Source: Candidatus Woesearchaeota archaeon (lineage in GTDB: Archaea > Nanobdellota > Nanobdellia > UBA10117 > ARS21). From it: a DNA stretch of 64,000 nucleotides. The stretch is from assembly GCA_964344605.1 (NCBI GenBank), contig CAYFNR010000001.1:23439-87438 (forward strand), written 5' to 3'. Every line of letters starts with the position of its first letter. The first letter of the stretch is position 1. Under the pieces are notes generated by a model. It was not told the origin of the DNA. It did not search any database and worked only from the letters and a program-made list of their open reading frames with translations. Below, one piece after another: positions 1 to 64,000 of this stretch. The translations under genes and the position numbers were made by a program.

Positions 1-225
1 GGCAGCCTTTTGAAACGTCTTTCCAAAGAGATGGGAAGTACCCAGTTAGGTTCCGTTGGAATATCTGATTTCCAAAGAGCAACCAAACCTTATGACATGA
101 TTAGCGATATTGTTAAGGACGAAGAAAGATTGGTTGCTGGGTTGGAAAAGATGAAACTAGATGCTGACGCTTTGCAACGAGAATTCGACAGATTCTTTGT
201 AACTCTGAAAGGGCCTAAAGAGTAA
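1..225 (+). CDS. 3' end of a CDS running off the left edge (hypothetical protein)
   Basis: Frame is open from nt 1 to TAA at 223-225. The track start at nt 10 is TTG, so the real start is probably upstream of the window. No motif recognised. Confidence 0.4.
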   Translation, partial: GSLLKRLSKEMGSTQLGSVGISDFQRATKPYDMISDIVKDEERLVAGLEKMKLDADALQREFDRFFVTLKGPKE

Positions 226-273
226 TTCTGGCCTTTTCTTAAACTTTAATAATATCTTCCTACTTCTTAGACT

Positions 274-1164
274 ATGGAAAAGAAAGTTCTGGAAAAATAC
301 AAAAAAGCGGGTGAGATAGCCAAAAAAGTCAAGAAATTCGCTAAGAGTAGAATAAAACCAGGTATGACTCACTTAGAAGTCGCCGAAATGATTGATGATA
401 AAATCACCGAATTGGGTGCAAAACCTTCATTTCCCGCTGATGTTTCTGTCAACGATTGTGCAGCTCACTACTGTCCTTATTACCAAGACAAATCTGTACT
501 TAACAAAGGCGACTTGGTCAAAGTTGATATGGGTGCCCACATAGATGGATATCTTGTTGATACAGCTTTCACCATATCTTTGGGTGGTCCAAAAGAGCAT
601 AAAGAATTAATAGAAGCCGCTGAGGCGGCTGTTGCTGCTGCTTTGAAGCTCGCGAAGCCGGGTGTTTCCTTAGGCAAGATTGGTAGGGCAATTGAAGATG
701 AAATCAAGGCCAGAGGATTCAAATCCATAAGAAATTTATCGGGGCACACTGTTGAGCCTTACTTAGTACACGCTGGACTTGGCATACCAAATGTTGACAC
801 TGGGAGCTCAAAAAAGTTAGAAAAAGATTGGGTCGTTGCAATTGAACCCTTTCCAAGCACAGGCTCGGGAGAGGTAGTTGAAGGTAAATCTTGTAAAGTC
901 TTTGAAGTGAAGAAGTTGAAAAACGTTAGACAGCACCGCGATGTTCTCCAATATATTTGGGAAGAATACAGAACTCTGCCATTCTGTGAGCGAAATATCA
1001 TTAAGAAATTTGGTGTTCTCAAAACTCGTTTGGCTTTAAGGGACTTTGTAAGAACTGGCATTCTACATGAATATACAGTCTTAAACGAAGCTGAGAAAGG
1101 AAGCTTCGTCGCTCAAGCAGAGCATACAGTAATTGTTAACGAAGAACCGATTGTTCTGACTTGA
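274..1164 (+). CDS. map: Methionine aminopeptidase, type 2 (archaeal form)
   Basis: 296 aa with pita-bread metal-ligand blocks: VDMGAHIDGYLVDTA, SGHTVEPY, VVAIEPF, AQAEHTV. ATG start. Confidence 0.9.
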   Translation: MEKKVLEKYKKAGEIAKKVKKFAKSRIKPGMTHLEVAEMIDDKITELGAKPSFPADVSVNDCAAHYCPYYQDKSVLNKGDLVKVDMGAHIDGYLVDTAFTISLGGPKEHKELIEAAEAAVAAALKLAKPGVSLGKIGRAIEDEIKARGFKSIRNLSGHTVEPYLVHAGLGIPNVDTGSSKKLEKDWVVAIEPFPSTGSGEVVEGKSCKVFEVKKLKNVRQHRDVLQYIWEEYRTLPFCERNIIKKFGVLKTRLALRDFVRTGILHEYTVLNEAEKGSFVAQAEHTVIVNEEPIVLT

Positions 1165-1521
1165 TTACTGTCTGCCGGCACGTTCTTCTGCCAATTTTTC
1201 CTGCTCTGCTGCTAATCTAGAAAGTTGCCTGTGTTTATTGAAAAGCTGAACCATATATGCAACTAAGTTTTTTAATTCCACAATTGCAGTGCTTCTACGC
1301 TGATCACTGAAAGTCCTAGCATTCCTTATAGCACCCCTTGCTTTGACAAGTAGTTTTTCCGCAAGCTCGTCCATAAGGACTTCCTCTTTCCTAAAACCCA
1401 GTGCGATTTTCAAACGGGGAGACTGCCTATCTAACTTCAAAGCAACCGAAGCTATACGCGCCTCATTACGTATAGCACCTTCCAAAGTTCCAAAAAGTCT
1501 TTCGACTGCTTTGTAGTTCAT
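1165..1521 (-). CDS. Hypothetical helical protein
   Basis: 118-aa ORF with ATG start and an internal repeat of GAIRNxxR (GAIRNEARI / GAIRNARTF). No family recognised. Confidence 0.45.
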   Translation of the reverse strand: MNYKAVERLFGTLEGAIRNEARIASVALKLDRQSPRLKIALGFRKEEVLMDELAEKLLVKARGAIRNARTFSDQRRSTAIVELKNLVAYMVQLFNKHRQLSRLAAEQEKLAEERAGRQ

Positions 1522-1671
1522 TCAGGGTTTATCTACTTCAGCCTGAAGCCAGCGTAGTGTTTGTAGAATATTAGTTGAGGCAGTTATGTCTTCGTTCCAA
1601 GCGAGCTTTTTTCTAAACAAACCAAAAGCCATACACAAAAAGAACTTGTATCATATAAAACAATTTCTAAA

Positions 1672-4155
<2,484 letters not shown>

Positions 4156-4195
4156 TTAAATTTTAAAAGGGTGGCGAGTGGATGCTTCGGTTATC

Positions 4196-4429
4196 CTACT
4201 TTCTTACCTTGCTCTTTACGGTCACAAGCATCTCTGGAGCTCTTTCTTGAGCAGTTTCAAAAGCCATGTCTTCATAACCCATATTTAATAGAAAACTTAC
4301 CAGACGTCTTGCCGCAGCCTTATCAGCTTCGAATCTAACTTTACGCATGTAGGCAGCCTTTTTAGCCTTGACTTCAGGCTGCTGGTTGTATTTTTTCATA
4401 TACTGTTTTTTCTTTTTTGAAACTGACAT
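4196..4429 (-). CDS. Small basic hypothetical protein
   Basis: 77-aa ORF, ATG start, Lys/Arg-rich N-terminus. No family recognised. Confidence 0.4.
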   Translation of the reverse strand: MSVSKKKKQYMKKYNQQPEVKAKKAAYMRKVRFEADKAAARRLVSFLLNMGYEDMAFETAQERAPEMLVTVKSKVRK

Positions 4430-4487
4430 TTCTCTATATATTCTGGGTTAAATAAGACTATTTAAGAGTTATGGTGTTTAACTCAAC

Positions 4488-5189
4488 ATGAAGCTTAGGA
4501 CAGGTTCTGAAGTTTTTGACGGTTTCCTCAAAGGCGGCTACGAAGCTGAAGTAATATCAACAATTTATGGCGGCGCTGGCTCTGGAAAGACCAATCTGGC
4601 TTTACTTGCCGCACTTTCGGCATCAAATGGCGGAACTGTAATCTATATAGACACAGAAGGTGGTTTTTCCCCAGAGAGGGTTATGCAGTTGAGCCCAAAA
4701 AGAGGGCGTGAGCTTCTGAAGAATATAGTTATTCTGAAACCTACAACTTTCGAAGAACAGAAATTAAAATTTGATAAGTTAGAAAGTCTCGCTAAAAAAG
4801 AAAAAGCTAAACTAATCGTTGTGGACTCAATCTCAATGCTATATAGACTAGCACTTGGAAGCGAAGCGGCGTACGACACAAATAAAGAGATGGCTAGGCA
4901 ACTCGGTATTCTAAGGAAATTAAGTCACGATCTAAAAATACCTATAATCCTGACAAACCAAGTCTATTCTGACTTTGATAAGCCCGACGACATTAGAATG
5001 GTTGGCGGAGATCTTATGAAATACTTCTCAAAATGCATAATAAAACTCAATGCTGTTGATTCAAGTAAACGCAAAGCAGATCTAGTTAAACATCGTTCAC
5101 TACCTAACAAATCAACTTTCTTTGAAATTGCCGAAGAAGGTATTATCCCTGCCGACGAACCAAAAAGTAGAGGATTCAGCCTGTTTTAA
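4488..5189 (+). CDS. radB: RadB-type recombinase paralogue (RecA/RadA core only)
   Basis: 233 aa with Walker A GGAGSGKTN and Walker B LIVVDS. It has a RecA-fold core but lacks the N-terminal HhH domain of RadA. Confidence 0.8.
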   Translation: MKLRTGSEVFDGFLKGGYEAEVISTIYGGAGSGKTNLALLAALSASNGGTVIYIDTEGGFSPERVMQLSPKRGRELLKNIVILKPTTFEEQKLKFDKLESLAKKEKAKLIVVDSISMLYRLALGSEAAYDTNKEMARQLGILRKLSHDLKIPIILTNQVYSDFDKPDDIRMVGGDLMKYFSKCIIKLNAVDSSKRKADLVKHRSLPNKSTFFEIAEEGIIPADEPKSRGFSLF

Positions 5190-5333
5190 CGTAGGAATCT
5201 CGCGTAGTATAAAATAATTATAAACGCCATAAACAAAGCAGCTACTGTAATTAAGATATTTCTTCGGCGCCTAATTTTGCGGCTTTCTTTAAGGAAATCC
5301 TCTTCAGATATCTGGGAAAGGTCTTCCTCAACA

Positions 5334-7364
5334 TTATGTGGCTCTTTCATTTTTTTCCTTAGATTTACAATCTGGATTTGGACAGAACTGCCAAGGCCTT
5401 CTTCCCGTTCTCGCTTGGAGTAAGACAGATTCGCACTCTTTACATCTCCTTTTAGTAGCCGAAATTGTTCCTCTTTGTGGCAACGGCCAAGTTGTTCTGC
5501 ATTTAGGATAAGCATTGCAAGCAATAAAACGTTTCTTGCTGGCCTTTGAAACACGTACCACTAAAGAGCCTTTGCCACATTTTGGACAAGGCATAAGTTC
5601 CTGCTGTTTTCTTCTTGTTTGAACAAAGGCTTCTGACAAGGAACCGCCAATATCATCTGACTTTTCTTTAAGTTGTGCGTAGAGACTGGTTACCTTCACT
5701 TGTGCTTCTTTCAAAACCTTCTCTGGTTTAAGTTTGTTCTGTAAAATCCCTGTCATTTCCTGGTCAAAATGTCTTGTAAGTGTTACTGAAAGTATTTCGG
5801 GAGCACTTTTCCTCAGGACTTCGTACACTTTTAGACCGAAAGAAGTTACTTCAATCGGACTACCGCTTGTGTATTTCCTTTTCTCTAAAATTTCAAGTAT
5901 GGACGATCTCGTTGCTTTTGTTCCCAACCCTTCTTTCTCAAGCTTCTTAATTATAGATGCATGAGTGTATCTGGCAGGTGGTTGTGTCTCCTTTTCTGCG
6001 AGTTCTGTATTTTGTTTAAGCAAATGTCCAACTTTCAAATTAGGGAGCTCCACCTCTTTCCTTTTGGAATAAGGATGGTAAAGTTCTTGCCAGCCAACTT
6101 TGGTCGTGATTATTCCACCAAAGAGAAAATTCTCACCTTCCACCTTCATTTTAACCCGCGTAGATTCACGCTCTCCGGGACTACCAAAAACAGCAAAGAA
6201 ACGTCTAACAATTAAATCATAAAGACGTCCTTCTTGTGCCCCTAAACTTTTTGGAATTTCTCCCGTAGGATAGATCGCGGGATGTGCTGGGTCAGACTTT
6301 TTACCTTCATTAGGTATTAATTTTGTATACAAGACTTTTGCCACCAACTTTGAGTATTTACTTTGCCTAGATAATTTCCGAATTATAACTCCTAAGCCAA
6401 GTGATCTTGGTAGTTTTTGAGAAGATGTTCTCGGATAAGAAATATATGCTTTAGAATAAAGGTTCTGTGCCAGCCTCAGTGTCATTGAAGGAGGATATTT
6501 GAAAACCCTAAAAGCTTCTATTTGTAAACTAGTAAGATCGAAAGGGAAAGGAGGACTAACTCTTTGTTTCGTCTTCTTAACTTCCGACACAGTTCCGGGC
6601 TTGTCTTTGACTTTTGCGAAGATCCGCTCTGCTTCTCCTTTCTTCCAAAATTTATCTTTTTCGTGTATTGCCTGTATTTTTTGAGATTTTAGCCATAGGT
6701 TTGCGAAGATTTGCCAGAAAGGCTTTGGCTTGAATTTCTGAATCTCCAGCTCACGTTCCGCAAGTATTGCCAACGCTGGGCCTTGGACCCTTCCTATGCT
6801 CATAGGTTGGTATCTGTTAAGAGCCTTCGAAACTGCCGATCCAATGGCATAAGACAAATTTATTCCATAATACCAGTCCATTTTGTGTCGCACAACTCCA
6901 GCACGGGCTTGCGGCCAGTTAAGAGTCTTTGATTTGTTCTGATAGGATTTCTGAAGTTCCTGTGTTGTTAAAGTGGAAAACTTCATCCTGTTAGCGTCCT
7001 TCTTTTTGTAGAGCTCTTTTATTATATTCAGTCCTATCACTTCTCCTTCCACGTCATAGTCTGTTGCTACTGTGAACTGCTTTGCTTTTTTTCCCAGAGA
7101 CTTCAAGGTTTTCAAGTACTTCTTAGAAAATGCAGAGGATTTAGAGATTTCATATGTTGGAGCCCACTCGAGTTCGAAAGTTGGATAAAATCTTTTGGTC
7201 TTTTTTAGACCATACAAATGCCCCACTGCCGCAGCAACGAGCACCGTCCCACCTTGTACTTCGTAATAAGATACACTGTTAAGGGTTTTTTTGGCTGGCT
7301 TTCCAAAACTCTGCGCTATCTTAAGAGCCGCACTTGGTTTTTCCGCTATTATTAATTCTGTCAT
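5334..7364 (-). CDS. topA: DNA topoisomerase, type IA
   Basis: 676 aa. Toprim blocks ELIIAEKPSAA and ATDYDVEGE; active-site Tyr context ISYPRTSSQ. Two C-terminal Cys4 zinc ribbons (CPKCGKG...CNAYPKC; CKECES...CPNPDC). Confidence 0.9.
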   Translation of the reverse strand: MTELIIAEKPSAALKIAQSFGKPAKKTLNSVSYYEVQGGTVLVAAAVGHLYGLKKTKRFYPTFELEWAPTYEISKSSAFSKKYLKTLKSLGKKAKQFTVATDYDVEGEVIGLNIIKELYKKKDANRMKFSTLTTQELQKSYQNKSKTLNWPQARAGVVRHKMDWYYGINLSYAIGSAVSKALNRYQPMSIGRVQGPALAILAERELEIQKFKPKPFWQIFANLWLKSQKIQAIHEKDKFWKKGEAERIFAKVKDKPGTVSEVKKTKQRVSPPFPFDLTSLQIEAFRVFKYPPSMTLRLAQNLYSKAYISYPRTSSQKLPRSLGLGVIIRKLSRQSKYSKLVAKVLYTKLIPNEGKKSDPAHPAIYPTGEIPKSLGAQEGRLYDLIVRRFFAVFGSPGERESTRVKMKVEGENFLFGGIITTKVGWQELYHPYSKRKEVELPNLKVGHLLKQNTELAEKETQPPARYTHASIIKKLEKEGLGTKATRSSILEILEKRKYTSGSPIEVTSFGLKVYEVLRKSAPEILSVTLTRHFDQEMTGILQNKLKPEKVLKEAQVKVTSLYAQLKEKSDDIGGSLSEAFVQTRRKQQELMPCPKCGKGSLVVRVSKASKKRFIACNAYPKCRTTWPLPQRGTISATKRRCKECESVLLQARTGRRPWQFCPNPDCKSKEKNERAT

Positions 7365-7404
7365 GAAGTTAGACTGAGGAGAAAGAATAAAATAGTTTGG
7401 GATT

Positions 7405-8001
7405 TTAAACTTCTATTATTTTCCCCAACTTCCCAACACTATGGTGTTTTGTTTTCCCAATTGTGTCTTCCAAACCTTCTGTCTCGTGAATGTGTGCAGA
7501 CACGGCAATATCTGGCTGCAAGGAATCAATTATTGCTTTCAATCCAGTACTGCCTCTCCAACCACTCATTTTCGTAACTAAAGTGTTGTCTGGATGTACA
7601 TGAGTGATGACCATATTTTTCCTTGCTTGAACTTTCTCTAAATTAGATTTTAGAGTATTATAAATTTCATCTTCTGAGAGCTGGAACATTCCAATATTTG
7701 CAGAACCACATCCAACAACTCCAAGTTCACCTAATTTGTAATATCTATCATGAAGAGAAATTAAATCATATTTCTCAGCCAAAAATTCCGCTGTCGCTAG
7801 TGATTCGTGGTTTCCAGGCAGTAGCATAACTTTTTTTCCAGCTTTCAGTAATTCTCCCATAACTCCTTCTGCATCTTCACCTGGACCTGTAAAGTCTCCT
7901 GCAACAACTATTGCTTCTACCTCATTATCTTTGGCCTTCTTAGCCAAAGCTCTAGCTGCTTTTAAATCTCCATGGACACATCCAGTCACTAGTAATTTCA
8001 T
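7405..8001 (-). CDS. Metallophosphoesterase (calcineurin-like)
   Basis: 198 aa with GCVHGD, AGDF, GNHE and HVHP/AHIH motifs. Confidence 0.8.
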   Translation of the reverse strand: MKLLVTGCVHGDLKAARALAKKAKDNEVEAIVVAGDFTGPGEDAEGVMGELLKAGKKVMLLPGNHESLATAEFLAEKYDLISLHDRYYKLGELGVVGCGSANIGMFQLSEDEIYNTLKSNLEKVQARKNMVITHVHPDNTLVTKMSGWRGSTGLKAIIDSLQPDIAVSAHIHETEGLEDTIGKTKHHSVGKLGKIIEV

Positions 8002-8037
8002 CGTAGAAAGGGGAATTTTGGAAGTTTAAAAGAGTTT

Positions 8038-8382
8038 CTAAAGGCAGTCCATACAGTTTACAGCGATTATTGATATAATATAAATTAAGACCAAAAACAG
8101 CACCCAATACTTGCGCTCAAACCTCGTTTCTGCAATATAGATTATAGCTAGTGTCCATGCTACAAAAAACGATGTGAGTGGGACTATCGGACGTAAAACG
8201 AGCTCGAATAAGTTGTATCCTAACAACCAAAGAGTCCACTCAATTCCACTCCAAGAAACCAATACAAATAACAAAGATAGTAATAACATGTCTTTGCTCC
8301 CTTTCTTAAGAGCTACATCAAGAAAGTATATACTAATTAACGCCGCTATTATTGAATATGTCAAACCAACTGTGAAAATCAT
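8038..8382 (-). CDS. Hypothetical membrane protein
   Basis: 114 aa, about four hydrophobic segments. Its start overlaps the serS stop by 4 nt. Confidence 0.5.
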   Translation of the reverse strand: MIFTVGLTYSIIAALISIYFLDVALKKGSKDMLLLSLLFVLVSWSGIEWTLWLLGYNLFELVLRPIVPLTSFFVAWTLAIIYIAETRFERKYWVLFLVLIYIISIIAVNCMDCL

Positions 8383-9665
8383 TTTTTAGGTTTGATGGCT
8401 TTGAATCCAGTATACTTCCAAAGAGCTTTTGGAATTTTAACAGTTCCATCTTTTTGTTGAAAGTTCTCTAATATCGCAATTATAACTCGTGGAGTTGCTA
8501 TTGCTGTGTTATTCAACATGTGCACATATTCTTTCTTCCCATCTTTCCTAAGTACACGAGTGTTTAAGGCTTCAGATTGGTATGTTAGAGTATTGCTACA
8601 AGATGTCTCTTCTCGATAGGATCCCTTTTTCCTGTTCTGTCCAGGCATCCAAAGTTCAATGTCATATTGTAGGGCTTGCTTGTTCCCTAAATCTCCTGTA
8701 CAGATATTGACGACTCTGAAAGGCAGTCCAAGTAGTTTGAACATGTTCTCAGAATGCTTTTGCATATCGTTGAAGTGTTTGTAAGAGTTCTCAGGCTTAG
8801 TATACATGACTTGTTCTATTTTATTGAACTGGTGCATCCTGAAAATTCCTTTCGTATCTCTGCCGTGTGATCCTGCCTCACGTCTAAAGCAAGAACTAAT
8901 ACCTCCAATTTTAAGAGGTAGCTCTTCCTCTAAGATAGTTTGATTCTTGCGAAGGGCAATCAAAGGATGTTCTGAGGTCCCAATAAGATATAAATCCTCA
9001 CCTTCTATTTTATATATTGTGTCTTTGAACTCTGAAAGATTTACCCCTCCTGCCAAAGTTGCTCTGTTAAGCATTAACGGCGGCCAAGTCATGCTAAATC
9101 CTTGTTTGACAAGATAATCTACTGCAAACTGTTGTAGTGCTAGATCTAACAAAGCAGCTTCGTTCTTAAAGTAAACAAACCTAGACCCAGCGGCTTCCGC
9201 TGCACTTTCGAACTCGAACAAATCTAGAGATTCTCCTAACTCAATGTGGTCTTTTATAGGAAAATTGAATTTGGTTGGCTTACTCCAGAATTTTATTGGT
9301 TTGTTTTGGGAGTCATCCTTGCCTTTTGGAACAGAAGGGTGTAAGATATTGCCAACTTCTGCCCTTGCGACCTCGCGCTTGTTGAAATATTCCTTTGCTT
9401 TTTGCTGATTCTTCTTCAAATCAAGTATGGTCCTCTTCATCGAGGATATCTTGGCTACAGTTGACTTTTTTTGTTTTTTTAGCGCGTTAATCTCCTTAGA
9501 AACTTTATTTCTTTGGGCTCTTAGTTTTTCTACTTTATAATTCGTCTTTCTCCAGAGAGCATCATACTTAATCACAGCGTCTACGAATTTAATTCCGTGT
9601 CCTCTCTTCTTCTCAGAAGCTCTAATTATATGTGGACTTTCTCTAAAAAACCTTATATCGAGCAT
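8379..9665 (-). CDS. serS: Seryl-tRNA synthetase
   Basis: 428 aa with an N-terminal coiled-coil arm and a class II core (FRREAGSHGRDTKGIFRMHQF; TLNNTAIATPRVIIAILEN). Confidence 0.9.
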   Translation of the reverse strand: MLDIRFFRESPHIIRASEKKRGHGIKFVDAVIKYDALWRKTNYKVEKLRAQRNKVSKEINALKKQKKSTVAKISSMKRTILDLKKNQQKAKEYFNKREVARAEVGNILHPSVPKGKDDSQNKPIKFWSKPTKFNFPIKDHIELGESLDLFEFESAAEAAGSRFVYFKNEAALLDLALQQFAVDYLVKQGFSMTWPPLMLNRATLAGGVNLSEFKDTIYKIEGEDLYLIGTSEHPLIALRKNQTILEEELPLKIGGISSCFRREAGSHGRDTKGIFRMHQFNKIEQVMYTKPENSYKHFNDMQKHSENMFKLLGLPFRVVNICTGDLGNKQALQYDIELWMPGQNRKKGSYREETSCSNTLTYQSEALNTRVLRKDGKKEYVHMLNNTAIATPRVIIAILENFQQKDGTVKIPKALWKYTGFKAIKPKK

Positions 9666-9695
9666 GCTTAGAAATGGCTTGAAATGTTTATATAA

Positions 9696-11171
9696 TTATT
9701 GCCCTGAAAGGAAATCACAGACTAACCGTGGGCCAAAGCCAGTCCCCATGGGTGGATTATAAAACTTCCTTTTGTTTGAACGTGCCGTCCCAGCTATATC
9801 TATGTGTGTCCAAGGTGTGTCTCCTACAAACTCTTTGAGGAACAGTGCTGCTGTTATTGCTCCAGCACAATATCCTGGATAGTTGGATATGTTATTCAGG
9901 TCTGCTTTGCTACTCTTCAAAAATTCAGCATAATCTTTAGGTAAAGGCATTCTCCAAACAAGTTCGCCAGAACTTTCACCAGCAGACAATATTTTATCTG
10001 CGTCTTGGTCTGTGGAGAACAGACCAGCGTAATTGTGTCCCAAGGCAGCGATTACTGCGCCAGTTAATGTTGCAAAATCTACTATTTTTGTTGGTTTATA
10101 ATTCTTAACAGTGTAAGCCATGGCGTCTGCCAAAATAAGCCTTCCCTCTGCGTCTGTGTTGCCCACTTCAACAGTTTTACCTGAGTAAGATTTGAGAACA
10201 GATCCTGGTTTTTGGGAATTAGCACTTACTGCATTTTCACAGACAGGTGCTACTGCAATTACATTTTTATTAAGTCCAAGTTCTGATATGGCTTTAATTG
10301 CTGCTAGGACAACCGCTGCTCCAGACATGTCCATGTTCATCTCAGCCATCATTCTAGTTTTAATATCTAACCCACCAGTGTCATAAGTTATTCCTTTACC
10401 GACAAGCGCAATTTTTTCTTTGGACTTTGGATTGCCTTTGTACTCAATAATAATCATATGTGGTTCAAAACGACTGCCTTGCCCCACTCCCAAAATCATG
10501 TTCAATTTATTTTTCTTCAAAGCAGATCTGTTCAAAACTTTTATTTTGAGTTTCTTGGACTTCGCAATATCTCTCGCAACCTTCACCAAATACTCTGGAG
10601 TCACAACATCAGCATCGTCGCTCTGTAAATCTCTTACCAAGTAATTAGCGTCGCAAGTTACTTTAGAATAAAACAATGTTTTCTTTAACTCCTCCGTGAC
10701 TTTTGGCACTAAGATTGTGGCTTTGGAAACCCTGAATAATTTCGAGCCCTTCTCCGTTTTGTACTTGTCGAAGTCATAGTTAGAAAGTCTTAACCCATCC
10801 GAGATAGCTCTAACCAACTCTTTATCTGTGAATTCTAAGGTTGGCAGTGTAGCTAAGATGTGTTTTAGCTTCAAAGATGCTATTTTTCTTAAACCAACAT
10901 GGGTCGCCCGCCTTACTGTTTCTAAGTCTACTGCCTTTTTCTTCCCCAAACCAGAAAGGAGTATTCTTTTGAAAGGTTTTTTACGTACTGGCACAATAAG
11001 TGTATCAGAAAGTTTCCCTTTAAAAGAACTCAAAGAAACATTTTCCTGCGCTAATTTTTGTATCGCATTTTTTGGGGATTTCTTCATAGTTTTTGTTTCT
11101 TCTTCAGTCAAAAAAATTAGAATATCTGATTTTGATTCTAACAACTTACTTGAGCTTATGCCGACCTCCAT
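9696..11171 (-). CDS. pepA: Leucyl aminopeptidase, M17 family
   Basis: 491 aa with VGKGITYDTGGLDIK and NTDAEGRLILAD signature blocks. Confidence 0.9.
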   Translation of the reverse strand: MEVGISSSKLLESKSDILIFLTEEETKTMKKSPKNAIQKLAQENVSLSSFKGKLSDTLIVPVRKKPFKRILLSGLGKKKAVDLETVRRATHVGLRKIASLKLKHILATLPTLEFTDKELVRAISDGLRLSNYDFDKYKTEKGSKLFRVSKATILVPKVTEELKKTLFYSKVTCDANYLVRDLQSDDADVVTPEYLVKVARDIAKSKKLKIKVLNRSALKKNKLNMILGVGQGSRFEPHMIIIEYKGNPKSKEKIALVGKGITYDTGGLDIKTRMMAEMNMDMSGAAVVLAAIKAISELGLNKNVIAVAPVCENAVSANSQKPGSVLKSYSGKTVEVGNTDAEGRLILADAMAYTVKNYKPTKIVDFATLTGAVIAALGHNYAGLFSTDQDADKILSAGESSGELVWRMPLPKDYAEFLKSSKADLNNISNYPGYCAGAITAALFLKEFVGDTPWTHIDIAGTARSNKRKFYNPPMGTGFGPRLVCDFLSGQ

Positions 11172-11220
11172 TAAGTTTGGTTAATGGGGAATCTTTTTAT
11201 GTCTTATGCCAATTATTTGT

Positions 11221-13047
11221 TTAGACTTTTCTGATCTTTTTCAAAATTGACGTTTTGCCTTTCCAATTAAGTGCGTGCTCCAGGGCTCCATATATATCTT
11301 CTACAGGTATTATCTTGATCTTCTTTTTTCCAGAAAGAACTATATCCTCTAAGTTTGACTTTGGGATAATTACAGACTCCATGCCAGCCTCAATTGCAGC
11401 CTCGACTTTTGGTGTAATTCCTCCGACAGGTAAAACTTTGCCTCTAACTGATAAAGAACCCGTCATTGCTACGTTCTGTTTTATCGGGACCCCTTTCAAC
11501 GCAGATATTATTGCTGTAGCGACCGCTAAACTTGCAGAGTCTCCTTCAACACCCTCATAAGTTTGCAAGAATTGAACATAGATATCATATTTCTCTTTTA
11601 TATCTTCTCCAAAGCATTTCATGATTATGGCAGAAACATTTTCCACAGCTTCGCGGGCTATTTCACCCAATTTCCCCGTTGCTACTATGTCCTTCTTTTT
11701 TCCACCAGACGCAACCTCTGCCTCTATAGGCATAACAATTCCAGAATCACCAATAAGTGCTAGGCCATTTACTCTGCCAACATCGGTACCAGCTATTTTT
11801 ATGACATTATACTCTTTCTTCTTCTCTACATATCTATCTGCTACTTGCTGCTCCAGGCTTCTGGCTAAACGTTTCGCTGCCAGTATGTGCTTTGGCTCAA
11901 CGAAGTTTGCTTTTTGCTCGACTGCAATATCTCCCGCAGCCCTTACAAGGCCCCCTAATTCCCTTAACTTCAAAGTGAGCTTGCCTTTATGTCCCGCACG
12001 TCTTCTAGCTTCTTTTATGACCTGCTCAACGGCCGCATTTGTAAAATGTGGAATTTTGCCATCTTTCACAACTTCTTGGGCAACAAACTGTGCATAAAGC
12101 TTCCTATTTTTTACATTGTCTTCTACTGTCTCATTCATAACGACCTCGTAACCATACCCCCTTATTCTAGATCTCAAAGCTGGGTGCATTTTTTGTATTG
12201 TATCTTCATTTCCGGCCGCAATTAGAATGAAACTACAAGGTACTGGCTCCGTTCTAACCATTGCACCTGCAGATTTTTCTGATTGACCAGTTATAGGATA
12301 TTTCCCTTCTTGTATAGCTGTTAATAGATCTTGCTGTGTTTCAATACCTAGAATAGAAACTTCGTCTAAGAACAAAACACCTTTGTGGGCTTGATGTATC
12401 ATACCTGCCTCAACCCTAAGATGTGCAGGTGTACCTAGCCCTCCACTTTGGAAAGGATCGTGACGTACATCTCCAAGCAATGCACCGGCGTGAGCACCAG
12501 TAGCGTCTACAAAAGGCGCCTTAGTTTTATTAGCAGAGTCAACAAGCAACTTTGGTTCTAGAGACTGGCCTTTTTTCATACCTATGTTCATAGAAACTGC
12601 GAAGGCTAGCACAAAAACCATTCCAGCCAACAAAGACGCGGCCGCCATTATATCTCCATACACTATTCTAATCCACCAAGGGAGCATGATAGCTGCTATT
12701 GCTAATATCATAAAAAACAAATTTTTACGTTTGTTTTGATTCAATCCTCTGAGTTTTGCTTTTTCCAGTAAAGCAATTCCCCTCCCAGCACCCACGGTTT
12801 TAACTATTGGTTGATTTTCATTCTTCACATTGGGCAAAACCATAATATCTGTGAGTTGTTGTACAGGTAAGAGTTCGGCGAGAGCTTGGCCAAGCATGGA
12901 CTTGCCCGTCCCAGGTTTACCAATTAAAAGGACGTGTCTTTTTTGTTTAGCTGCTTTTTTGATTGTATCAACGCCACTATCTTGGCCGATAATCTGATTA
13001 ACGACATCCTTATCAACAAATATATCTGCTGTAGTTTTGAACTTCAT
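11221..13047 (-). CDS. lonB: Archaeal membrane-bound Lon protease (LonB type)
   Basis: Walker A GKPGTGKS, a hydrophobic insert ([15 protein letters not shown]...VFVLAFAV) inside the AAA module, and a C-terminal Lon protease domain ([16 protein letters not shown]). The track start at 13065 is TTG; the ATG at 13047 is preferred. Confidence 0.9.
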
Positions 13048-13094
13048 AGAAAAGTGTACGAGCAAAAGCTTATAATAATTTTGAGGAGTGCCAA

Positions 13095-13358
13095 CTAGTC
13101 TTCTTCTGCATGACTTGGAGCAGCTGCTCGTGAAACAATCATTATGGAACCAATTGACTTCACCAAATTATGAGGTACGATTACACCTTTTGCTCCAGGC
13201 ATTGCCTTTGACAAAAAGGACTCACGAACTGCTTTAACTCTCCAACTATCAATCTTGTTGTCTGTAATTATTGCTTCTTCAACCTGACCAAACAAATCTC
13301 CAGAATCTGTATAGACACGTATGCTTTCAACTTCACTTAATTTCTTCATCTGAAGCAT
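13095..13358 (-). CDS. PRC-barrel domain protein
   Basis: PRC-barrel-like core: [29 protein letters not shown]...[18 protein letters not shown]. The track ORF runs to 13439 and would overlap the divergent TraB start, so an internal ATG (13358 or 13349) is preferred. Confidence 0.6.
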
Positions 13359-13408
13359 AACAGCTAGAAGGGAAGTATTAATAAAAAGATTTCTCTTCTT
13401 TAAGATAT

Positions 13409-14092
13409 ATGGGTAGAATAGATGTAATTGGAACTTCACATATTTCGGAGCAGAGTGTTAGAAATCTCAGACAGAAGATTCATCTAGATAGGCCAGATAT
13501 TGTTGCTGTGGAGTTAGATATTGTACGGCTGCAAGAACTATTACGGCCTCAACACAAAAAGCGGCGTGTGAGTATAAAAGATATCTCAAACTTAGGTTTT
13601 TTTGGGTGGCTTTTCACAATCATTGGTTCTTTCGTTCAGAGGCGTTTAGGTAAAAGAGTTGGTGCCAAGCCCGGCAGTGACATGAAAGCTGCAGTCCTTG
13701 CTGCTAAAGAAGTCGGAGCACAAGTTGTCTTGATTGACAGAAACATAGGCGTTACTGTCAGACGTCTTTCAAAGAACGTGCCTCTTCGTGAAAAGTTATA
13801 TCTTGCTTGGTTTTTGTTATTTGGTTGGATTTTAGATAGGAAAGAACTAAGTAAGCTTAGAAAACTGGATCTCAAAAAAGTGCCTAGTGCGACATTAGTT
13901 AGGGAGATGATAACTGATTTTAGACATAAGTTTCCGCACATATACAAAGTTCTTGTTGCTGAACGAGATAAGTATATGGCTAGTAGAATTAAACTTGTAA
14001 AGAATAGATTTCCAAAAGCAAATATTTTTGTCGTTGTTGGAGCTGGACACGTTAAAGGGTTAAAGAAAGTTCTGGAGCACAACAATAAATAA
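13409..14092 (+). CDS. TraB/PrgY family protein
   Basis: 227 aa with N-terminal VIGTSHISEQS, a VVGAGHVKGL block and one central hydrophobic segment. Confidence 0.7.
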   Translation: MGRIDVIGTSHISEQSVRNLRQKIHLDRPDIVAVELDIVRLQELLRPQHKKRRVSIKDISNLGFFGWLFTIIGSFVQRRLGKRVGAKPGSDMKAAVLAAKEVGAQVVLIDRNIGVTVRRLSKNVPLREKLYLAWFLLFGWILDRKELSKLRKLDLKKVPSATLVREMITDFRHKFPHIYKVLVAERDKYMASRIKLVKNRFPKANIFVVVGAGHVKGLKKVLEHNNK

Positions 14093-14116
14093 AAACAGTT
14101 AAGTCATACTACTCAG

Positions 14117-15625
14117 ATGGATTTTCTAAGGGAGAAGATAAAGTTGCGCCTGTATCAGCAGACTATTTTGGCAAGCTGCAACAATAAAAATTCATTAGTC
14201 GTGTTACCAACTGGTTTAGGGAAAACTTACGTGGCAATTGGTTTAGCTGGATTAAAGGTTAAGAAGGGTTTGGTAATTATGATGGCGCCAACTAAACCTT
14301 TATGTGTCCAGCACAAAAACTCTTTTGCAGAATTTTTTAAGCCGGAGGAAAAATTAGGAATTTTGACAGGGAGCATCCCTCCAAGCGAAAGAAAACTTTT
14401 GTGGTCTACCTCCAAGCTCTTCTTTTGTACGCCGCAAACACTTGTAAAAGATATTATGAGAGGTTATGTGGATTTAAAGGATGTCGCTCTTTTAGTTTTT
14501 GATGAAGCACACAGGGCAACAGGAGATTATTCTTATGTCAGCCTAGCAAAAGAATTTTCTAAACGCTCAACCGGACATATTCTCGCTCTAAGCGCCTCAC
14601 CTGCTTCCAGCAAAGACAAGTTGGATGAGGTCTGTGGGAATCTTGATATTAAAAATATTGAAATAAAAACAGAGGAAGACGTTGACGTTTCTAAATACAT
14701 TAAAGAAAAGGAGATTGTCCGAGTCGAGGTAGAACTCCCTAAAGAAATAAAAGTTATACAGTCTCTTCTCGAAAAGAGTTTAATTTCACGTCTCAATAAA
14801 CTAAGGAGTGCAGGTTTGGTACACACGGCTGAAGTTTCTAAGTTAAGAAAATCTGATTTGTTGGCTTTGCAGAAGCGATTGGGTTCTGAGCTTAGTTCCA
14901 AAAAGTTTGAGGCGTATGGACAGATTTCTACAGTAGCAAGCTGTCTTAAACTACAACACGCACTTGCAATGGTACAAACACAAAGTATCGAAACCGTAAT
15001 AGATTTTTTCAAAAAATTGGAACAGCAAGCAAAAACCGTCAAAGCATCTAAACGGTTGCTTGCAGATGTAAATTTCAGAAAAGCTGTGACCAAAGCATAT
15101 GAGGCTGCTGGAGAAGGTTTAGAACATCCTAAATTCAGTGCTCTACGAAATATGTTAGTGGAAGAATTTTCTGAAGATATGAGAGCCATAGTTTTCGCTA
15201 GCTACAGGTCTTCAATATCACGTTTAATTTCTATGCTCAAAAAGATTGATGGTATAAATCCTGTGAAGTTTATAGGTCAGAAAAGGGGTATGAGTCAGAA
15301 ACGACAAGTGGCGACTTTAGAAAAATTCAAAGAAGGGAAATACAATGTTTTGGTAGCCTCCAGTATCAGTGAAGAAGGTCTCCATGTAGAGAACGCTGAT
15401 CTGGGAATCTTTTTTGAACCTGTGCCTTCTGCTTTAAGGAGTATACAACGGCGCGGGCGGATTGGACGAGTAAATATCGGGAAAGTTTACTTGCTTATAA
15501 CCAAAGACACAATAGACGAAAAGTATTATTGGTCTTCCTTACATAAAGAAAGAAGGATGGCGGATTTGCTTAATAATTTAAGAGACGATCTAAACAGTGG
15601 GCAAACAAAATTAAGTGACATTTGA
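14117..15625 (+). CDS. hef: Hef/FANCM-type SF2 helicase (helicase half of Hef)
   Basis: 502 aa with motif I LPTGLGKT, motif II VFDEAHRA, motif VI QRRGRIGR and an inserted helical domain between the RecA lobes. Confidence 0.85.
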   Translation: MDFLREKIKLRLYQQTILASCNNKNSLVVLPTGLGKTYVAIGLAGLKVKKGLVIMMAPTKPLCVQHKNSFAEFFKPEEKLGILTGSIPPSERKLLWSTSKLFFCTPQTLVKDIMRGYVDLKDVALLVFDEAHRATGDYSYVSLAKEFSKRSTGHILALSASPASSKDKLDEVCGNLDIKNIEIKTEEDVDVSKYIKEKEIVRVEVELPKEIKVIQSLLEKSLISRLNKLRSAGLVHTAEVSKLRKSDLLALQKRLGSELSSKKFEAYGQISTVASCLKLQHALAMVQTQSIETVIDFFKKLEQQAKTVKASKRLLADVNFRKAVTKAYEAAGEGLEHPKFSALRNMLVEEFSEDMRAIVFASYRSSISRLISMLKKIDGINPVKFIGQKRGMSQKRQVATLEKFKEGKYNVLVASSISEEGLHVENADLGIFFEPVPSALRSIQRRGRIGRVNIGKVYLLITKDTIDEKYYWSSLHKERRMADLLNNLRDDLNSGQTKLSDI

Positions 15626-15626
15626 A

Positions 15627-16274
15627 ATGGACAAGATTAGAATTTATGTTGATCATCGGGAAGGTGAACTAAGTACGCTACTCTCAGAACTTGGTGTAGA
15701 TGTGAATAAAGCCCTTTTGGAAGTAGGTGATTTCATTCTTTCTAGTGATGTTGTGGTTGAGCTGAAGACAGTCAGTGATTTTGTGACGTCTCTGGTGGAC
15801 GGTAGATTATTTAAACAAGCGAAAGAACTGAAAAGAAACTTTCCCAAACCACTTTATATTATTGAAGGTACTTTGCATGAAATGTTTGATAGTGGCGTGC
15901 ACCCTAACGCTTTGAGGGCGGCCCTGATTTCATTAACTTTAGACCAAAGATTTCCTCTACTTTTCAGTCAGAGCAAGGAAGAAACGGCGGATCTTCTCAT
16001 TTTAATAGCGAAACGTGAACAATTCAAAAATAGTAAAGAAGTTTCTTTGAGAGGTAGCCGACGACTGAAATCTTTGTTTGAGCAACAGCAATTTCTTATT
16101 GAAGGTCTTCCTTTAGTAGGTCCGAAACTTGCGAAAAGCTTGTTGCGAGAGTTTGGTAGTCCAGAGGAAGTTCTGACTGCTAGTTTTGAAGACCTACAGA
16201 AAGTTGATAAAATGGGGAAGAAAAAGGCGGCAACTGTCAGAAAACTTTTAGAAGAACAATACGAAGAAGATTAG
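15627..16274 (+). CDS. ERCC4/XPF-type nuclease with C-terminal (HhH)2 (nuclease half of Hef)
   Basis: ATG lies 1 nt after the helicase stop. VDHRE, and GDF...VVELKTVSD, which is GDXnERKX3D with R->L. HhH2 region: GLPLVGPKLAKSLLREFGSPEEV. Confidence 0.85.
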   Translation: MDKIRIYVDHREGELSTLLSELGVDVNKALLEVGDFILSSDVVVELKTVSDFVTSLVDGRLFKQAKELKRNFPKPLYIIEGTLHEMFDSGVHPNALRAALISLTLDQRFPLLFSQSKEETADLLILIAKREQFKNSKEVSLRGSRRLKSLFEQQQFLIEGLPLVGPKLAKSLLREFGSPEEVLTASFEDLQKVDKMGKKKAATVRKLLEEQYEED

Positions 16275-17095
16275 ATAACTACGCTAGCTAAGAATCCCAG
16301 TATGGAGCAAAGGGCGATGGGTGGTAGTGCAGGTATAGCCCTTCTTTCTGACTGACGAATAAGTAATTGGTTTATCAAAACAACGCCAACCAACGCACCA
16401 CCAACGACAAAAAAGGCAGACATCAAACTTGTTTTCATAACAGCTATCGCAAATATTAATGGGAAGGCTATATCTCCAGTTCCAAGAAGCATGAAATTAA
16501 GTTGTGCACCGGGCCGTATGTCTTTTACCCTCGCTTTTCCGGCAGCAGTGCTTCTAGGAATAACTATTGACATAATAACACCTTTATCCAATAACTTGTT
16601 GAACATCTTAACCATATGTTTTGTCTTATATACAGCTATAACATCATACACTGATAATGCTCCTAAAATCAATATTATTGCTGCTGGAGAAACTCCTAAA
16701 CCTATGCTCGCACTGATACCACTTATCGCCATGAGTATGACAAAGTTATGAGTAATAACATAAGGAAATAATAACCAGATAATAAGGACACCTAATGTTA
16801 AGACACTAGCAAGTATATTTGGGAAGAAGGCTGACAGTGCCGATTTTGATCCTATAAGTATCAAGAACACAAATAATATTTTAAATAAAGTTGCGCCTCT
16901 TAAAAATTTTAGGAATATTAAGAAGAATGCTGTAGCTATCAAAAATGCTGCTATGAAATCTAATGCTGTGAATTGGATAACTTGTGCAGTGAAGAAGTCC
17001 GACCTCATCAAACGGTATCCAACTAGGAGTCCGAATAACTGTATTGAAGCAAAAACAATTAATTCATAAAGTAAAAGTGGGATCATAACATACAT
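16271..17095 (-). CDS. Presenilin/signal-peptide-peptidase homologue (A22 aspartyl intramembrane protease)
   Basis: 274 aa, polytopic. YD motif (LSVYDVIAVY), GxGD motif (LLGTGDIAFP) and PAL motif (IPALPPIA). Confidence 0.8.
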   Translation of the reverse strand: MYVMIPLLLYELIVFASIQLFGLLVGYRLMRSDFFTAQVIQFTALDFIAAFLIATAFFLIFLKFLRGATLFKILFVFLILIGSKSALSAFFPNILASVLTLGVLIIWLLFPYVITHNFVILMAISGISASIGLGVSPAAIILILGALSVYDVIAVYKTKHMVKMFNKLLDKGVIMSIVIPRSTAAGKARVKDIRPGAQLNFMLLGTGDIAFPLIFAIAVMKTSLMSAFFVVGGALVGVVLINQLLIRQSERRAIPALPPIALCSILGFLASVVI

Positions 17096-17117
17096 AGTTT
17101 TTTGTGGGTTAAATAAT

Positions 17118-18488
17118 TTACTTAAATTTTAACATAGTTGACTTTCTTGTCTGAAGATTAAGAAGTGGAATATGTCCTGGATCTGGAGTGTGTCCCATTT
17201 TTTCTTGGAATTTTGTGGTTGATTGCCAACAACTGCACGAGAAACATAAACAATTTTTGTACTGTCCTATACTTGATTTATGGATATGACCTGATACAAC
17301 AATGTCTGGAACTTTAGATATTATTAATGGATCAGATTTCATAGGCAAAGTTAGATTATAGTCATGGGTTGGAGAAAGATGTCTACGTTTGAGTAAGAAT
17401 TGTTGTATTAAATCACCTCTGTCATATCCTCCAGCAAGTCTCAGGCCTTCAATCTTGTCTATGAACCTATCAAAACTATAACCATGATACATTAGAACAT
17501 CGAATCCAGTCTGACCATTTATATTATGAATTTTTGTGTAAGATGGATTTGGCACGACAGTCACATTTGGTAGTTCATAAACTGGGGCTGCGTAGTCAGT
17601 AGGGAGGACAGGTTGTGGTTCTTCTATACGAACTGCATCGTGATTTCCTGGACACAATATTATCTGTTTGTCTTGTGGAATTTTAGAAAGCTTCTTGGCC
17701 AACACATCATATTGTTTGTATATATCTGTTATTGTAAGTTCTTGTACTTGCCCAGGATATATGCCTACTCCATCTACCAAGTCACCTGCGAAGAAGATGT
17801 ACTTCGTTCGCCTAGCAGTCTCTCTCTGCTTATCATTTCCAACCTTTCCACTCAACCAATCAGTGAATTTTTCGAAATCGTCGTCTAAGTGATTAGCAGA
17901 GCCTACATGTATATCACTTGAAAAAGCAGTATAAACTTCCTCTTCAGCACTCGGTGCTGGTTTTTCAGGTATGTCCGGCCATATTACTTCCGCAACATAA
18001 AATGTGTTTCTAAAAACTTTCCCAACCAAACCTACTACTTCATCAAGCGTCAACATTTGAAGTGCTTCTACATTGGAGTCGTCCTTAGAAGAAATGAAAC
18101 CAGGAATAGCGTCCGACAAATCTTCCAATTTTAGCCTCAAAGAACCATTGGGCATACGATTCATGTCTGAAACCATTGCTATTATTGTCACCTCTTCGGC
18201 TGTTGGATTTGCCTTTGCTTGTGATATTGACATCGCATTAGATATTTGGGGGCGATTGAATAATAAATTCTTCATCATCGAGTATCTGTTCCTGAAATAT
18301 TCTGTAAAGTCATCCACCTTAATCTTCTTTGGTGTGTATTGTGTATTTTTAAGCACCTCAAAGCCATAGTCTATTTTATTTTTTGTTGTTTTAACGATGG
18401 AAACACCATTAACGAGAGCGTTGATATTTTCACCAGTAGGTAAGATTCCTTCTTTTATTAGTTGTTTAATAGCTCGTTCTCTTTTCAT
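17118..18488 (-). CDS. DNA polymerase D small subunit (DP1, exonuclease)
   Basis: Phosphoesterase motifs FFAGDLVDG, CPGNHDA, VSGHIH. The ATG at 18488 lies 1 nt after the cdc6 stop; the track start at 18509 would overlap cdc6. Confidence 0.9.
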   Translation of the reverse strand: MKRERAIKQLIKEGILPTGENINALVNGVSIVKTTKNKIDYGFEVLKNTQYTPKKIKVDDFTEYFRNRYSMMKNLLFNRPQISNAMSISQAKANPTAEEVTIIAMVSDMNRMPNGSLRLKLEDLSDAIPGFISSKDDSNVEALQMLTLDEVVGLVGKVFRNTFYVAEVIWPDIPEKPAPSAEEEVYTAFSSDIHVGSANHLDDDFEKFTDWLSGKVGNDKQRETARRTKYIFFAGDLVDGVGIYPGQVQELTITDIYKQYDVLAKKLSKIPQDKQIILCPGNHDAVRIEEPQPVLPTDYAAPVYELPNVTVVPNPSYTKIHNINGQTGFDVLMYHGYSFDRFIDKIEGLRLAGGYDRGDLIQQFLLKRRHLSPTHDYNLTLPMKSDPLIISKVPDIVVSGHIHKSSIGQYKNCLCFSCSCWQSTTKFQEKMGHTPDPGHIPLLNLQTRKSTMLKFK

Positions 18489-18489
18489 G

Positions 18490-19755
18490 TTATGAATATA
18501 TGCTAGCATGCACTATCTCTTTAAGTTGAAGGTATATGTCAGGTTGTACTGCTAAAGATATTTCTTTTGTTCGCCCGTACCTACCTTTACTTATTGTTTT
18601 AGCAGTTATCATACCCAACAAATCCAATTCAGTTATAAGATCTGATACTCTTCTTTGCGTTAATACGTGATTGTGGGTTTCTTTACAAAGCTCTTTGTAT
18701 TTATCAAAAACTTCTCCTGTTTCAAGGTAACCTTCTTTCTCTTCTGACAATAAGAAAATCGCGAACATGACAATTTGAGATTGTTTTGGTTGACCTTGAA
18801 GCACTTCAACAACCTTATTACGTTCTATTTTTGTATCTGCCAAATCTATATGTTTTGAAGATATAGATTTTTTGCCTTCTCTTTCCGCAAGTTCTCCAGA
18901 TACTCTAAGTAAATCTAGCGCCCTTCTTGCATCACCGTGCTCCCTGGCAGCGAATGCCGCACATTTCGCAAGAACTCCACTTTCAATTGTATCTCCCCTA
19001 AACGCGGCTTTCGCTCTCTTTTCGAGTATATCTTTTAACTCTAGTGCATTATAGGGTGTGAAAACCATCTCTTCTTCCCCCAAACTACTTTTGACTCGAG
19101 GATCTATATTGTCCATGAATCTTACATCATTCGATATTCCAATCACTGCAACTTGGGCGTTTTTTAAGTCCGAATTCATGCGTGTTAGTGTGTAGAGAAT
19201 ACCGTCTCCTGCTTTTTTTATGAGTTGGTCTATTTCATCCAAGACAATTAACACAATTTGTTTAGTATCTAATTTTTTTAAAAATAGTTTATATACTTCG
19301 CTTGTTGGTAGTCCTGTCATAGGTACGTCGGCCCCCAATTCTCTTGCAAGGTGTGCTATAACTCTATACTCAGTATCTGCTGCTTTTTTTAATTTACAAT
19401 TTAGAGATATGGCTTTGAAAGGGATATTTCTGTTCTGGGCTGTTTCACCTAATTTGTTTACTACATAAGTAGCACATAGTGTTTTTCCTGTACCTGTCTT
19501 TCCATATAAAAAAGTATTTGAAGGTTTTTCCAAACGTAAAGAAGGTGCCAGTATCAAAGATAATTGTTTAATTTGTTTTTCTCTATGCGGTATATTATTT
19601 GGGAGATATCTCATCATTAAGACATTCTTGTTCAAGAAAAGAGATTCTTTATCTAAGAAATCTTCAAAAAAAGATCCAAGGGATTCGTCTTTTTCCACAA
19701 CTTCGTGACTTTCATCTGCTACTTCTGCAGGGAGTTTCGTCTGGGAATCGACCAT
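18490..19755 (-). CDS. cdc6: Orc1/Cdc6 replication initiator
   Basis: Walker A GKTGTGKT, Walker B LIVLDEID, sensor regions and a C-terminal winged helix. The track start at 19773 is TTG; the ATG at 19755 is preferred. Confidence 0.9.
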   Translation of the reverse strand: MVDSQTKLPAEVADESHEVVEKDESLGSFFEDFLDKESLFLNKNVLMMRYLPNNIPHREKQIKQLSLILAPSLRLEKPSNTFLYGKTGTGKTLCATYVVNKLGETAQNRNIPFKAISLNCKLKKAADTEYRVIAHLARELGADVPMTGLPTSEVYKLFLKKLDTKQIVLIVLDEIDQLIKKAGDGILYTLTRMNSDLKNAQVAVIGISNDVRFMDNIDPRVKSSLGEEEMVFTPYNALELKDILEKRAKAAFRGDTIESGVLAKCAAFAAREHGDARRALDLLRVSGELAEREGKKSISSKHIDLADTKIERNKVVEVLQGQPKQSQIVMFAIFLLSEEKEGYLETGEVFDKYKELCKETHNHVLTQRRVSDLITELDLLGMITAKTISKGRYGRTKEISLAVQPDIYLQLKEIVHASIYS

Positions 19756-19858
19756 GACTTCCAAATGAATCAAAGGTTAATAAATATTGTTTGTATCTAT
19801 AAGATAGTTAATAAAGAATAACAAAAATCAACAGACTCAATAGATATTATCCATCACT

Positions 19859-19887
19859 ACCCCCTTAGCCCTTAGTTTCGTATGGAA
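19859..19887 (-). promoter_or_regulatory. ORB-like origin recognition box (long form), left
   Basis: Minus-strand reading is TTCCATACGAAACTAAGGGCTAAGGGGGT: a TTCCAnnnGAAA core plus a G-string. Confidence 0.6.
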
Positions 19888-19910
19888 GTTCATTTGGAAT
19901 TTTTTGAGGT

Positions 19911-20020
19911 TATCTCGTTATTATGTTATATTTATTTACTATATTGTAAAATAATATATAATAAGATATAAACAAAAACAACACACGACGAATAAATTTT
20001 ATTAAATATACAAACAACTG
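19911..20020. other. AT-rich duplex unwinding element candidate
   Basis: Includes ttattatgttatatttatttactatattgtaaaataatatataataagatataaac, which is almost devoid of G/C and lies between the inverted boxes. Confidence 0.55.
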
Positions 20021-20049
20021 AGAACAAACCAAACACCAAAACTTAATTG

Positions 20050-20078
20050 TCCAAAAGAAATGAAGGGCTGTGAGGGTC
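20050..20078 (+). promoter_or_regulatory. ORB-like origin recognition box (long form), right
   Basis: With the preceding g at 20049, GTCCAAAAGAAATGAAGGGCTGTGAGGGT (20049-20077) matches the left box (read on the opposite strand) at 21 of 29 aligned positions. It overlaps the stop codon of the PadR-like gene. Confidence 0.6.
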
Positions 20079-20430
20079 ATACTTTATTCTTGCTTCCAAG
20101 TCCAACGTCTTTTATTCTACTTAATACTTCTTTGGATCTTTTTGGTTTCGCATTCGGCCCCAGAGCAAAAACAACTCTTTTAACTTGATTTCCCCATGAG
20201 TAGTTGCCTTGGACATCTTCTACTGTGTGGATTCGAAACTCACCTAGTTCAACTCCTTTATTAAGGTGGTAATATATTGATCTTATACTTATATTTTGGC
20301 CAAATATTCGTACATACTTTTTATACAAGTCATAACCATAACTTTCTTTTAAGAAAAAGATAAGTTCTATGAGATTATCTCTTATTGGACTGCTTGTTGG
20401 CCTACCGCGTAAATCTTGTTTTTTAGCCAT
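20077..20430 (-). CDS. PadR-like winged-helix transcriptional regulator
   Basis: 117 aa with the PadR-type pattern LIELIFFLKESYGYDLYKKY...IRSIYYHLNKGVELGEF. Confidence 0.6.
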   Translation of the reverse strand: MAKKQDLRGRPTSSPIRDNLIELIFFLKESYGYDLYKKYVRIFGQNISIRSIYYHLNKGVELGEFRIHTVEDVQGNYSWGNQVKRVVFALGPNAKPKRSKEVLSRIKDVGLGSKNKV

Positions 20431-20527
20431 TAAATAAGAGTAAAATATAAACCTTAAAAAGAGTATTGCTAGTAATGTATGTTTGCCCGCAATATTATTT
20501 AAAAGTCCGAGACGTCAGGGGAGATAT

Positions 20528-23500
20528 ATGGATATAGACACCATATCAAATGAGAACGTTAAAAAATATTTCAAAGAGCTCCATACTGAAACATCGAGAT
20601 TGCACAACTTAGCAAACGAAGCACGAGCAAAAGGGTACGACCCCGAACCTCACGTTGATATTCCTTTGGCAGCAGGAGTTTCCCAAAGAGTAGAAGCTCT
20701 GATAGGATCTATATTCCCCCAAATCTTAAAATCAGGAGTTGCTGAGAGGATAGACGAACTAGAAAATAAATATTCTCCCGGAGAACTAAGAATCGCTTTT
20801 GTTTTGGCTGAAGAAATAGCGAACCAAAAATTCTGTAAGTTCGAAGACGAGGCAGAAAGTATAAACGCAGGAGTTCGTACTGGTTTCGCATATATTACTC
20901 AAGGAGTGGTTTCCGCACCACTCGAAGGTTTAATAGACATCAAGATAAAAGAACGTAGGGACGGCAAAAAGTATCTTGCTCTTTATTATGCTGGACCAAT
21001 ACGTGCGGCAGGAGGAACACCTGCTTCCATGACAGTTTTGATTGCAGATTATGTAAGGCAAAAAAAAGGTATAGATGTCTACGATCCAAATGAAGAAGAA
21101 GTCAAAAGATTTTATACTGAAGTAAGAGATTATTGTGAACGGGTAGTTAGGACACAATATACTCCTTCAGAAGAAGAGATAACATTTTTAATAGAACGTT
21201 TACCTGTAGCTCTTGATGGTGACCCAACAGAGAAGTTGGAAGTTTCTAATTACAAAAATTTAGAAAGGGTAGGGACAAACCGCATAAGGGGAGGTATGTG
21301 TCTTGTTTTAAGTGAAGCCCTCCCATTAAAAGCACCCAAAATATCAAAGCAAATCCAAAACTGGGCAAAAGATTTTGGTTTAGAGAACTGGTCGTGGTTG
21401 AAGGAATTTATAGAACTTAAAAAGCAGCTAAGATCAGGAGAATCTAATAACAATAAGGTAAATAAAAGTGTAACACCTGACTTTACTTATCTATCTGAGA
21501 TAGTAGCGGGCCGTCCGGTCTTTGGATATCCCTCACTAAGGGGTGGATTTCGTTTGCGTTATGGGCGAACACGTATGAGTGGTTGTGGTTCTTGGGCAAT
21601 ATCTCCGATAACCATGCAACTTCTAAATAAATATTTGGCTACAGGGAGCCAGTTAAGAGTAGAGAGGCCTGGAAAGTCCACCGCACTAACTGTATGTGAC
21701 TCCATAGCTGGCCCGACAGTAAAACTTAAGGACGGCTCAGTATTGTCTCCCACATCAGAACAGCAAGCCAAAAAAATAGTTTCCGAAGTTTCAGAGATTC
21801 TTTATCTGGGAGACATATTAATAAGCTATGGAGATTTCTTTGAGCAAGCCCACTGTCTAACTCCACCTGGGTACTGTCCTGAATGGTGGGCCCAAGAGTT
21901 GAAGAAAGCAAGTAAGGATTCACGCAAAGAACCAACGCAGCTAGAGAAAGAATTAATTGAAAATCCTTTCACAAAAAACCCAAGTCTAGCAGAAGCCCAG
22001 CAAATTTCGGAGAAGTTCAATATACCTTTGCACCCAAAACACACTTTCTTTTGGGATATATCTATAGATGAAGTGAAAACCTTACGTAAATTTCTTTCAG
22101 AAACCGATAAACCAAATTTTATAGTCACGGAACAAATCAAACGTAGTCTGGAGTTAATTGGATGTAGACATACTTACAAAGAAGAGAGAGTTATTTTGGA
22201 CCCTGAAGTGTATGCGGCACTTAAAGCAAACTTGTTTGGTGGTAGTCCTGTAGCCACGCATAAAGAGTCTTTGGCTTATGTGAATTCAGTATCAAAATAT
22301 AAGATTCGAGATAAATTTGGTACAGCTATTGGTGTTCGTATGGGTCGTCCTGAGAAGGCAAAGTTAAGACAACTCAAAGGATCACCCTCTATGATGTTTC
22401 CAGTAAGTGAGTCTGGTGGGAGATTAAGAAGTTTGCAGAGTGCCCTAGAAGTAGGAAGTATTACTTCAAACTTTCCAAATTTCTTCTGTAAATCTTGTAA
22501 CGGCAGAACAATATACTCAAAGTGTGAGGTCTGCAAATCCAGAACGGAGCTTGAAAGAGCATGTCAAATTTGTAAAATTAAGACAACAAAACAGCGATGC
22601 CATGACAAGCCCACTGTAGCCCATACAAAACGAAATATAGATATAAATCACTATTTCAATGCAGCAAAGCAGCAACTTAAACTCCAGAACCCTCCAGTTT
22701 TAATAAAAGGAGTCCGTGGGACATCTAACAAAGACCATATAACAGAATTCCTTCCTAAAGGTCTATTGCGAGCGAAGCATAAATTGAAGATAAATAAAGA
22801 CTGCACAATTAGATATGATTTAACTGAACTTGGAATAACTCATTTTAAGCCAAAGGAGATTGGGTTAAGCGTAGAAAGGGCCAAGGAGTTGGGTTACGTA
22901 AAAGATTACGAAGGAAAACCGCTAGAAACTGAAGAACAACTTATTGAGATATTTCCACAAGATGTTATTCTACCTAGCTGTCCAGAATCTGCAGACGAAA
23001 AAGCCGACGACGTTTTGATAAGGGTGGCTAGTTTCGTTGACGAAGAGTTGAAGTTAATATATGGAATGGACCCAATATATAATATCAAAAACCGTGAAGA
23101 CCTCATTGGACAACTTGTTATAGGACTTGCTCCACATACTTCAGCAGGAATCATAGGTAGAATTATAGGGTTCTCAACTAAAGTATGTATCTTTGCACAT
23201 CCTTTTTGGCATGCAGCCCAGAGGCGTGATTTAGATGGTGAAGAGACTTGCGTAATGCTTGCTATGGATGCCTTCCTAAATTTTTCTCGACAATATCTAC
23301 CTAATAGAAGAGGTAGTAGAAGTATGGATGCACCGTTGGTTCTTACGACAATGTTAGATTTGAAAGAAGTTGACGATGAAGTTTATGATTTGGATATAGC
23401 CACTAACTATCCTCTTGAGTTTTACGAAGCTGCTCTACAACTCAAAAACCCTTGGGATATCAAAAGTATTCCTCAAGTGAAATCACGTGTTGGAAAATCA

Positions 23501-23989
23501 GACCAGTATGATCCAATTGGGTTCACACACCCCGTTCATAGTTTGGAGCAAGGCGTAAGTGTTTCGGCGTATAAATCCATTCCTACAATGTTTGAAAAAG
23601 TTGAGGGCCAACTTGATCTGGCAAAGAAGATACGAGCTGTTAAGGTTGAAGACGTCGCACAACTTGTAATAGAAAGACATTTCATTCGTGATATCAAAGG
23701 AAATCTTAGGAAGTATACTATGCAATCTTTTAGATGTGTGGTTTGCAATGAGATCCACCGCAGACCACCTTTGGCAGGTAGGTGTGTCAATTGTAATAAT
23801 CATAGACTTGTTTTTACGATTGCAGAAGGGTCCGTAAAAAAATATGTTGACGCTACAATGGCACTCTCAAAATATGAAAATGTGCCCGAATATTTACAAC
23901 AAAGTTTAGAGATATTACAGAACCGTCTAAACTCAGTTTTCGAAGAAGAAAAGACAAAACAAATCAGATTGCAGGGGTTCCTAAGTTAG
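20528..23989 (+). CDS. DNA polymerase D large subunit (DP2, catalytic)
   Basis: 1153 aa from the ATG at 20528, preceded by GGGGAG; the track start at 20483 is TTG. Size and Cys-cluster layout fit DP2 (CKSCNGRTIYSKCEVC; CVVCNEIHRRPPLAGRCVNC). No intein-sized insertion. Confidence 0.93.
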   Translation: MDIDTISNENVKKYFKELHTETSRLHNLANEARAKGYDPEPHVDIPLAAGVSQRVEALIGSIFPQILKSGVAERIDELENKYSPGELRIAFVLAEEIANQKFCKFEDEAESINAGVRTGFAYITQGVVSAPLEGLIDIKIKERRDGKKYLALYYAGPIRAAGGTPASMTVLIADYVRQKKGIDVYDPNEEEVKRFYTEVRDYCERVVRTQYTPSEEEITFLIERLPVALDGDPTEKLEVSNYKNLERVGTNRIRGGMCLVLSEALPLKAPKISKQIQNWAKDFGLENWSWLKEFIELKKQLRSGESNNNKVNKSVTPDFTYLSEIVAGRPVFGYPSLRGGFRLRYGRTRMSGCGSWAISPITMQLLNKYLATGSQLRVERPGKSTALTVCDSIAGPTVKLKDGSVLSPTSEQQAKKIVSEVSEILYLGDILISYGDFFEQAHCLTPPGYCPEWWAQELKKASKDSRKEPTQLEKELIENPFTKNPSLAEAQQISEKFNIPLHPKHTFFWDISIDEVKTLRKFLSETDKPNFIVTEQIKRSLELIGCRHTYKEERVILDPEVYAALKANLFGGSPVATHKESLAYVNSVSKYKIRDKFGTAIGVRMGRPEKAKLRQLKGSPSMMFPVSESGGRLRSLQSALEVGSITSNFPNFFCKSCNGRTIYSKCEVCKSRTELERACQICKIKTTKQRCHDKPTVAHTKRNIDINHYFNAAKQQLKLQNPPVLIKGVRGTSNKDHITEFLPKGLLRAKHKLKINKDCTIRYDLTELGITHFKPKEIGLSVERAKELGYVKDYEGKPLETEEQLIEIFPQDVILPSCPESADEKADDVLIRVASFVDEELKLIYGMDPIYNIKNREDLIGQLVIGLAPHTSAGIIGRIIGFSTKVCIFAHPFWHAAQRRDLDGEETCVMLAMDAFLNFSRQYLPNRRGSRSMDAPLVLTTMLDLKEVDDEVYDLDIATNYPLEFYEAALQLKNPWDIKSIPQVKSRVGKSDQYDPIGFTHPVHSLEQGVSVSAYKSIPTMFEKVEGQLDLAKKIRAVKVEDVAQLVIERHFIRDIKGNLRKYTMQSFRCVVCNEIHRRPPLAGRCVNCNNHRLVFTIAEGSVKKYVDATMALSKYENVPEYLQQSLEILQNRLNSVFEEEKTKQIRLQGFLS

Positions 23990-24718
23990 ATGGTAAAGAT
24001 AATTTGTCCAGATGGGACCGAAAAGACGGTAGAAGAAGTTTTACAAAGTGATTACTACCCAAAGACCGTATTAAAAGCTCTTTTAGATGGACGAGACAAG
24101 AAAAAAAGATCTCCGAAAGACCGCCAACGTTTTGGTGTAACAAGGCTGGTTAACGACTGTTTGAGGAAATCCTACTACGATCTAACAGAAGAGGTCCCCA
24201 TATCATTAGAACAGCTTTGGATTTTTAGCAGAGGACATGCCATCCATAATTTCTTCCAAGAGCATCTTACTGATGACGAGAAAGAGAAGTTCGTCGAAAA
24301 ACCTTTTCATGCTTTTGATGCTATTGGTTTTGTGGACGCCATTCAAGATAATACATTACTCGAGTTTAAGACAACGAGTAACATACCTACAGCACCAAAA
24401 CAAAGCCATATTCTACAAGCACAGGCTTACTTTTCCATGTTACCAAAAGAAGATCAAGATGCCATTGAAAATTTAAAAATTATATATTTTAGCTTAAGTA
24501 GGATTAAAGTATACGAAGTTCCAAAACGCAATATACTACCTTATTTAGAAGCTAGAGGAACGCTCTTGGCCCAGGCACTTAACTCCCAAACACCACCTAA
24601 CAGAGAAGAGTGTTGGTTGTGTAACGTCTGTGAATTCAGTAAAATCTGTCGTCCAAAAATGCTATATCCAAAAGAATATAATAATTCTGGACCGAATCAT
24701 AGGCAGAGTGAATTATGA
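23990..24718 (+). CDS. Cas4/RecB-like PD-(D/E)XK nuclease with Fe-S cluster cysteines
   Basis: N-terminal Cys (NDCLRKSYY), the D...EFK nuclease motif (VDAIQDNTLLEFKT), QxxxY (QAQAY) and C-terminal CWLCNVCEFSKIC. The ATG directly abuts the DP2 stop (TAG 23987-23989). Confidence 0.8.
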   Translation: MVKIICPDGTEKTVEEVLQSDYYPKTVLKALLDGRDKKKRSPKDRQRFGVTRLVNDCLRKSYYDLTEEVPISLEQLWIFSRGHAIHNFFQEHLTDDEKEKFVEKPFHAFDAIGFVDAIQDNTLLEFKTTSNIPTAPKQSHILQAQAYFSMLPKEDQDAIENLKIIYFSLSRIKVYEVPKRNILPYLEARGTLLAQALNSQTPPNREECWLCNVCEFSKICRPKMLYPKEYNNSGPNHRQSEL

Positions 24719-24821
24719 GTTGTTTCCAATGAGTTACTAAATGGAAGAGGATCTCTAATAGCTTCCAATAAACTTACAGATAATAAGGTCCGAGTATAAT
24801 GAATTCTATTCTCTAGCAGAT

Positions 24822-24843
24822 TTCCATCGGAAATAAAGGGGTC
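24822..24843 (+). repeat. Short ORB-like box, copy 1
   Basis: TTCCATCGGAAATAAAGGGGTC. Shares the TTCCAnnnGAAA core and GGGGT string with the oriC boxes. Confidence 0.6.
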
Positions 24844-24859
24844 TTTATTGGAAAGATGT

Positions 24860-24881
24860 TTCCAATAGAAATAAAGGGGTC
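24860..24881 (+). repeat. Short ORB-like box, copy 2
   Basis: TTCCAATAGAAATAAAGGGGTC. Same orientation, 38 nt downstream of copy 1, identical at 19 of 22 positions. Each copy is followed by TTGGAAAGA, giving a TTTCCA/TGGAAA dyad. Confidence 0.6.
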
Positions 24882-24995
24882 ACTTGGAAAGAGGGCTATT
24901 TCAAGCTCATTTTAGTTAAACAAAGAGAAAATAAAGCTTGTAGGTTGTAACTATTCTACTGTAGCTAAAACGTCGTCTATTGGAAAATACGAAAG

Positions 24996-25006
24996 TATAT
25001 ATATTT
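24996..25006 (+). promoter_or_regulatory. TATA-box candidate for the 25023 gene (leaderless-type spacing)
   Basis: tatatatattt, preceded by purine-rich cgaaag, ends about 17 nt before the ATG at 25023. Confidence 0.4.
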
Positions 25007-25022
25007 AGTTTTCTGAATAAGT

Positions 25023-25550
25023 ATGATTATGGTTATTTTTGACAACCAGAAACCTTCTGCTGAGCTCAAAGCAACGCTTAAGAACTTTCTAAAAAACCAA
25101 GATGCTGAGATAAAAGAATTGAAAAGTGAGATATCTCAACTCAAAAAGGATCAGACAAAACTAAAAGAAAAATACGAATTTGTTCTGGAAACTTTATTGG
25201 AAAAGTTGGGAAAAGGTTCCGACCGCTTTCCGACCGAGAATTCCGATATGGCACGGACAGTAATCAGAACAGCTAGACAGTCCATACAACTTAGTGATAT
25301 ACAGCTACTTATGCTCCTTGAGAATAGTAAAGCAACAAACAGGACGTTTGCTGTGACAGTGAACCAACTTATAACTGCTTTTTCTATAGAAGTGACAGGC
25401 AGAACATTAAGGAATAAGTTAGCATCTTTAGAGATGAGAGGGCTAGTCGCATCTTTTGGAAGCAGACCAAAATACTTCTTCTTAACTTCTTCTGGAGTAA
25501 ATCTTCTTCAGAAGCAAAAAAGGGGAGTCTTAAGTTTTGAGCCTCTTTGA
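25023..25550 (+). CDS. Coiled-coil plus winged-helix DNA-binding protein (hypothetical)
   Basis: 175 aa. N-terminal heptad-like KELKSEISQLKKDQTKLKEKYEF; C-terminal wHTH-like LITAFSIEVTGRTLRNKLASLEMRGLVASFGSRPKYFFLTSSG. Confidence 0.5.
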   Translation: MIMVIFDNQKPSAELKATLKNFLKNQDAEIKELKSEISQLKKDQTKLKEKYEFVLETLLEKLGKGSDRFPTENSDMARTVIRTARQSIQLSDIQLLMLLENSKATNRTFAVTVNQLITAFSIEVTGRTLRNKLASLEMRGLVASFGSRPKYFFLTSSGVNLLQKQKRGVLSFEPL

Positions 25551-25552
25551 TA

Positions 25553-26758
25553 TTATATTGTGCTCCCAACAATAACAGGTAGACTAAGTACACCCATTGC
25601 GTGGATCTTTTTTACACCAGATAATTGACTCAGTATGCCTATTGAAGTTGCAATAGTCATCACTACTAGGCCTAAAAATCCCGAAAACGCTAAAACCATC
25701 GATGTGACTAAAAGTATAATAGCAAAAGATATAGTTGAATAAGGTATGGTGTCTATATTCTTGGCAAAGCTCTTCCCTACTTTAATTGTTATATAAACTG
25801 CCAACCAAACTGCCGAAAAAGCTACGGCTACAAGCACCATATATTCTTGAAAACCTATGTTAGACATCTGTTGAACTACTACCAAAACCCCACTGCGGGC
25901 CTTACCTATAATGTACAAAGTTGTCAAAGTGAATAAAGTGTCGACTGTGTTTATACCACCCAAGATTACTAAAAACCTCTCTGGTCTTTTGAAGCCGGAA
26001 AATCCTTGAGCCAATATGGCTGCTTGTGAAGGTCCCAAAGTAGGGAGTAGACCCATTAAACTTCCCGCTAGAACAGCTTTAAAACCATCCTTTATATTAG
26101 AAAATGAGAAAATTTTTGTTTCGTAGTCAAACTTCTGTTTAGGAATTTTAATTTCTGATTTCAGCGATAGGATTAAGACACTTATACCAAATAGTCCAGA
26201 AAGCATAGGAAATAAAGGTTGCCTCACAGGGAGGGCTCCCAAAACAATAACACCCAAACTACCTGCTAAGAAGTAGATGATTGCAGCCCAAACTATTTTT
26301 TTATTTTCAACTTCTAAAATGATGAAATATGCCGCCAAAGTTACTAAAACTGGTGCAGCAAGGAATGCTAGATGTGGTTCAAGGAGTTTTATGATTTTTA
26401 TCAAAAGAGGTAGAAGCATCAGTGTTAATAAAAATGCAGAAACTCCTCCACTAAGAGTATATTTCAAAGCTTTCAAGCCTAAACCCTCTGCTAGCATCCT
26501 GTGTCCAGGTAAAACAGACAAGACTGTAGACGATTCTGGAGCCCCAAGGAAAATACTAGGTATATAATCAACAAAAGAATGAACAACAACCATAGATATC
26601 AAAAATGCACCAATTGTAAGAAACTCAAATTTTTCCAACACAAATCCTACAGAACTAACAACTAAGATCGCGATAGTATTAGTGTGTAAACCAGGAATTA
26701 GCCCAGTAATTGTCCCAACAAGACTACCAGCCAAAACGGCTAGAATTAGCTCCCACAT
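25553..26758 (-). CDS. TctA-like / DUF112 family integral membrane transporter
   Basis: About 400 aa, polytopic, with N-terminal GSLVGTITGLIPGLHTN typical of the family. The track start at 26767 is TTG; the ATG at 26758 is preferred. Confidence 0.65.
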   Translation of the reverse strand: MWELILAVLAGSLVGTITGLIPGLHTNTIAILVVSSVGFVLEKFEFLTIGAFLISMVVVHSFVDYIPSIFLGAPESSTVLSVLPGHRMLAEGLGLKALKYTLSGGVSAFLLTLMLLPLLIKIIKLLEPHLAFLAAPVLVTLAAYFIILEVENKKIVWAAIIYFLAGSLGVIVLGALPVRQPLFPMLSGLFGISVLILSLKSEIKIPKQKFDYETKIFSFSNIKDGFKAVLAGSLMGLLPTLGPSQAAILAQGFSGFKRPERFLVILGGINTVDTLFTLTTLYIIGKARSGVLVVVQQMSNIGFQEYMVLVAVAFSAVWLAVYITIKVGKSFAKNIDTIPYSTISFAIILLVTSMVLAFSGFLGLVVMTIATSIGILSQLSGVKKIHAMGVLSLPVIVGSTI

Positions 26759-27126
26759 TTTAAACAAGTAATCTCATCAGCAATGATTTCTAATTTTCCC
26801 TTGTAGAGGGAAGCCTCTCCAGATACACCTATCTTATCTCCTTTGGAAATAACTTCCTCTAAGCTGTCAAAGACGACCACAAGTAATTCTCCGCTTATAT
26901 CTTCAACAGTAAAGAAAGTAGAAGTTTCTTTATAGCTTGCACTTTGGACAGAACCCTCAATATAAACTTGATTTCCAATATTATCAATAACTTCAGATAT
27001 AAGTATTGATTTGGGTTCAACGAATTCAGTCATAACTAAAAGTGATAGTAGCCCTACGAGGGCGAAGCTTAACGACAGCCTTAAGAGCTTGCTGTCTTCC
27101 ATATCTATAATTTGAGAGCCCCACAT
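26746..27126 (-). CDS. Membrane-anchored OB-fold protein
   Basis: 126 aa with one N-terminal TM helix, then an OB-like segment: VYIEGSVQSASYKETSTFFTVEDISGELLVVVF...GDKIGVSGEASLYKGKLEI. Confidence 0.55.
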   Translation of the reverse strand: MWGSQIIDMEDSKLLRLSLSFALVGLLSLLVMTEFVEPKSILISEVIDNIGNQVYIEGSVQSASYKETSTFFTVEDISGELLVVVFDSLEEVISKGDKIGVSGEASLYKGKLEIIADEITCLKCGS

Positions 27127-27150
27127 TTATAATTTAATCTTCTTGAGTGA

Positions 27151-28053
27151 ATGAATCTATTTAATTCAATCATGGCTCTTAATCTGATGAAAGAGTACCA
27201 ACATATAGTCTCAAAAATTCTCAGCGACGGAGCCCAAAAACCTAATAGGACAGGCATTGGATCTTATATGGTGCCTGGATTAAAATTCCAACATGATATG
27301 TCTAAGGGCTTTCCATTACTAACAACAAAAAAAATGCCGTATCACTTGATTGTATCGGAACTAGAGTTCTTCATTAAGGGTGTGACGGATAAGCGATGGC
27401 TACAGTTCCGGGGCAATCACATATGGGATGAGTGGTGTAATCCAGAAATAGTACCTTATGGACACGATGAAGAGACAAGAGAAAGGATGATAGACGAGCG
27501 TGATCTCGGCCCAGTTTATGGCTTTCAATGGAGATATTTCGGTGCTGAGTATAAGGGATGTGATGAAGATTATAACGGAGAAGGTGTAGACCAACTGGCA
27601 AATCTTGTAGACATGCTTAAAGAGAACCCACATGACCGTAGGATGGTTGTATCTTCTTGGAATCCAGTCCAACAACACCAAATGGCAATACCTCCTTGCC
27701 ATTATAGTTTCCAAGTAGTCACATCTGAAGATAGATTAAATTTACTGTGGAACCAACGTTCTGTTGATACTATGTTGGGCTTACCTTTTAATATAGCAAG
27801 TTATGCTACCCTTCTACATTTATTGTCTAAGGAGGCCGGACTAGAAGAGGGCACACTTTCTGGTTTTCTGGGAGATGTTCATATATATGAAAATCACGTT
27901 GAAGGGGCGGAAGAGCAAGTCAAAAGAGAACCTTTCAACTTACCAAAAATTAAAACTGAGAACTTCACTTCAATCTTTGATTGGGAGTATACAGATACTG
28001 AATTGGTTGGTTATGAACACCATCCTTTACTAAAATTTGACATTGCTGTGTAA
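27151..28053 (+). CDS. thyA: Thymidylate synthase (ThyA type)
   Basis: PNRTGIGS, the catalytic Cys context AIPPCHYSFQV, and DTMLGLPFNIASYATLLHL. The start could instead be a downstream ATG (27172 or 27187). Confidence 0.93.
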   Translation: MNLFNSIMALNLMKEYQHIVSKILSDGAQKPNRTGIGSYMVPGLKFQHDMSKGFPLLTTKKMPYHLIVSELEFFIKGVTDKRWLQFRGNHIWDEWCNPEIVPYGHDEETRERMIDERDLGPVYGFQWRYFGAEYKGCDEDYNGEGVDQLANLVDMLKENPHDRRMVVSSWNPVQQHQMAIPPCHYSFQVVTSEDRLNLLWNQRSVDTMLGLPFNIASYATLLHLLSKEAGLEEGTLSGFLGDVHIYENHVEGAEEQVKREPFNLPKIKTENFTSIFDWEYTDTELVGYEHHPLLKFDIAV

Positions 28054-28562
28054 TGGGAAAGATGAAGAGACCATCAAAAGATGAGTATTATCTAGGAATA
28101 GCTTTGGCTTACTCAAAAAGATCAACTTGTTTGCTTAGACGATATGGAGCAATAATTGTAGTTGACGATGCTGTAGTCAGTCAAGGGTATAATGGATCTC
28201 CTAGAGGTATGGAAAACTATGTTGAATCTGGAGAATGTCCTAGAATGAAAGCTGGTTGCAAACCCGGAGAAGGCTACGACCTTTGTATAGAGATACATGC
28301 TGAAGCAAACGCAGTCATCAACGCAGCCAGAACAGGCGCTAAAGTTGTTGGTGGGATTTTGTATGTTGCAGGAGAGCACGTTGAAACGGGCAAATTAAGC
28401 AATGCAACTCCTTGCAAGCAATGCGCTGCTTTAATCATAAATTCTGGAGTAAGCAAAGTTATTTCTCAACACGAAAATGAGATTGTGACATATGACCCAC
28501 AGAGATGGGTGAAAAATGGTTTACCAGATTATAGTGCTTTGAACACGCCCAAAGAAGAGTAG
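28053..28562 (+). CDS. dCMP deaminase (CMP/dCMP-type zinc deaminase)
   Basis: HAEANAV and PCKQCA zinc-ligand motifs. Its ATG overlaps the thyA TAA (TAATG). Confidence 0.9.
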   Translation: MGKMKRPSKDEYYLGIALAYSKRSTCLLRRYGAIIVVDDAVVSQGYNGSPRGMENYVESGECPRMKAGCKPGEGYDLCIEIHAEANAVINAARTGAKVVGGILYVAGEHVETGKLSNATPCKQCAALIINSGVSKVISQHENEIVTYDPQRWVKNGLPDYSALNTPKEE

Positions 28563-29071
28563 ATTGGTCCGCTCTTTTTTAATTTACTCTCCATAAGATG
28601 AAACTCTTTTACTTTGAATTTACCAAAGCTTTTAATTTCGTACTTTTCAAATAATTTTTTCGTAGTTGATTTAGTACTGGATTTTACCCTACAAAAAGTT
28701 GCATGGTTGTGAAAAGGCCTACCTTCTTTTTCGAACCCTAGCTTGAACAACATGTCTTCAATATCGGTTGCTAACTTTGTGAGTTCTTCGTTAGTGAATC
28801 CAACCCATAATACTCTTGGACTCGTTTGGGTTGGGAATGCACCAACACCTTTTAACTCACAATCAAAACTATTGAATTTAATCTTTGACAGTGCTTTCTT
28901 TAATCCATCTAATTTTGACTCATCGACCCAACCTAAAAATTTCATAGTTATGTGTATATTGTCAGAATCAACAAACTTACCTTCTACTGTTTTTCCGAAT
29001 TCTAAACTTGCTTTGTAGATATCATCCCTTATTCTCTTAGGAATTTCTATAGATATGAAAAGCCTAATCAT
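28529..29071 (-). CDS. 2H phosphoesterase, 2'-5' RNA ligase / ThpR (LigT) family
   Basis: 180 aa with the two HxT/S motifs HITMKF and HATFCR. Confidence 0.8.
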   Translation of the reverse strand: MIRLFISIEIPKRIRDDIYKASLEFGKTVEGKFVDSDNIHITMKFLGWVDESKLDGLKKALSKIKFNSFDCELKGVGAFPTQTSPRVLWVGFTNEELTKLATDIEDMLFKLGFEKEGRPFHNHATFCRVKSSTKSTTKKLFEKYEIKSFGKFKVKEFHLMESKLKKSGPIYSSLGVFKAL

Positions 29072-29108
29072 AATTTAGTAATAGTGATTCTACCAAATAA
29101 AGCTTTAT

Positions 29109-29807
29109 ATGACTCTCTCACTTGGTTACGACATGTTACTTCCTGGCTTTCAAGAAAATTCTTTTACAGCATGGCCAGGAAGATTAAGTTCGGTAGTCTA
29201 TTTTTCAAGGACAAATTTACTACCTCCCTATATGCGCGGACAAGCTAGAAACCTACATCTCCACCCAACACCCTGGACAAAAATTCGTCTTGCTCTAGAG
29301 AAGAATAAAAATTGGATAGACGGCGTTGTTTTGACTGGAGGAGAGCCCACTTTATACCCTCACCTATCTTTACTTTGTAATAAGATAAAGTTGGCTGGAT
29401 TCCCTGTAAAGATTGATACGAATGGAACAAATCCAGATATTTTATTGGAGTTGATCCAAAAGAAGTTGGTAGATTTTGTTTCATTGTATGTTTATGCGCC
29501 GCTTGACTTCCAAAAACACAGCAGAGCAACATCACTTAGAGACAAGCAACTTTTTATGGCAATTAGACGGAGCGTCTCAAATGTTGTTACTGGTGGTTTC
29601 CCACATGAGATAGTTACAATAGCAGCCCACGAGTTCCATTCAACCCAAGACATAAGAGACATAACGAGCCAAGTCAGACTTGCGCAAAAATACGTCATTC
29701 AAAACTCGCAAAATGAATATGCATTGACTGACCGTGAGCTTAATACTTTAGCATTCGCTGCTAAAGATACTATCCGCAACACGGAAATCCGAAAAACTAC
29801 TACTTAA
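29109..29807 (+). CDS. Radical-SAM activase homologue (NrdG-like family) lacking the CX3CX2C cluster motif
   Basis: Family blocks GFQENSFTAWPGR, GVVLTGGEPTL and VKIDTNGTNPDILLELI are present. FSRTNLLPPYMRG sits where FxxGCNxRCPYCHN is expected, and the whole protein has a single Cys. Confidence 0.7.
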   Translation: MTLSLGYDMLLPGFQENSFTAWPGRLSSVVYFSRTNLLPPYMRGQARNLHLHPTPWTKIRLALEKNKNWIDGVVLTGGEPTLYPHLSLLCNKIKLAGFPVKIDTNGTNPDILLELIQKKLVDFVSLYVYAPLDFQKHSRATSLRDKQLFMAIRRSVSNVVTGGFPHEIVTIAAHEFHSTQDIRDITSQVRLAQKYVIQNSQNEYALTDRELNTLAFAAKDTIRNTEIRKTTT

Positions 29808-29878
29808 GAATAGAAAATCTTATATTCAAACTACGGAAGAATAGAAGAGTATATAATAGATTAAAGGACAATACTGTC

Positions 29879-30136
29879 ATGGCTAATCGAAACCTTTCAA
29901 AAGATATTGTTGGAAAAACCGTCGTTTCTAAATCAGGTAAGAGGTTTGGTCTTGTTGGTGATATAATTTTTGAGTCAAGAACTGGCGAGTTAATTTACGT
30001 TTCACTGAAGACACCAACAGCACATGCAAAAGGCTTGGACCTTGAAAAAGGTCGTTCTGGTTCGCTTTTGATACCTTTTAGCGCAGTAATCTCAATAGGA
30101 GATTTTTTAATAGTCTCTGAAGAAGACATTATTTGA
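29879..30136 (+). CDS. PRC-barrel domain protein
   Basis: 85 aa with IVGKTVVSKSGKRFGLVGDIIFESRTGELIYVSL...LIPFSAVISIGDFLIV. Confidence 0.6.
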   Translation: MANRNLSKDIVGKTVVSKSGKRFGLVGDIIFESRTGELIYVSLKTPTAHAKGLDLEKGRSGSLLIPFSAVISIGDFLIVSEEDII

Positions 30137-30143
30137 TACTTAT

Positions 30144-30812
30144 TTAATTAGGTAGAACAATAGCTTTTACACCATTAGATTTTAAATATTTAATATCTTT
30201 TTTATTAGGTAAACACATGCCAGGCAAGGAAAAATCCGCAAATAAGATTTTTTCCTTACTTAGATCTTCACAGACTTTTTTAGATGGTTTCATCATATAG
30301 CCTTTCTCGTTAAAAGGAGATAATATGTAATTTACTCCTGAATCCCACTGATTTAATTTCGTAAGCAAATGCCCTAAGTTTTTAGTGGATAGGCCTGGTT
30401 CTGCGCCAAATTTCTTCACAAGATTAACAAAAACCTCAAGAAGTTTTTTATTGTTATTTGCAATGGCAAGATCAGTTATTTGTGCATGTAAGAAAATAAA
30501 TTTAGGTTTATGTTTTTTGAAATCCAACAGCTCCACAAAGAGCAAGACTTCTAATAGGCTGCCAAAATTCTTCTTTAAAACTTTCCTCCCTCGCTTGGCC
30601 CCAAATAAACCAAGTCTCAATAATTTGACCGGTCCAAGTCTCAACACTCTTCGCACACCCATCCCAACCAAACCATATCTATTCATGTCGCGTATATATT
30701 GCGATGCGTTAGGTATTATAGGTATGACCTTAACATCTCCAGAAATTGTACTGTTTGTAGTGAATACAGTCCCAGAAGCACCATCTTTGGATGTAAAGCG
30801 AATACTTTTCAT
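30144..30812 (-). CDS. Hypothetical protein (first gene of the glycan locus)
   Basis: 222-aa ORF, ATG start, overlaps the upstream gene's stop by 4 nt. No family recognised. Confidence 0.45.
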   Translation of the reverse strand: MKSIRFTSKDGASGTVFTTNSTISGDVKVIPIIPNASQYIRDMNRYGLVGMGVRRVLRLGPVKLLRLGLFGAKRGRKVLKKNFGSLLEVLLFVELLDFKKHKPKFIFLHAQITDLAIANNNKKLLEVFVNLVKKFGAEPGLSTKNLGHLLTKLNQWDSGVNYILSPFNEKGYMMKPSKKVCEDLSKEKILFADFSLPGMCLPNKKDIKYLKSNGVKAIVLPN

Positions 30813-32707
30813 ATCAACACCTCCTTGCCTCGCTTCGCGGATCGATATATAGCGTCTACTACTTTTTGAACTTCAAGTCCTTCTCGCATAGTTATATGTC
30901 TACTTTTTTCTTTGTTTAAGGCCTTGATGAACTCTACGTCTTGCATATAATATCCATCACCTCCAATATCAAATTCAGACAAGTCTTCTAACTCGCTTTT
31001 GTATATCTTTCTCTTCTTATTTTTTGTCTGTAATTCTACTAAATTATTCGTAACTTCCAAAGTTCCTTTTGTCCCATAGAGTTTAATGTTAATATCTAAT
31101 GTCTGGTGTCCGGGTTCGCTCCAAGAGATAAATATCTTTCCACGTTTTTTACCATATATCGCTTGGATTTCAGCCATGTCTTCAACTTCTTTTGAATGGG
31201 GATTTGACAGTGTGGCACGAATTTTAGAAGCTCGTCCTAAGAGGTTGTTAAGTAGATAGATAAGATGTGAACCATGGACTGCAACACACCCTCCACCAGC
31301 AATACTTTTGGCGGTACGCCAACCTTTCTGCTTGCCAAAAACTTGTGAAACTAAGGCGCTTGCTTCAAAACGTTCGATATTTCCAATGTCTTTTAATAAA
31401 CTCTGTGCCTTCTGAAAAGTTGGACTAAAAGCAAGCATATATCCAACAGAGTTTTCCACCCCAAACTTTTCTACTGTACTTACTATCTTCTTTGCATTTT
31501 TTAGATTATCTGCTAGAGGTTTCTCAGCAAAAACAGCAAGGTCATTTGAAGCACAGAATTTAACTAAGTCTTTGTTTGCAGAAGGTGGCACGCATAAAAA
31601 GACAGCGTCAGGTTTAGCTTCGCGAGTCATTTCCTTTATATCTGTAAAGAAAGGAGCTGCTACCCCAATAGATTTAGAATAGGTCTCCATTTTTGTGTTG
31701 TTATCAACTACACCAACTACTCTAGCTCCAGAGATTTGATTAATAAGGGAAGCGTGTACAACCCCCATCTTTCCAAAACCTACAACACCAATTCGTTTTT
31801 CGTCGTGCCTTGTTTTGATGTTTCTAGATGCCCTTAAACCATCTGTGAGGTTTTTTGGAGAGTATCCAAAATCCCTTTTAGCATGGGACAAATCGACTTC
31901 TGTTTCTTGTACTAAACCAAGAACATTGTCTTTTGTAACTGGAGGATTCTTAACAAATAAAGATAAAATGCTTAATCCAGAATAGGTAAGCCAGAATGGG
32001 ACATATATTTTTCTCTTCTTTTTTTCACAAACAGTATCTATAAAGCTCTTAAAAGTAAGTCTTGTTCCCCCCGCAATATCATAAATACTGTTTTTAGTTG
32101 CATCCTTTTCCAGGCAAGAGATAATAGCAGAATTTAGATCATCTACGTGCGTGGGTTGCATTTTATAATTGCCTGTACTTATTATAGGTATCACTGGCAA
32201 GCTCTTGGCGAGCTTTTGTATCTTGGCGAATAGGCCTTTTGAACCCCACCCATAAACCAGAGCTGGTTTTAGGATTGTGACGTCTAGATTAGAACTCAAG
32301 AATAGATCGTCTGCAGCAGATTTTGTTTTAGCATACTGTCCCTTTTTTCTACGTTTTGTTGATTGTGTGCTAATTACAATAACTCTGTCTATCTTGAGCT
32401 GTTCGCAAGCCTCAATCAACTTTTTTGCACCGTCAACGTTGACATATTCGCTTTTCCTAAGATCAGAGGCCTTTTCCGATGTTGAGGCTGCTAGATGAAC
32501 AACAGAGTTGCACCCTTTCAAAGCTCTTAGAATTGAATTTTTGTCTGTGATGTCTCCCTTGACTATTTCGACATTAGGGAGAGCTTCTATATCTGAACAA
32601 TCACTTGTTTTCCTAACTAAACAGGACACGTTGTACCTCTTCTCACTTAACGAATTTGTTAGGTGACTTCCTATAAAACCGGACGCTCCCGTCACAAGAA
32701 CCTTCAT
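30809..32707 (-). CDS. Fusion of an NAD-dependent epimerase/dehydratase (extended SDR) and a Gfo/Idh/MocA oxidoreductase
   Basis: N-terminal VLVTGASGFIGSHL Rossmann motif. The second half has IGVVGFGKMGVVHA and FAEKPLA, the Gfo/Idh/MocA EKP motif. Confidence 0.85.
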   Translation of the reverse strand: MKVLVTGASGFIGSHLTNSLSEKRYNVSCLVRKTSDCSDIEALPNVEIVKGDITDKNSILRALKGCNSVVHLAASTSEKASDLRKSEYVNVDGAKKLIEACEQLKIDRVIVISTQSTKRRKKGQYAKTKSAADDLFLSSNLDVTILKPALVYGWGSKGLFAKIQKLAKSLPVIPIISTGNYKMQPTHVDDLNSAIISCLEKDATKNSIYDIAGGTRLTFKSFIDTVCEKKKRKIYVPFWLTYSGLSILSLFVKNPPVTKDNVLGLVQETEVDLSHAKRDFGYSPKNLTDGLRASRNIKTRHDEKRIGVVGFGKMGVVHASLINQISGARVVGVVDNNTKMETYSKSIGVAAPFFTDIKEMTREAKPDAVFLCVPPSANKDLVKFCASNDLAVFAEKPLADNLKNAKKIVSTVEKFGVENSVGYMLAFSPTFQKAQSLLKDIGNIERFEASALVSQVFGKQKGWRTAKSIAGGGCVAVHGSHLIYLLNNLLGRASKIRATLSNPHSKEVEDMAEIQAIYGKKRGKIFISWSEPGHQTLDINIKLYGTKGTLEVTNNLVELQTKNKKRKIYKSELEDLSEFDIGGDGYYMQDVEFIKALNKEKSRHITMREGLEVQKVVDAIYRSAKRGKEVLI

Positions 32708-32709
32708 TT

Positions 32710-33726
32710 TTAAGTATTCTCCTCAACGAACTTGACTAACCAACTAGTAACATCAATTTTGTCTTTTAACATACAATCCCTCTTTTTTTGCCACTCTTTT
32801 TTTAGGTTTTTCCTTCTCAACAGGTCAAGTGCTTTTTTCATAGCTTTTTCTTGTTTAGATATGTTGTAAACAAGACCATACTTTTTTTCTAGTTCATTTG
32901 TATAACCTCTGCGAGAGCTTGATACATAGATTGCCGGAACTCCTAAAACAGCTGCTTCAGATGCAATGGTGGCACTTTCTCCTATATATAAAGTCGCAAA
33001 TGCTAGGAAATCATGTAGTTCATCATAACGAAGCTTGAACCTGAATTTTTCCAATTCTTGTGGTAATGGATCTTCTGAGCTTATGAATACTTTTCCGTGT
33101 TTTTCCAATTCTTTTACAAACTTAATTTTATCTACAAATCCCTCCTCACCTATCTCGTGATATGTTCCCCAAGAAACAAATCTTAGTAGGAAGAATGTGT
33201 CTGATTTTTTGAGACCATATCTCTTCAATACGTTTTGATTCGGTTTGAACTTATTGGGATGTAAGAAAGCTAGTTCGTGGTACCCCCCATAGGTGATGTG
33301 GTTCCCCCAAACTTTTCCTTCGTAACAACTAGGTGTACATACAAAATCAACTAAAGGATAAACTATTTTATTAGAGAGTTCAGAATTTTCTGTGTCCCAG
33401 AATACAAACTTTTTAATTCCCTTAAATCTGCCAGAAGTGGCTATTGTTGGACCCATTAGTCCAAGCATGGCATTAGGCTTAAATTTTTTAACCACTTTTC
33501 TAAATCTCCAATTTCTATAGATTAACTCCCAAATTAAGTGTCCCATGCCTGGTCTGAATTTACTTAAAGAAGTGTATTTTATATTGTAGAGATCTAGTAA
33601 ATCTAAAGCAATATCTTTTTCTCTCGTAGTGACTAGAACTTTGTGTCCGTTTGATTTTACTTCTTTTATGAAATTTCTGAAAAAATGTACATGGGCAGGA
33701 TGCAAGATATCTATTAGTAACTTCAT
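32710..33726 (-). CDS. DUF354 family protein (GT-B / UDP-GlcNAc 2-epimerase-like fold)
   Basis: 338 aa with the N-terminal MKLLIDILHPAHVHFFRNFIKEVKSNGHKV block characteristic of DUF354. Confidence 0.7.
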   Translation of the reverse strand: MKLLIDILHPAHVHFFRNFIKEVKSNGHKVLVTTREKDIALDLLDLYNIKYTSLSKFRPGMGHLIWELIYRNWRFRKVVKKFKPNAMLGLMGPTIATSGRFKGIKKFVFWDTENSELSNKIVYPLVDFVCTPSCYEGKVWGNHITYGGYHELAFLHPNKFKPNQNVLKRYGLKKSDTFFLLRFVSWGTYHEIGEEGFVDKIKFVKELEKHGKVFISSEDPLPQELEKFRFKLRYDELHDFLAFATLYIGESATIASEAAVLGVPAIYVSSSRRGYTNELEKKYGLVYNISKQEKAMKKALDLLRRKNLKKEWQKKRDCMLKDKIDVTSWLVKFVEENT

Positions 33727-33778
33727 TCTAGAACTTAGAAGAGTAAATCTTTATAATGTTCCTATAAAAGCGTACACA

Positions 33779-35473
33779 ATGGAGCCACTTCACCAGTTGA
33801 TTGCAGATTATCTGGCAAAGCATTCATCAGACGAAGGGCTGTTTGACCCCATCGAAAAAAGACACGTGAGAAATGGGTATGGTAATGCATTCTTCTCTTT
33901 GTTATGTGACCAACTTTATCTTGATAGTGGGAAAATAGAATGGAAAAAAAGGAGAGATATTTCTTTGAAGGCCGAACTTAAGTCCATTAAAAATTATTCT
34001 AAAGAGAAAGGATTGTTTCGTTGGGAATTTAAAAACTATGCGTTATTGAGTCTATACTACTCAAACAAAAACCGAAAATCTAAGAAGATAAATAAGTCAT
34101 TGACAAAAGAATTAGAGTCTTACTTGCAGTCAATGATTTATTTAGGCTCTTACCAAACAAATTATTTCGCATTAAGGGGGATTAATTACTTACTAAAATA
34201 TTTGTGTTTTGGTGACCCAAAAGATAAGAAAAAAGCAAAGCAACAAATTAGAGTTGTATTATCACGTCAAACTCCAGAAGGTTTCTTTTGGGATACACCA
34301 AAACATAAGACTTTCCAATATCATGCTTTTACATTGATGCTATTGTGTAAGTTCTACTCAATTAGTAAATGGAGACCTGTTTTACCACACATCAAAAAAG
34401 GACTCAAACTCTTAAAGAATATAACAGACAACAACGGAGACTTTAATTATTTTGGTCGGAGCCAAAGGCAGTTGTTTGGATATGGCAATGGGATACTGGC
34501 ATTTTCGTTAGGTCACAGTATTATTCCTAATCAAAATTATGACCGCATGGCAAAATTGGTGTTAGATTTTATAAAACCTCACACTAGAAAGATGAGAATA
34601 GTTATGAACAAAGATCAGGACTTGTTCGCTGGTTGGTATAAATACAACTGCTTAACAGACCACATAACTTTTTCAGCTTACACTTTGTTAGAGTCAGATA
34701 AACTCCTAGACTTTGGTAAAATAAAAAAACCAACATTCAAAAATGAGGAACATTTCCTGCCGAGCCTGAACATATTTTTAAAAAGGGCAAGTAATTATTT
34801 CGTTTGTGTATGTGCTGAGCCCAGTAAAGCCAAATCACAACCCACCGGTCTTGTACATATTTGTCCTAAAGTTGTTAGTACTTCGGGAGGTGCACCATAT
34901 AATTTAGTTGAGGGTTATTTAGACTCTTCCCAAAACTTTTTCGGACCAAAGATAAATGGACGAAATCCCTTTCTTAAAAACGCTAAGTTACATATATATC
35001 ATAATTCATTATCTCTTATCTCTGATTGTAAAGATGCCGTGACGGAAATGTTATGGGATTTTAACAAAGGAGTATCTGTTAAAATAAAAGTTAAACCTAA
35101 ACGGAAGACAAAAATTAATTTAATACACTACGTAGCTGATAAACCGTTAGAATCAGAATTAAAAGCCTTTGGAGTTGGACAGATTATATCTCCAGAAGGG
35201 CTCATGACTGTTCGCGAATCAAAATCCAAATACACAAACAAGAAACTCCAAACTCAAATAAATATGATCCAAGGTAAATATGAAAGGCAAAAAACACTGC
35301 ATTCTTATATTGATACAAAGCCAAGAAAACCGACGGCGTCCTTTATGTCATATTATATATTAATGCCAACACATTTTGCGAAAGTATTTATTAGAAAAAT
35401 CAAGAGACCAAGAGAAATAATTGCAATGTTTAGATATTATAATATAAGAAAGAAATATTATGTCTCAGAGTAA
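33779..35473 (+). CDS. Hypothetical protein, possibly an alpha/alpha-toroid polysaccharide-modifying enzyme
   Basis: 564 aa from the ATG at 33779; the track start at 33629 would overlap the DUF354 gene. The QTPEGFFWD and NGDFNYFGRSQ repeats resemble toroid-fold enzymes, but the assignment is weak. Confidence 0.5.
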   Translation: MEPLHQLIADYLAKHSSDEGLFDPIEKRHVRNGYGNAFFSLLCDQLYLDSGKIEWKKRRDISLKAELKSIKNYSKEKGLFRWEFKNYALLSLYYSNKNRKSKKINKSLTKELESYLQSMIYLGSYQTNYFALRGINYLLKYLCFGDPKDKKKAKQQIRVVLSRQTPEGFFWDTPKHKTFQYHAFTLMLLCKFYSISKWRPVLPHIKKGLKLLKNITDNNGDFNYFGRSQRQLFGYGNGILAFSLGHSIIPNQNYDRMAKLVLDFIKPHTRKMRIVMNKDQDLFAGWYKYNCLTDHITFSAYTLLESDKLLDFGKIKKPTFKNEEHFLPSLNIFLKRASNYFVCVCAEPSKAKSQPTGLVHICPKVVSTSGGAPYNLVEGYLDSSQNFFGPKINGRNPFLKNAKLHIYHNSLSLISDCKDAVTEMLWDFNKGVSVKIKVKPKRKTKINLIHYVADKPLESELKAFGVGQIISPEGLMTVRESKSKYTNKKLQTQINMIQGKYERQKTLHSYIDTKPRKPTASFMSYYILMPTHFAKVFIRKIKRPREIIAMFRYYNIRKKYYVSE

Positions 35474-36430
35474 ATTATTTTCTTCAGCCCAATCAACTGT
35501 TCTTTTAATACCTTCTTTAAGTTGAACTTTAGGTTCGTAATTAATTTCTTTACGTGCACGATCTATTCGAAAGCTTCTACTCCTTGTTATATTCTTTGCC
35601 CTGCTTTTACTTAACGGCAGTTTTTTCCCAGAGACTTTAGAAACTAAATCAAAACAAATCCCAGCGGTCAGACCCACAATACGTGGAATCTTTACAGGTT
35701 TTCTAACTTTCAGGCGGTCCGAAATTATCTCACTTAGCTCACACAAAGAGTAAGGTTTGATGTCTGAGATTATATATTCTCTATTCTGCACGTCTGGATT
35801 TCTTAATATTGTAAGTGTTGCATTTACTACGTCATCTATGAAAACCATGTTGAATAGATTTTCACCCGACCCAAAAATAGCAAATCTTCTCTTTTTTATG
35901 GTTTTTATAATATTAAAGATATTATAAGGATCTCCCGGTCCATAAATATAGGAAGGCCTCAATATTGTGAAATTCATTTTGCTGTGTTTTCTAAACTCCC
36001 TCACAATTTCCTCTACAACTACTTTTGATTTACCATAATTATCGTAGGGTTTGAGTGGAGAATTCTCGTGAGTATTCAAAGACTCACCATAAACAGTTAC
36101 ACTGCTAAAAAACAGAAAATGCTTCACATCATTTTTTTCACAAGCATTTAGTAATCTCTTGGTGCCGTCAACATTAATTTCGTTCATAGAATCCAAGCTT
36201 TTGCCTCGCCTAGCAACTGCTAGATGTACAACGTTATCTATGTCTTTTGTGGCTTTCTCAAGAGATTTTTTATTTGTTAGATCTCCGTACACAATTTGTA
36301 TATCTAAATCTTTTAGTTGGCTCAGATCGGAAGCTTTCCTGGACAATACTCTGACGGCCCTACCTTCCTTAATCATTTCTCTAACGAGTGCACCACCGAC
36401 AAAACCTGTTGCACCAGTGACTAAGTCCAT
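35465..36430 (-). CDS. NAD-dependent epimerase/dehydratase (extended SDR)
   Basis: MDLVTGATGFVGG Rossmann motif and a YxxxK context (YGKSK). The ATG at 36430 overlaps the upstream TAA; the track start at 36445 is GTG. Confidence 0.85.
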   Translation of the reverse strand: MDLVTGATGFVGGALVREMIKEGRAVRVLSRKASDLSQLKDLDIQIVYGDLTNKKSLEKATKDIDNVVHLAVARRGKSLDSMNEINVDGTKRLLNACEKNDVKHFLFFSSVTVYGESLNTHENSPLKPYDNYGKSKVVVEEIVREFRKHSKMNFTILRPSYIYGPGDPYNIFNIIKTIKKRRFAIFGSGENLFNMVFIDDVVNATLTILRNPDVQNREYIISDIKPYSLCELSEIISDRLKVRKPVKIPRIVGLTAGICFDLVSKVSGKKLPLSKSRAKNITRSRSFRIDRARKEINYEPKVQLKEGIKRTVDWAEENNLL

Positions 36431-37461
36431 TACTTCTTCACCCACTCTTTTTCGATAATTTTGTTGTCGTTAATCCATTTAACCATGGAAGATACACCTT
36501 GTTCCAGACTATATTTTTGTTTGTATCCTAATTCTTTCTCAATCTTAGTGCAGTCTGAGTTCCATGCTCCAATCAGACCTTTTAATGTTCTAAGTCTTAA
36601 GATAAACCTTTTCCTTAAAGATACAGCCACTAATTCCCCAACAATCGCTATAGGATACGCTAAAAGTTTTGGAAAGTGGATATATTTTACTTGTGGATTC
36701 GCATATTGTGCAATTTCCATTAAGACTTCTTTGTATGTTCTCTTACTAGGTTCCGATACATTGAATGTGTGGATGCCCTTCTTCTTTTTCTGTGATGCAA
36801 GCAATATGCTATCAGCTGTATTTCCAGCATAATTGAACTCATACAAGTTTTTTCCTTTACCTACTATAACGAATCTCTTCTTTCGCAACATTTTGTAGAG
36901 ACGTATTGGTGTTGAGTTTATATGGGCTCTTGGACCATATATTGGAAATACTCTGAGGATTAGACAAGGGATTTTTGTTCTTTTGTAGAATAATTTAACA
37001 GCTTTTTCGGCTGCCAGTTTACTCCATCCATAATTAGTATCTGGACGCTCCTCGCTACTCTCTGAAATAAACTTCCTTTTCTTTGCTCTTGGACCCACTA
37101 CTGAACAACTACTAATGTAAACAAACTGCTTTATGTTGTTACTCTTAGAAGAATTTAATAAGTTAGCAGTTCCAAGGACATTTTCTTTGTAGTAAACTTC
37201 CTTAGTGGCATTTGCTCCAGGACTTAAGGAGTAGTTATGTATTACTATTGAATTTTTTGGTATGTGATTAGAGAAGGTGGAAGGTTTTTTCAACTCACCT
37301 TTAACTATTTTAACGCCGCCAATACTTTCCAAAAAAGAAGTATCGTGGTGGTCTTTAACGAGTGCAGTTACTTCAAAGCCCTGTGCCACCAGTCTCTCAA
37401 CTATATGGCTACCAAGTAGGCCCGCAGCACCAGTAATAAACACTTTTTCAGACTCCGTCAT
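36430..37461 (-). CDS. NAD-dependent epimerase/dehydratase (extended SDR)
   Basis: VFITGAAGLLGSHIV Rossmann motif and the YGWSK catalytic Tyr/Lys context. Confidence 0.85.
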   Translation of the reverse strand: MTESEKVFITGAAGLLGSHIVERLVAQGFEVTALVKDHHDTSFLESIGGVKIVKGELKKPSTFSNHIPKNSIVIHNYSLSPGANATKEVYYKENVLGTANLLNSSKSNNIKQFVYISSCSVVGPRAKKRKFISESSEERPDTNYGWSKLAAEKAVKLFYKRTKIPCLILRVFPIYGPRAHINSTPIRLYKMLRKKRFVIVGKGKNLYEFNYAGNTADSILLASQKKKKGIHTFNVSEPSKRTYKEVLMEIAQYANPQVKYIHFPKLLAYPIAIVGELVAVSLRKRFILRLRTLKGLIGAWNSDCTKIEKELGYKQKYSLEQGVSSMVKWINDNKIIEKEWVKK

Positions 37462-37505
37462 TTGAGAACTCCAACGACAAATTCTTTAAAAGGTTTCGTT
37501 GGCAA

Positions 37506-38990
37506 CTAAATAAACCTGTAGAATTTGTAGAAAGTATCGAATAATCCAGGCATGACTTGAAGTACAGAACATCCAGCCTGTGCAGCTGAAAACTTAGCAA
37601 TCTTGTAAGGATTTGATTTCCATCTTTTTTTAAGTTCTTTTTTCTTACGCAACTTCATTTGCTCACCTACTATTGTAGCATTGAATTTAGCAACTTCCTT
37701 CTTTACTTCTTGAGGTGTTTTAAAACTATTACCAATTATTCCAGAATAATTCAAAACATCTTCCCAGTTTTTTAACGGAAAGCCCATTTTTTGACCTTGC
37801 TTCCACAGTATTGTCCCGGGATAGGGCATCATTACATTCGTTAACGCTGTTACTTTATCTAGTGGGAACTGTGTGACAAAATTAAGAGTTTCTCTAATTG
37901 TGTCTCTGGTTTCCTTTGGTGACCCTGTGATCAAATATATTTTAACATATATGCCTAATTTGACCATGTAATCTATATCTTTTTTTAATTTGTTAAGTTC
38001 AATCGTTGCTTTCCCAATTGCTGTCTGAACATCATTATTTGCCGATTCTAGTCCTAAATGAATTATTCTACATCCAGAATCATATGCCATCTTAGTTTTT
38101 TCTTTAGTTTGGTATTCCGGACGAGATTCATAGCCCCAAGTCAAGCCTCTTTTCTTAAGCTCTGAGCAAACTTGTTCCGTCCAGTCATCATCAACAGAAA
38201 ATATCTCATCTATAAAATATATATAATCAACATTGAGTTCCTTTAATTGATCAAGCTCCTTTGCTATAGTTTTTATACTCTTAAGCCTGAATTTTCCTCT
38301 AAAACCTGCTCTAAAGCAAAATGTGCAGTTATATATACACCCCCGGCTAGCTTCGTACGCCGCTACACGCTTGGCCTTTATGTGGTGAGGCGGTTTTGGC
38401 CAAGTATAATTATCTATGCTTAATTTTTTGAAGTTCATTATGGGGAGTTCTGTTAGATCCTCAACATTTGCATTGTTAGTACTGTAACTCCACCCTTTCT
38501 TTCCTTTATGTGTTACATAATCAAAGTCAACTTTTTTACCCATCTGCAGTCTTTTAACGACGTCCGAAGCAACAATATCTGGTTCCCCACAAACCACATA
38601 ATCTGCCTTTGAACTATCGAACGTTGTTGGGATTGCTGAGGCGTGTGGCCCAACCAGCACAACTTTTATTTTTGGATTAATTTCTTTTATTCTATCTATT
38701 TCAGAAATTGGAAGTACGGCGTCGACAGTACCGTCGCGCCAAAAGTTGTAAGATGGAGCAGAACTGGTAACTATAATTTCAGATGCTTTTATTTTGTTGA
38801 TTATATCTTTGAGACTTTTATTTTCCCCCCACAAATCTATTAATTCATTTTCTATCCCTACTTTGTCCATGTAGTCAGATATATACATGAGATCAAGAGG
38901 ATAAAGTGGATTGTGTTCTGCAAAACGCCCCTTTTTATCTAAGTTTCTCCAATTGATATTCACAACAAGAACTGGCGAGTTTTTGGCCAT
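37506..38990 (-). CDS. B12-binding-domain radical SAM enzyme
   Basis: 494 aa. The N-terminal flavodoxin-like B12 domain region is followed by EASRGCIYNCTFC, the CX3CX2C motif. Confidence 0.8.
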   Translation of the reverse strand: MAKNSPVLVVNINWRNLDKKGRFAEHNPLYPLDLMYISDYMDKVGIENELIDLWGENKSLKDIINKIKASEIIVTSSAPSYNFWRDGTVDAVLPISEIDRIKEINPKIKVVLVGPHASAIPTTFDSSKADYVVCGEPDIVASDVVKRLQMGKKVDFDYVTHKGKKGWSYSTNNANVEDLTELPIMNFKKLSIDNYTWPKPPHHIKAKRVAAYEASRGCIYNCTFCFRAGFRGKFRLKSIKTIAKELDQLKELNVDYIYFIDEIFSVDDDWTEQVCSELKKRGLTWGYESRPEYQTKEKTKMAYDSGCRIIHLGLESANNDVQTAIGKATIELNKLKKDIDYMVKLGIYVKIYLITGSPKETRDTIRETLNFVTQFPLDKVTALTNVMMPYPGTILWKQGQKMGFPLKNWEDVLNYSGIIGNSFKTPQEVKKEVAKFNATIVGEQMKLRKKKELKKRWKSNPYKIAKFSAAQAGCSVLQVMPGLFDTFYKFYRFI

Positions 38991-39022
38991 TGTTGAGGCT
39001 CCAAATTTATATTTTATAAGCT

Positions 39023-39967
39023 TTACCTAACTTGGTTCGCGCTAAACATATCTTTTTCAAAAAATAGCAATACAGCAAGTAATCCTTGAGAGTATCGTAA
39101 GAATAGGAATACTAACTGCACACTTATTGTTAGTAAGGCAGGCACTCCAATTAGACTGAATAATACAACACTTGAACCTTCTCTTATACCTAAACCACTT
39201 ATAGATATTGGGAGAAGACTGATTATAATTAGTAGTGCATTAATTGTGAATATCTTGTACAGAGCAATAGGGTTATTGAATGCTATAAATAGAAAGTAAA
39301 TTACTATAGCTTGGACAATTAGTTTTATAATTGTAGCAACTGCGTCCAAAAAAATCAAGTCTTTATGTTTCGAAGTATAGCTTAGAAGTGATTTTGAGAA
39401 CCCTCTAAATTTTCTAGAATACTTTCTTAAAATAAGTTTCTTTATTAATTGTCTCCCCATTCTGCTTAGAAGAAATAGTGCTAGTAAACATAGGACAAGA
39501 ACACCTAAGGTTAGACGTATCGCATCTTTGGGAGCTAGATAAAAAAAGGCGCCGACAGTGGCTATAAAAGATAGTAGAAAAAGAGTCACAACTTTATCCA
39601 AAACGTTGATTGCAGAGGCTTCCCCAACTTCCTGTCCTTCTTTATATAGAAAGAATATCATGGAGAACTCGCCAAGCTTGCCTGGTACAAACAAGCCGAC
39701 AGTCGTTGATATGATGTAGTATTTTACTAGTTTTAGGTAAGATATCTTAGTGCTACTTCCTTTTAATAATATTAGGAAATTCATCGAACCAATTAACAAA
39801 ATAACTACATTAAGGGCAAGAAGAGGAATTAACCAAAACACACTAAAGCCGTTTAAAACTTGAATAATATTTGGAATACCTATTTTGTAGAGAATAAGTC
39901 CTAGTAGGAAAAGTCCAAAGACTAATTTTATTAGTATATCTGATTTTTTGTATTTGTTTCTAAACAT
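39023..39967 (-). CDS. UPF0104 / LPG-synthase-TM-like (flippase-like) membrane protein
   Basis: 314 aa, about 8 TM segments, immediately downstream of the GT2 gene (2-nt gap). Confidence 0.55.
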   Translation of the reverse strand: MFRNKYKKSDILIKLVFGLFLLGLILYKIGIPNIIQVLNGFSVFWLIPLLALNVVILLIGSMNFLILLKGSSTKISYLKLVKYYIISTTVGLFVPGKLGEFSMIFFLYKEGQEVGEASAINVLDKVVTLFLLSFIATVGAFFYLAPKDAIRLTLGVLVLCLLALFLLSRMGRQLIKKLILRKYSRKFRGFSKSLLSYTSKHKDLIFLDAVATIIKLIVQAIVIYFLFIAFNNPIALYKIFTINALLIIISLLPISISGLGIREGSSVVLFSLIGVPALLTISVQLVFLFLRYSQGLLAVLLFFEKDMFSANQVR

Positions 39968-39969
39968 TT

Positions 39970-40857
39970 TCAGTCTTGTTTAAGCATGTCCGCTAAAAAT
40001 CCAAATAAAATTATTTGGACCCCAGTAAGTACCAACAGAGCACTCAAGATAACTCGAGGTATTCCACCGGCACCCCCTACTGTCAAGATATTATACATAA
40101 TTATAACTCCAATTAAACCTCCCGCCGAGATTAATGTGAACCCAAGAGACCCAAAGAATTTCAGAGGGTGGTAATCTCGGTAGATTCTTAATATATTTAC
40201 CCAAGCACGTAGAGCATATTCAAACGGGCTCCCAAATAACCTACTCTCTCGTGTTCTACGAATTCTGATTGGAACTTCAGATATTTTATATCCTTGTTTT
40301 GAGGCTCGTATTAGTTGTTCTTGAGTATAAGTGAAACGATTAATTAACTGTATATCTCTTGCTAGCTCAGCAGTAAATGCTCTGAATCCTGTTGTGGAAT
40401 CAGTCACTCTCTGACCAATTAATGAGCTTAAAGCACCAGCAAAAACTCTATTTGTTATATCTTTTACAAACGAGAAATGCCTGCCTTTGGAAAACCTGCT
40501 GCCAAGAACAAGGTCACTCCCCTTCTCAACAGATCTTATCAATTGAGGTATGTATGTGGAAGGATATTGACCATCCGCATCCGTGTGTACGATAATATCT
40601 GCTTTAAGTTTTAGGCAGTGTTCCATTTCTGTTTTAAAGGCCTCAGCTAACCCTTGATTTTTATTGTGGGAGACAACCTTAGCCCCAGATTTCCTAGCAA
40701 TTTCAACTGTAGAATCTTTGGAACCGTCATCAACTACTAAAACTTTGTATTTGTATTTGGTTTTGTCAAGGACTTGCTTTATTTCCCCAATAACTTTTCC
40801 TATAGTCCTTTCTTCATTGTATGCGGGAATTGTAATAACTATCAATTTGGAAGGCAT
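39970..40857 (-). CDS. GT2 polyprenyl-phosphate glycosyltransferase (GtrB / Dpm1-like)
   Basis: IPAYNEE, VVDDGSKD and HTDADGQ motifs, plus two C-terminal TM helices as in GtrB. Confidence 0.88.
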   Translation of the reverse strand: MPSKLIVITIPAYNEERTIGKVIGEIKQVLDKTKYKYKVLVVDDGSKDSTVEIARKSGAKVVSHNKNQGLAEAFKTEMEHCLKLKADIIVHTDADGQYPSTYIPQLIRSVEKGSDLVLGSRFSKGRHFSFVKDITNRVFAGALSSLIGQRVTDSTTGFRAFTAELARDIQLINRFTYTQEQLIRASKQGYKISEVPIRIRRTRESRLFGSPFEYALRAWVNILRIYRDYHPLKFFGSLGFTLISAGGLIGVIIMYNILTVGGAGGIPRVILSALLVLTGVQIILFGFLADMLKQD

Positions 40858-40907
40858 GCCCCTTTCTACTGAGCAAGTTATTTAAGTCTAACCATATAAA
40901 TAAGGAA

Positions 40908-42779
40908 ATGGGTATTGAGCTGTTTGCCGTTGCTTTATTCTTTGTACTTTCTTTTGGCTTTGGTCATTCTTTGACCAGATTAGTTAATGAACCACCAGGT
41001 TTTATTGAACGCTGGACGGCACGACTGACTTTAGGTCTTGCCACACTAATTATTTTTGGAGTTGTTGTAAATTTATTAGGTTTGCCTATAGATTGGAAGA
41101 TATTTCTACTGTTTAGTTCATTAATACCTATTGTATCTTTATTTAAATCTAGAAATTTCAAGTTTAGATTAAAGTTGAAAAAATCCCAAATATTTTCGGC
41201 GGCGGCTTTGTTGATTTTCCTTGTTTCCTTAGGAGTAAATCTTTCTGGAGCATTTAGTTACCCTTATTTGGAAGATGACGATCCTTGGCAACACGCGCTG
41301 GCGGCTAAATATGTTGCCACAGAAAAGATGTTAAACAATCCAGATAATTTCAATATTAAATATTTGGATCCTTATCCTCCAGCCTATGCTATGACTATGG
41401 GACTATTACACCAAGTTTCTAGCTCAATCTCATGGACCCTCAAATTTTTTAATGCATTAATAGCTTCTTTGACTTTGTTAATCTTCTATTTTTTTGCAAA
41501 GGAATTTACTGGAAACAAACAAATTGCTCTGCTGTCAACATTTATTTTGGCTAGTGTTCCTTCTTTCCTGACCCACTTCATTTGGGCTCATTCTTTAGTT
41601 ATTTTAATGTTCATCACAAGCCTGTATGCTTTAGAGAGAACAAAACACGACAAGAGCTGGATATATCCTGCCGCTATATCTATAGCAGCAATACTTCTGA
41701 CTCAACCATCTCAAGCGCTTAAAATAGGGTTCCTAATTTTAGGCTATTTTGTTATTTTTTCTTTTTCCAATAAAAAGTTCCAAGTTAATACCTTCACTGC
41801 AATGTTTGGTGGTTTTATCTTGTCTTTGGTCTGGTGGGCATTCAAGATTCCGGCTTTGATAGGTTCTAGAACGACTCGTCTGACAGAAAAAGTGTCAACG
41901 GAGCCAGGTCTATGGGGTTGGCTGAAGCTTCATTTTCCACCAAATAGCGGAACAGCTACACGTGCATATAATGTTAATGACTTTTTCATTGCAAAGTCTT
42001 ATGGCTTAATAAACAACCCTGTTGGTTTAGGTATTTTTGTGAGTCTGTTAACTGTTTTTGCATTAGTAATAATTTTTATTAGATACAGAAAATATTTTAG
42101 GAGAGAAATGTATTGGGTACCAGTAACTCTATTTTGGCTGGTTTTCACATTTTTAGCAATAAACACTATGACTTTTGATTTACCTATAGGCTTCTTCGGC
42201 TTTAGAACGTGGATGTTATTAGCGATTCCTGTGAGCTTGCTTTCTGGTTTTGCAGGCATTAAATTAGCTGAACTTTGTAGAAGGTTAGGTGTGAACAAAA
42301 GCTTGGTTTTGTTTGTTTTGGTGTTAGGGATATTTGCAACGAGCGGTTATCAGAAATATTCTATTAATACTTCAACTTGGCCACCGGGGGCAACGTGGAC
42401 ATCTATAGAAGAAGTGAACACATACCTTTGGCTTAAAGATTTACCTGTAGATACAAAAGTTTTCGATCCGGCACCAGCAGTTCCGGAGAGATTCATAATT
42501 GGTTTGGATAAGTATAGCTGTGCTTGGTGTCCAGATACACAGAATCTCCGAGATAATTTTTGGAGTCTTAGTGTAGAAGATACATACTCTATCCTAAACA
42601 GTCAGGAGTATGAATATGTGATTGTTGGTGGAATGTCTATTAAACAGTTAAGCGAAACAGTTGGATCAAGTGAAGCGCAGGAAATGGTGCAGAATAAAGT
42701 ACAGGAACTAGGTTCTTCAACTTATTTTGATATTGCTTATCAAACCAATAGTGCCATAATTTTCAAGATACGGAGATGA
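40908..42779 (+). CDS. GT-C fold membrane glycosyltransferase (PMT/ArnT-like)
   Basis: 623 aa with more than 10 TM segments. An acidic first-loop motif (YLEDDDPWQH) and a C-terminal soluble domain are present. No WWDYG motif, so it is not called AglB. Confidence 0.65.
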   Translation: MGIELFAVALFFVLSFGFGHSLTRLVNEPPGFIERWTARLTLGLATLIIFGVVVNLLGLPIDWKIFLLFSSLIPIVSLFKSRNFKFRLKLKKSQIFSAAALLIFLVSLGVNLSGAFSYPYLEDDDPWQHALAAKYVATEKMLNNPDNFNIKYLDPYPPAYAMTMGLLHQVSSSISWTLKFFNALIASLTLLIFYFFAKEFTGNKQIALLSTFILASVPSFLTHFIWAHSLVILMFITSLYALERTKHDKSWIYPAAISIAAILLTQPSQALKIGFLILGYFVIFSFSNKKFQVNTFTAMFGGFILSLVWWAFKIPALIGSRTTRLTEKVSTEPGLWGWLKLHFPPNSGTATRAYNVNDFFIAKSYGLINNPVGLGIFVSLLTVFALVIIFIRYRKYFRREMYWVPVTLFWLVFTFLAINTMTFDLPIGFFGFRTWMLLAIPVSLLSGFAGIKLAELCRRLGVNKSLVLFVLVLGIFATSGYQKYSINTSTWPPGATWTSIEEVNTYLWLKDLPVDTKVFDPAPAVPERFIIGLDKYSCAWCPDTQNLRDNFWSLSVEDTYSILNSQEYEYVIVGGMSIKQLSETVGSSEAQEMVQNKVQELGSSTYFDIAYQTNSAIIFKIRR

Positions 42780-44287
42780 CAAGCTATTTGCAGAGAGCAG
42801 TTAAAGGTACTGGAGTATTGTTTGTATTAGGGGTAGTTTCATACTTTTTTGGTTATCTAACTAGAATTATTTTAGCCAGGAACCTATCAGTAGAACAATA
42901 TGGTTTGTTTTATGCAGTGCTTTCTTTTATTGTGTTCTCAACGATATTCGCAGATATGGGTTTGGGTAACGCACTGATAAAATTCATCGCCCAGTATGAG
43001 GCCAAAAAGAAATTCTCTAAGATTAAGACTTTGATTTTATCAGCCCAGCTTTTCAAAGTTTTATTCACTTGGGTTATAATCACCATCTTTTTTGCTGTTT
43101 CGAAATATTTGTCCGTATATTACTTCAAAGAACCGTTATCTTTTTCTGTATTTAGGGCACTTCTCATATATCTTATAGCTGCAAATATTTTGTTTTTTGG
43201 AGCCAAAGAGATCTTGAGAGGATTCCAAAATATAACTTGGTTCGCGACGGCTGACCCTTTCAAAAATATATTCACTTTTTTACTTGTAGTGATCTTCCTC
43301 AAATTAGGATTCGAAATATTTGCTGCGGTTTATGCTTATATTCTGGGAGTAGTCCTCACTTTTCTTGTCTTGCTCCCACAATTATCTAAATATTTGTTTA
43401 TCTTAAAAAGCAAAGTCAGAAATTTTTGGCCAACTACAAGACAGTTGTTCAGTTTTAGTATACCCGTAACTTTTACGGGATTTGGAGATATGGTGATTTC
43501 ATATGTAGATATTTTATTACTAACTTATTTTGCATCGCTTACTGCTGTTGGAGTATACAACGTAATCTTGCCGACAGCGATGATGTTCCTTTTCTTCGGA
43601 CGTGCAATTTCTGGTGTTTTTTTCCCAATGGTTTCGGAGCTCTGGAGTAAAGGGGACAAACAACGTGTGAAGAAAGGAGTTGGGCTTATTTACACTTACT
43701 CTTTTGTTTTTATTGTCCCGGTTCTTCTTGCTGTAGGTTTATTTGGTCAAGAATTTATCACACTATTTTTTGGATCAGACTATGCTTCAGGTACAAATGC
43801 TTTTAGGATTCTTTTGTTTGGTGTTCTATTCTTCGTAGTCGCTCAGTCTAATCATCATGTAATATCAGCCATCGGAAAGCCAGCAATTGTTACAAAAATA
43901 ATATTAACCGTCGCAGCAATTAATTTTGGTCTTAATCTAATTCTCATACCTGTTTTTAAGTTAACTGGGGCGGCGATTGCAACGGCAGTTAGTTATTTTG
44001 CCGCGCTTTTAATTTCATCTCGCAAGTTAAGACAGTTTGTAGGTCTTAACTTGCCTTGGAGTATCTGGGCAAGAACTATTCTTTCAGGAGCAGTTTTCGT
44101 GGTTATTTTTTATTATGTACTCTCACTTGGAGTCAGTATTTGGATAAAATCTTTCCTAGCTTTTGTAATATCCTCTATAATTTATGTATTCTTAATATTT
44201 ACCTTAAAAGTTGTGAGTTTAAAGGAGGTTAAACTTTTACTTCGTCAGTTTGTACCGAAAGCAACCGTTAAAAGTTATTCCAAGTAA
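42776..44287 (+). CDS. MOP-superfamily polysaccharide flippase (Wzx-like)
   Basis: 503 aa, about 12-14 TM segments. Its start ATGA overlaps the GT-C stop. Confidence 0.8.
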   Translation: MTSYLQRAVKGTGVLFVLGVVSYFFGYLTRIILARNLSVEQYGLFYAVLSFIVFSTIFADMGLGNALIKFIAQYEAKKKFSKIKTLILSAQLFKVLFTWVIITIFFAVSKYLSVYYFKEPLSFSVFRALLIYLIAANILFFGAKEILRGFQNITWFATADPFKNIFTFLLVVIFLKLGFEIFAAVYAYILGVVLTFLVLLPQLSKYLFILKSKVRNFWPTTRQLFSFSIPVTFTGFGDMVISYVDILLLTYFASLTAVGVYNVILPTAMMFLFFGRAISGVFFPMVSELWSKGDKQRVKKGVGLIYTYSFVFIVPVLLAVGLFGQEFITLFFGSDYASGTNAFRILLFGVLFFVVAQSNHHVISAIGKPAIVTKIILTVAAINFGLNLILIPVFKLTGAAIATAVSYFAALLISSRKLRQFVGLNLPWSIWARTILSGAVFVVIFYYVLSLGVSIWIKSFLAFVISSIIYVFLIFTLKVVSLKEVKLLLRQFVPKATVKSYSK

Positions 44288-44295
44288 AAAGTGAA

Positions 44296-45495
44296 ATGAG
44301 AGAAATAAAAAAAGACTTAGTAGAAATAAGCAAGTTTGTTGATTATGTATTAATTCGTAACTATGAATTTCTTTTCGATCCAAAAGAAGAGGCCCATCAT
44401 GACATAGATATATTAGTTAAAGGGTTGAAATCGTCCGATAATAAGGAACTTCTGAAAATGGGATATTTTTTAATACATAACTCTAAATACAGAACAAAGT
44501 ATGCCAAATATTTGCCAAAGAAAGATAGGATTATGTTCCTAGACTTTCATAAAAAGAATCTAACTGGAAACCCAGTTTCTTACATCTTTGAAGATGAGTT
44601 ATTAAGAAGCAAGAGATCAAAACAAGGCATTCAGATACCAAGTGTTGAAACTCACTTATCTGCTCTTCTGATGCGTGAATTGGTTTCTGAAGGTTTCAAA
44701 GATAAATATAGAAAGAGACTTCAGATGTTGCTGAAATATAGTAATAAACAAAAAGTTGCAAGTTTGCTTTCTAAGAATCTAAGTAGAAAAGATGTTAGAA
44801 AAGTCATACTTTTTTTAATAAAAGGAGATTTCGACTCTTTAGACAACATACAACCTAAAATAAAGTGCAAGTTTGTATTGAGAAATTTATCTTCTTACTT
44901 TTTGACTCTTCTAACTTTGAGAAAGATAAGGTCCAGGACCATAGCTATAATTGGCATGGATGGTTCTGGTAAAAGTACTATTGTTAAGAAATGTGAAAAG
45001 ACTTTATTGGATTCTGGAGTAAATGTAAAACGAGTTTATATGGGCCGTGGAAAGGGAAATATAATACCTATTAAGAGACCTGCAGGATTTGTTAAAACTA
45101 GGATTGAGAAATTTCCTAAATCTTTGAAGAGTATTTTGTATTCTGGAGGATCTTTTTTGTACACAATGGATTTTATTATGCGGCATTTAACTACTAAGAG
45201 AGATAGTAGGATTGTGTTAAGTGATAGATACTCTTCAGATATTTTGTTGATGCAAAATGTTCCCAGATGGTTACGTCGAGCATTATATCTCCCATTGCCA
45301 AAAGCACGTGAGTATGTGTACCTTTTTAATGACCTATCTGAGTTAAGAAAACGCAAAGGCCACAGATTAAATGATTTGAAGAGACAGCAAAAAGAATTCC
45401 AATGGGCAAACAAAATACTGAAGCCCCACAAGATAAAAAACCAAGATATGAATAAAACAATGGATAGTACTTTGCGAATTATACTTTCAAGCTGA
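44296..45495 (+). CDS. Two-domain protein: N-terminal nucleotidyltransferase-like region plus C-terminal P-loop kinase (dTMP-kinase / APS-kinase-like)
   Basis: HHDIDILV in the N-terminal half. The C-terminal half has Walker A IGMDGSGKST and a VLSDRY block. Confidence 0.5.
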   Translation: MREIKKDLVEISKFVDYVLIRNYEFLFDPKEEAHHDIDILVKGLKSSDNKELLKMGYFLIHNSKYRTKYAKYLPKKDRIMFLDFHKKNLTGNPVSYIFEDELLRSKRSKQGIQIPSVETHLSALLMRELVSEGFKDKYRKRLQMLLKYSNKQKVASLLSKNLSRKDVRKVILFLIKGDFDSLDNIQPKIKCKFVLRNLSSYFLTLLTLRKIRSRTIAIIGMDGSGKSTIVKKCEKTLLDSGVNVKRVYMGRGKGNIIPIKRPAGFVKTRIEKFPKSLKSILYSGGSFLYTMDFIMRHLTTKRDSRIVLSDRYSSDILLMQNVPRWLRRALYLPLPKAREYVYLFNDLSELRKRKGHRLNDLKRQQKEFQWANKILKPHKIKNQDMNKTMDSTLRIILSS

Positions 45496-46596
45496 GTTAT
45501 AAATTTCTAAATATTTTTTTGCAATCTTTTTTTCATCAAATAACTTTGATTTTTTGTGGGCTGACTTTATCAATTTGTTTCTTAATTTAGTATCAGATAA
45601 AATTCTATCAATCTGTGTAACCAAACCATTAACATCACCTGGCTTAGACATTAATACATCTTCCCCATCTTTGACTATTTCAGTAATTTCGGGGAGTTTA
45701 CTTGTTACAACTGGAGTCTTACAAGCCATACTTTCTAATAAGCAAGAAGGGTTGCCTTCTGTTGCGATTAGATTTTTGTAAGGAAGGACAACTGCGTCTG
45801 CTACGTTGATGTATTCAACAATATCTTTAACTTCCAAAACAAGTTTTACGTTTTTGTTTCTGAGAGCTGCCTTTATAACTGGAGCATCTATTTCTCTTAC
45901 TTTGTGCCTAGGTGCTATTATAAATTGTATATTTGGATGTTTTTCGGTTAAAGTTGGTATTGCTTTGACTAGATATTGTAGACCTTTTTCTTCCCAAAGC
46001 GCTCCAAAATAGAGAATAACTTTTTTGTTTGTAAACCCAAATTTCTTCTTTAAGGTAGTTTTATTGCTTGATTTGAATTTCGAACAATCAATATTAGACC
46101 TTACAACAACAATTTTTTTATTGGGTACTCCACGAGCAATCAATCTTTTTTTGAATATCTCTGTGGGCACAGTTATTTTGTCAGCATGAGATAGAACCTT
46201 CAAAAATTTAAATCTGTAGAAGTCTTTTCTTGAGTAGGATTTGAGTGTATTTATTGTTTTGCACCTGAGAAAGGTTTTAGCTATTAATGTTTTAAAACTT
46301 AGGATTGGAGCAGCACTAAAGTTGTGGACTACATCAAATTTTCTCCCACGTAGACTTTGCACATAGAAAAGTCCCAAAAGTCCAGTGAGGAGTTCGGACT
46401 TAAAAGGATGGTGGATGTTTATTTTGCCGAGCCTTTCATGTTTAGGTATATTTCCATTTCCTCGATTGATTATTGCTACTTTGTGTCCCTTTTCACTAAA
46501 ATTTTTTGCTAGAGCCTTGACTGTTATTTCGGTGGCTTCTCTATTTTTCTTCCTACCTTTTCTGACGAACGTGGTGGTTAGCAAAGCAATGTCCAT
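45487..46596 (-). CDS. GT4-family (GT-B) glycosyltransferase
   Basis: 369 aa with the C-terminal EX7E-type region ATEGNPSCLLESMACKTPVV. Confidence 0.85.
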   Translation of the reverse strand: MDIALLTTTFVRKGRKKNREATEITVKALAKNFSEKGHKVAIINRGNGNIPKHERLGKINIHHPFKSELLTGLLGLFYVQSLRGRKFDVVHNFSAAPILSFKTLIAKTFLRCKTINTLKSYSRKDFYRFKFLKVLSHADKITVPTEIFKKRLIARGVPNKKIVVVRSNIDCSKFKSSNKTTLKKKFGFTNKKVILYFGALWEEKGLQYLVKAIPTLTEKHPNIQFIIAPRHKVREIDAPVIKAALRNKNVKLVLEVKDIVEYINVADAVVLPYKNLIATEGNPSCLLESMACKTPVVTSKLPEITEIVKDGEDVLMSKPGDVNGLVTQIDRILSDTKLRNKLIKSAHKKSKLFDEKKIAKKYLEIYNSA

Positions 46597-46659
46597 AACT
46601 TATCTTCTGTAATACGGTTTAAAAATCTTTATAAACGTTTTTCTAGATTTCTGGTCGCT

Positions 46660-48009
46660 ATGGAAAATTTGTACCCTTATACTTTGGATAAGCACCAAAA
46701 TAAACCAAAACCATATCATTTCATTGAATATGGTGGGAAAGATATAATTACAGAATTCAAAGAATCTAGGGCAGCCGCTCTTAAGTACTTTGATGATACT
46801 GAAAGCAAACAATATACTTTGTTTCGTTTGTCTAACTCTGATAAGACGGCTATGGAGAAATTTAATACTGGAGAGAAAGTAGAAACAAAGCAATTGTTAG
46901 AAGAGCTATGTTATTATTTGTTTTCAGGAGAAGATATGGCAGAGTATAGGGACATGTTTGAGGAATTACGCAGAATGTCAGAGCTTAGGAAACTTAAGAA
47001 TAGTTATGGTGGGAAATTTGGTGGGAGTGGAGCGGATGTAGAAACATATGTTTTTTTGGCAAATGCTTTGAGTTTACATCATGAAACAACTGGAGACTTG
47101 CAATCGCTGAGTACTTTGCTTAAGACAAATGACCGAATTATATCGATGAAAGAAGATTTGAACAAAGAAAGAAGATACTTAGCTGCTAGAGCTATAGAAC
47201 AAGAAAGCTCGCATCTTAGAAAAATCTACGCTTCTCTTGAAAATCGTCCCCTTGGAGATAGACTTAATCCAATAGAATCTAGTAAGCCTTCTTTAGAGAA
47301 AATACAAAGATTAGGCTTACTTGCACAAGATTCTCCAAGATCTAGAGCATATATCCAAACTCTGGCACAAAATGGACTGCTGCCCGAGAGAGCAATTATA
47401 CTGAGTAAAGATGTTGAAGATTATGGTTTAGGAGAGGTGGTAGAAAATCCCTTCTTTGATACTCATGAGAAACTCACGGAAACCATATCTTATTATGATA
47501 TACCTTACCAGATGGTGCAAGCGAACAACTTCAACGACCAAAAAGTTGTGGATGCAGTAAAGGATAGTGATGGAGATTATTTCGTGTTTAGTGGGTCAGG
47601 GATACTTAGGAAAGATATTTTATCTACAGGCAAAAAATTGATACACATACATCCAGGCAAACTTCCTGAGTTTAGAGGCTCAACTGTTATATATTACACT
47701 CTTCTTTCAGGAAATGTTTGTACGGCATCAGCTTTTGTTATCAGTGATAAAATAGATATGGGAGAAGTTATTACTTCAAAAGAATTTTTGCCGCCAACCC
47801 CAGACATGGATAATGGCAGGGTTTATGATCCATATATTAGAGCGAATGTTCTTGTGGATGTTATTAGGGAACTGAGAGACAAAGGAAAACTGGAAACCTA
47901 TACACAAAACAAAGGTGGCCAGACTTATTATATTATACACCCTATCCTCAGAACACTAACTGATGCGTATGTGCGTGATGAAATACAGTCGTTAGAAGAT
48001 ATAGTTTAA
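46660..48009 (+). CDS. Protein with a C-terminal formyltransferase-like domain and an unknown N-terminal ~250 aa
   Basis: LIHIHPGKLPEFRGSTVIYYTLLSG and ISDKIDMGEVI resemble the formyl_trans_N core, but His replaces the catalytic Asn of the NxH motif. Confidence 0.55.
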   Translation: MENLYPYTLDKHQNKPKPYHFIEYGGKDIITEFKESRAAALKYFDDTESKQYTLFRLSNSDKTAMEKFNTGEKVETKQLLEELCYYLFSGEDMAEYRDMFEELRRMSELRKLKNSYGGKFGGSGADVETYVFLANALSLHHETTGDLQSLSTLLKTNDRIISMKEDLNKERRYLAARAIEQESSHLRKIYASLENRPLGDRLNPIESSKPSLEKIQRLGLLAQDSPRSRAYIQTLAQNGLLPERAIILSKDVEDYGLGEVVENPFFDTHEKLTETISYYDIPYQMVQANNFNDQKVVDAVKDSDGDYFVFSGSGILRKDILSTGKKLIHIHPGKLPEFRGSTVIYYTLLSGNVCTASAFVISDKIDMGEVITSKEFLPPTPDMDNGRVYDPYIRANVLVDVIRELRDKGKLETYTQNKGGQTYYIIHPILRTLTDAYVRDEIQSLEDIV

Positions 48010-48785
48010 GTTGATGAATTGTAAAATCTCTTCAAGCTATTTTCTTCAGCCCAAGCAAGCGCTTTTTCATAATCATTAACTGTATCAAATTCCAGCCAAC
48101 CTTGTGATATTTTTATTGCTTTGACTTTTACGCCATTATCTATTAGTGCTTGGAGAAAATCGGTCATGTAACCTTCTTTGAGAGAGGGAGAATTGTACCA
48201 CGGCTTATCCCAAAACCTATTTTTTGCTCGACCATATACTTTTTCTGCTTTATTTAAGATACCTTTTGAGAATTTTACCATCCCGATATATCTTGCGTCG
48301 ATATCTTTATTTATTGGGTTTGGGTCTCCTAAAGAGACTATATTATCTGCGTCCAATTCAAGACTTTCAGTATCTTCTTTATCACTTCCATGCCTGGCCA
48401 TCCAATAATCTCTCCAGTTTATATCAACAACACATCCTACTTCACCTTCAAAATCAATAACTTTTCTCAATACATCTTCTTCGAATAGAATATCTCCATA
48501 AATCATTAAGATGTCATCATCGAATTCTTTTTTAGAAAGGAAAAAATTGACTAACATATTTACACCAGACTCAGCTTGCTCTAGGTATTTTACTCCTTCT
48601 ATATCTATTTTATTGGACAGGTACCCTCTTACAACAATTATGTCTGTTATACCACATTCACGCAATAAGTCCACTTGTCTTTGGAGGATGGTTTTTCCTA
48701 AAAAAGGGAGCATGCATTTGGGTATAGTTTTAGTGTATTTTTTTAGCCTAGTTCCTTCTCCTGCAGCCAATATGACGGCTTTCAT
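48006..48785 (-). CDS. LicC-type nucleotidyltransferase (Cj1416-like candidate cytidylyltransferase)
   Basis: MKAVILAAGEGTRLKKYTKTIPKCMLPFLGKTIL N-terminal signature. Last gene of a three-gene minus-strand unit. Confidence 0.8.
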   Translation of the reverse strand: MKAVILAAGEGTRLKKYTKTIPKCMLPFLGKTILQRQVDLLRECGITDIIVVRGYLSNKIDIEGVKYLEQAESGVNMLVNFFLSKKEFDDDILMIYGDILFEEDVLRKVIDFEGEVGCVVDINWRDYWMARHGSDKEDTESLELDADNIVSLGDPNPINKDIDARYIGMVKFSKGILNKAEKVYGRAKNRFWDKPWYNSPSLKEGYMTDFLQALIDNGVKVKAIKISQGWLEFDTVNDYEKALAWAEENSLKRFYNSST

Positions 48786-49393
48786 CTCCAGAATAACCTC
48801 CTCTCTAAAAAAGCTTTAATTAACTTTTTATTAACTCCTTCATTTGGACTGGGTCTTTCTGGGTGCCATATAAATCCCGCGATGGGTTTGTTAGGATGGA
48901 ACAAGCCTTCCACAGTACTATCTTCAGCTATTGCAAAGGGTTTTAATTCTGGAGCCAAACTATTTTTTTGCATCCCATAATCATGAAATGAATTGACCTC
49001 AAATTCTTTACCAATAAGTTCCGCGACCCTTTCTTCAGTGATACTAACTTTGTGATTTTTTGATGTGTGGTTGTCTACTTCTACAAGTTTTCCTCCAAAG
49101 AATAGGTTAATGAATTCAATACCTTTACATATACCTAAAATTGGTATATTCTTTTCCAAAGCTTTTTTTACAAGTTTAGACTCTGTTTCATCTCTGGCTT
49201 GTGTTGCTTCGCCCCCACTTAGAATAATACCTTGAACTGGAAGGGCAAGGTACTCCTCAGTAAGTCCTGGTACATTAGGTACAGGGATTAGTGTTACTCC
49301 AAACGATTTGAAATATTCAACATACGGCCTTTCTAGGTAGTCTACTGTATTGTACATTTCTTTTCTCGATCGCTGAGATATTAAGATCAGCAT
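48782..49393 (-). CDS. Class-I glutamine amidotransferase-like / peptidase C26 hydrolase (Cj1417-like candidate)
   Basis: 203 aa with the nucleophile elbow LGICKGIEFIN, plus NSFHDYG and the GFIWHPE His/Glu region. Confidence 0.8.
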   Translation of the reverse strand: MLILISQRSRKEMYNTVDYLERPYVEYFKSFGVTLIPVPNVPGLTEEYLALPVQGIILSGGEATQARDETESKLVKKALEKNIPILGICKGIEFINLFFGGKLVEVDNHTSKNHKVSITEERVAELIGKEFEVNSFHDYGMQKNSLAPELKPFAIAEDSTVEGLFHPNKPIAGFIWHPERPSPNEGVNKKLIKAFLERRLFWR

Positions 49394-49394
49394 T

Positions 49395-52271
49395 TTATTT
49401 CACTATTTTAATGTTCTCCTTTTTACAATCCAATAATAACGTTTTTCCACCTTTAATCTGTTCGAATAATTCACCGCACCCGATTGCGGCCGGAAGTCCG
49501 AACTCTGCGCAGCGTATGGACATATGGGAAGCGACTCCACCATACTTGGTGATTAGACCAGCAGGCTTTTTTGTGAATATCCAATCGTAACCTGGATCTC
49601 CATTTTCTATAAGTACAATTTTATTTTCTAAGTTTGGGGTTGTATCATTGCCAGTCAAAACAAAAATATCTGCTTCTACTCTCTTTTGTGTCGTAAAATT
49701 GGGTTTTGGTTTGTAGGAGGATACGACTTCAAAATCTTTCCAGGATTGTATGATTGGTGGCAAGATTAGGGAGTTATTTATTCGGCGCTCTCCGATGCGA
49801 TGTTCTATTACTGTTTCTAATATAGATTTAATTTTTCCTATATCTTCTATTTCCGAAGCAAGCTTTATAGAATTAATATCTAACTGAGATAATAACTCTC
49901 TTGAAAATCCCAAGTCTCTCCCAGCATCCGCAATTAACTCCATTGCATCGCTAAGATTTTTAGAAAACTCAAATTTCGAAAATTCTCTAGACTCTAACGC
50001 GTCTTTCGTAAACGCGAAAAGTTCTTTTGAGTTGAATATGAGACCGTGCTCTTTTAATATATCTGAGATTTTTTTGTGAACGGCACCGTCAATTTCGAAA
50101 CTTTCCTTATTTTCTTGCTGTATTGAGTTCAACTTTCCACCTAATAAATCAGGATTTTTATCATACCTCTGTACCGTAATGTCATACGTTCCCGGACGTA
50201 GGTGCCCATATAGATTAAGGAATTTTTCTTTGCTGAGTTCGCCGTTAACTAAGGTATTAAAATCATCGTTCATTTTGGAAGCTACCGTGTATATGGAATT
50301 CATGAAGTTCTGATAAAAGGTTTTTTCAATAATACCTTCTGTCGATAAGCTGTTCAAAATTATTTTACCAATAAAAGCAAGTCTTGCTAACCTTGAGAAC
50401 TGGACAGTCCCTTGAGACACACAATTATCAAGTAAGTCCACAGCTAGACTTAGTTTTTCTTGTGTAGAGACTCCTTTCGAAACTTTATCATGAATTTTTT
50501 TCCTGAAAGCTTCCATATTTTTTGCTGTGTTTAGATCTGTTTTAATATCTTCTTTGTTCGCAAATAAGTTATTGGTCAAATCTAGTAACGCTGTCCTGAG
50601 TTCAGCTATTTCTTGGTTAGAGAAACCAGCTTCCTTCAGCTCTTTCGAACGTTTTTCAAAACCCAAATCATAACAAGTATACAGAACTTTAAACTCAACT
50701 TTATCTTGTAGCTCTTGATTATTTCTCAATTTGTTTATGTAAAAATCAACCAGTTTTCCCCTTAATTTTTTTGAAACTGGACTTGGTACAAATGAGTTAA
50801 ATGTATTCCTCACATTTATATATGGTTTATTTCCAAAAAGAACGACAAGCTTTGCAGGGTTGACATCGTAGTAGTTTTGAGATGTCCTTGCCTTGTGCCA
50901 GGCTGAATCTGTAATTATGTAATCATATAAAGAGTAATCTAGATAATTAGGATTTGATCCAATTATTTCAGCAGGGTTCCAATCGGGCATGTCGGCAAAG
51001 ATAGTGTTATCTCCTGCTAAATGTTCTTGCCTTTGCGAAATGTTCGAGAATTGTTGTTTTAGGTCTTCAATTTTTTCTTTCACTTCAACGTCTAGATTAT
51101 AAGAGGATTTTATATTTACACTCATAGGTCTGACTTGAAAGATTACGACTTCCCCATCTTTATTTACAGCAAATTCTATATCCAATTCCATGTTCGGTAA
51201 GAGTGATTCAATCTCTTTTACAGCAAGAAGAACTTTTTGTAAGTTCGCGGGGAAATTTTCCTCGTCGCAAGAACGCGAAATATATACAACTTTATTCTCA
51301 AGACCTTTTGTTACTGTGTCAGTTAAACCTGTAACATCATCGTAATTGATTACGTAATAGGGATTGTTCGTTTCCAACTGTCTTGTAAAAATAACTCCAC
51401 TACATTTTGGGTCTTTTGTCTGTCTTTGTACAAGTATTTGATTGCTTGTATGGTAGGAGTTTTTTTTAGTATATGTTTCAATTACTTTTTCAACTGCAGT
51501 TTTAATTTCTTTTTTGTCCCTGACTTTAACATCTAGTTCACTATAGAAGTAACCTGCCATGGAGTTTTCAAGAGAATCTTCATTCAATGCAGAACTCCTG
51601 ACAACAATTTTTTCTGAGCCAGAGAAAAACTCTTGTATTTGATTTAAAACATATTGTTCATTACTTTCCCATTCAGCTACAGTAAATACGAAAGAATCCT
51701 CAATCTTTCCATTTTTTAGAGTCAATTGTAGCGATTTGAGAGTGTCGGCTTTTGTAGATATTTTCGCTTTTGCCGAGCCTTCAGAAAACTCTTGTATTTT
51801 AAAAAACTTGGTGAAGGTCTCAAAATCTTTGAATAAATTTTTATAATGTTCAAACAGTTTATTAATTATTCTAAAGTCAGATAGACCAGCATAGTAAGGA
51901 TGTTGTACAAGCCTAGCCCCAATTTGTTGTAAGCTTGAAGCTGCAGGATATTTTCTCCAGTTAGACCCTAACACAACCAATAATTCAACGTCCGGGAATC
52001 TTTCCCTAATCTTCTTTAAGTTAATTATTGGGTCAAAGTCTTCTTGTATTATTACTTCATCAACACATTTTAATCCAGATACTACAGCTTTTCTTTCTTC
52101 TAAATTCGCTATTGGTTTTCTTTTGGTTGTTTGGGTAGCTTCGTCGCTAAGTACACCACAAATATGATAATCCCCTATGGAGTTCGCAAATTCCAAAGAT
52201 CTAAGATGGCCGTAGTGGAACAAATCAGCAACTACTGGACTGTAAGTGATACGTTTAATTTTCTTAGACAT
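49395..52271 (-). CDS. Fusion of a TagD-like cytidylyltransferase domain and a PEP-synthase/PPDK-like phosphohistidine kinase (Cj1418-like candidate amide kinase)
   Basis: 958 aa. N-terminal HxGH (DLFHYGHLRS). ATP-grasp PPDK_N-like blocks IVVRSSALNEDSLENSMAGYFYS and DIEFAVNKDGEVVIFQVRPM. C-terminal swivel domain GGVASHMSIRCAEFGLPAAIG, with the His codon at 49524-49526. Confidence 0.85.
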   Translation of the reverse strand: MSKKIKRITYSPVVADLFHYGHLRSLEFANSIGDYHICGVLSDEATQTTKRKPIANLEERKAVVSGLKCVDEVIIQEDFDPIINLKKIRERFPDVELLVVLGSNWRKYPAASSLQQIGARLVQHPYYAGLSDFRIINKLFEHYKNLFKDFETFTKFFKIQEFSEGSAKAKISTKADTLKSLQLTLKNGKIEDSFVFTVAEWESNEQYVLNQIQEFFSGSEKIVVRSSALNEDSLENSMAGYFYSELDVKVRDKKEIKTAVEKVIETYTKKNSYHTSNQILVQRQTKDPKCSGVIFTRQLETNNPYYVINYDDVTGLTDTVTKGLENKVVYISRSCDEENFPANLQKVLLAVKEIESLLPNMELDIEFAVNKDGEVVIFQVRPMSVNIKSSYNLDVEVKEKIEDLKQQFSNISQRQEHLAGDNTIFADMPDWNPAEIIGSNPNYLDYSLYDYIITDSAWHKARTSQNYYDVNPAKLVVLFGNKPYINVRNTFNSFVPSPVSKKLRGKLVDFYINKLRNNQELQDKVEFKVLYTCYDLGFEKRSKELKEAGFSNQEIAELRTALLDLTNNLFANKEDIKTDLNTAKNMEAFRKKIHDKVSKGVSTQEKLSLAVDLLDNCVSQGTVQFSRLARLAFIGKIILNSLSTEGIIEKTFYQNFMNSIYTVASKMNDDFNTLVNGELSKEKFLNLYGHLRPGTYDITVQRYDKNPDLLGGKLNSIQQENKESFEIDGAVHKKISDILKEHGLIFNSKELFAFTKDALESREFSKFEFSKNLSDAMELIADAGRDLGFSRELLSQLDINSIKLASEIEDIGKIKSILETVIEHRIGERRINNSLILPPIIQSWKDFEVVSSYKPKPNFTTQKRVEADIFVLTGNDTTPNLENKIVLIENGDPGYDWIFTKKPAGLITKYGGVASHMSIRCAEFGLPAAIGCGELFEQIKGGKTLLLDCKKENIKIVK

Positions 52272-52288
52272 TAGTTGCCTCTTGTGAG

Positions 52289-52302
52289 ATATTTATTTAA
52301 AG
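52289..52302 (-). promoter_or_regulatory. TATA-box candidate for the 52271 kinase operon
   Basis: The minus strand reads ctttaaataaatat, ending about 18 nt upstream of the ATG, in a divergent intergenic region. Confidence 0.35.
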
Positions 52303-52384
52303 ATAATGAAAGAAAAGTACACAGATTCGAATTGTAGAATAGTATTTGATAATCTTTATTAACTAATTACTTCAACAAGCCAGA

Positions 52385-53167
52385 ATGGCCGAGAAGAGCC
52401 TGTACCAAATTTATATGAAGGATGGCATGTATCAATCTAATTTAAGAGGCCATAGTCTGTACTTAAAATTTATTCGTTGGTTGGGATTTTTTCCATTTTA
52501 CATATTTCATAAATTAGGTCTCACAGCAAATGCAGCGTCCTTTGTAGGGTTCTTAATAGAATTGCTTGGGGTTGGACTTTTCCTAACGTCACATTATTTT
52601 TTGGCGGCGCTTATGATTTTCATAGGTGTAGTTTTTGATTTCTTTGATGGTGTTCTCGCAAGAACGCGAAATGAAGTTGGAACTCTCAATACAGCCCTAC
52701 TCTGTAGTTTACATCATTTCTTCACACCTACTTTAGTTCTAGCTGCAGGATTTATTAATTACTATTTTTTGACTAAAGATGTTGATGTCCTTTTGCTTGC
52801 TCTTGTTGTAGGGGTGGCTTCTGCCATGACTTTTCAACTTATTATAATACGTGGCAGAGCCCTGTTTAAGTACTATCCTGGCTTTGCAAACAAACAAGAA
52901 GAAGTTCTTGTCAATAGGAGACATAGTATAATATTCAGAACAGAACAGTTGCTGGAGAGAATTATTGATCACGGATATGCTATGATATTAGTATATGCTG
53001 TTAATCCTTTGGTATTCATTGGTCTGTTTTCAATTTTGATACCAGCAAGGCTTTTGAGCGTTTTCACTTATTTTTACTTTACAAACAGGAAACTCGAGAA
53101 GCAACTTGTAAAGTATAAGAAAGAACATACTAAAGGAGAAGGAGGTAGAAAGCTATATAATATTTAG
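52385..53167 (+). CDS. CDP-alcohol phosphatidyltransferase-like membrane protein, divergent motif
   Basis: 260 aa, polytopic. DFFDGVLAR is present, but the downstream GxxxDxxxD is replaced (TRNEVGTLNTALLCSLHH). Confidence 0.65.
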   Translation: MAEKSLYQIYMKDGMYQSNLRGHSLYLKFIRWLGFFPFYIFHKLGLTANAASFVGFLIELLGVGLFLTSHYFLAALMIFIGVVFDFFDGVLARTRNEVGTLNTALLCSLHHFFTPTLVLAAGFINYYFLTKDVDVLLLALVVGVASAMTFQLIIIRGRALFKYYPGFANKQEEVLVNRRHSIIFRTEQLLERIIDHGYAMILVYAVNPLVFIGLFSILIPARLLSVFTYFYFTNRKLEKQLVKYKKEHTKGEGGRKLYNI

Positions 53168-53184
53168 CGTTAAGGTGATATAAA

Positions 53185-54051
53185 ATGGCAGAAGAAAAGA
53201 AAGGAAATCCAACAACTTTTTTAGATTGGGGAAAAACAACTGGAAACCACAGAGTTACATATGCCTATCATGAAGGTCAAGAGGCCTATGATCTGTATAT
53301 GGGTGCAAGATATGTTTGCGATATGATTGCATATCGCAATGGAGAAATAGATAAAGTGTTTCATCCAGAAGACTTAAGAGATAATACCAGAAAATACTCG
53401 GGTCTTGTTGCATGCGATAATGGCTCAGACGAACTTACTTTTTATGAAGTTGGTTCTTCAGTAATGGGTGTTATAGATGCTTTGGAGTATTTGAATATTG
53501 AGTATAACCAACTAGATATCAAAGATACTAAATTCCTTGGAGTTGATAACTCTAAGTGGATGAATGCTGTTGCTGAATATACTCATGAGCAGTACAATTT
53601 AAAATTATGGGAAGATGTAAAAGATGCTGAAGGTGTAGAGTGTGATTTGTTCTTTGCAAAAGGTGTTTCTTTGATGTATGCTTTCCAAGATGAAGACGCC
53701 ATGTGTGACGTGCTAAAAAATAGCAAACTCGCGATATTTGATTACACTTTTTCTTTGGATGGGAAAATACAAGATCATACTGGAACAGGATTAGGAGTTA
53801 CTTATTTGAATTTAGACAAATGTAAAGGAATTCTCGAGAGAGAAAAGGGTAAAATATTGGTGATGAAGCCCTATCAAATCAAAACTTACCATCAAGGAGA
53901 CCCGACTAAAGCCAGTTTTGATTGTATATATGGGGAGAGGGAAATAATTGATAAGTATCTTGCTGATTTAGAAGATAAAACTGGTGAGAATCTATACAAC
54001 TATGGAAATCCAAAGTTCATAAAAGGTGGTAGAGTTTACAACATAGAGTAG
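53185..54051 (+). CDS. Hypothetical soluble protein, possible Rossmann-fold methyltransferase
   Basis: 288 aa, preceded by AAGGTGAT. A weak motif-I-like FYEVGSSVMG is followed by FLGVDNS and CDLFFAKGVSLMYAF. The assignment is tentative. Confidence 0.45.
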   Translation: MAEEKKGNPTTFLDWGKTTGNHRVTYAYHEGQEAYDLYMGARYVCDMIAYRNGEIDKVFHPEDLRDNTRKYSGLVACDNGSDELTFYEVGSSVMGVIDALEYLNIEYNQLDIKDTKFLGVDNSKWMNAVAEYTHEQYNLKLWEDVKDAEGVECDLFFAKGVSLMYAFQDEDAMCDVLKNSKLAIFDYTFSLDGKIQDHTGTGLGVTYLNLDKCKGILEREKGKILVMKPYQIKTYHQGDPTKASFDCIYGEREIIDKYLADLEDKTGENLYNYGNPKFIKGGRVYNIE

Positions 54052-54052
54052 T

Positions 54053-54820
54053 CTACCTCTTCTTTTCTATTTTTTTCAATATATTATATGTAGACTTGAA
54101 AAAAACAACAGATCTAAGTGGTACAAATAATCCGTAAAAGATTAAGTAGGAGCTTGTTATATTATACTCAAAGAAATAAAGCAGCAGGACAACAGTAGTT
54201 ATTTCTCTAAGCCGATATGTTGGAAAGGATGCCAATTTTAGAAGTAGTAAATCTTTTCTATTTGCTAACCCTATTTGAGAAGGAATTGCTTTATGCAGCT
54301 TATATGCGCGTCCTTTAACAGCTTCCGGATTTCTTAAAATTACCAACTGCTTTAATAAGAGTAGAAATCCTGTCGCCAATTGAAAAAAACCAGCAGCAAA
54401 ACCTGCATATAATAGCCAGATATCTCCGCTTAACTTGTAAAAACCAAACCCGAGACCAACAAATATGAAAGAGGGGTTGATATGGTGATATGTTCTTCCT
54501 AAGAATCCACTCTGTAATTTCGTAACACCTTTCCTACACCTCGCAACGAGTCCGTCCATATAATCAAAAAACTCTCCAAAATAAAATAGTAGCAGCCCAA
54601 GTGCAAAGTATATAGGCTTTCCAAAAGCAAAGAATAAGGAAGCCAAGAGTATAATTAATATAGAAAGTAGAGTTACCATGTTGGCCGTTATTGGTGTTTT
54701 TAGAATAGCCCATACACAATATACAGCTATTCTCCTAAAAAATTTATACACGATGCTAACTTTAAAATGTCGATCTCTATTATATGCCTGCTTTTTGATT
54801 TCTCTCACACTAGTTTTCAT
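54053..54820 (-). CDS. CDP-alcohol phosphatidyltransferase-like membrane protein, divergent motif
   Basis: 255 aa, polytopic. ITANMVTLLS and DYMDGLVAR are present, and the second half-motif is replaced (CRKGVTKLQSGFLGRTYHH). Confidence 0.65.
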   Translation of the reverse strand: MKTSVREIKKQAYNRDRHFKVSIVYKFFRRIAVYCVWAILKTPITANMVTLLSILIILLASLFFAFGKPIYFALGLLLFYFGEFFDYMDGLVARCRKGVTKLQSGFLGRTYHHINPSFIFVGLGFGFYKLSGDIWLLYAGFAAGFFQLATGFLLLLKQLVILRNPEAVKGRAYKLHKAIPSQIGLANRKDLLLLKLASFPTYRLREITTVVLLLYFFEYNITSSYLIFYGLFVPLRSVVFFKSTYNILKKIEKKR

Positions 54821-56070
54821 TTGAATAACACGTTGAATTTGCTTTTGTCATATAACCCTTCTGAAACTTTTCCGTCGAAGTCTTTTTTATTGAGTAGCAA
54901 ATGGTGCTCGTTGTGGGAAGTAGAAACTAAATCTCCTACAAAAACCGGGCCCTTACAAACCCTTTGCATTTCTTTCACAACTTTGGACGCGTGCTCTTTA
55001 TCTGGGAAATACTGAAAGATGGAATATGCAAACACTTTATCGAAGCTGTTATCTATAAAAGGCAAAATACTCGCTTCTCCAACCACAACATTATTTTTTA
55101 GTATTTTGTTGTGTTTTTTAACCATAGATTTCGCATAATCCATGCCAATATAGTTACACTTTAAATATTGTGCAATCATGCCTGCTCCACATCCAACTTC
55201 TAAAACTTTATCCTTTTCTTTGATATTGAGGATATCTGTTAGTTCGTTTGCAATTTTTCCGATATTAGCACCAGTTAAATCAAAACCATCGAGCCTGACA
55301 AGATCTGAAGTGTCTTCATTTCCTTTACGCTCCCATATCTCTTTCCAATTGAGCTTGAAGGCTTTTTCCAGTTTAGGATAAGTTATTTCCCTGGCTCTTT
55401 GTAGATCCTCCTGTGTATCTATCTTTGTCCAAATAAGGTCTTCAACACATAGAGAAGATATGGGAGTTCCTTTTTTAGCTAATTTTAAGATACCTTCTTC
55501 AAGCCACAACTTCTTATTATCTCTTATTTTTGCCAGTTCATTAACGAAGTCCTTTGTTAATTTAGATATGCCAATAAATTCACCACTGGATTTGTCCCTG
55601 TTCAAATCTTTTCCTAGATTAGTAATATAATTTGACTCGTCTGTGTACACTAAAATTTCATCTCCAGACCCGCTAATTTTTGAAGTTAATATGATATTTT
55701 CCTCTTTGGCAGATAATATTTTTTTAATGGCACTTGGAGTATATAATAAATCGGATTCAATAACTAGCACAGCATCATCTATCAAATCTTTAGCACAAAG
55801 TAAAGAAAATAAACTATCAGTTTCAAGGTATTCGCTGTTATCAACATAAGTTATCTTTATACTATTATATATATTACCCAATCTTCTTTTAATTTTATCT
55901 CCCAAATATCCTGTAACCAAAATTACTTCATTTATTCCATTATGTAATAGTGACTTAAACGAATAATCTAATAAAGATTCACCTTTAATATCTACCAAAC
56001 ATTTTGGCATGTTGTTTGTGAGAGGGCTAAGTCTCCTTCCTTGCCCCGCGGCAAGAATCACAGTTTTCAT
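54817..56070 (-). CDS. Fusion of a LicC-type nucleotidyltransferase and a class I SAM-dependent methyltransferase
   Basis: N-terminal MKTVILAAGQGRRLSPLTNNMPKCLV. C-terminal motif I VLEVGCGAGMIAQYL and motif II-like FDKVFAYSIFQYF. Confidence 0.85.
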   Translation of the reverse strand: MKTVILAAGQGRRLSPLTNNMPKCLVDIKGESLLDYSFKSLLHNGINEVILVTGYLGDKIKRRLGNIYNSIKITYVDNSEYLETDSLFSLLCAKDLIDDAVLVIESDLLYTPSAIKKILSAKEENIILTSKISGSGDEILVYTDESNYITNLGKDLNRDKSSGEFIGISKLTKDFVNELAKIRDNKKLWLEEGILKLAKKGTPISSLCVEDLIWTKIDTQEDLQRAREITYPKLEKAFKLNWKEIWERKGNEDTSDLVRLDGFDLTGANIGKIANELTDILNIKEKDKVLEVGCGAGMIAQYLKCNYIGMDYAKSMVKKHNKILKNNVVVGEASILPFIDNSFDKVFAYSIFQYFPDKEHASKVVKEMQRVCKGPVFVGDLVSTSHNEHHLLLNKKDFDGKVSEGLYDKSKFNVLFK

Positions 56071-56072
56071 TC

Positions 56073-57137
56073 CTAGCTAAGGATATCCTCTTTTTTAATA
56101 TCTTTTAAGGCTCCGAGCAGTACTTCATTATCTTTTTTATTTCTTACTCCTAAACGTATAAATGAATCGGTGTCAAACTCTTTCTGGTTCAGACCTTCTT
56201 TTACCATGAGCCTATGATTATCATATAGTGTCTCAGCTAGCTTTCTAGCACTACCTTCAACTTTACAAAATACTGCGTTTGCGCTGGTTGGATAAGGAGT
56301 TAGGTAAGGTATATCATTTAGATTTTCAAGAAACCATTTAGTATCTTCAACACTTTTAACAATAGATTCTTCATGTTCCTCTTTATAATCTGGAAGCATT
56401 TCGATTATATATTCAGTAACTGAGTTTATGTTCCAAATAGGTAAGTGAGCTCTTACTTTCTTTTTTACATTTTCATTGCTCGTAAGCATGTAACCCAACC
56501 TAAGACCTGCAATGCCAATAGATTTCGTACAGCTCGCAACAACAATTAAATTATCATATTTCGATATAAGTTGTTCTGCAGAGTGCTCCGGACCAGCGAA
56601 AGTCATAAACGCTTCGTCAACAATTAAGTTCACTCCAGAGTTTAATATATATTCAATATCCTTTATAGGTGTAAGATTGCCAACAGGATTGTTTGGATTT
56701 ATTATAACGGCGTATTCGCTGTTTGATTCGTTTACTTCTTCTATTAATTTGTTTGGGTCTAAAATGAAATCATTTTCTTCGTCCAAAAGATATTTATGGA
56801 TTTTATCCTCTGGCAATCTCACAAATTCATTGAAAGTAGGCAGTGCGACTGTGACTTTAGTTATCACATGGTCATTAAGCATACGAATGAGTTCAGAGGA
56901 ACCATTTCCTATAACAAGGTTGTCTGCATTGAAGTAATCTTCATCTTTCCATTTAGCAAGTAGTTCTGCTATTACACGCTGACTTGAGGGGTAATAATTC
57001 CCTATTTTTGGCAGTTGGTCCGCCAGCTCCTTATAAAACTCTTTTGTTGGAAAATAGTGATTGAATAAATAGTGAAAGTCCAAGTGGTCATCTCGCCAAT
57101 AACCTCCGTGCCTGCTTCTTATCTCGTCAATTCCCAA
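56073..57137 (-). CDS. Class I/II PLP enzyme of the HisC/CobD type (candidate phospho-amino-acid decarboxylase or aminotransferase)
   Basis: N-terminal HGG, then NPNNPVG, LIVDEAF and the PLP-Lys context SCTKSIGIAGLRLGY. TTG start 2 nt after the upstream stop; there is no ATG until about residue 84. Confidence 0.75.
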   Translation of the reverse strand: MGIDEIRSRHGGYWRDDHLDFHYLFNHYFPTKEFYKELADQLPKIGNYYPSSQRVIAELLAKWKDEDYFNADNLVIGNGSSELIRMLNDHVITKVTVALPTFNEFVRLPEDKIHKYLLDEENDFILDPNKLIEEVNESNSEYAVIINPNNPVGNLTPIKDIEYILNSGVNLIVDEAFMTFAGPEHSAEQLISKYDNLIVVASCTKSIGIAGLRLGYMLTSNENVKKKVRAHLPIWNINSVTEYIIEMLPDYKEEHEESIVKSVEDTKWFLENLNDIPYLTPYPTSANAVFCKVEGSARKLAETLYDNHRLMVKEGLNQKEFDTDSFIRLGVRNKKDNEVLLGALKDIKKEDILS

Positions 57138-57139
57138 GA

Positions 57140-58978
57140 TTAAACACCTTCAAATATTTCCTCTGCCATTTTAAGATCATTTACATCATCAATCTCAAAC
57201 CACTTACCTTTCGTCTCAGGTGCTGAGATTGTACATCCCTTAGTTACGATATTCTTAAAAATTGTTTCAATTGGTTCCGTTCCGCCAGTTTCTTCAATGT
57301 GAGTCTTTAGCTCAGGTTTGAGCCAAGTATTAATGAACTCTTTCGAAAAGCTATGTATATTTACAGTTTTGTATTTGTTCTCAATTTTGAATTCCTCTGG
57401 CCTGTCTTTTTTATGTATCCACGCCTTGACTATCCCATTATCAACTTCCACAAAAGACCCATCTAACTTTGAGTTCCACTTTTCTACCAAGGTTTTGTTC
57501 TTGTGTTTATCATCTATGAACGATTTAAGTAACTTGCTTTCAAAGAAGATGTCACCTTCTAAAATTAACAGATCTTCATCCAAATTTTTTATTCCAATCC
57601 ATAAAGAATAGCTGTTGTTTGTTTTATCATAAATATTACTTTTGATATATTTTATTTTAATCCTTTTAAAGGAATCTCCAATTTTTTCTTGGATTTTGTT
57701 CGCCAAGTATCCTACAACAAGTGTAACTTCGTTGATTCCAAATTCATTTAATCTACTAAGTGTGTTTTCAAGTATTGATTTACCATTTATTTTAACAAGA
57801 CATTTTGGTATATCGTCAGTGACAGGCTTTAAGCGAGTTCCCATGCCAGCAAGTAAAATAATAGCTTTTTTTGGTTTAACCGTTTTTGAAGTAGATGGAC
57901 TAAAACCAACTCTACATAATACTTCTTTAAAATTTTTAAGGAAGCTGTCAATATCTTCTTTGAACAAATTCCCAAGAGTTGCAACTCTAAATATACCTTT
58001 GTCTAAAGTACTTTGTCCGGAGTATATTGTAAAACCTCTCTTTTTCAGTTCGTCGTGTATTACCCAGTAATCCATATCTTTTGGTAAGTGTATTGAAGTG
58101 AGTATATTTGATTGCAAGTTATCTGGGAGTATAAATTTAAACCCCATTTCACGTAGACCTTCGCGCATATACTCCGCGTTTTCTTTCTGCCGTTTAATTC
58201 TGTTCTCTACTCCTTCTTTAATTAGCTCATCAAGTGCTTTGTCCAAGGCAAAAAATAATTGTACAGCTGGAGTAAAAGGTAGCTGCTTACTTTTTTCTGC
58301 ACTTTCCCATTGATTATACAGATTAAAATAGAAACTACGAGATTTACCTTTCAGTTTTTCTATATCACTTTTTTTCGCTATAACAAAAGAGATTCCAGGA
58401 AAACTTTGTAGACATTTATTGGCACTAACAGTACAGAAATTAATATTATCTTTTACTACATCTATTTTATATCCCCCAAGACTGCTGATAGTATCTGCAA
58501 CGGTAATTACACCATATTTTTTGGCCAACTGTCCTAAGTCATGTAGAGGTAGAATCATTCCAGTTGTGGTCTCGTGGTGCACAAAAACCATATGTGTAAT
58601 ATCTGGGTTGGATTCTAACTTTGAGTCTATTTGTCCCAAATCAATTGGTTTTAATGGGTCAAATTTGAGCTCAATTAGAGGTATATTGTAGCGTTCTGTT
58701 ATTTCACCAAGTCTTTTTGCATACTTACCATTATTTATCAGTAAAACTTTTCCGTGAATAGAAGATATAATTGCTTCATTACATCCTGTACCTGATGATA
58801 CGAAAGCAACAACTGAATGAGTCTCTTCACCATTCACAACTTTCAAAAGTTTCTTTCTAACTTTTGTTAAAACCTCAAAGAATTCTGACTCTCTGTGACA
58901 TATATCGTGGGTCTTGATAGCATTTCGGACTCCATTAGAAACATTTGTTGGGCCCGGATTAAAGAGCATATTTTTCAT
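57140..58978 (-). CDS. Fusion of a 2-aminoethylphosphonate:pyruvate aminotransferase-like domain (class V) and a LicC/PntC-type nucleotidyltransferase
   Basis: PhnW-like blocks LFNPGPTNVS, VHHETTTGMILPL, SANKCLQSFPGISFVIA, FRVATLG. The C-terminal half has AIILLAGMGTRLKPVTDDIPKCLVKINGKSIL. The track start at 59020 is TTG; the ATG at 58978 or 58969 is preferred. Confidence 0.85.
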   Translation of the reverse strand: MKNMLFNPGPTNVSNGVRNAIKTHDICHRESEFFEVLTKVRKKLLKVVNGEETHSVVAFVSSGTGCNEAIISSIHGKVLLINNGKYAKRLGEITERYNIPLIELKFDPLKPIDLGQIDSKLESNPDITHMVFVHHETTTGMILPLHDLGQLAKKYGVITVADTISSLGGYKIDVVKDNINFCTVSANKCLQSFPGISFVIAKKSDIEKLKGKSRSFYFNLYNQWESAEKSKQLPFTPAVQLFFALDKALDELIKEGVENRIKRQKENAEYMREGLREMGFKFILPDNLQSNILTSIHLPKDMDYWVIHDELKKRGFTIYSGQSTLDKGIFRVATLGNLFKEDIDSFLKNFKEVLCRVGFSPSTSKTVKPKKAIILLAGMGTRLKPVTDDIPKCLVKINGKSILENTLSRLNEFGINEVTLVVGYLANKIQEKIGDSFKRIKIKYIKSNIYDKTNNSYSLWIGIKNLDEDLLILEGDIFFESKLLKSFIDDKHKNKTLVEKWNSKLDGSFVEVDNGIVKAWIHKKDRPEEFKIENKYKTVNIHSFSKEFINTWLKPELKTHIEETGGTEPIETIFKNIVTKGCTISAPETKGKWFEIDDVNDLKMAEEIFEGV

Positions 58979-59041
58979 TGGCCTAATTTTAGAGTAGTCG
59001 CTTAAAAGGATTTCGCGCAATTATTCTATATTACTCTTCTA

Positions 59042-60691
59042 CTATTCTTTTTGGGACAGCATTTCACAAGCATCTTTATAATTTTGGAAAGTATTCATTT
59101 CTATCCAACCTTCACTAACTTCTTGCGCGTATATGGTATGTCCTTGATTAATCATTTCTTGTAAGGTGTGATCCATATCCAAATTTTTAACTTCACCCTT
59201 TTCCACCAATTTTCTTACAGTATCCTTAAATGAGTTGGTTCCTTTCTTCGAAAGCAAGGTTACTCCACAAAACTCAAAGTTTGCCTCAGTCCTAGGTATG
59301 TCTTGTCCTATTTGAGAAATTATGTTATACTTTCGAGGATTTAGAATCCTAGAACCTTTAATTGGAGAGTATTTAGCAACTACAAGATCTAGTTTTTTGT
59401 CTTTGAATTTGGACTTAGTATAAGATTTATCAATTGATATAGTTATGTCTTTATCACTTTTTAATAACTTTTCAATCAGTTCAGGCTCAAATAAAATGTC
59501 TCCAAAAAGTACCAAAACACGACCTTCCAGTTCTTCTTTGGCAAGCATTATTGAATGTATAGATCCTGAATTTTCATAATCTTCATTAATAATGACGGAA
59601 ACATCTTCAACATCAGAAGCATTTAATCTTTCATGATTATATCCTGCTACTAAGATTATCTTCGTTATTCCTAAGCTTTTCAGACCCTCTATATTCCGTT
59701 TTAGTAAAGATTTACCATTTATGTCAAGTAATGCCAAAGGAGTTTCTGGCAAAACATGTGCTAGGGATTTTGGTGGACGCCCCGCGATAGGTATTATTGC
59801 AGTAATAGACTCTTTGTCTAATCCTAGAAACCGTTCTTCATTAGCCTTCATTTCATAAGTTCCTTGTAGCTCAAACACCTCTTTTAACGTAGCTAGTTTT
59901 GGGCTGACTGTTTTTACTCCACCAGATATTTGTATCTCATCCAGAGTTTCCTTAACGGATTTTATTATAGAACGCATTACGTGATTTGCATAAATTACCA
60001 TTTTTATTTTAGGGTATCTTGATATCATTTTTTCATCCATGCCTGAGTATGTTGTTGGCACAATTACTAGTGGCACGTTTTTATCCCATTTCTTTACGAA
60101 CTCTATTATCTCTGTAGGGTCAGATTTTTTAGAATGTATCATTATACCATCAACACCAGCTTCAACGTACGCCTTCGCGCGTTTCATTGCTTCTTCTTGT
60201 CCCCAGCCTGCAATCAAAGCTTCTACTCTTGCTATGACCATAAACTCTTTTGTTTCCTGTGCGTTTTTTGCCGCCATTATCTTTCCAACAAATTCAGAAA
60301 CAGAGGCCAGTTCTTGTCTGCCGCCAGCAAGTAAACTATTTTGCTTTGGAAATTTTTTATCTTCCATGATGACCCCGGCGATTCCAGCAGCTTCAAACTT
60401 TTTAATCATCCTTATCACATTCATGGAATTACCATATCCTTGATCAACGTCCACGACCACAGGTATTGATACAGCATCGTTCATACTTATAGCAGCATTC
60501 AGATAGTCAGTCATAGTTAAGATATTTGCATCTGGGACTGCATGAGATGCCGATACTTCCAAAGAGGATGCCCAAACACCTTCGAATCCACCCCCCTCTA
60601 CTAATTTAGCAGTGGCTCCGTTGTGAGCACCAACAATCCGAATTAACTTTTCACTTGCAAATAATTCTCTTAGTGCAGCTGCTTTATTCAT
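59042..60691 (-). CDS. pepM: Phosphoenolpyruvate mutase fused to a C-terminal (divergent) nucleotidyltransferase domain
   Basis: IVGAHNGATAKLVE, VDVDQGYGN, and the PepM-discriminating EDKX5NS motif as EDKKFPKQNS (codons 60335-60364). The C-terminal ~250 aa is LicC-like with a degenerate G-loop (PIAGRPPKSL). Confidence 0.9.
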   Translation of the reverse strand: MNKAAALRELFASEKLIRIVGAHNGATAKLVEGGGFEGVWASSLEVSASHAVPDANILTMTDYLNAAISMNDAVSIPVVVDVDQGYGNSMNVIRMIKKFEAAGIAGVIMEDKKFPKQNSLLAGGRQELASVSEFVGKIMAAKNAQETKEFMVIARVEALIAGWGQEEAMKRAKAYVEAGVDGIMIHSKKSDPTEIIEFVKKWDKNVPLVIVPTTYSGMDEKMISRYPKIKMVIYANHVMRSIIKSVKETLDEIQISGGVKTVSPKLATLKEVFELQGTYEMKANEERFLGLDKESITAIIPIAGRPPKSLAHVLPETPLALLDINGKSLLKRNIEGLKSLGITKIILVAGYNHERLNASDVEDVSVIINEDYENSGSIHSIMLAKEELEGRVLVLFGDILFEPELIEKLLKSDKDITISIDKSYTKSKFKDKKLDLVVAKYSPIKGSRILNPRKYNIISQIGQDIPRTEANFEFCGVTLLSKKGTNSFKDTVRKLVEKGEVKNLDMDHTLQEMINQGHTIYAQEVSEGWIEMNTFQNYKDACEMLSQKE

Positions 60692-60710
60692 GCGCCGAAA
60701 TCTTTGATAA

Positions 60711-60725
60711 ATGTATATAAGTATT
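60711..60725 (-). promoter_or_regulatory. TATA-box candidate for the pepM operon
   Basis: The minus strand reads aatacttatatacat, with TATA ending about 22 nt upstream of the pepM ATG (leaderless-type spacing). Confidence 0.35.
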
Positions 60726-60739
60726 ATGAAAACGAAGTC

Positions 60740-61444
60740 TCATTTATTTTTCATAGACTTCTTATCATATTTTAATACAGTTCTTAATTGCATTGCTAGA
60801 ATTACTATCCAAAATAAATTACCAAATGTTGCAAAGAAAATTAGAATCCATTCTGCTAAATTAAGTGCTACCAATATTGGCAGGAACACAAATAGTGTAG
60901 ATGTCCCATATACAAACCGCAGTTTGTTCTTTTTATTTATCAATTTTATTTTTCTCTTTGACAGTAAAGGATCAAAATCATATTTGAAAATATAAATTAT
61001 AAGAAATTGTAGTGGGAAGCATATTGCTGCTAGTGTTCCCCAAAGTAGCCAAGTATATTCTCTTAGTCCTAAAGCTACAGACAGGAAAATAAAAGGCAAT
61101 GATAAGTATCCAATCATACTGTCCAGCCACTTACCTTTCAGGCTTGATAATTTCATTACTCTAGCCATTTTTCCATCGAGGTGATCCAAAATGTAAGTCA
61201 AGAAAATTAAAATAGCACCGAGTAGTCTGTAGGTATAAGGGTTGTTGCTGAAGCCACTAAAACCTAAAAATGCCAGACCACCAATCATTACAAAAATTGA
61301 AAGATAAGTTATTTGATTTGGAGTTATACTTGTATATCTGAGCATAAATTTGGTTAAAGGTATGGTTACTTTCCTAAATAAATATCCCAAAATATCAGTT
61401 TCTTTGTTTTTAACCATTAGCTTCAAGTCATATTTTTTCTTCAT
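60740..61444 (-). CDS. CDP-alcohol phosphatidyltransferase family membrane protein
   Basis: 234 aa, polytopic. The motif DHLDGKMARVMKLSSLKGKWLDSMIG matches DxxDGxxARx8GxxxD but has Gly in place of the final Asp. Confidence 0.7.
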   Translation of the reverse strand: MKKKYDLKLMVKNKETDILGYLFRKVTIPLTKFMLRYTSITPNQITYLSIFVMIGGLAFLGFSGFSNNPYTYRLLGAILIFLTYILDHLDGKMARVMKLSSLKGKWLDSMIGYLSLPFIFLSVALGLREYTWLLWGTLAAICFPLQFLIIYIFKYDFDPLLSKRKIKLINKKNKLRFVYGTSTLFVFLPILVALNLAEWILIFFATFGNLFWIVILAMQLRTVLKYDKKSMKNK

Positions 61445-61531
61445 ATCACAGTGTTTGAGTAGGGTTATTTAAGTCTAGTGAAACGAATTTCCCTTCATAA
61501 TACTTTTATTTTCTATCAAAAAAGTTCTACT

Positions 61532-62542
61532 ATGCTAAACTATGGTTTGATTGGATGTGGATCTGTGGGAAAAGTACATTGTCATCATTTCTCAGAAGAC
61601 GAAAGAATTAGCAGAGTGGTTGTGTGCGATACAAGCCAGCTAGCTTTAAATTATTTTAGAGAGAATTTTAAAATAGATGAAGTTTATTCTGACTACAAGA
61701 AGATGTTGGAAGAGGAGGACTTAGATATAGTTTCTGTCGCGACCCCTCCAGGATATCATTTAGAACACGCTAATGCCGCAGCATTTAGTGGGTCCCATGT
61801 ACTGTGTGAGAAACCCCTTGCTGCAACATTGGACGACTCAATTGAGATTGTTGAGTACTTCAAAAAACAAGGATTAAAATTGGGAGTCATGATGCCTCGT
61901 AGATTTTATAATAACAGCCAAGTTTTGAAGGACGCCCTGGACAATGGCGCGCTTGGAGATATAACTCAAGTACAGCTTAACTTCAAAGCGAATAAAGACA
62001 AATTTTACTATAGAGGATGGAGGGCCAGAAAGTCTGAGGCCGGAGGTGGCATATTACCTAGCCAAATGATTCACTCTTTAGACCGCTTGATATTTTTGTT
62101 TGGTAAACCGGTTAAAGTTGAAGGTATGGTTCGGACAACCCGTAATTATTTAGAAATTGAAGATGAAGTGGACGCAAAAATATGGTTTGATAATGGTGTT
62201 GAGGCAGAGATAACAGGTACAAATAACTCTGACCAGAACTGGAGGGATCCATTATATATTGGTGGGGAGAAGGGCATGGCAGTTATAGAGTCTTGCGAAA
62301 CTTTTGGATGGAGAGTTCCAGGTTTTGATAGACCAGAAGTCGACGAAAGAGATGATATCCCTCGGAGATTTAAGAATGAATACTATGGTCCTGGACATGA
62401 AGGTGTGATTGAGGATTTTATATCATCAGTAATTGAAGACAGAGAACCGAAAATAACTGCTGAACAGTCTTTGGATGTGCTCAAAGTAATATTTGGCATA
62501 TATAGGGCGTCTGAGGAAGGAAAAGCAGTTAATTTAGTTTAG
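61532..62542 (+). CDS. Gfo/Idh/MocA family oxidoreductase
   Basis: GLIGCGSVGKVH Rossmann motif and the CEKPLA motif. The track start at 61478 is GTG; the ATG at 61532 is preferred. Confidence 0.85.
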   Translation: MLNYGLIGCGSVGKVHCHHFSEDERISRVVVCDTSQLALNYFRENFKIDEVYSDYKKMLEEEDLDIVSVATPPGYHLEHANAAAFSGSHVLCEKPLAATLDDSIEIVEYFKKQGLKLGVMMPRRFYNNSQVLKDALDNGALGDITQVQLNFKANKDKFYYRGWRARKSEAGGGILPSQMIHSLDRLIFLFGKPVKVEGMVRTTRNYLEIEDEVDAKIWFDNGVEAEITGTNNSDQNWRDPLYIGGEKGMAVIESCETFGWRVPGFDRPEVDERDDIPRRFKNEYYGPGHEGVIEDFISSVIEDREPKITAEQSLDVLKVIFGIYRASEEGKAVNLV

Positions 62543-63291
62543 TCGTCTCCATAATACTCTTTCTCATAAACCTTGAAATCGTGACCCGGCAAAATAAAAT
62601 CTGAATTTGTTTTTATCTTTTCAAAACTTTCCCAAGTACCAATTATGTCCATATAGCGTCCTATCATCGTAAATTTGGCACGCTTTTTTTCGTCAAACTG
62701 AAAGTTTTCATAAGACATGACAGCATCTCCACAGATACAGTATGTTCCTTTATTTGTGTCAACCAAAACTGACTGATGGCCAGGAGAATGTCCATAAGTT
62801 GCTATTACTTTAACACCAGGAGTGATTTCCGCATCCCCATCTATTAGTTCAAATTTCGTATTTTTCCAAGATGGTTCTATATTGTTTTTGTTGAAGTCGT
62901 AGGAGTTCCAGTAAGGCGGAATTGGTTTTTTTGCAAATTCCAATTCTTTTCTCTGAACATAGAATTTAGCGTTGATGAACTTGTCATGGTTTGCACAGTG
63001 GTCCCAATGTAAGTGAGTAAAAATAACAATGTCAATTTCCTCCGGAGAAATCCCTGCTACTTTCTTCAACGATAAATCAATCCTTTCATTTGGGCCCTGT
63101 ACGGAATCAGGATAGTTTGTTGCATTTTCGCTGCTACACATTCCTGTATCAACCAATATTTTCTTTTCACTCGTAAGTATGAGCCATGCAGTAGATGGAA
63201 CATAAATTGTTTTATCCAAGTCTTTTCCAAGAGTTATAGTCATGCCTTTATTGCATTTAATCTGCCCAGTTTTTATTGGAATAATTTTCAT
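62539..63291 (-). CDS. Metallo-beta-lactamase-fold hydrolase
   Basis: 250 aa with HLHWDH (HxHxDH), plus downstream His/Asp ligands (YGHSPGH, CGDA, PGHD). Confidence 0.85.
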   Translation of the reverse strand: MKIIPIKTGQIKCNKGMTITLGKDLDKTIYVPSTAWLILTSEKKILVDTGMCSSENATNYPDSVQGPNERIDLSLKKVAGISPEEIDIVIFTHLHWDHCANHDKFINAKFYVQRKELEFAKKPIPPYWNSYDFNKNNIEPSWKNTKFELIDGDAEITPGVKVIATYGHSPGHQSVLVDTNKGTYCICGDAVMSYENFQFDEKKRAKFTMIGRYMDIIGTWESFEKIKTNSDFILPGHDFKVYEKEYYGDD

Positions 63292-63332
63292 ATCTTAGAA
63301 AGTGTTAAAAGCTTGAGCACTTCTTAAAAATT

Positions 63333-63953
63333 ATGAAACTCTATATTGTTAGGCATGGAGAAACCACAGCCAACGTCGACGATGTTCTTCAAGGACAACT
63401 TCCAGGTGCTCTCAATGATTTAGGATATAAACAGGCAGAATTAATTGCGAAGACTCTCAAGGATATAAAATTTGATATTATCTTGTCTAGCGATCTAAAA
63501 AGGGCAAAAGATACGGCAGATGAAATAGCAAAGTTTCATACTTGTCCCTATAAGACCAACAGGAATTTGAGAGAAAGGCATTTTGGAGTCTATCAAGGCA
63601 AAGACAGAACACCTTTTTACGAAAGTGAAAGGGGGTCGAAAAATCCTTACTTACACAAGCCAAAAGAAGGAGAAAGTTTTACTGACCTTTACAACCGGGC
63701 CAAAAAGTTCTTGAATAAATTGGAGAAAGAGTACAGTACTAAAGTTGTGTTATTGGTTTCGCATGGAGATATAACAAGAATGATTCTGGGAGTCCTCTTA
63801 GGTAAGGACGTTGAAGGAGCATCTCAAGTAAAGCAATCAAATGCATGCATAAATATTCTTGAAGTAGGTAAAAATCTTAAGAGCAAGGTTGTAGAGTTAA
63901 ACTCAACAGAACATCTTGGAGAATTTGTGAGTCATAATCCTTCTGAAATCTAA
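63333..63953 (+). CDS. Histidine phosphatase (phosphoglycerate-mutase superfamily)
   Basis: LYIVRHGETTAN RHG motif, RERHFG, and a VSHGD second His. Confidence 0.85.
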   Translation: MKLYIVRHGETTANVDDVLQGQLPGALNDLGYKQAELIAKTLKDIKFDIILSSDLKRAKDTADEIAKFHTCPYKTNRNLRERHFGVYQGKDRTPFYESERGSKNPYLHKPKEGESFTDLYNRAKKFLNKLEKEYSTKVVLLVSHGDITRMILGVLLGKDVEGASQVKQSNACINILEVGKNLKSKVVELNSTEHLGEFVSHNPSEI

Positions 63954-64000
63954 GTTAAAAGCTTGTTTAACTCTTTCTCTAGATCATCCGCACCTGTAAA

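What the first reader, a model, noticed from the sequence alone, without database searches (positions are those of the whole stretch)
56073..60691. PEP-mutase phosphonate module without a phosphonopyruvate decarboxylase; a CobD-like PLP enzyme sits where the driving step should be
Seen: pepM carries the diagnostic EDKKFPKQNS (EDKX5NS) motif and is followed, operon-style, by two genes. The first is a PhnW-like class V aminotransferase fused to a LicC/PntC-type nucleotidyltransferase. The second is a HisC/CobD-type class I/II PLP enzyme with N-terminal HGG and the SCTKS...GLRLGY Lys context. No ORF in the 64-kb window has a thiamine-diphosphate enzyme pattern. Established: the PepM equilibrium lies far toward PEP, so an exergonic follow-up step is required. 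This is usually the TPP-dependent Ppd, encoded next to pepM. Known alternatives are phosphonomethylmalate synthase, phosphonopyruvate reduction, or transamination to phosphonoalanine. CobD-type enzymes decarboxylate O-phospho-threonine or O-phospho-serine, including in Campylobacter capsule loci. LicC-like PntC enzymes make CMP-2-AEP. Inference: a TPP-independent route is possible, running phosphonopyruvate -> (transaminase) phosphonoalanine -> (CobD-like decarboxylase) 2-aminoethylphosphonate -> CMP-AEP. Phosphonoalanine is an analogue of phosphoserine lacking the ester oxygen.
Basis: partly seen in the sequence, partly recalled or inferred. Interest (0 to 1): 0.78.

Follow-up and report, generated by a model that had tools for sequence, protein, structure and literature searches.

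The report
Phosphonate pathway without the usual decarboxylase
An archaeal gene cluster that makes carbon-phosphorus compounds lacks the usual thiamine-dependent decarboxylase and carries a vitamin-B6 decarboxylase-like enzyme with a nucleotide-attaching partner instead; the same pairing next to the C-P bond-forming gene recurs in other microbes, which points to an undescribed route to a very common natural phosphonate.

Summary
Window 56073-60691 (- strand) holds three tightly packed genes:
- PepM (EDKKFPKQNS motif) fused to a divergent nucleotidyltransferase (NTase).
- An AEP-transaminase-family class V aminotransferase fused to a canonical LicC-type NTase.
- A stand-alone CobD/HisC-fold PLP enzyme.

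No TPP enzyme or Ppd homologue lies in the 64 kb window or in 10 kb beyond it.

New evidence:
- The closest relatives of the CobD-like protein (66-73% identity) are ~600-aa fusions of an N-terminal NTase and a C-terminal CobD-like domain. This is the architecture of FrbH, which cytidylylates and then decarboxylates an amino-phosphonate.
- Their NTase is the orthologue of the window's aminotransferase-fused NTase.
- PepM is within 10 kb of the CobD-like gene, usually directly adjacent, in 12 of 13 informative loci of this CobD-like clade and in 0 of 25 other NTase-linked relatives. None of the 12 has Ppd.
- Cultured rhizobial plasmids carry PepM, an NTase and a CobD-like gene; Mesorhizobium loti also has an AspAT-type transaminase there.

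Best reading: phosphonopyruvate -> phosphonoalanine -> CMP-phosphonoalanine -> CMP-2-AEP, then methylation and transfer to lipid or glycan. The route is inferred from genomics, not shown biochemically. I rate it a new variant of a known kind.

The parts
60740..61444 (-). CDP-alcohol phosphatidyltransferase-family membrane protein, 48 nt upstream of pepM on the same strand. It is a candidate head-group transferase.
   Evidence: PF01066 E 1.7e-10. Weak BLAST matches to it (25-42% identity, 46-77 bits) lie beside the module in L093, L095 and L097. CDP-OH_P_transf genes called by Pfam flank it in L006 and L177. The canonical Mycetohabitans AEP cluster also has one.
59816..60691 (-). PEP mutase domain (aa 1-~292 of the 549-aa protein). 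It makes phosphonopyruvate.
   Evidence: PF13714 E 2e-54. TIGR02320 scores 304 bits, just under the 319.55 cut-off. The EDKKFPKQNS motif has N, not the T seen in phosphonopyruvate hydrolase.
59045..59815 (-). C-terminal NTase domain fused to PepM. It is the common PepM-fused type, but its signature is degenerate here.
   Evidence: PF12804 E 3e-9. It is the best window match (90.5 bits) for the NTase fused to Mycetohabitans aepX. The GxGxRL loop reads AGRPPKSL, and the conserved PK lysine is Leu, as it is in L006. That lysine is essential in FrbH and YgbP (Rice 2019).
57881..59020 (-). Class V aminotransferase domain of the AEP-transaminase family. Its proposed role is phosphonopyruvate -> phosphonoalanine.
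   Evidence: TIGR03301 scores 395.6 bits, above the 360.8 cut-off. It matches PhnW 9KK8 and 1M32 and Tde1415 6PD1 at E 1e-57 to 1e-63, with the SANK lysine and the FR(V/I) arginine conserved. Orthologues of 51-70% identity sit in 8 other PepM/CobD-like loci.
57143..57880 (-). Canonical LicC/PntC-type NTase domain, fused here to the aminotransferase. It is the orthologue of the N-terminal NTase of the NTase-CobD-like fusions. Its proposed role is cytidylylation of the amino-phosphonate.
   Evidence: PF00483 E 1e-13. The signature ILLAGMGTRL...IPKCLV is intact. It is the best window match (49-56% identity, 240-270 bits, against 122 bits or less for the other NTases) for the NTase half of the ten closest fused homologues (66-73% CobD-like identity), and the best match for all ~50. 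It is 35% identical to the B. cereus FrbH-like N-terminal domain.
56073..57137 (-). Stand-alone CobD/HisC-fold PLP enzyme. Its proposed role is (CMP-)phosphonoalanine decarboxylase, which replaces Ppd as the irreversible step.
   Evidence: PF00155 matches. TIGR01140 CobD scores 141 bits and TIGR01141 HisC 126 bits, both below their cut-offs. The best solved relative is the SMUL_1544 decarboxylase 6OUX. The AF2 model has pLDDT 95, with TM 0.87 to CobD 1LC8. K205, D174, N150, R213, R328 and the N-terminal (H/Y)GGYWR motif are conserved. The gene belongs to the PepM-linked clade.
55336..56070 (-). Third LicC-type NTase domain, at the N-terminus of the 417-aa protein.
   Evidence: PF00483 E 2e-14. 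The signature is canonical.
54820..55335 (-). Class I SAM methyltransferase domain. Its proposed role is N-methylation of the aminoethylphosphonate head group.
   Evidence: PF08241 E 2e-15. Stand-alone homologues of 45-51% identity directly follow, or in L109 directly precede, NTase-CobD-like fusions in Lacrimispora and other loci. It has weak PDB similarity to plant phosphoethanolamine N-methyltransferase.
54053..54820 (-). CDP-alcohol phosphatidyltransferase-family membrane protein. It overlaps the previous gene by 4 nt.
   Evidence: PF01066 E 5e-7. It has weak similarity to archaetidylinositol phosphate synthase.
53185..54051 (+). Uncharacterised 288-aa protein with a methyltransferase-like fold. 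It is an accessory to this module or to the neighbouring phosphoramidate-like module.
   Evidence: No Pfam or PDB sequence match was found. It has 94 homologues, many on the same contigs as CobD-like homologues. Homologues of 63% and 53% identity lie in L004 and L005. The AF2 model has pLDDT 92 and a class I SAM-MTase fold.
52385..53167 (+). Third CDP-alcohol phosphatidyltransferase-family protein.
   Evidence: PF01066 E 6e-5.

Best explanation
**Proposal.** The cluster makes a 2-aminoethylphosphonate (AEP) head group without phosphonopyruvate decarboxylase (Ppd).

**Proposed steps**
1. PepM converts PEP to phosphonopyruvate.
2. The class V aminotransferase, or a housekeeping transaminase in clusters that lack it, makes L-phosphonoalanine.
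3. The canonical NTase, fused to the aminotransferase here and to the CobD-like domain in relatives, makes CMP-phosphonoalanine from CTP.
4. The CobD-like PLP enzyme decarboxylates this to CMP-AEP. PPi release and CO2 loss together pull the unfavourable PepM equilibrium.
5. The NTase-methyltransferase protein and the CDP-alcohol phosphatidyltransferase-family proteins then methylate the head group and transfer it to a lipid or glycan acceptor.

This is the FrbH (FR-900098) cytidylylate-then-decarboxylate logic applied to the three-carbon phosphonate.

**What is shown and what is inferred.** Shown: domain identities, absence of Ppd, the fusion pattern and the conserved synteny. Inferred: every substrate and the order of steps 3 and 4.
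For: **No Ppd**
- No TPP or Ppd gene lies in the 64 kb window or in 10 kb beyond its 3' end.
- No Ppd lies within 10 kb of any of 12 PepM-linked loci.

**Fusion pattern**
- About 50 homologues are N-terminal NTase plus C-terminal CobD-like fusions.
- Their NTase is orthologous to the window's aminotransferase-fused NTase.
- The same genes occur as AT|NTase-CobD (L004, L095, L175), as AT|NTase|CobD (L006, L092, L093, L177, L178) and as AT-NTase|CobD (window).

**FrbH precedent**
- FrbH is described as an N-terminal cytidylyltransferase plus a C-terminal decarboxylase. It acts on 2-amino-4-phosphonobutyrate (PMC8976061; PMC6697681).
- A B. cereus plasmid gene with this FrbH-like architecture is 32-35% identical to both window domains.

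**Clade-specific link to PepM**
- All PepM-linked sequences fall in one NJ clade.
- 12 of 13 informative loci in the clade have PepM, against 0 of 25 outside it. Fisher p = 5e-9, not corrected for phylogeny.
- The clade has its own near-invariant residues, for example A176 where relatives have S (56/56) and Q318 where relatives have K (52/54).

**Minimal clusters**
- L008 has PepM-NTase | NTase-CobD | LicD.
- Bradyrhizobium has PepM | NTase | CDP-OH PT | CobD-like.

**Phosphonoalanine as intermediate**
- M. loti has PepM | AspAT-type aminotransferase | NTase | CobD-like. The aminotransferase is 32% identical to Variovorax PalB.
- PnaA-type enzymes are proven phosphonopyruvate transaminases that couple to PepM (PMC11867202).

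**Order of steps**
- The Agrobacterium pAt2 cluster has orthologous PepM, aminotransferase and NTase (72% identity) but no decarboxylase. The NTase there must therefore accept a non-decarboxylated phosphonate.

**Decarboxylase rather than transaminase**
- The nearest solved relative is the SMUL_1544 decarboxylase, and the highest TM-score is to CobD.
- Partners such as LicD, CDP-alcohol transferases, a methyltransferase and TauD fit an ethanolamine-like product.
Against: - No activity has been measured for any of the proteins.
- The fold does not separate decarboxylases from HisC-type transaminases. TM is 0.87 against 0.83-0.84, and the NCBIfam CobD and HisC scores are close and both below their cut-offs.
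- By sequence the class V aminotransferase is a normal AEP transaminase whose known keto substrate is phosphonoacetaldehyde. It passes TIGR03301 and keeps the phosphonate-binding arginine. Its use of phosphonopyruvate is assumed.
- Only about 74 kb of the genome was seen, so a distant Ppd is possible.
- One clade member (L096) has no PepM within 10 kb.
- FrbH's own sequence could not be obtained, so homology to it is indirect.
- The rhizobial CobD-like proteins are only 33% identical to the window's and lie outside its clade.
Confidence: 0.55

Rival explanations
1. Free phosphonoalanine is decarboxylated by the CobD-like enzyme to free 2-AEP. A PntC-type NTase then activates 2-AEP to CMP-AEP.
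For: - Characterised PntC enzymes prefer AEP (PMC6697681).
- Tde1415 (PDB 6PD1) is a fusion of an NTase and an AEP transaminase, so an aminotransferase-NTase fusion need not imply a phosphonoalanine-specific NTase.
- CobD and SMUL_1544 act on free phospho-amino acids.
- The genomic evidence for a Ppd bypass fits this order equally well.
Against: - The NTase is physically fused to the decarboxylase domain in about 50 relatives, as in FrbH, where cytidylylation comes first.
- The orthologous NTase in Agrobacterium works in a cluster with no decarboxylase at all.
- Most clusters already carry a second, PepM-fused NTase of the usual kind that could serve AEP.
Confidence: 0.22
2. The CobD-like protein is a HisC/PalB-like aminotransferase. 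It makes phosphonoalanine, which is cytidylylated and transferred as such. The product would be a phosphono-analogue of a serine head group, and no AEP would be made by this module.
For: - It belongs to PF00155, the Pfam family used to call PalB-like branch points (PMC8942020).
- It scores almost as well against HisC as against CobD.
- Clusters without a class V aminotransferase (L005, L008, L009) would then still have a transaminase.
Against: - The window and 8 other loci already have a dedicated aminotransferase.
- M. loti carries both an AspAT-type transaminase and the CobD-like gene.
- The best sequence and structural neighbours are decarboxylases.
- FrbH-type fusions are decarboxylases.
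- Methyltransferase, LicD and TauD partners suit an amine product.
- BLAST at E <= 1e-3 found no similarity between Variovorax PalB and the window protein.
Confidence: 0.1
3. The NTase plus CobD-like pair is an independent module that turns phosphoserine or phosphothreonine into a CDP-ethanolamine-like or CDP-aminopropanol-like donor. It lies next to pepM by coincidence. AEP is made the canonical way with a Ppd encoded elsewhere.
For: - Relatives of 30-47% identity occur without PepM, next to LicD, a methyltransferase or CDP-alcohol transferases.
- The aminotransferase looks like a normal AEP transaminase that needs phosphonoacetaldehyde.
- Only about 74 kb of the genome was inspected.
Against: - The PepM linkage is clade-specific and nearly universal within the clade. 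It occurs in archaea and in several bacterial backgrounds.
- Three- and four-gene clusters have nothing else to pull the PepM equilibrium.
- Ppd, when present, is normally in the pepM neighbourhood. It is found in about 83% of neighbourhoods (PMC8942020).
- The clade carries its own conserved substitutions at otherwise invariant positions.
Confidence: 0.08

Closest known systems
FrbH of FR-900098 biosynthesis (Streptomyces rubellomurinus)
   Same: - Both pair a LicC/MobA-type NTase with a CobD-like PLP domain.
- In about 50 orthologues of the window protein the two are fused in the same N-to-C order as in FrbH.
- Both act in a PepM-derived pathway on an alpha-amino phosphonate.
   Different: - FrbH's substrate is the four-carbon 2-amino-4-phosphonobutyrate. 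It is made after chain extension by FrbC, FrbA, FrbB and FrbE. No homocitrate-synthase or aconitase genes are present here.
- In the window the NTase is fused to the upstream aminotransferase and not to the decarboxylase.
- The context is cell-surface or lipid tailoring, not an antibiotic cluster.
- Direct sequence comparison with FrbH was not possible. A B. cereus plasmid gene with the same architecture is 32-35% identical.
Canonical AEP pathway PepM-Ppd-AEPT with PntC (for example Mycetohabitans aepXY, Treponema denticola Tde1413-1415)
   Same: - Both have PepM fused to an NTase, an AEP-transaminase-family enzyme and LicC-type NTases.
- Both have CDP-alcohol phosphatidyltransferase and LPG-synthase-like genes nearby.
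- An aminotransferase-NTase fusion also exists in Tde1415 (6PD1).
   Different: - Ppd is missing.
- An NTase plus CobD-like pair sits between the aminotransferase and the tailoring genes.
- The domain order of the aminotransferase-NTase fusion is reversed compared with Tde1415.
CobD (L-threonine-O-3-phosphate decarboxylase) and SMUL_1544 (decarboxylase in norcobamide biosynthesis)
   Same: - The fold is the same (TM 0.80-0.87).
- The PLP lysine, aspartate and arginine residues are conserved.
- An N-terminal HGG-type motif is present.
- SMUL_1544 is the best-scoring solved relative.
   Different: - Identity is only 24-27%, and the score is below the TIGR01140 cut-off.
- There is no cobamide gene context.
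- The protein has an obligate NTase partner.
- The presumed substrate is a phosphonate one atom shorter than phosphoserine, probably as its CMP conjugate.
PalB/PnaA phosphonopyruvate transaminase branch point
   Same: - Both are Ppd-independent.
- Phosphonoalanine is the first committed intermediate.
- M. loti and Agrobacterium clusters use an AspAT-type enzyme of this kind.
   Different: - In known cases phosphonoalanine is the end building block (phosphonoalamides) or a catabolic intermediate.
- Here it is proposed to be carried on to AEP.
- The window uses a class V aminotransferase in place of the AspAT type.

Membership tests
PEP mutase (PepM/AepX) | Isocitrate-lyase/PEP-mutase fold (PF13714). 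| tested here: met
   E 2e-54 over residues 7-253.
PEP mutase (PepM/AepX) | EDKxxxxxNS active-site motif, with Asn and not the Thr of phosphonopyruvate hydrolase. | tested here: met
   The window has EDKKFPKQNS. Variovorax PalA has EDKTFPKDTS.
PEP mutase (PepM/AepX) | NCBIfam TIGR02320 equivalog cut-off. | tested here: not met
   The score is 304.4 bits against a cut-off of 319.55. It ties with the phosphonopyruvate hydrolase model, which has a cut-off of 374.4. The motif and the biosynthetic context favour PepM.
AEP transaminase (PhnW/AepZ, class V) | TIGR03301 equivalog cut-off, PLP lysine and phosphonate-binding arginine. | tested here: met
   The score is 395.6 bits, above 360.8. The SANK lysine and the FRV arginine align with PhnW 9KK8 and Tde1415 6PD1.
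AEP transaminase (PhnW/AepZ, class V) | A source of phosphonoacetaldehyde (Ppd) in the pathway. | tested here: not met
   No Ppd is present in the window or in related loci.
Phosphonopyruvate decarboxylase (Ppd/AepY) | A TPP_enzyme_N/C protein encoded near pepM. | tested here: not met
   Pfam scans of the non-shadow ORFs of at least 120 aa found none. tblastn with Ppd from three phyla, which detect one another at E 1e-8 to 1e-57, gave no hit at E <= 1. None lies in the next 10 kb.
CobD (L-Thr-P decarboxylase, TIGR01140) | Equivalog score and cobamide-biosynthesis context. | tested here: not met
   The score is 141 bits against a cut-off of 290.55. Pfam found no cob or cbi genes in the window.
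CobD (L-Thr-P decarboxylase, TIGR01140) | Fold type I CobD/HisC subgroup fold with PLP-binding Lys, Asp and Arg. | tested here: met
   The AF2 model has pLDDT 95, with TM 0.87 to 1LC8 and 0.80-0.83 to 6OUX. K205, D174, R213 and R328 are invariant.
HisC (histidinol-phosphate aminotransferase, TIGR01141) | Equivalog score and histidine-biosynthesis context. | tested here: not met
   The score is 126 bits against a cut-off of 276.55. No his genes are in the window.
FrbH-type bifunctional cytidylyltransferase/decarboxylase | N-terminal NTase joined to a C-terminal CobD-like PLP domain. | tested here: inconclusive
   This is met in about 50 orthologues. In the window the two domains are adjacent genes 2 nt apart, and the NTase is fused to the upstream aminotransferase.
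FrbH-type bifunctional cytidylyltransferase/decarboxylase | Sequence homology to FrbH itself. | not testable with these tools
   The FrbH sequence and the Johannes 2010 paper were not available. A proxy exists: a B. cereus plasmid protein of the same architecture, encoded beside DXR and an AAC(3)-family N-acetyltransferase, is 32% and 35% identical to the two window domains.
FrbH-type bifunctional cytidylyltransferase/decarboxylase | Cytidylylation of an amino-phosphonate followed by decarboxylation of the CMP conjugate. | not testable with these tools
   This needs enzyme assays.
PalB/PnaA phosphonopyruvate transaminase (AspAT-type PF00155) | AspAT-subgroup similarity. | tested here: not met
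   BLAST at E <= 1e-3 found no match between Variovorax PalB and the window CobD-like protein. The M. loti AspAT-type aminotransferase matches it only at E 7e-4.

The most novel reading that the evidence does not exclude
The PepM-linked CobD-like clade may be a dedicated (CMP-)phosphonoalanine decarboxylase. With its NTase partner it would give a TPP-independent route to 2-aminoethylphosphonate. That route would be a fifth way to pull the PepM equilibrium. It would also realise the phosphonoalanine-decarboxylation route considered in early work on Tetrahymena (from my own knowledge). It would operate in DPANN-type archaea, in uncultured bacteria and, through a sister lineage, in cultured rhizobia. 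The clade would be one branch of a larger unrecognised family of cytidylylate-then-decarboxylate head-group synthases. The PepM-less members of that family would make CDP-ethanolamine-like or CDP-choline-like donors from phospho-amino acids.
Probability: 0.5. Interest if true: 0.78.

Novelty: new variant of a known kind. Interest (0 to 1): 0.66.

Why it matters
AEP is the most common natural phosphonate. Genome mining for it assumes the trio pepM, ppd and an AEP transaminase.

A Ppd-independent, PLP- and CTP-driven route would have several consequences:
- It would add a new early branch point.
- It would change how pepM neighbourhoods are classified. In the 2022 inventory, clusters like this one fall into the bin 'PF00155, no Ppd = phosphonoalanine'.
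- It would extend phosphonate head-group synthesis to small-genome DPANN-type archaea.
- It would give a testable function to a large family of unannotated NTase-'HisC-like' fusion proteins.

Cultured strains carry related clusters (Mesorhizobium loti 582, Bradyrhizobium sp. 187), so the idea can be tested directly.

Tried and rejected
**Leads checked and set aside**
- The TPP-motif regex gave one hit (19126-19209). It lies inside Cdc6/Orc1 and is a chance match.
- The unknown 288-aa gene (53185-54051) was considered as a possible non-TPP decarboxylase. Its AF2 model has a class I SAM-methyltransferase fold, and homologues also accompany a PepM-less phosphoramidate-like module. It was rejected.
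- A 603-aa TPP enzyme lies 6.4 kb from the CobD-like gene in L177. It is a three-domain acetolactate-synthase-like protein inside a sugar-nucleotide sub-cluster and is not similar to Ppd (E 0.18). It was rejected as a Ppd.
- The GFO/IDH/MocA oxidoreductase (61478-62542) was considered as a phosphonopyruvate reductase. It is not conserved in related loci.

**Searches that gave nothing**
- No phosphonomethylmalate synthase, aconitase or 2-hydroxyacid dehydrogenase was found in the window.
- The FrbH primary paper (PMC2819980) and the PhnW specificity paper (PMC135204) are not held.
- The FrbH sequence was not obtainable.
- Literature searches for a phosphonoalanine decarboxylase or for CMP-phosphonoalanine found nothing.
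- The exact-sequence cluster look-up gave no names.
- The project accession is not mentioned in any held paper.
- A repeat scan of the cdc6-polD intergenic region found only weak repeats.
- There are no tRNA or Rfam hits in the window.

Full report
**1. Observation**

Three ORFs lie at the stated coordinates on the minus strand:
- 60691..59042, 549 aa
- 59020..57140, 626 aa
- 57137..56073, 354 aa

The gaps between them are 21 nt and 2 nt.

The unit continues downstream. After a further 2-nt gap comes an NTase-methyltransferase gene (56070..54817). A CDP-alcohol phosphatidyltransferase gene (54820..54053) overlaps it by 4 nt. Another gene of that family lies 48 nt upstream of pepM (61444..60740).

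Three other metagenome assemblies carry the same arrangement, with the proteins compared 99-100% identical (L001-L003). The aminotransferase-NTase fusion is therefore not an assembly artefact.

**2. Gene identities**

*Gene 1: PepM plus a C-terminal NTase.*
- PepM matches PF13714 at E 2e-54.
- It scores 304 bits against TIGR02320, just under the 319.55 cut-off.
- Its motif has Asn where Variovorax phosphonopyruvate hydrolase has Thr.
- The C-terminal NTase is PF12804. Such fusions are common, about 60% of PepMs (PMC6697681).
- The NTase signature is degenerate here. The lysine that is essential in FrbH and YgbP is Leu.

*Gene 2: aminotransferase plus NTase.*
- The N-terminal part is an AEP-transaminase-family class V aminotransferase. 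It scores 395.6 bits against TIGR03301, above the 360.8 cut-off.
- It matches solved PhnW structures and Tde1415 at E 1e-57 to 1e-63. The PLP lysine and the phosphonate-binding arginine are conserved.
- The C-terminal part is a canonical LicC/PntC-type NTase.

*Gene 3: the CobD-like PLP enzyme.*
- It is a fold type I PLP enzyme of the CobD/HisC subgroup.
- It is a member of neither curated family. CobD scores 141 bits and HisC 126 bits, both below their cut-offs.
- Its best solved relative, by sequence and by profile, is 6OUX, the SMUL_1544 decarboxylase.
- The AlphaFold model (pLDDT 95) has TM 0.87 to Salmonella CobD and 0.83-0.84 to HisC.
- The PLP machinery (K205, D174, N150, R213), R328 and the N-terminal (H/Y)GGYWR segment are conserved across 34 homologues.

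**3. No Ppd**

- Pfam scans covered the non-shadow ORFs of at least 120 aa, all except 63333-63953, which the contig tables list as His_Phos_1. They found no TPP enzyme.
- Ppd references from Bacillus, Mycetohabitans and Fulvitalea plasmids detect one another at E 1e-8 to 1e-57. They hit nothing in the window at E <= 1.
- The 10 kb beyond the 3' end encodes an NTase-kinase-HAD protein, glycosyltransferases, STT3/AglB, SpoIIM and SecD.
- Other known PepM-coupling enzymes are also absent. These are the homocitrate-synthase-like, citrate-synthase-like and 2-hydroxyacid-dehydrogenase types.

**4. Host organism**

The host is an archaeon. It encodes PolD, Cdc6, CDC48, LonB and AglB. Named relatives of its PolD large subunit are Woesearchaeota, DPANN or Nanoarchaeota.

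**5. The decisive comparison: NTase-CobD-like fusions**

- Of the 120 best homologues of the CobD-like protein, about 50 are proteins of ~600 aa. They have an N-terminal NTase and a C-terminal CobD-like domain. They include ten of the twelve closest after the self-match (66-73% identity).
- In every one of them, the NTase half matches the window's aminotransferase-fused NTase best. For the ten closest fusions the figures are 49-56% identity and 240-270 bits. The other three LicC-type NTases in the window reach at most 122 bits against any fusion.
- The same four functions therefore occur in three arrangements:
  - AT | NTase-CobD in L004, L095 and L175
  - AT | NTase | CobD in L006, L092, L093, L177 and L178
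  - AT-NTase | CobD in the window

- NTase plus CobD-like decarboxylase is the architecture of FrbH. FrbH cytidylylates 2-amino-4-phosphonobutyrate and then decarboxylates the CMP conjugate (PMC8976061; PMC6697681).
- A B. cereus plasmid gene of this architecture sits beside DXR and an AAC(3)-family N-acetyltransferase. It is 32% and 35% identical to the two window domains.

**6. Distribution**

Scans of genome and metagenome collections returned 160 loci.
- The NTase/CobD-like pairing persists down to about 30% identity.
- PepM is nearby only in one neighbour-joining clade.
- Counting loci with informative flanks, 12 of 13 clade members have PepM. These are the window, L004, L005, L006, L008, L009, L092, L093, L095, L175, L177 and L178.
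- The exception is L096. A fourteenth clade member, L103, is a 1.5 kb contig and uninformative.
- 0 of 25 other NTase-linked loci have PepM. Fisher p = 5e-9, not corrected for shared ancestry.
- The flanking genes mark some of these 12 loci as archaeal and others as bacterial.
- None of them has a Ppd.
- Nine of the 12 have the class V aminotransferase. L005, L008 and L009 do not.
- L008 is minimal: PepM-NTase | NTase-CobD | LicD.
- L005 adds a TauD-type oxygenase. It may hydroxylate AEP, by analogy with PhnY* (my inference).
- The clade has its own near-invariant residues at positions that are otherwise conserved: A176 for S (56/56), Q318 for K (52/54), S80 for A and T204 for S. This fits a changed substrate.

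**7. Cultured organisms**

- *Mesorhizobium loti* 582 plasmid: aepX | AspAT-type aminotransferase (32% identical to Variovorax PalB) | NTase | CobD-like.
- *Bradyrhizobium* sp. 187 plasmid: aepX | NTase | CDP-alcohol phosphatidyltransferase | CobD-like.
- *Agrobacterium tumefaciens* pAt2: orthologous PepM, aminotransferase (73% identity) and NTase (72% identity), plus an oxidoreductase and a CDP-alcohol transferase. It has no decarboxylase of either kind.
- tblastn found no Ppd in the M. loti or Bradyrhizobium loci. The gene table for the Agrobacterium locus lists none.

Two points follow.
- An AspAT-type enzyme, the family proven to make phosphonoalanine and to couple with PepM (PMC11867202), occupies the slot held by the class V aminotransferase in the window. 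This supports phosphonoalanine as the intermediate.
- The Agrobacterium NTase must accept a non-decarboxylated phosphonate. This favours cytidylylation before decarboxylation.

These rhizobial CobD-like proteins are only 33% identical to the window's. They represent a second PepM-linked lineage. The M. loti and Bradyrhizobium PepMs read EDT/EDS...NS in place of EDK...NS.

**8. Proposed mechanism**

1. PEP -> phosphonopyruvate, by PepM.
2. Phosphonopyruvate -> L-phosphonoalanine, by the class V aminotransferase or a housekeeping transaminase.
3. L-phosphonoalanine -> CMP-phosphonoalanine, by the canonical NTase.
4. CMP-phosphonoalanine -> CMP-AEP + CO2, by the CobD-like enzyme.
5. N-methylation by the methyltransferase domain. 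Stand-alone homologues of 45-51% identity directly flank PepM-less fusions.
6. Transfer by CDP-alcohol phosphatidyltransferase-family proteins.

Transamination alone is freely reversible. PPi release and decarboxylation would supply the pull. The domain identities, the absence of Ppd, the fusions and the synteny are shown. All substrates and the order of steps 3 and 4 are inferred.

**9. Rival explanations**

It is the main alternative.
- *A transaminase role for the CobD-like protein* is disfavoured. Dedicated transaminases sit in the same clusters, the nearest solved relatives are decarboxylases, and the partner genes suit an amine product.
- *An unrelated phospho-amino-acid module with a distant Ppd* is disfavoured by the clade-specific linkage and by the minimal clusters. 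It cannot be excluded without whole genomes.

The main tension in my reading is the class V aminotransferase. By sequence it looks like an ordinary AEP transaminase, and its known keto substrate is phosphonoacetaldehyde.

**10. Literature and novelty**

- The 2022 inventory of branch points lists seven enzymes and no such decarboxylase. It assigns 'PF00155 without Ppd' to PalB-like phosphonoalanine formation, so clusters like this one would be hidden in that bin (PMC8942020).
- A January 2026 preprint still lists only the decarboxylase (Ppd), an aminotransferase, a 2-hydroxyacid dehydrogenase and a homocitrate-synthase-like enzyme as PepM-coupling steps (PMC12871164).
- Searches for a phosphonoalanine decarboxylase or for CMP-phosphonoalanine returned nothing relevant.
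- The held library is incomplete, so prior description elsewhere cannot be ruled out.
- The chemistry has a direct precedent in FrbH. I therefore rate this a new variant of a known kind, not a new category.

**11. Caveats**

- There is no biochemistry.
- The trees are neighbour-joining trees on limited samples.
- The linkage counts are not phylogenetically independent.
- Only about 74 kb of this genome was examined.
- FrbH itself was not compared.

Noticed in passing
window 48006-52271 (- strand), plus 44296-45495: Three genes resemble the Campylobacter O-methyl-phosphoramidate pathway (Cj1416-1418). They are an NTase, a GATase/C26 protein and a 958-aa protein. The GATase/C26 protein scores 99 bits against NF045546 gamma-glutamyl-CDP-amidate hydrolase, below the cut-off. 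The 958-aa protein has a cytidylyltransferase domain followed by PPDK_N and PEP-utilizer domains (NF004508, 846 bits). The same trio occurs in L176. The 399-aa ORF at 44296-45495 has weak P-loop/APS-kinase-like hits. An archaeal phosphoramidate surface modification would be unusual.
   Followed up: partly
window 53185-54051 (+): This 288-aa protein belongs to a 94-member family with no Pfam or PDB sequence match. Its confident AF2 model (pLDDT 92) has a class I SAM-methyltransferase fold. The family is fused to a PF01467 cytidylyltransferase in L175. Members lie in PepM/CobD-like clusters (L004, L005, L175) and beside the phosphoramidate-like module without PepM (L176).
   Followed up: yes
L010, L020-L030, L096, L109, L112, L123 and others: NTase-CobD-like fusions without PepM are widespread. 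They occur in Lacrimispora, Dehalococcoidia, Patescibacteria, Aquificales, Nostoc and Nanoarchaeota. They sit next to a small methyltransferase, LicD or a CDP-alcohol phosphatidyltransferase. In Lacrimispora sinapis the fusion and the methyltransferase form an isolated two-gene unit. These may make CDP-ethanolamine-like or CDP-choline-like donors from a phospho-amino acid, a route I could not find described.
   Followed up: partly
L179 (Bacillus cereus plasmid NZ_CP053657.2, 141-149 kb): A fused NTase-CobD-like gene with FrbH-like architecture lies beside a DXR gene, an AAC(3)-family N-acetyltransferase, an ACP, an aaRS-like gene and an ATP-grasp gene. This looks like a fosmidomycin/FR-900098-type cluster carrying a resistance copy of the target enzyme. 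No PepM was seen within 8 kb in the incomplete gene table.
   Followed up: no
L183 (Agrobacterium tumefaciens pAt2, NZ_CP048517.1): The cluster is PepM | AspAT-type aminotransferase | NTase | NAD(P) oxidoreductase | 400-aa CDP-alcohol phosphatidyltransferase. It has neither Ppd nor a CobD-like gene. It may make a phosphonoalanine-type lipid head group.
   Followed up: partly
L174 (sample ERZ930061), equivalent to window 57607-64000: This is the same locus at 99.98% nucleotide identity. The aminotransferase gene is split near residue 97 by a single difference. That is either an assembly error or a strain with a disrupted aminotransferase.
   Followed up: partly
window 59045-59815 (NTase domain fused to PepM): The nucleotide-binding signature is degenerate. 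It reads AGRPPKSL, and the conserved PK lysine is Leu. The same is true in the archaeal relative L006, while other PepM-fused NTases keep the lysine. The domain may be inactive or may have another role.
   Followed up: partly
L177 13308-15119: A 603-aa three-domain TPP enzyme of the acetolactate-synthase-like type lies between a sugar NTase/dehydratase pair and a B12-radical SAM gene. It is 6.4 kb from a PepM/CobD-like module. It is probably a branched-sugar enzyme. It is not similar to Ppd.
   Followed up: partly
window 17118-23989: The genes cdc6/orc1 and PolD small subunit (both - strand) and PolD large subunit (+ strand) are clustered. A 710-nt AT-rich gap (19774-20482) lies between cdc6 and the PolD large-subunit gene, a typical place for an archaeal replication origin. 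Only weak repeats were found there.
   Followed up: partly
window 37506-38990; L006, L092, L178: B12-binding radical SAM genes recur near the PepM/CobD-like modules, with two or three copies in L006 and L178. By analogy with Fom3, which methylates a CMP-phosphonate, they may C-methylate the CMP-bound head group.
   Followed up: no
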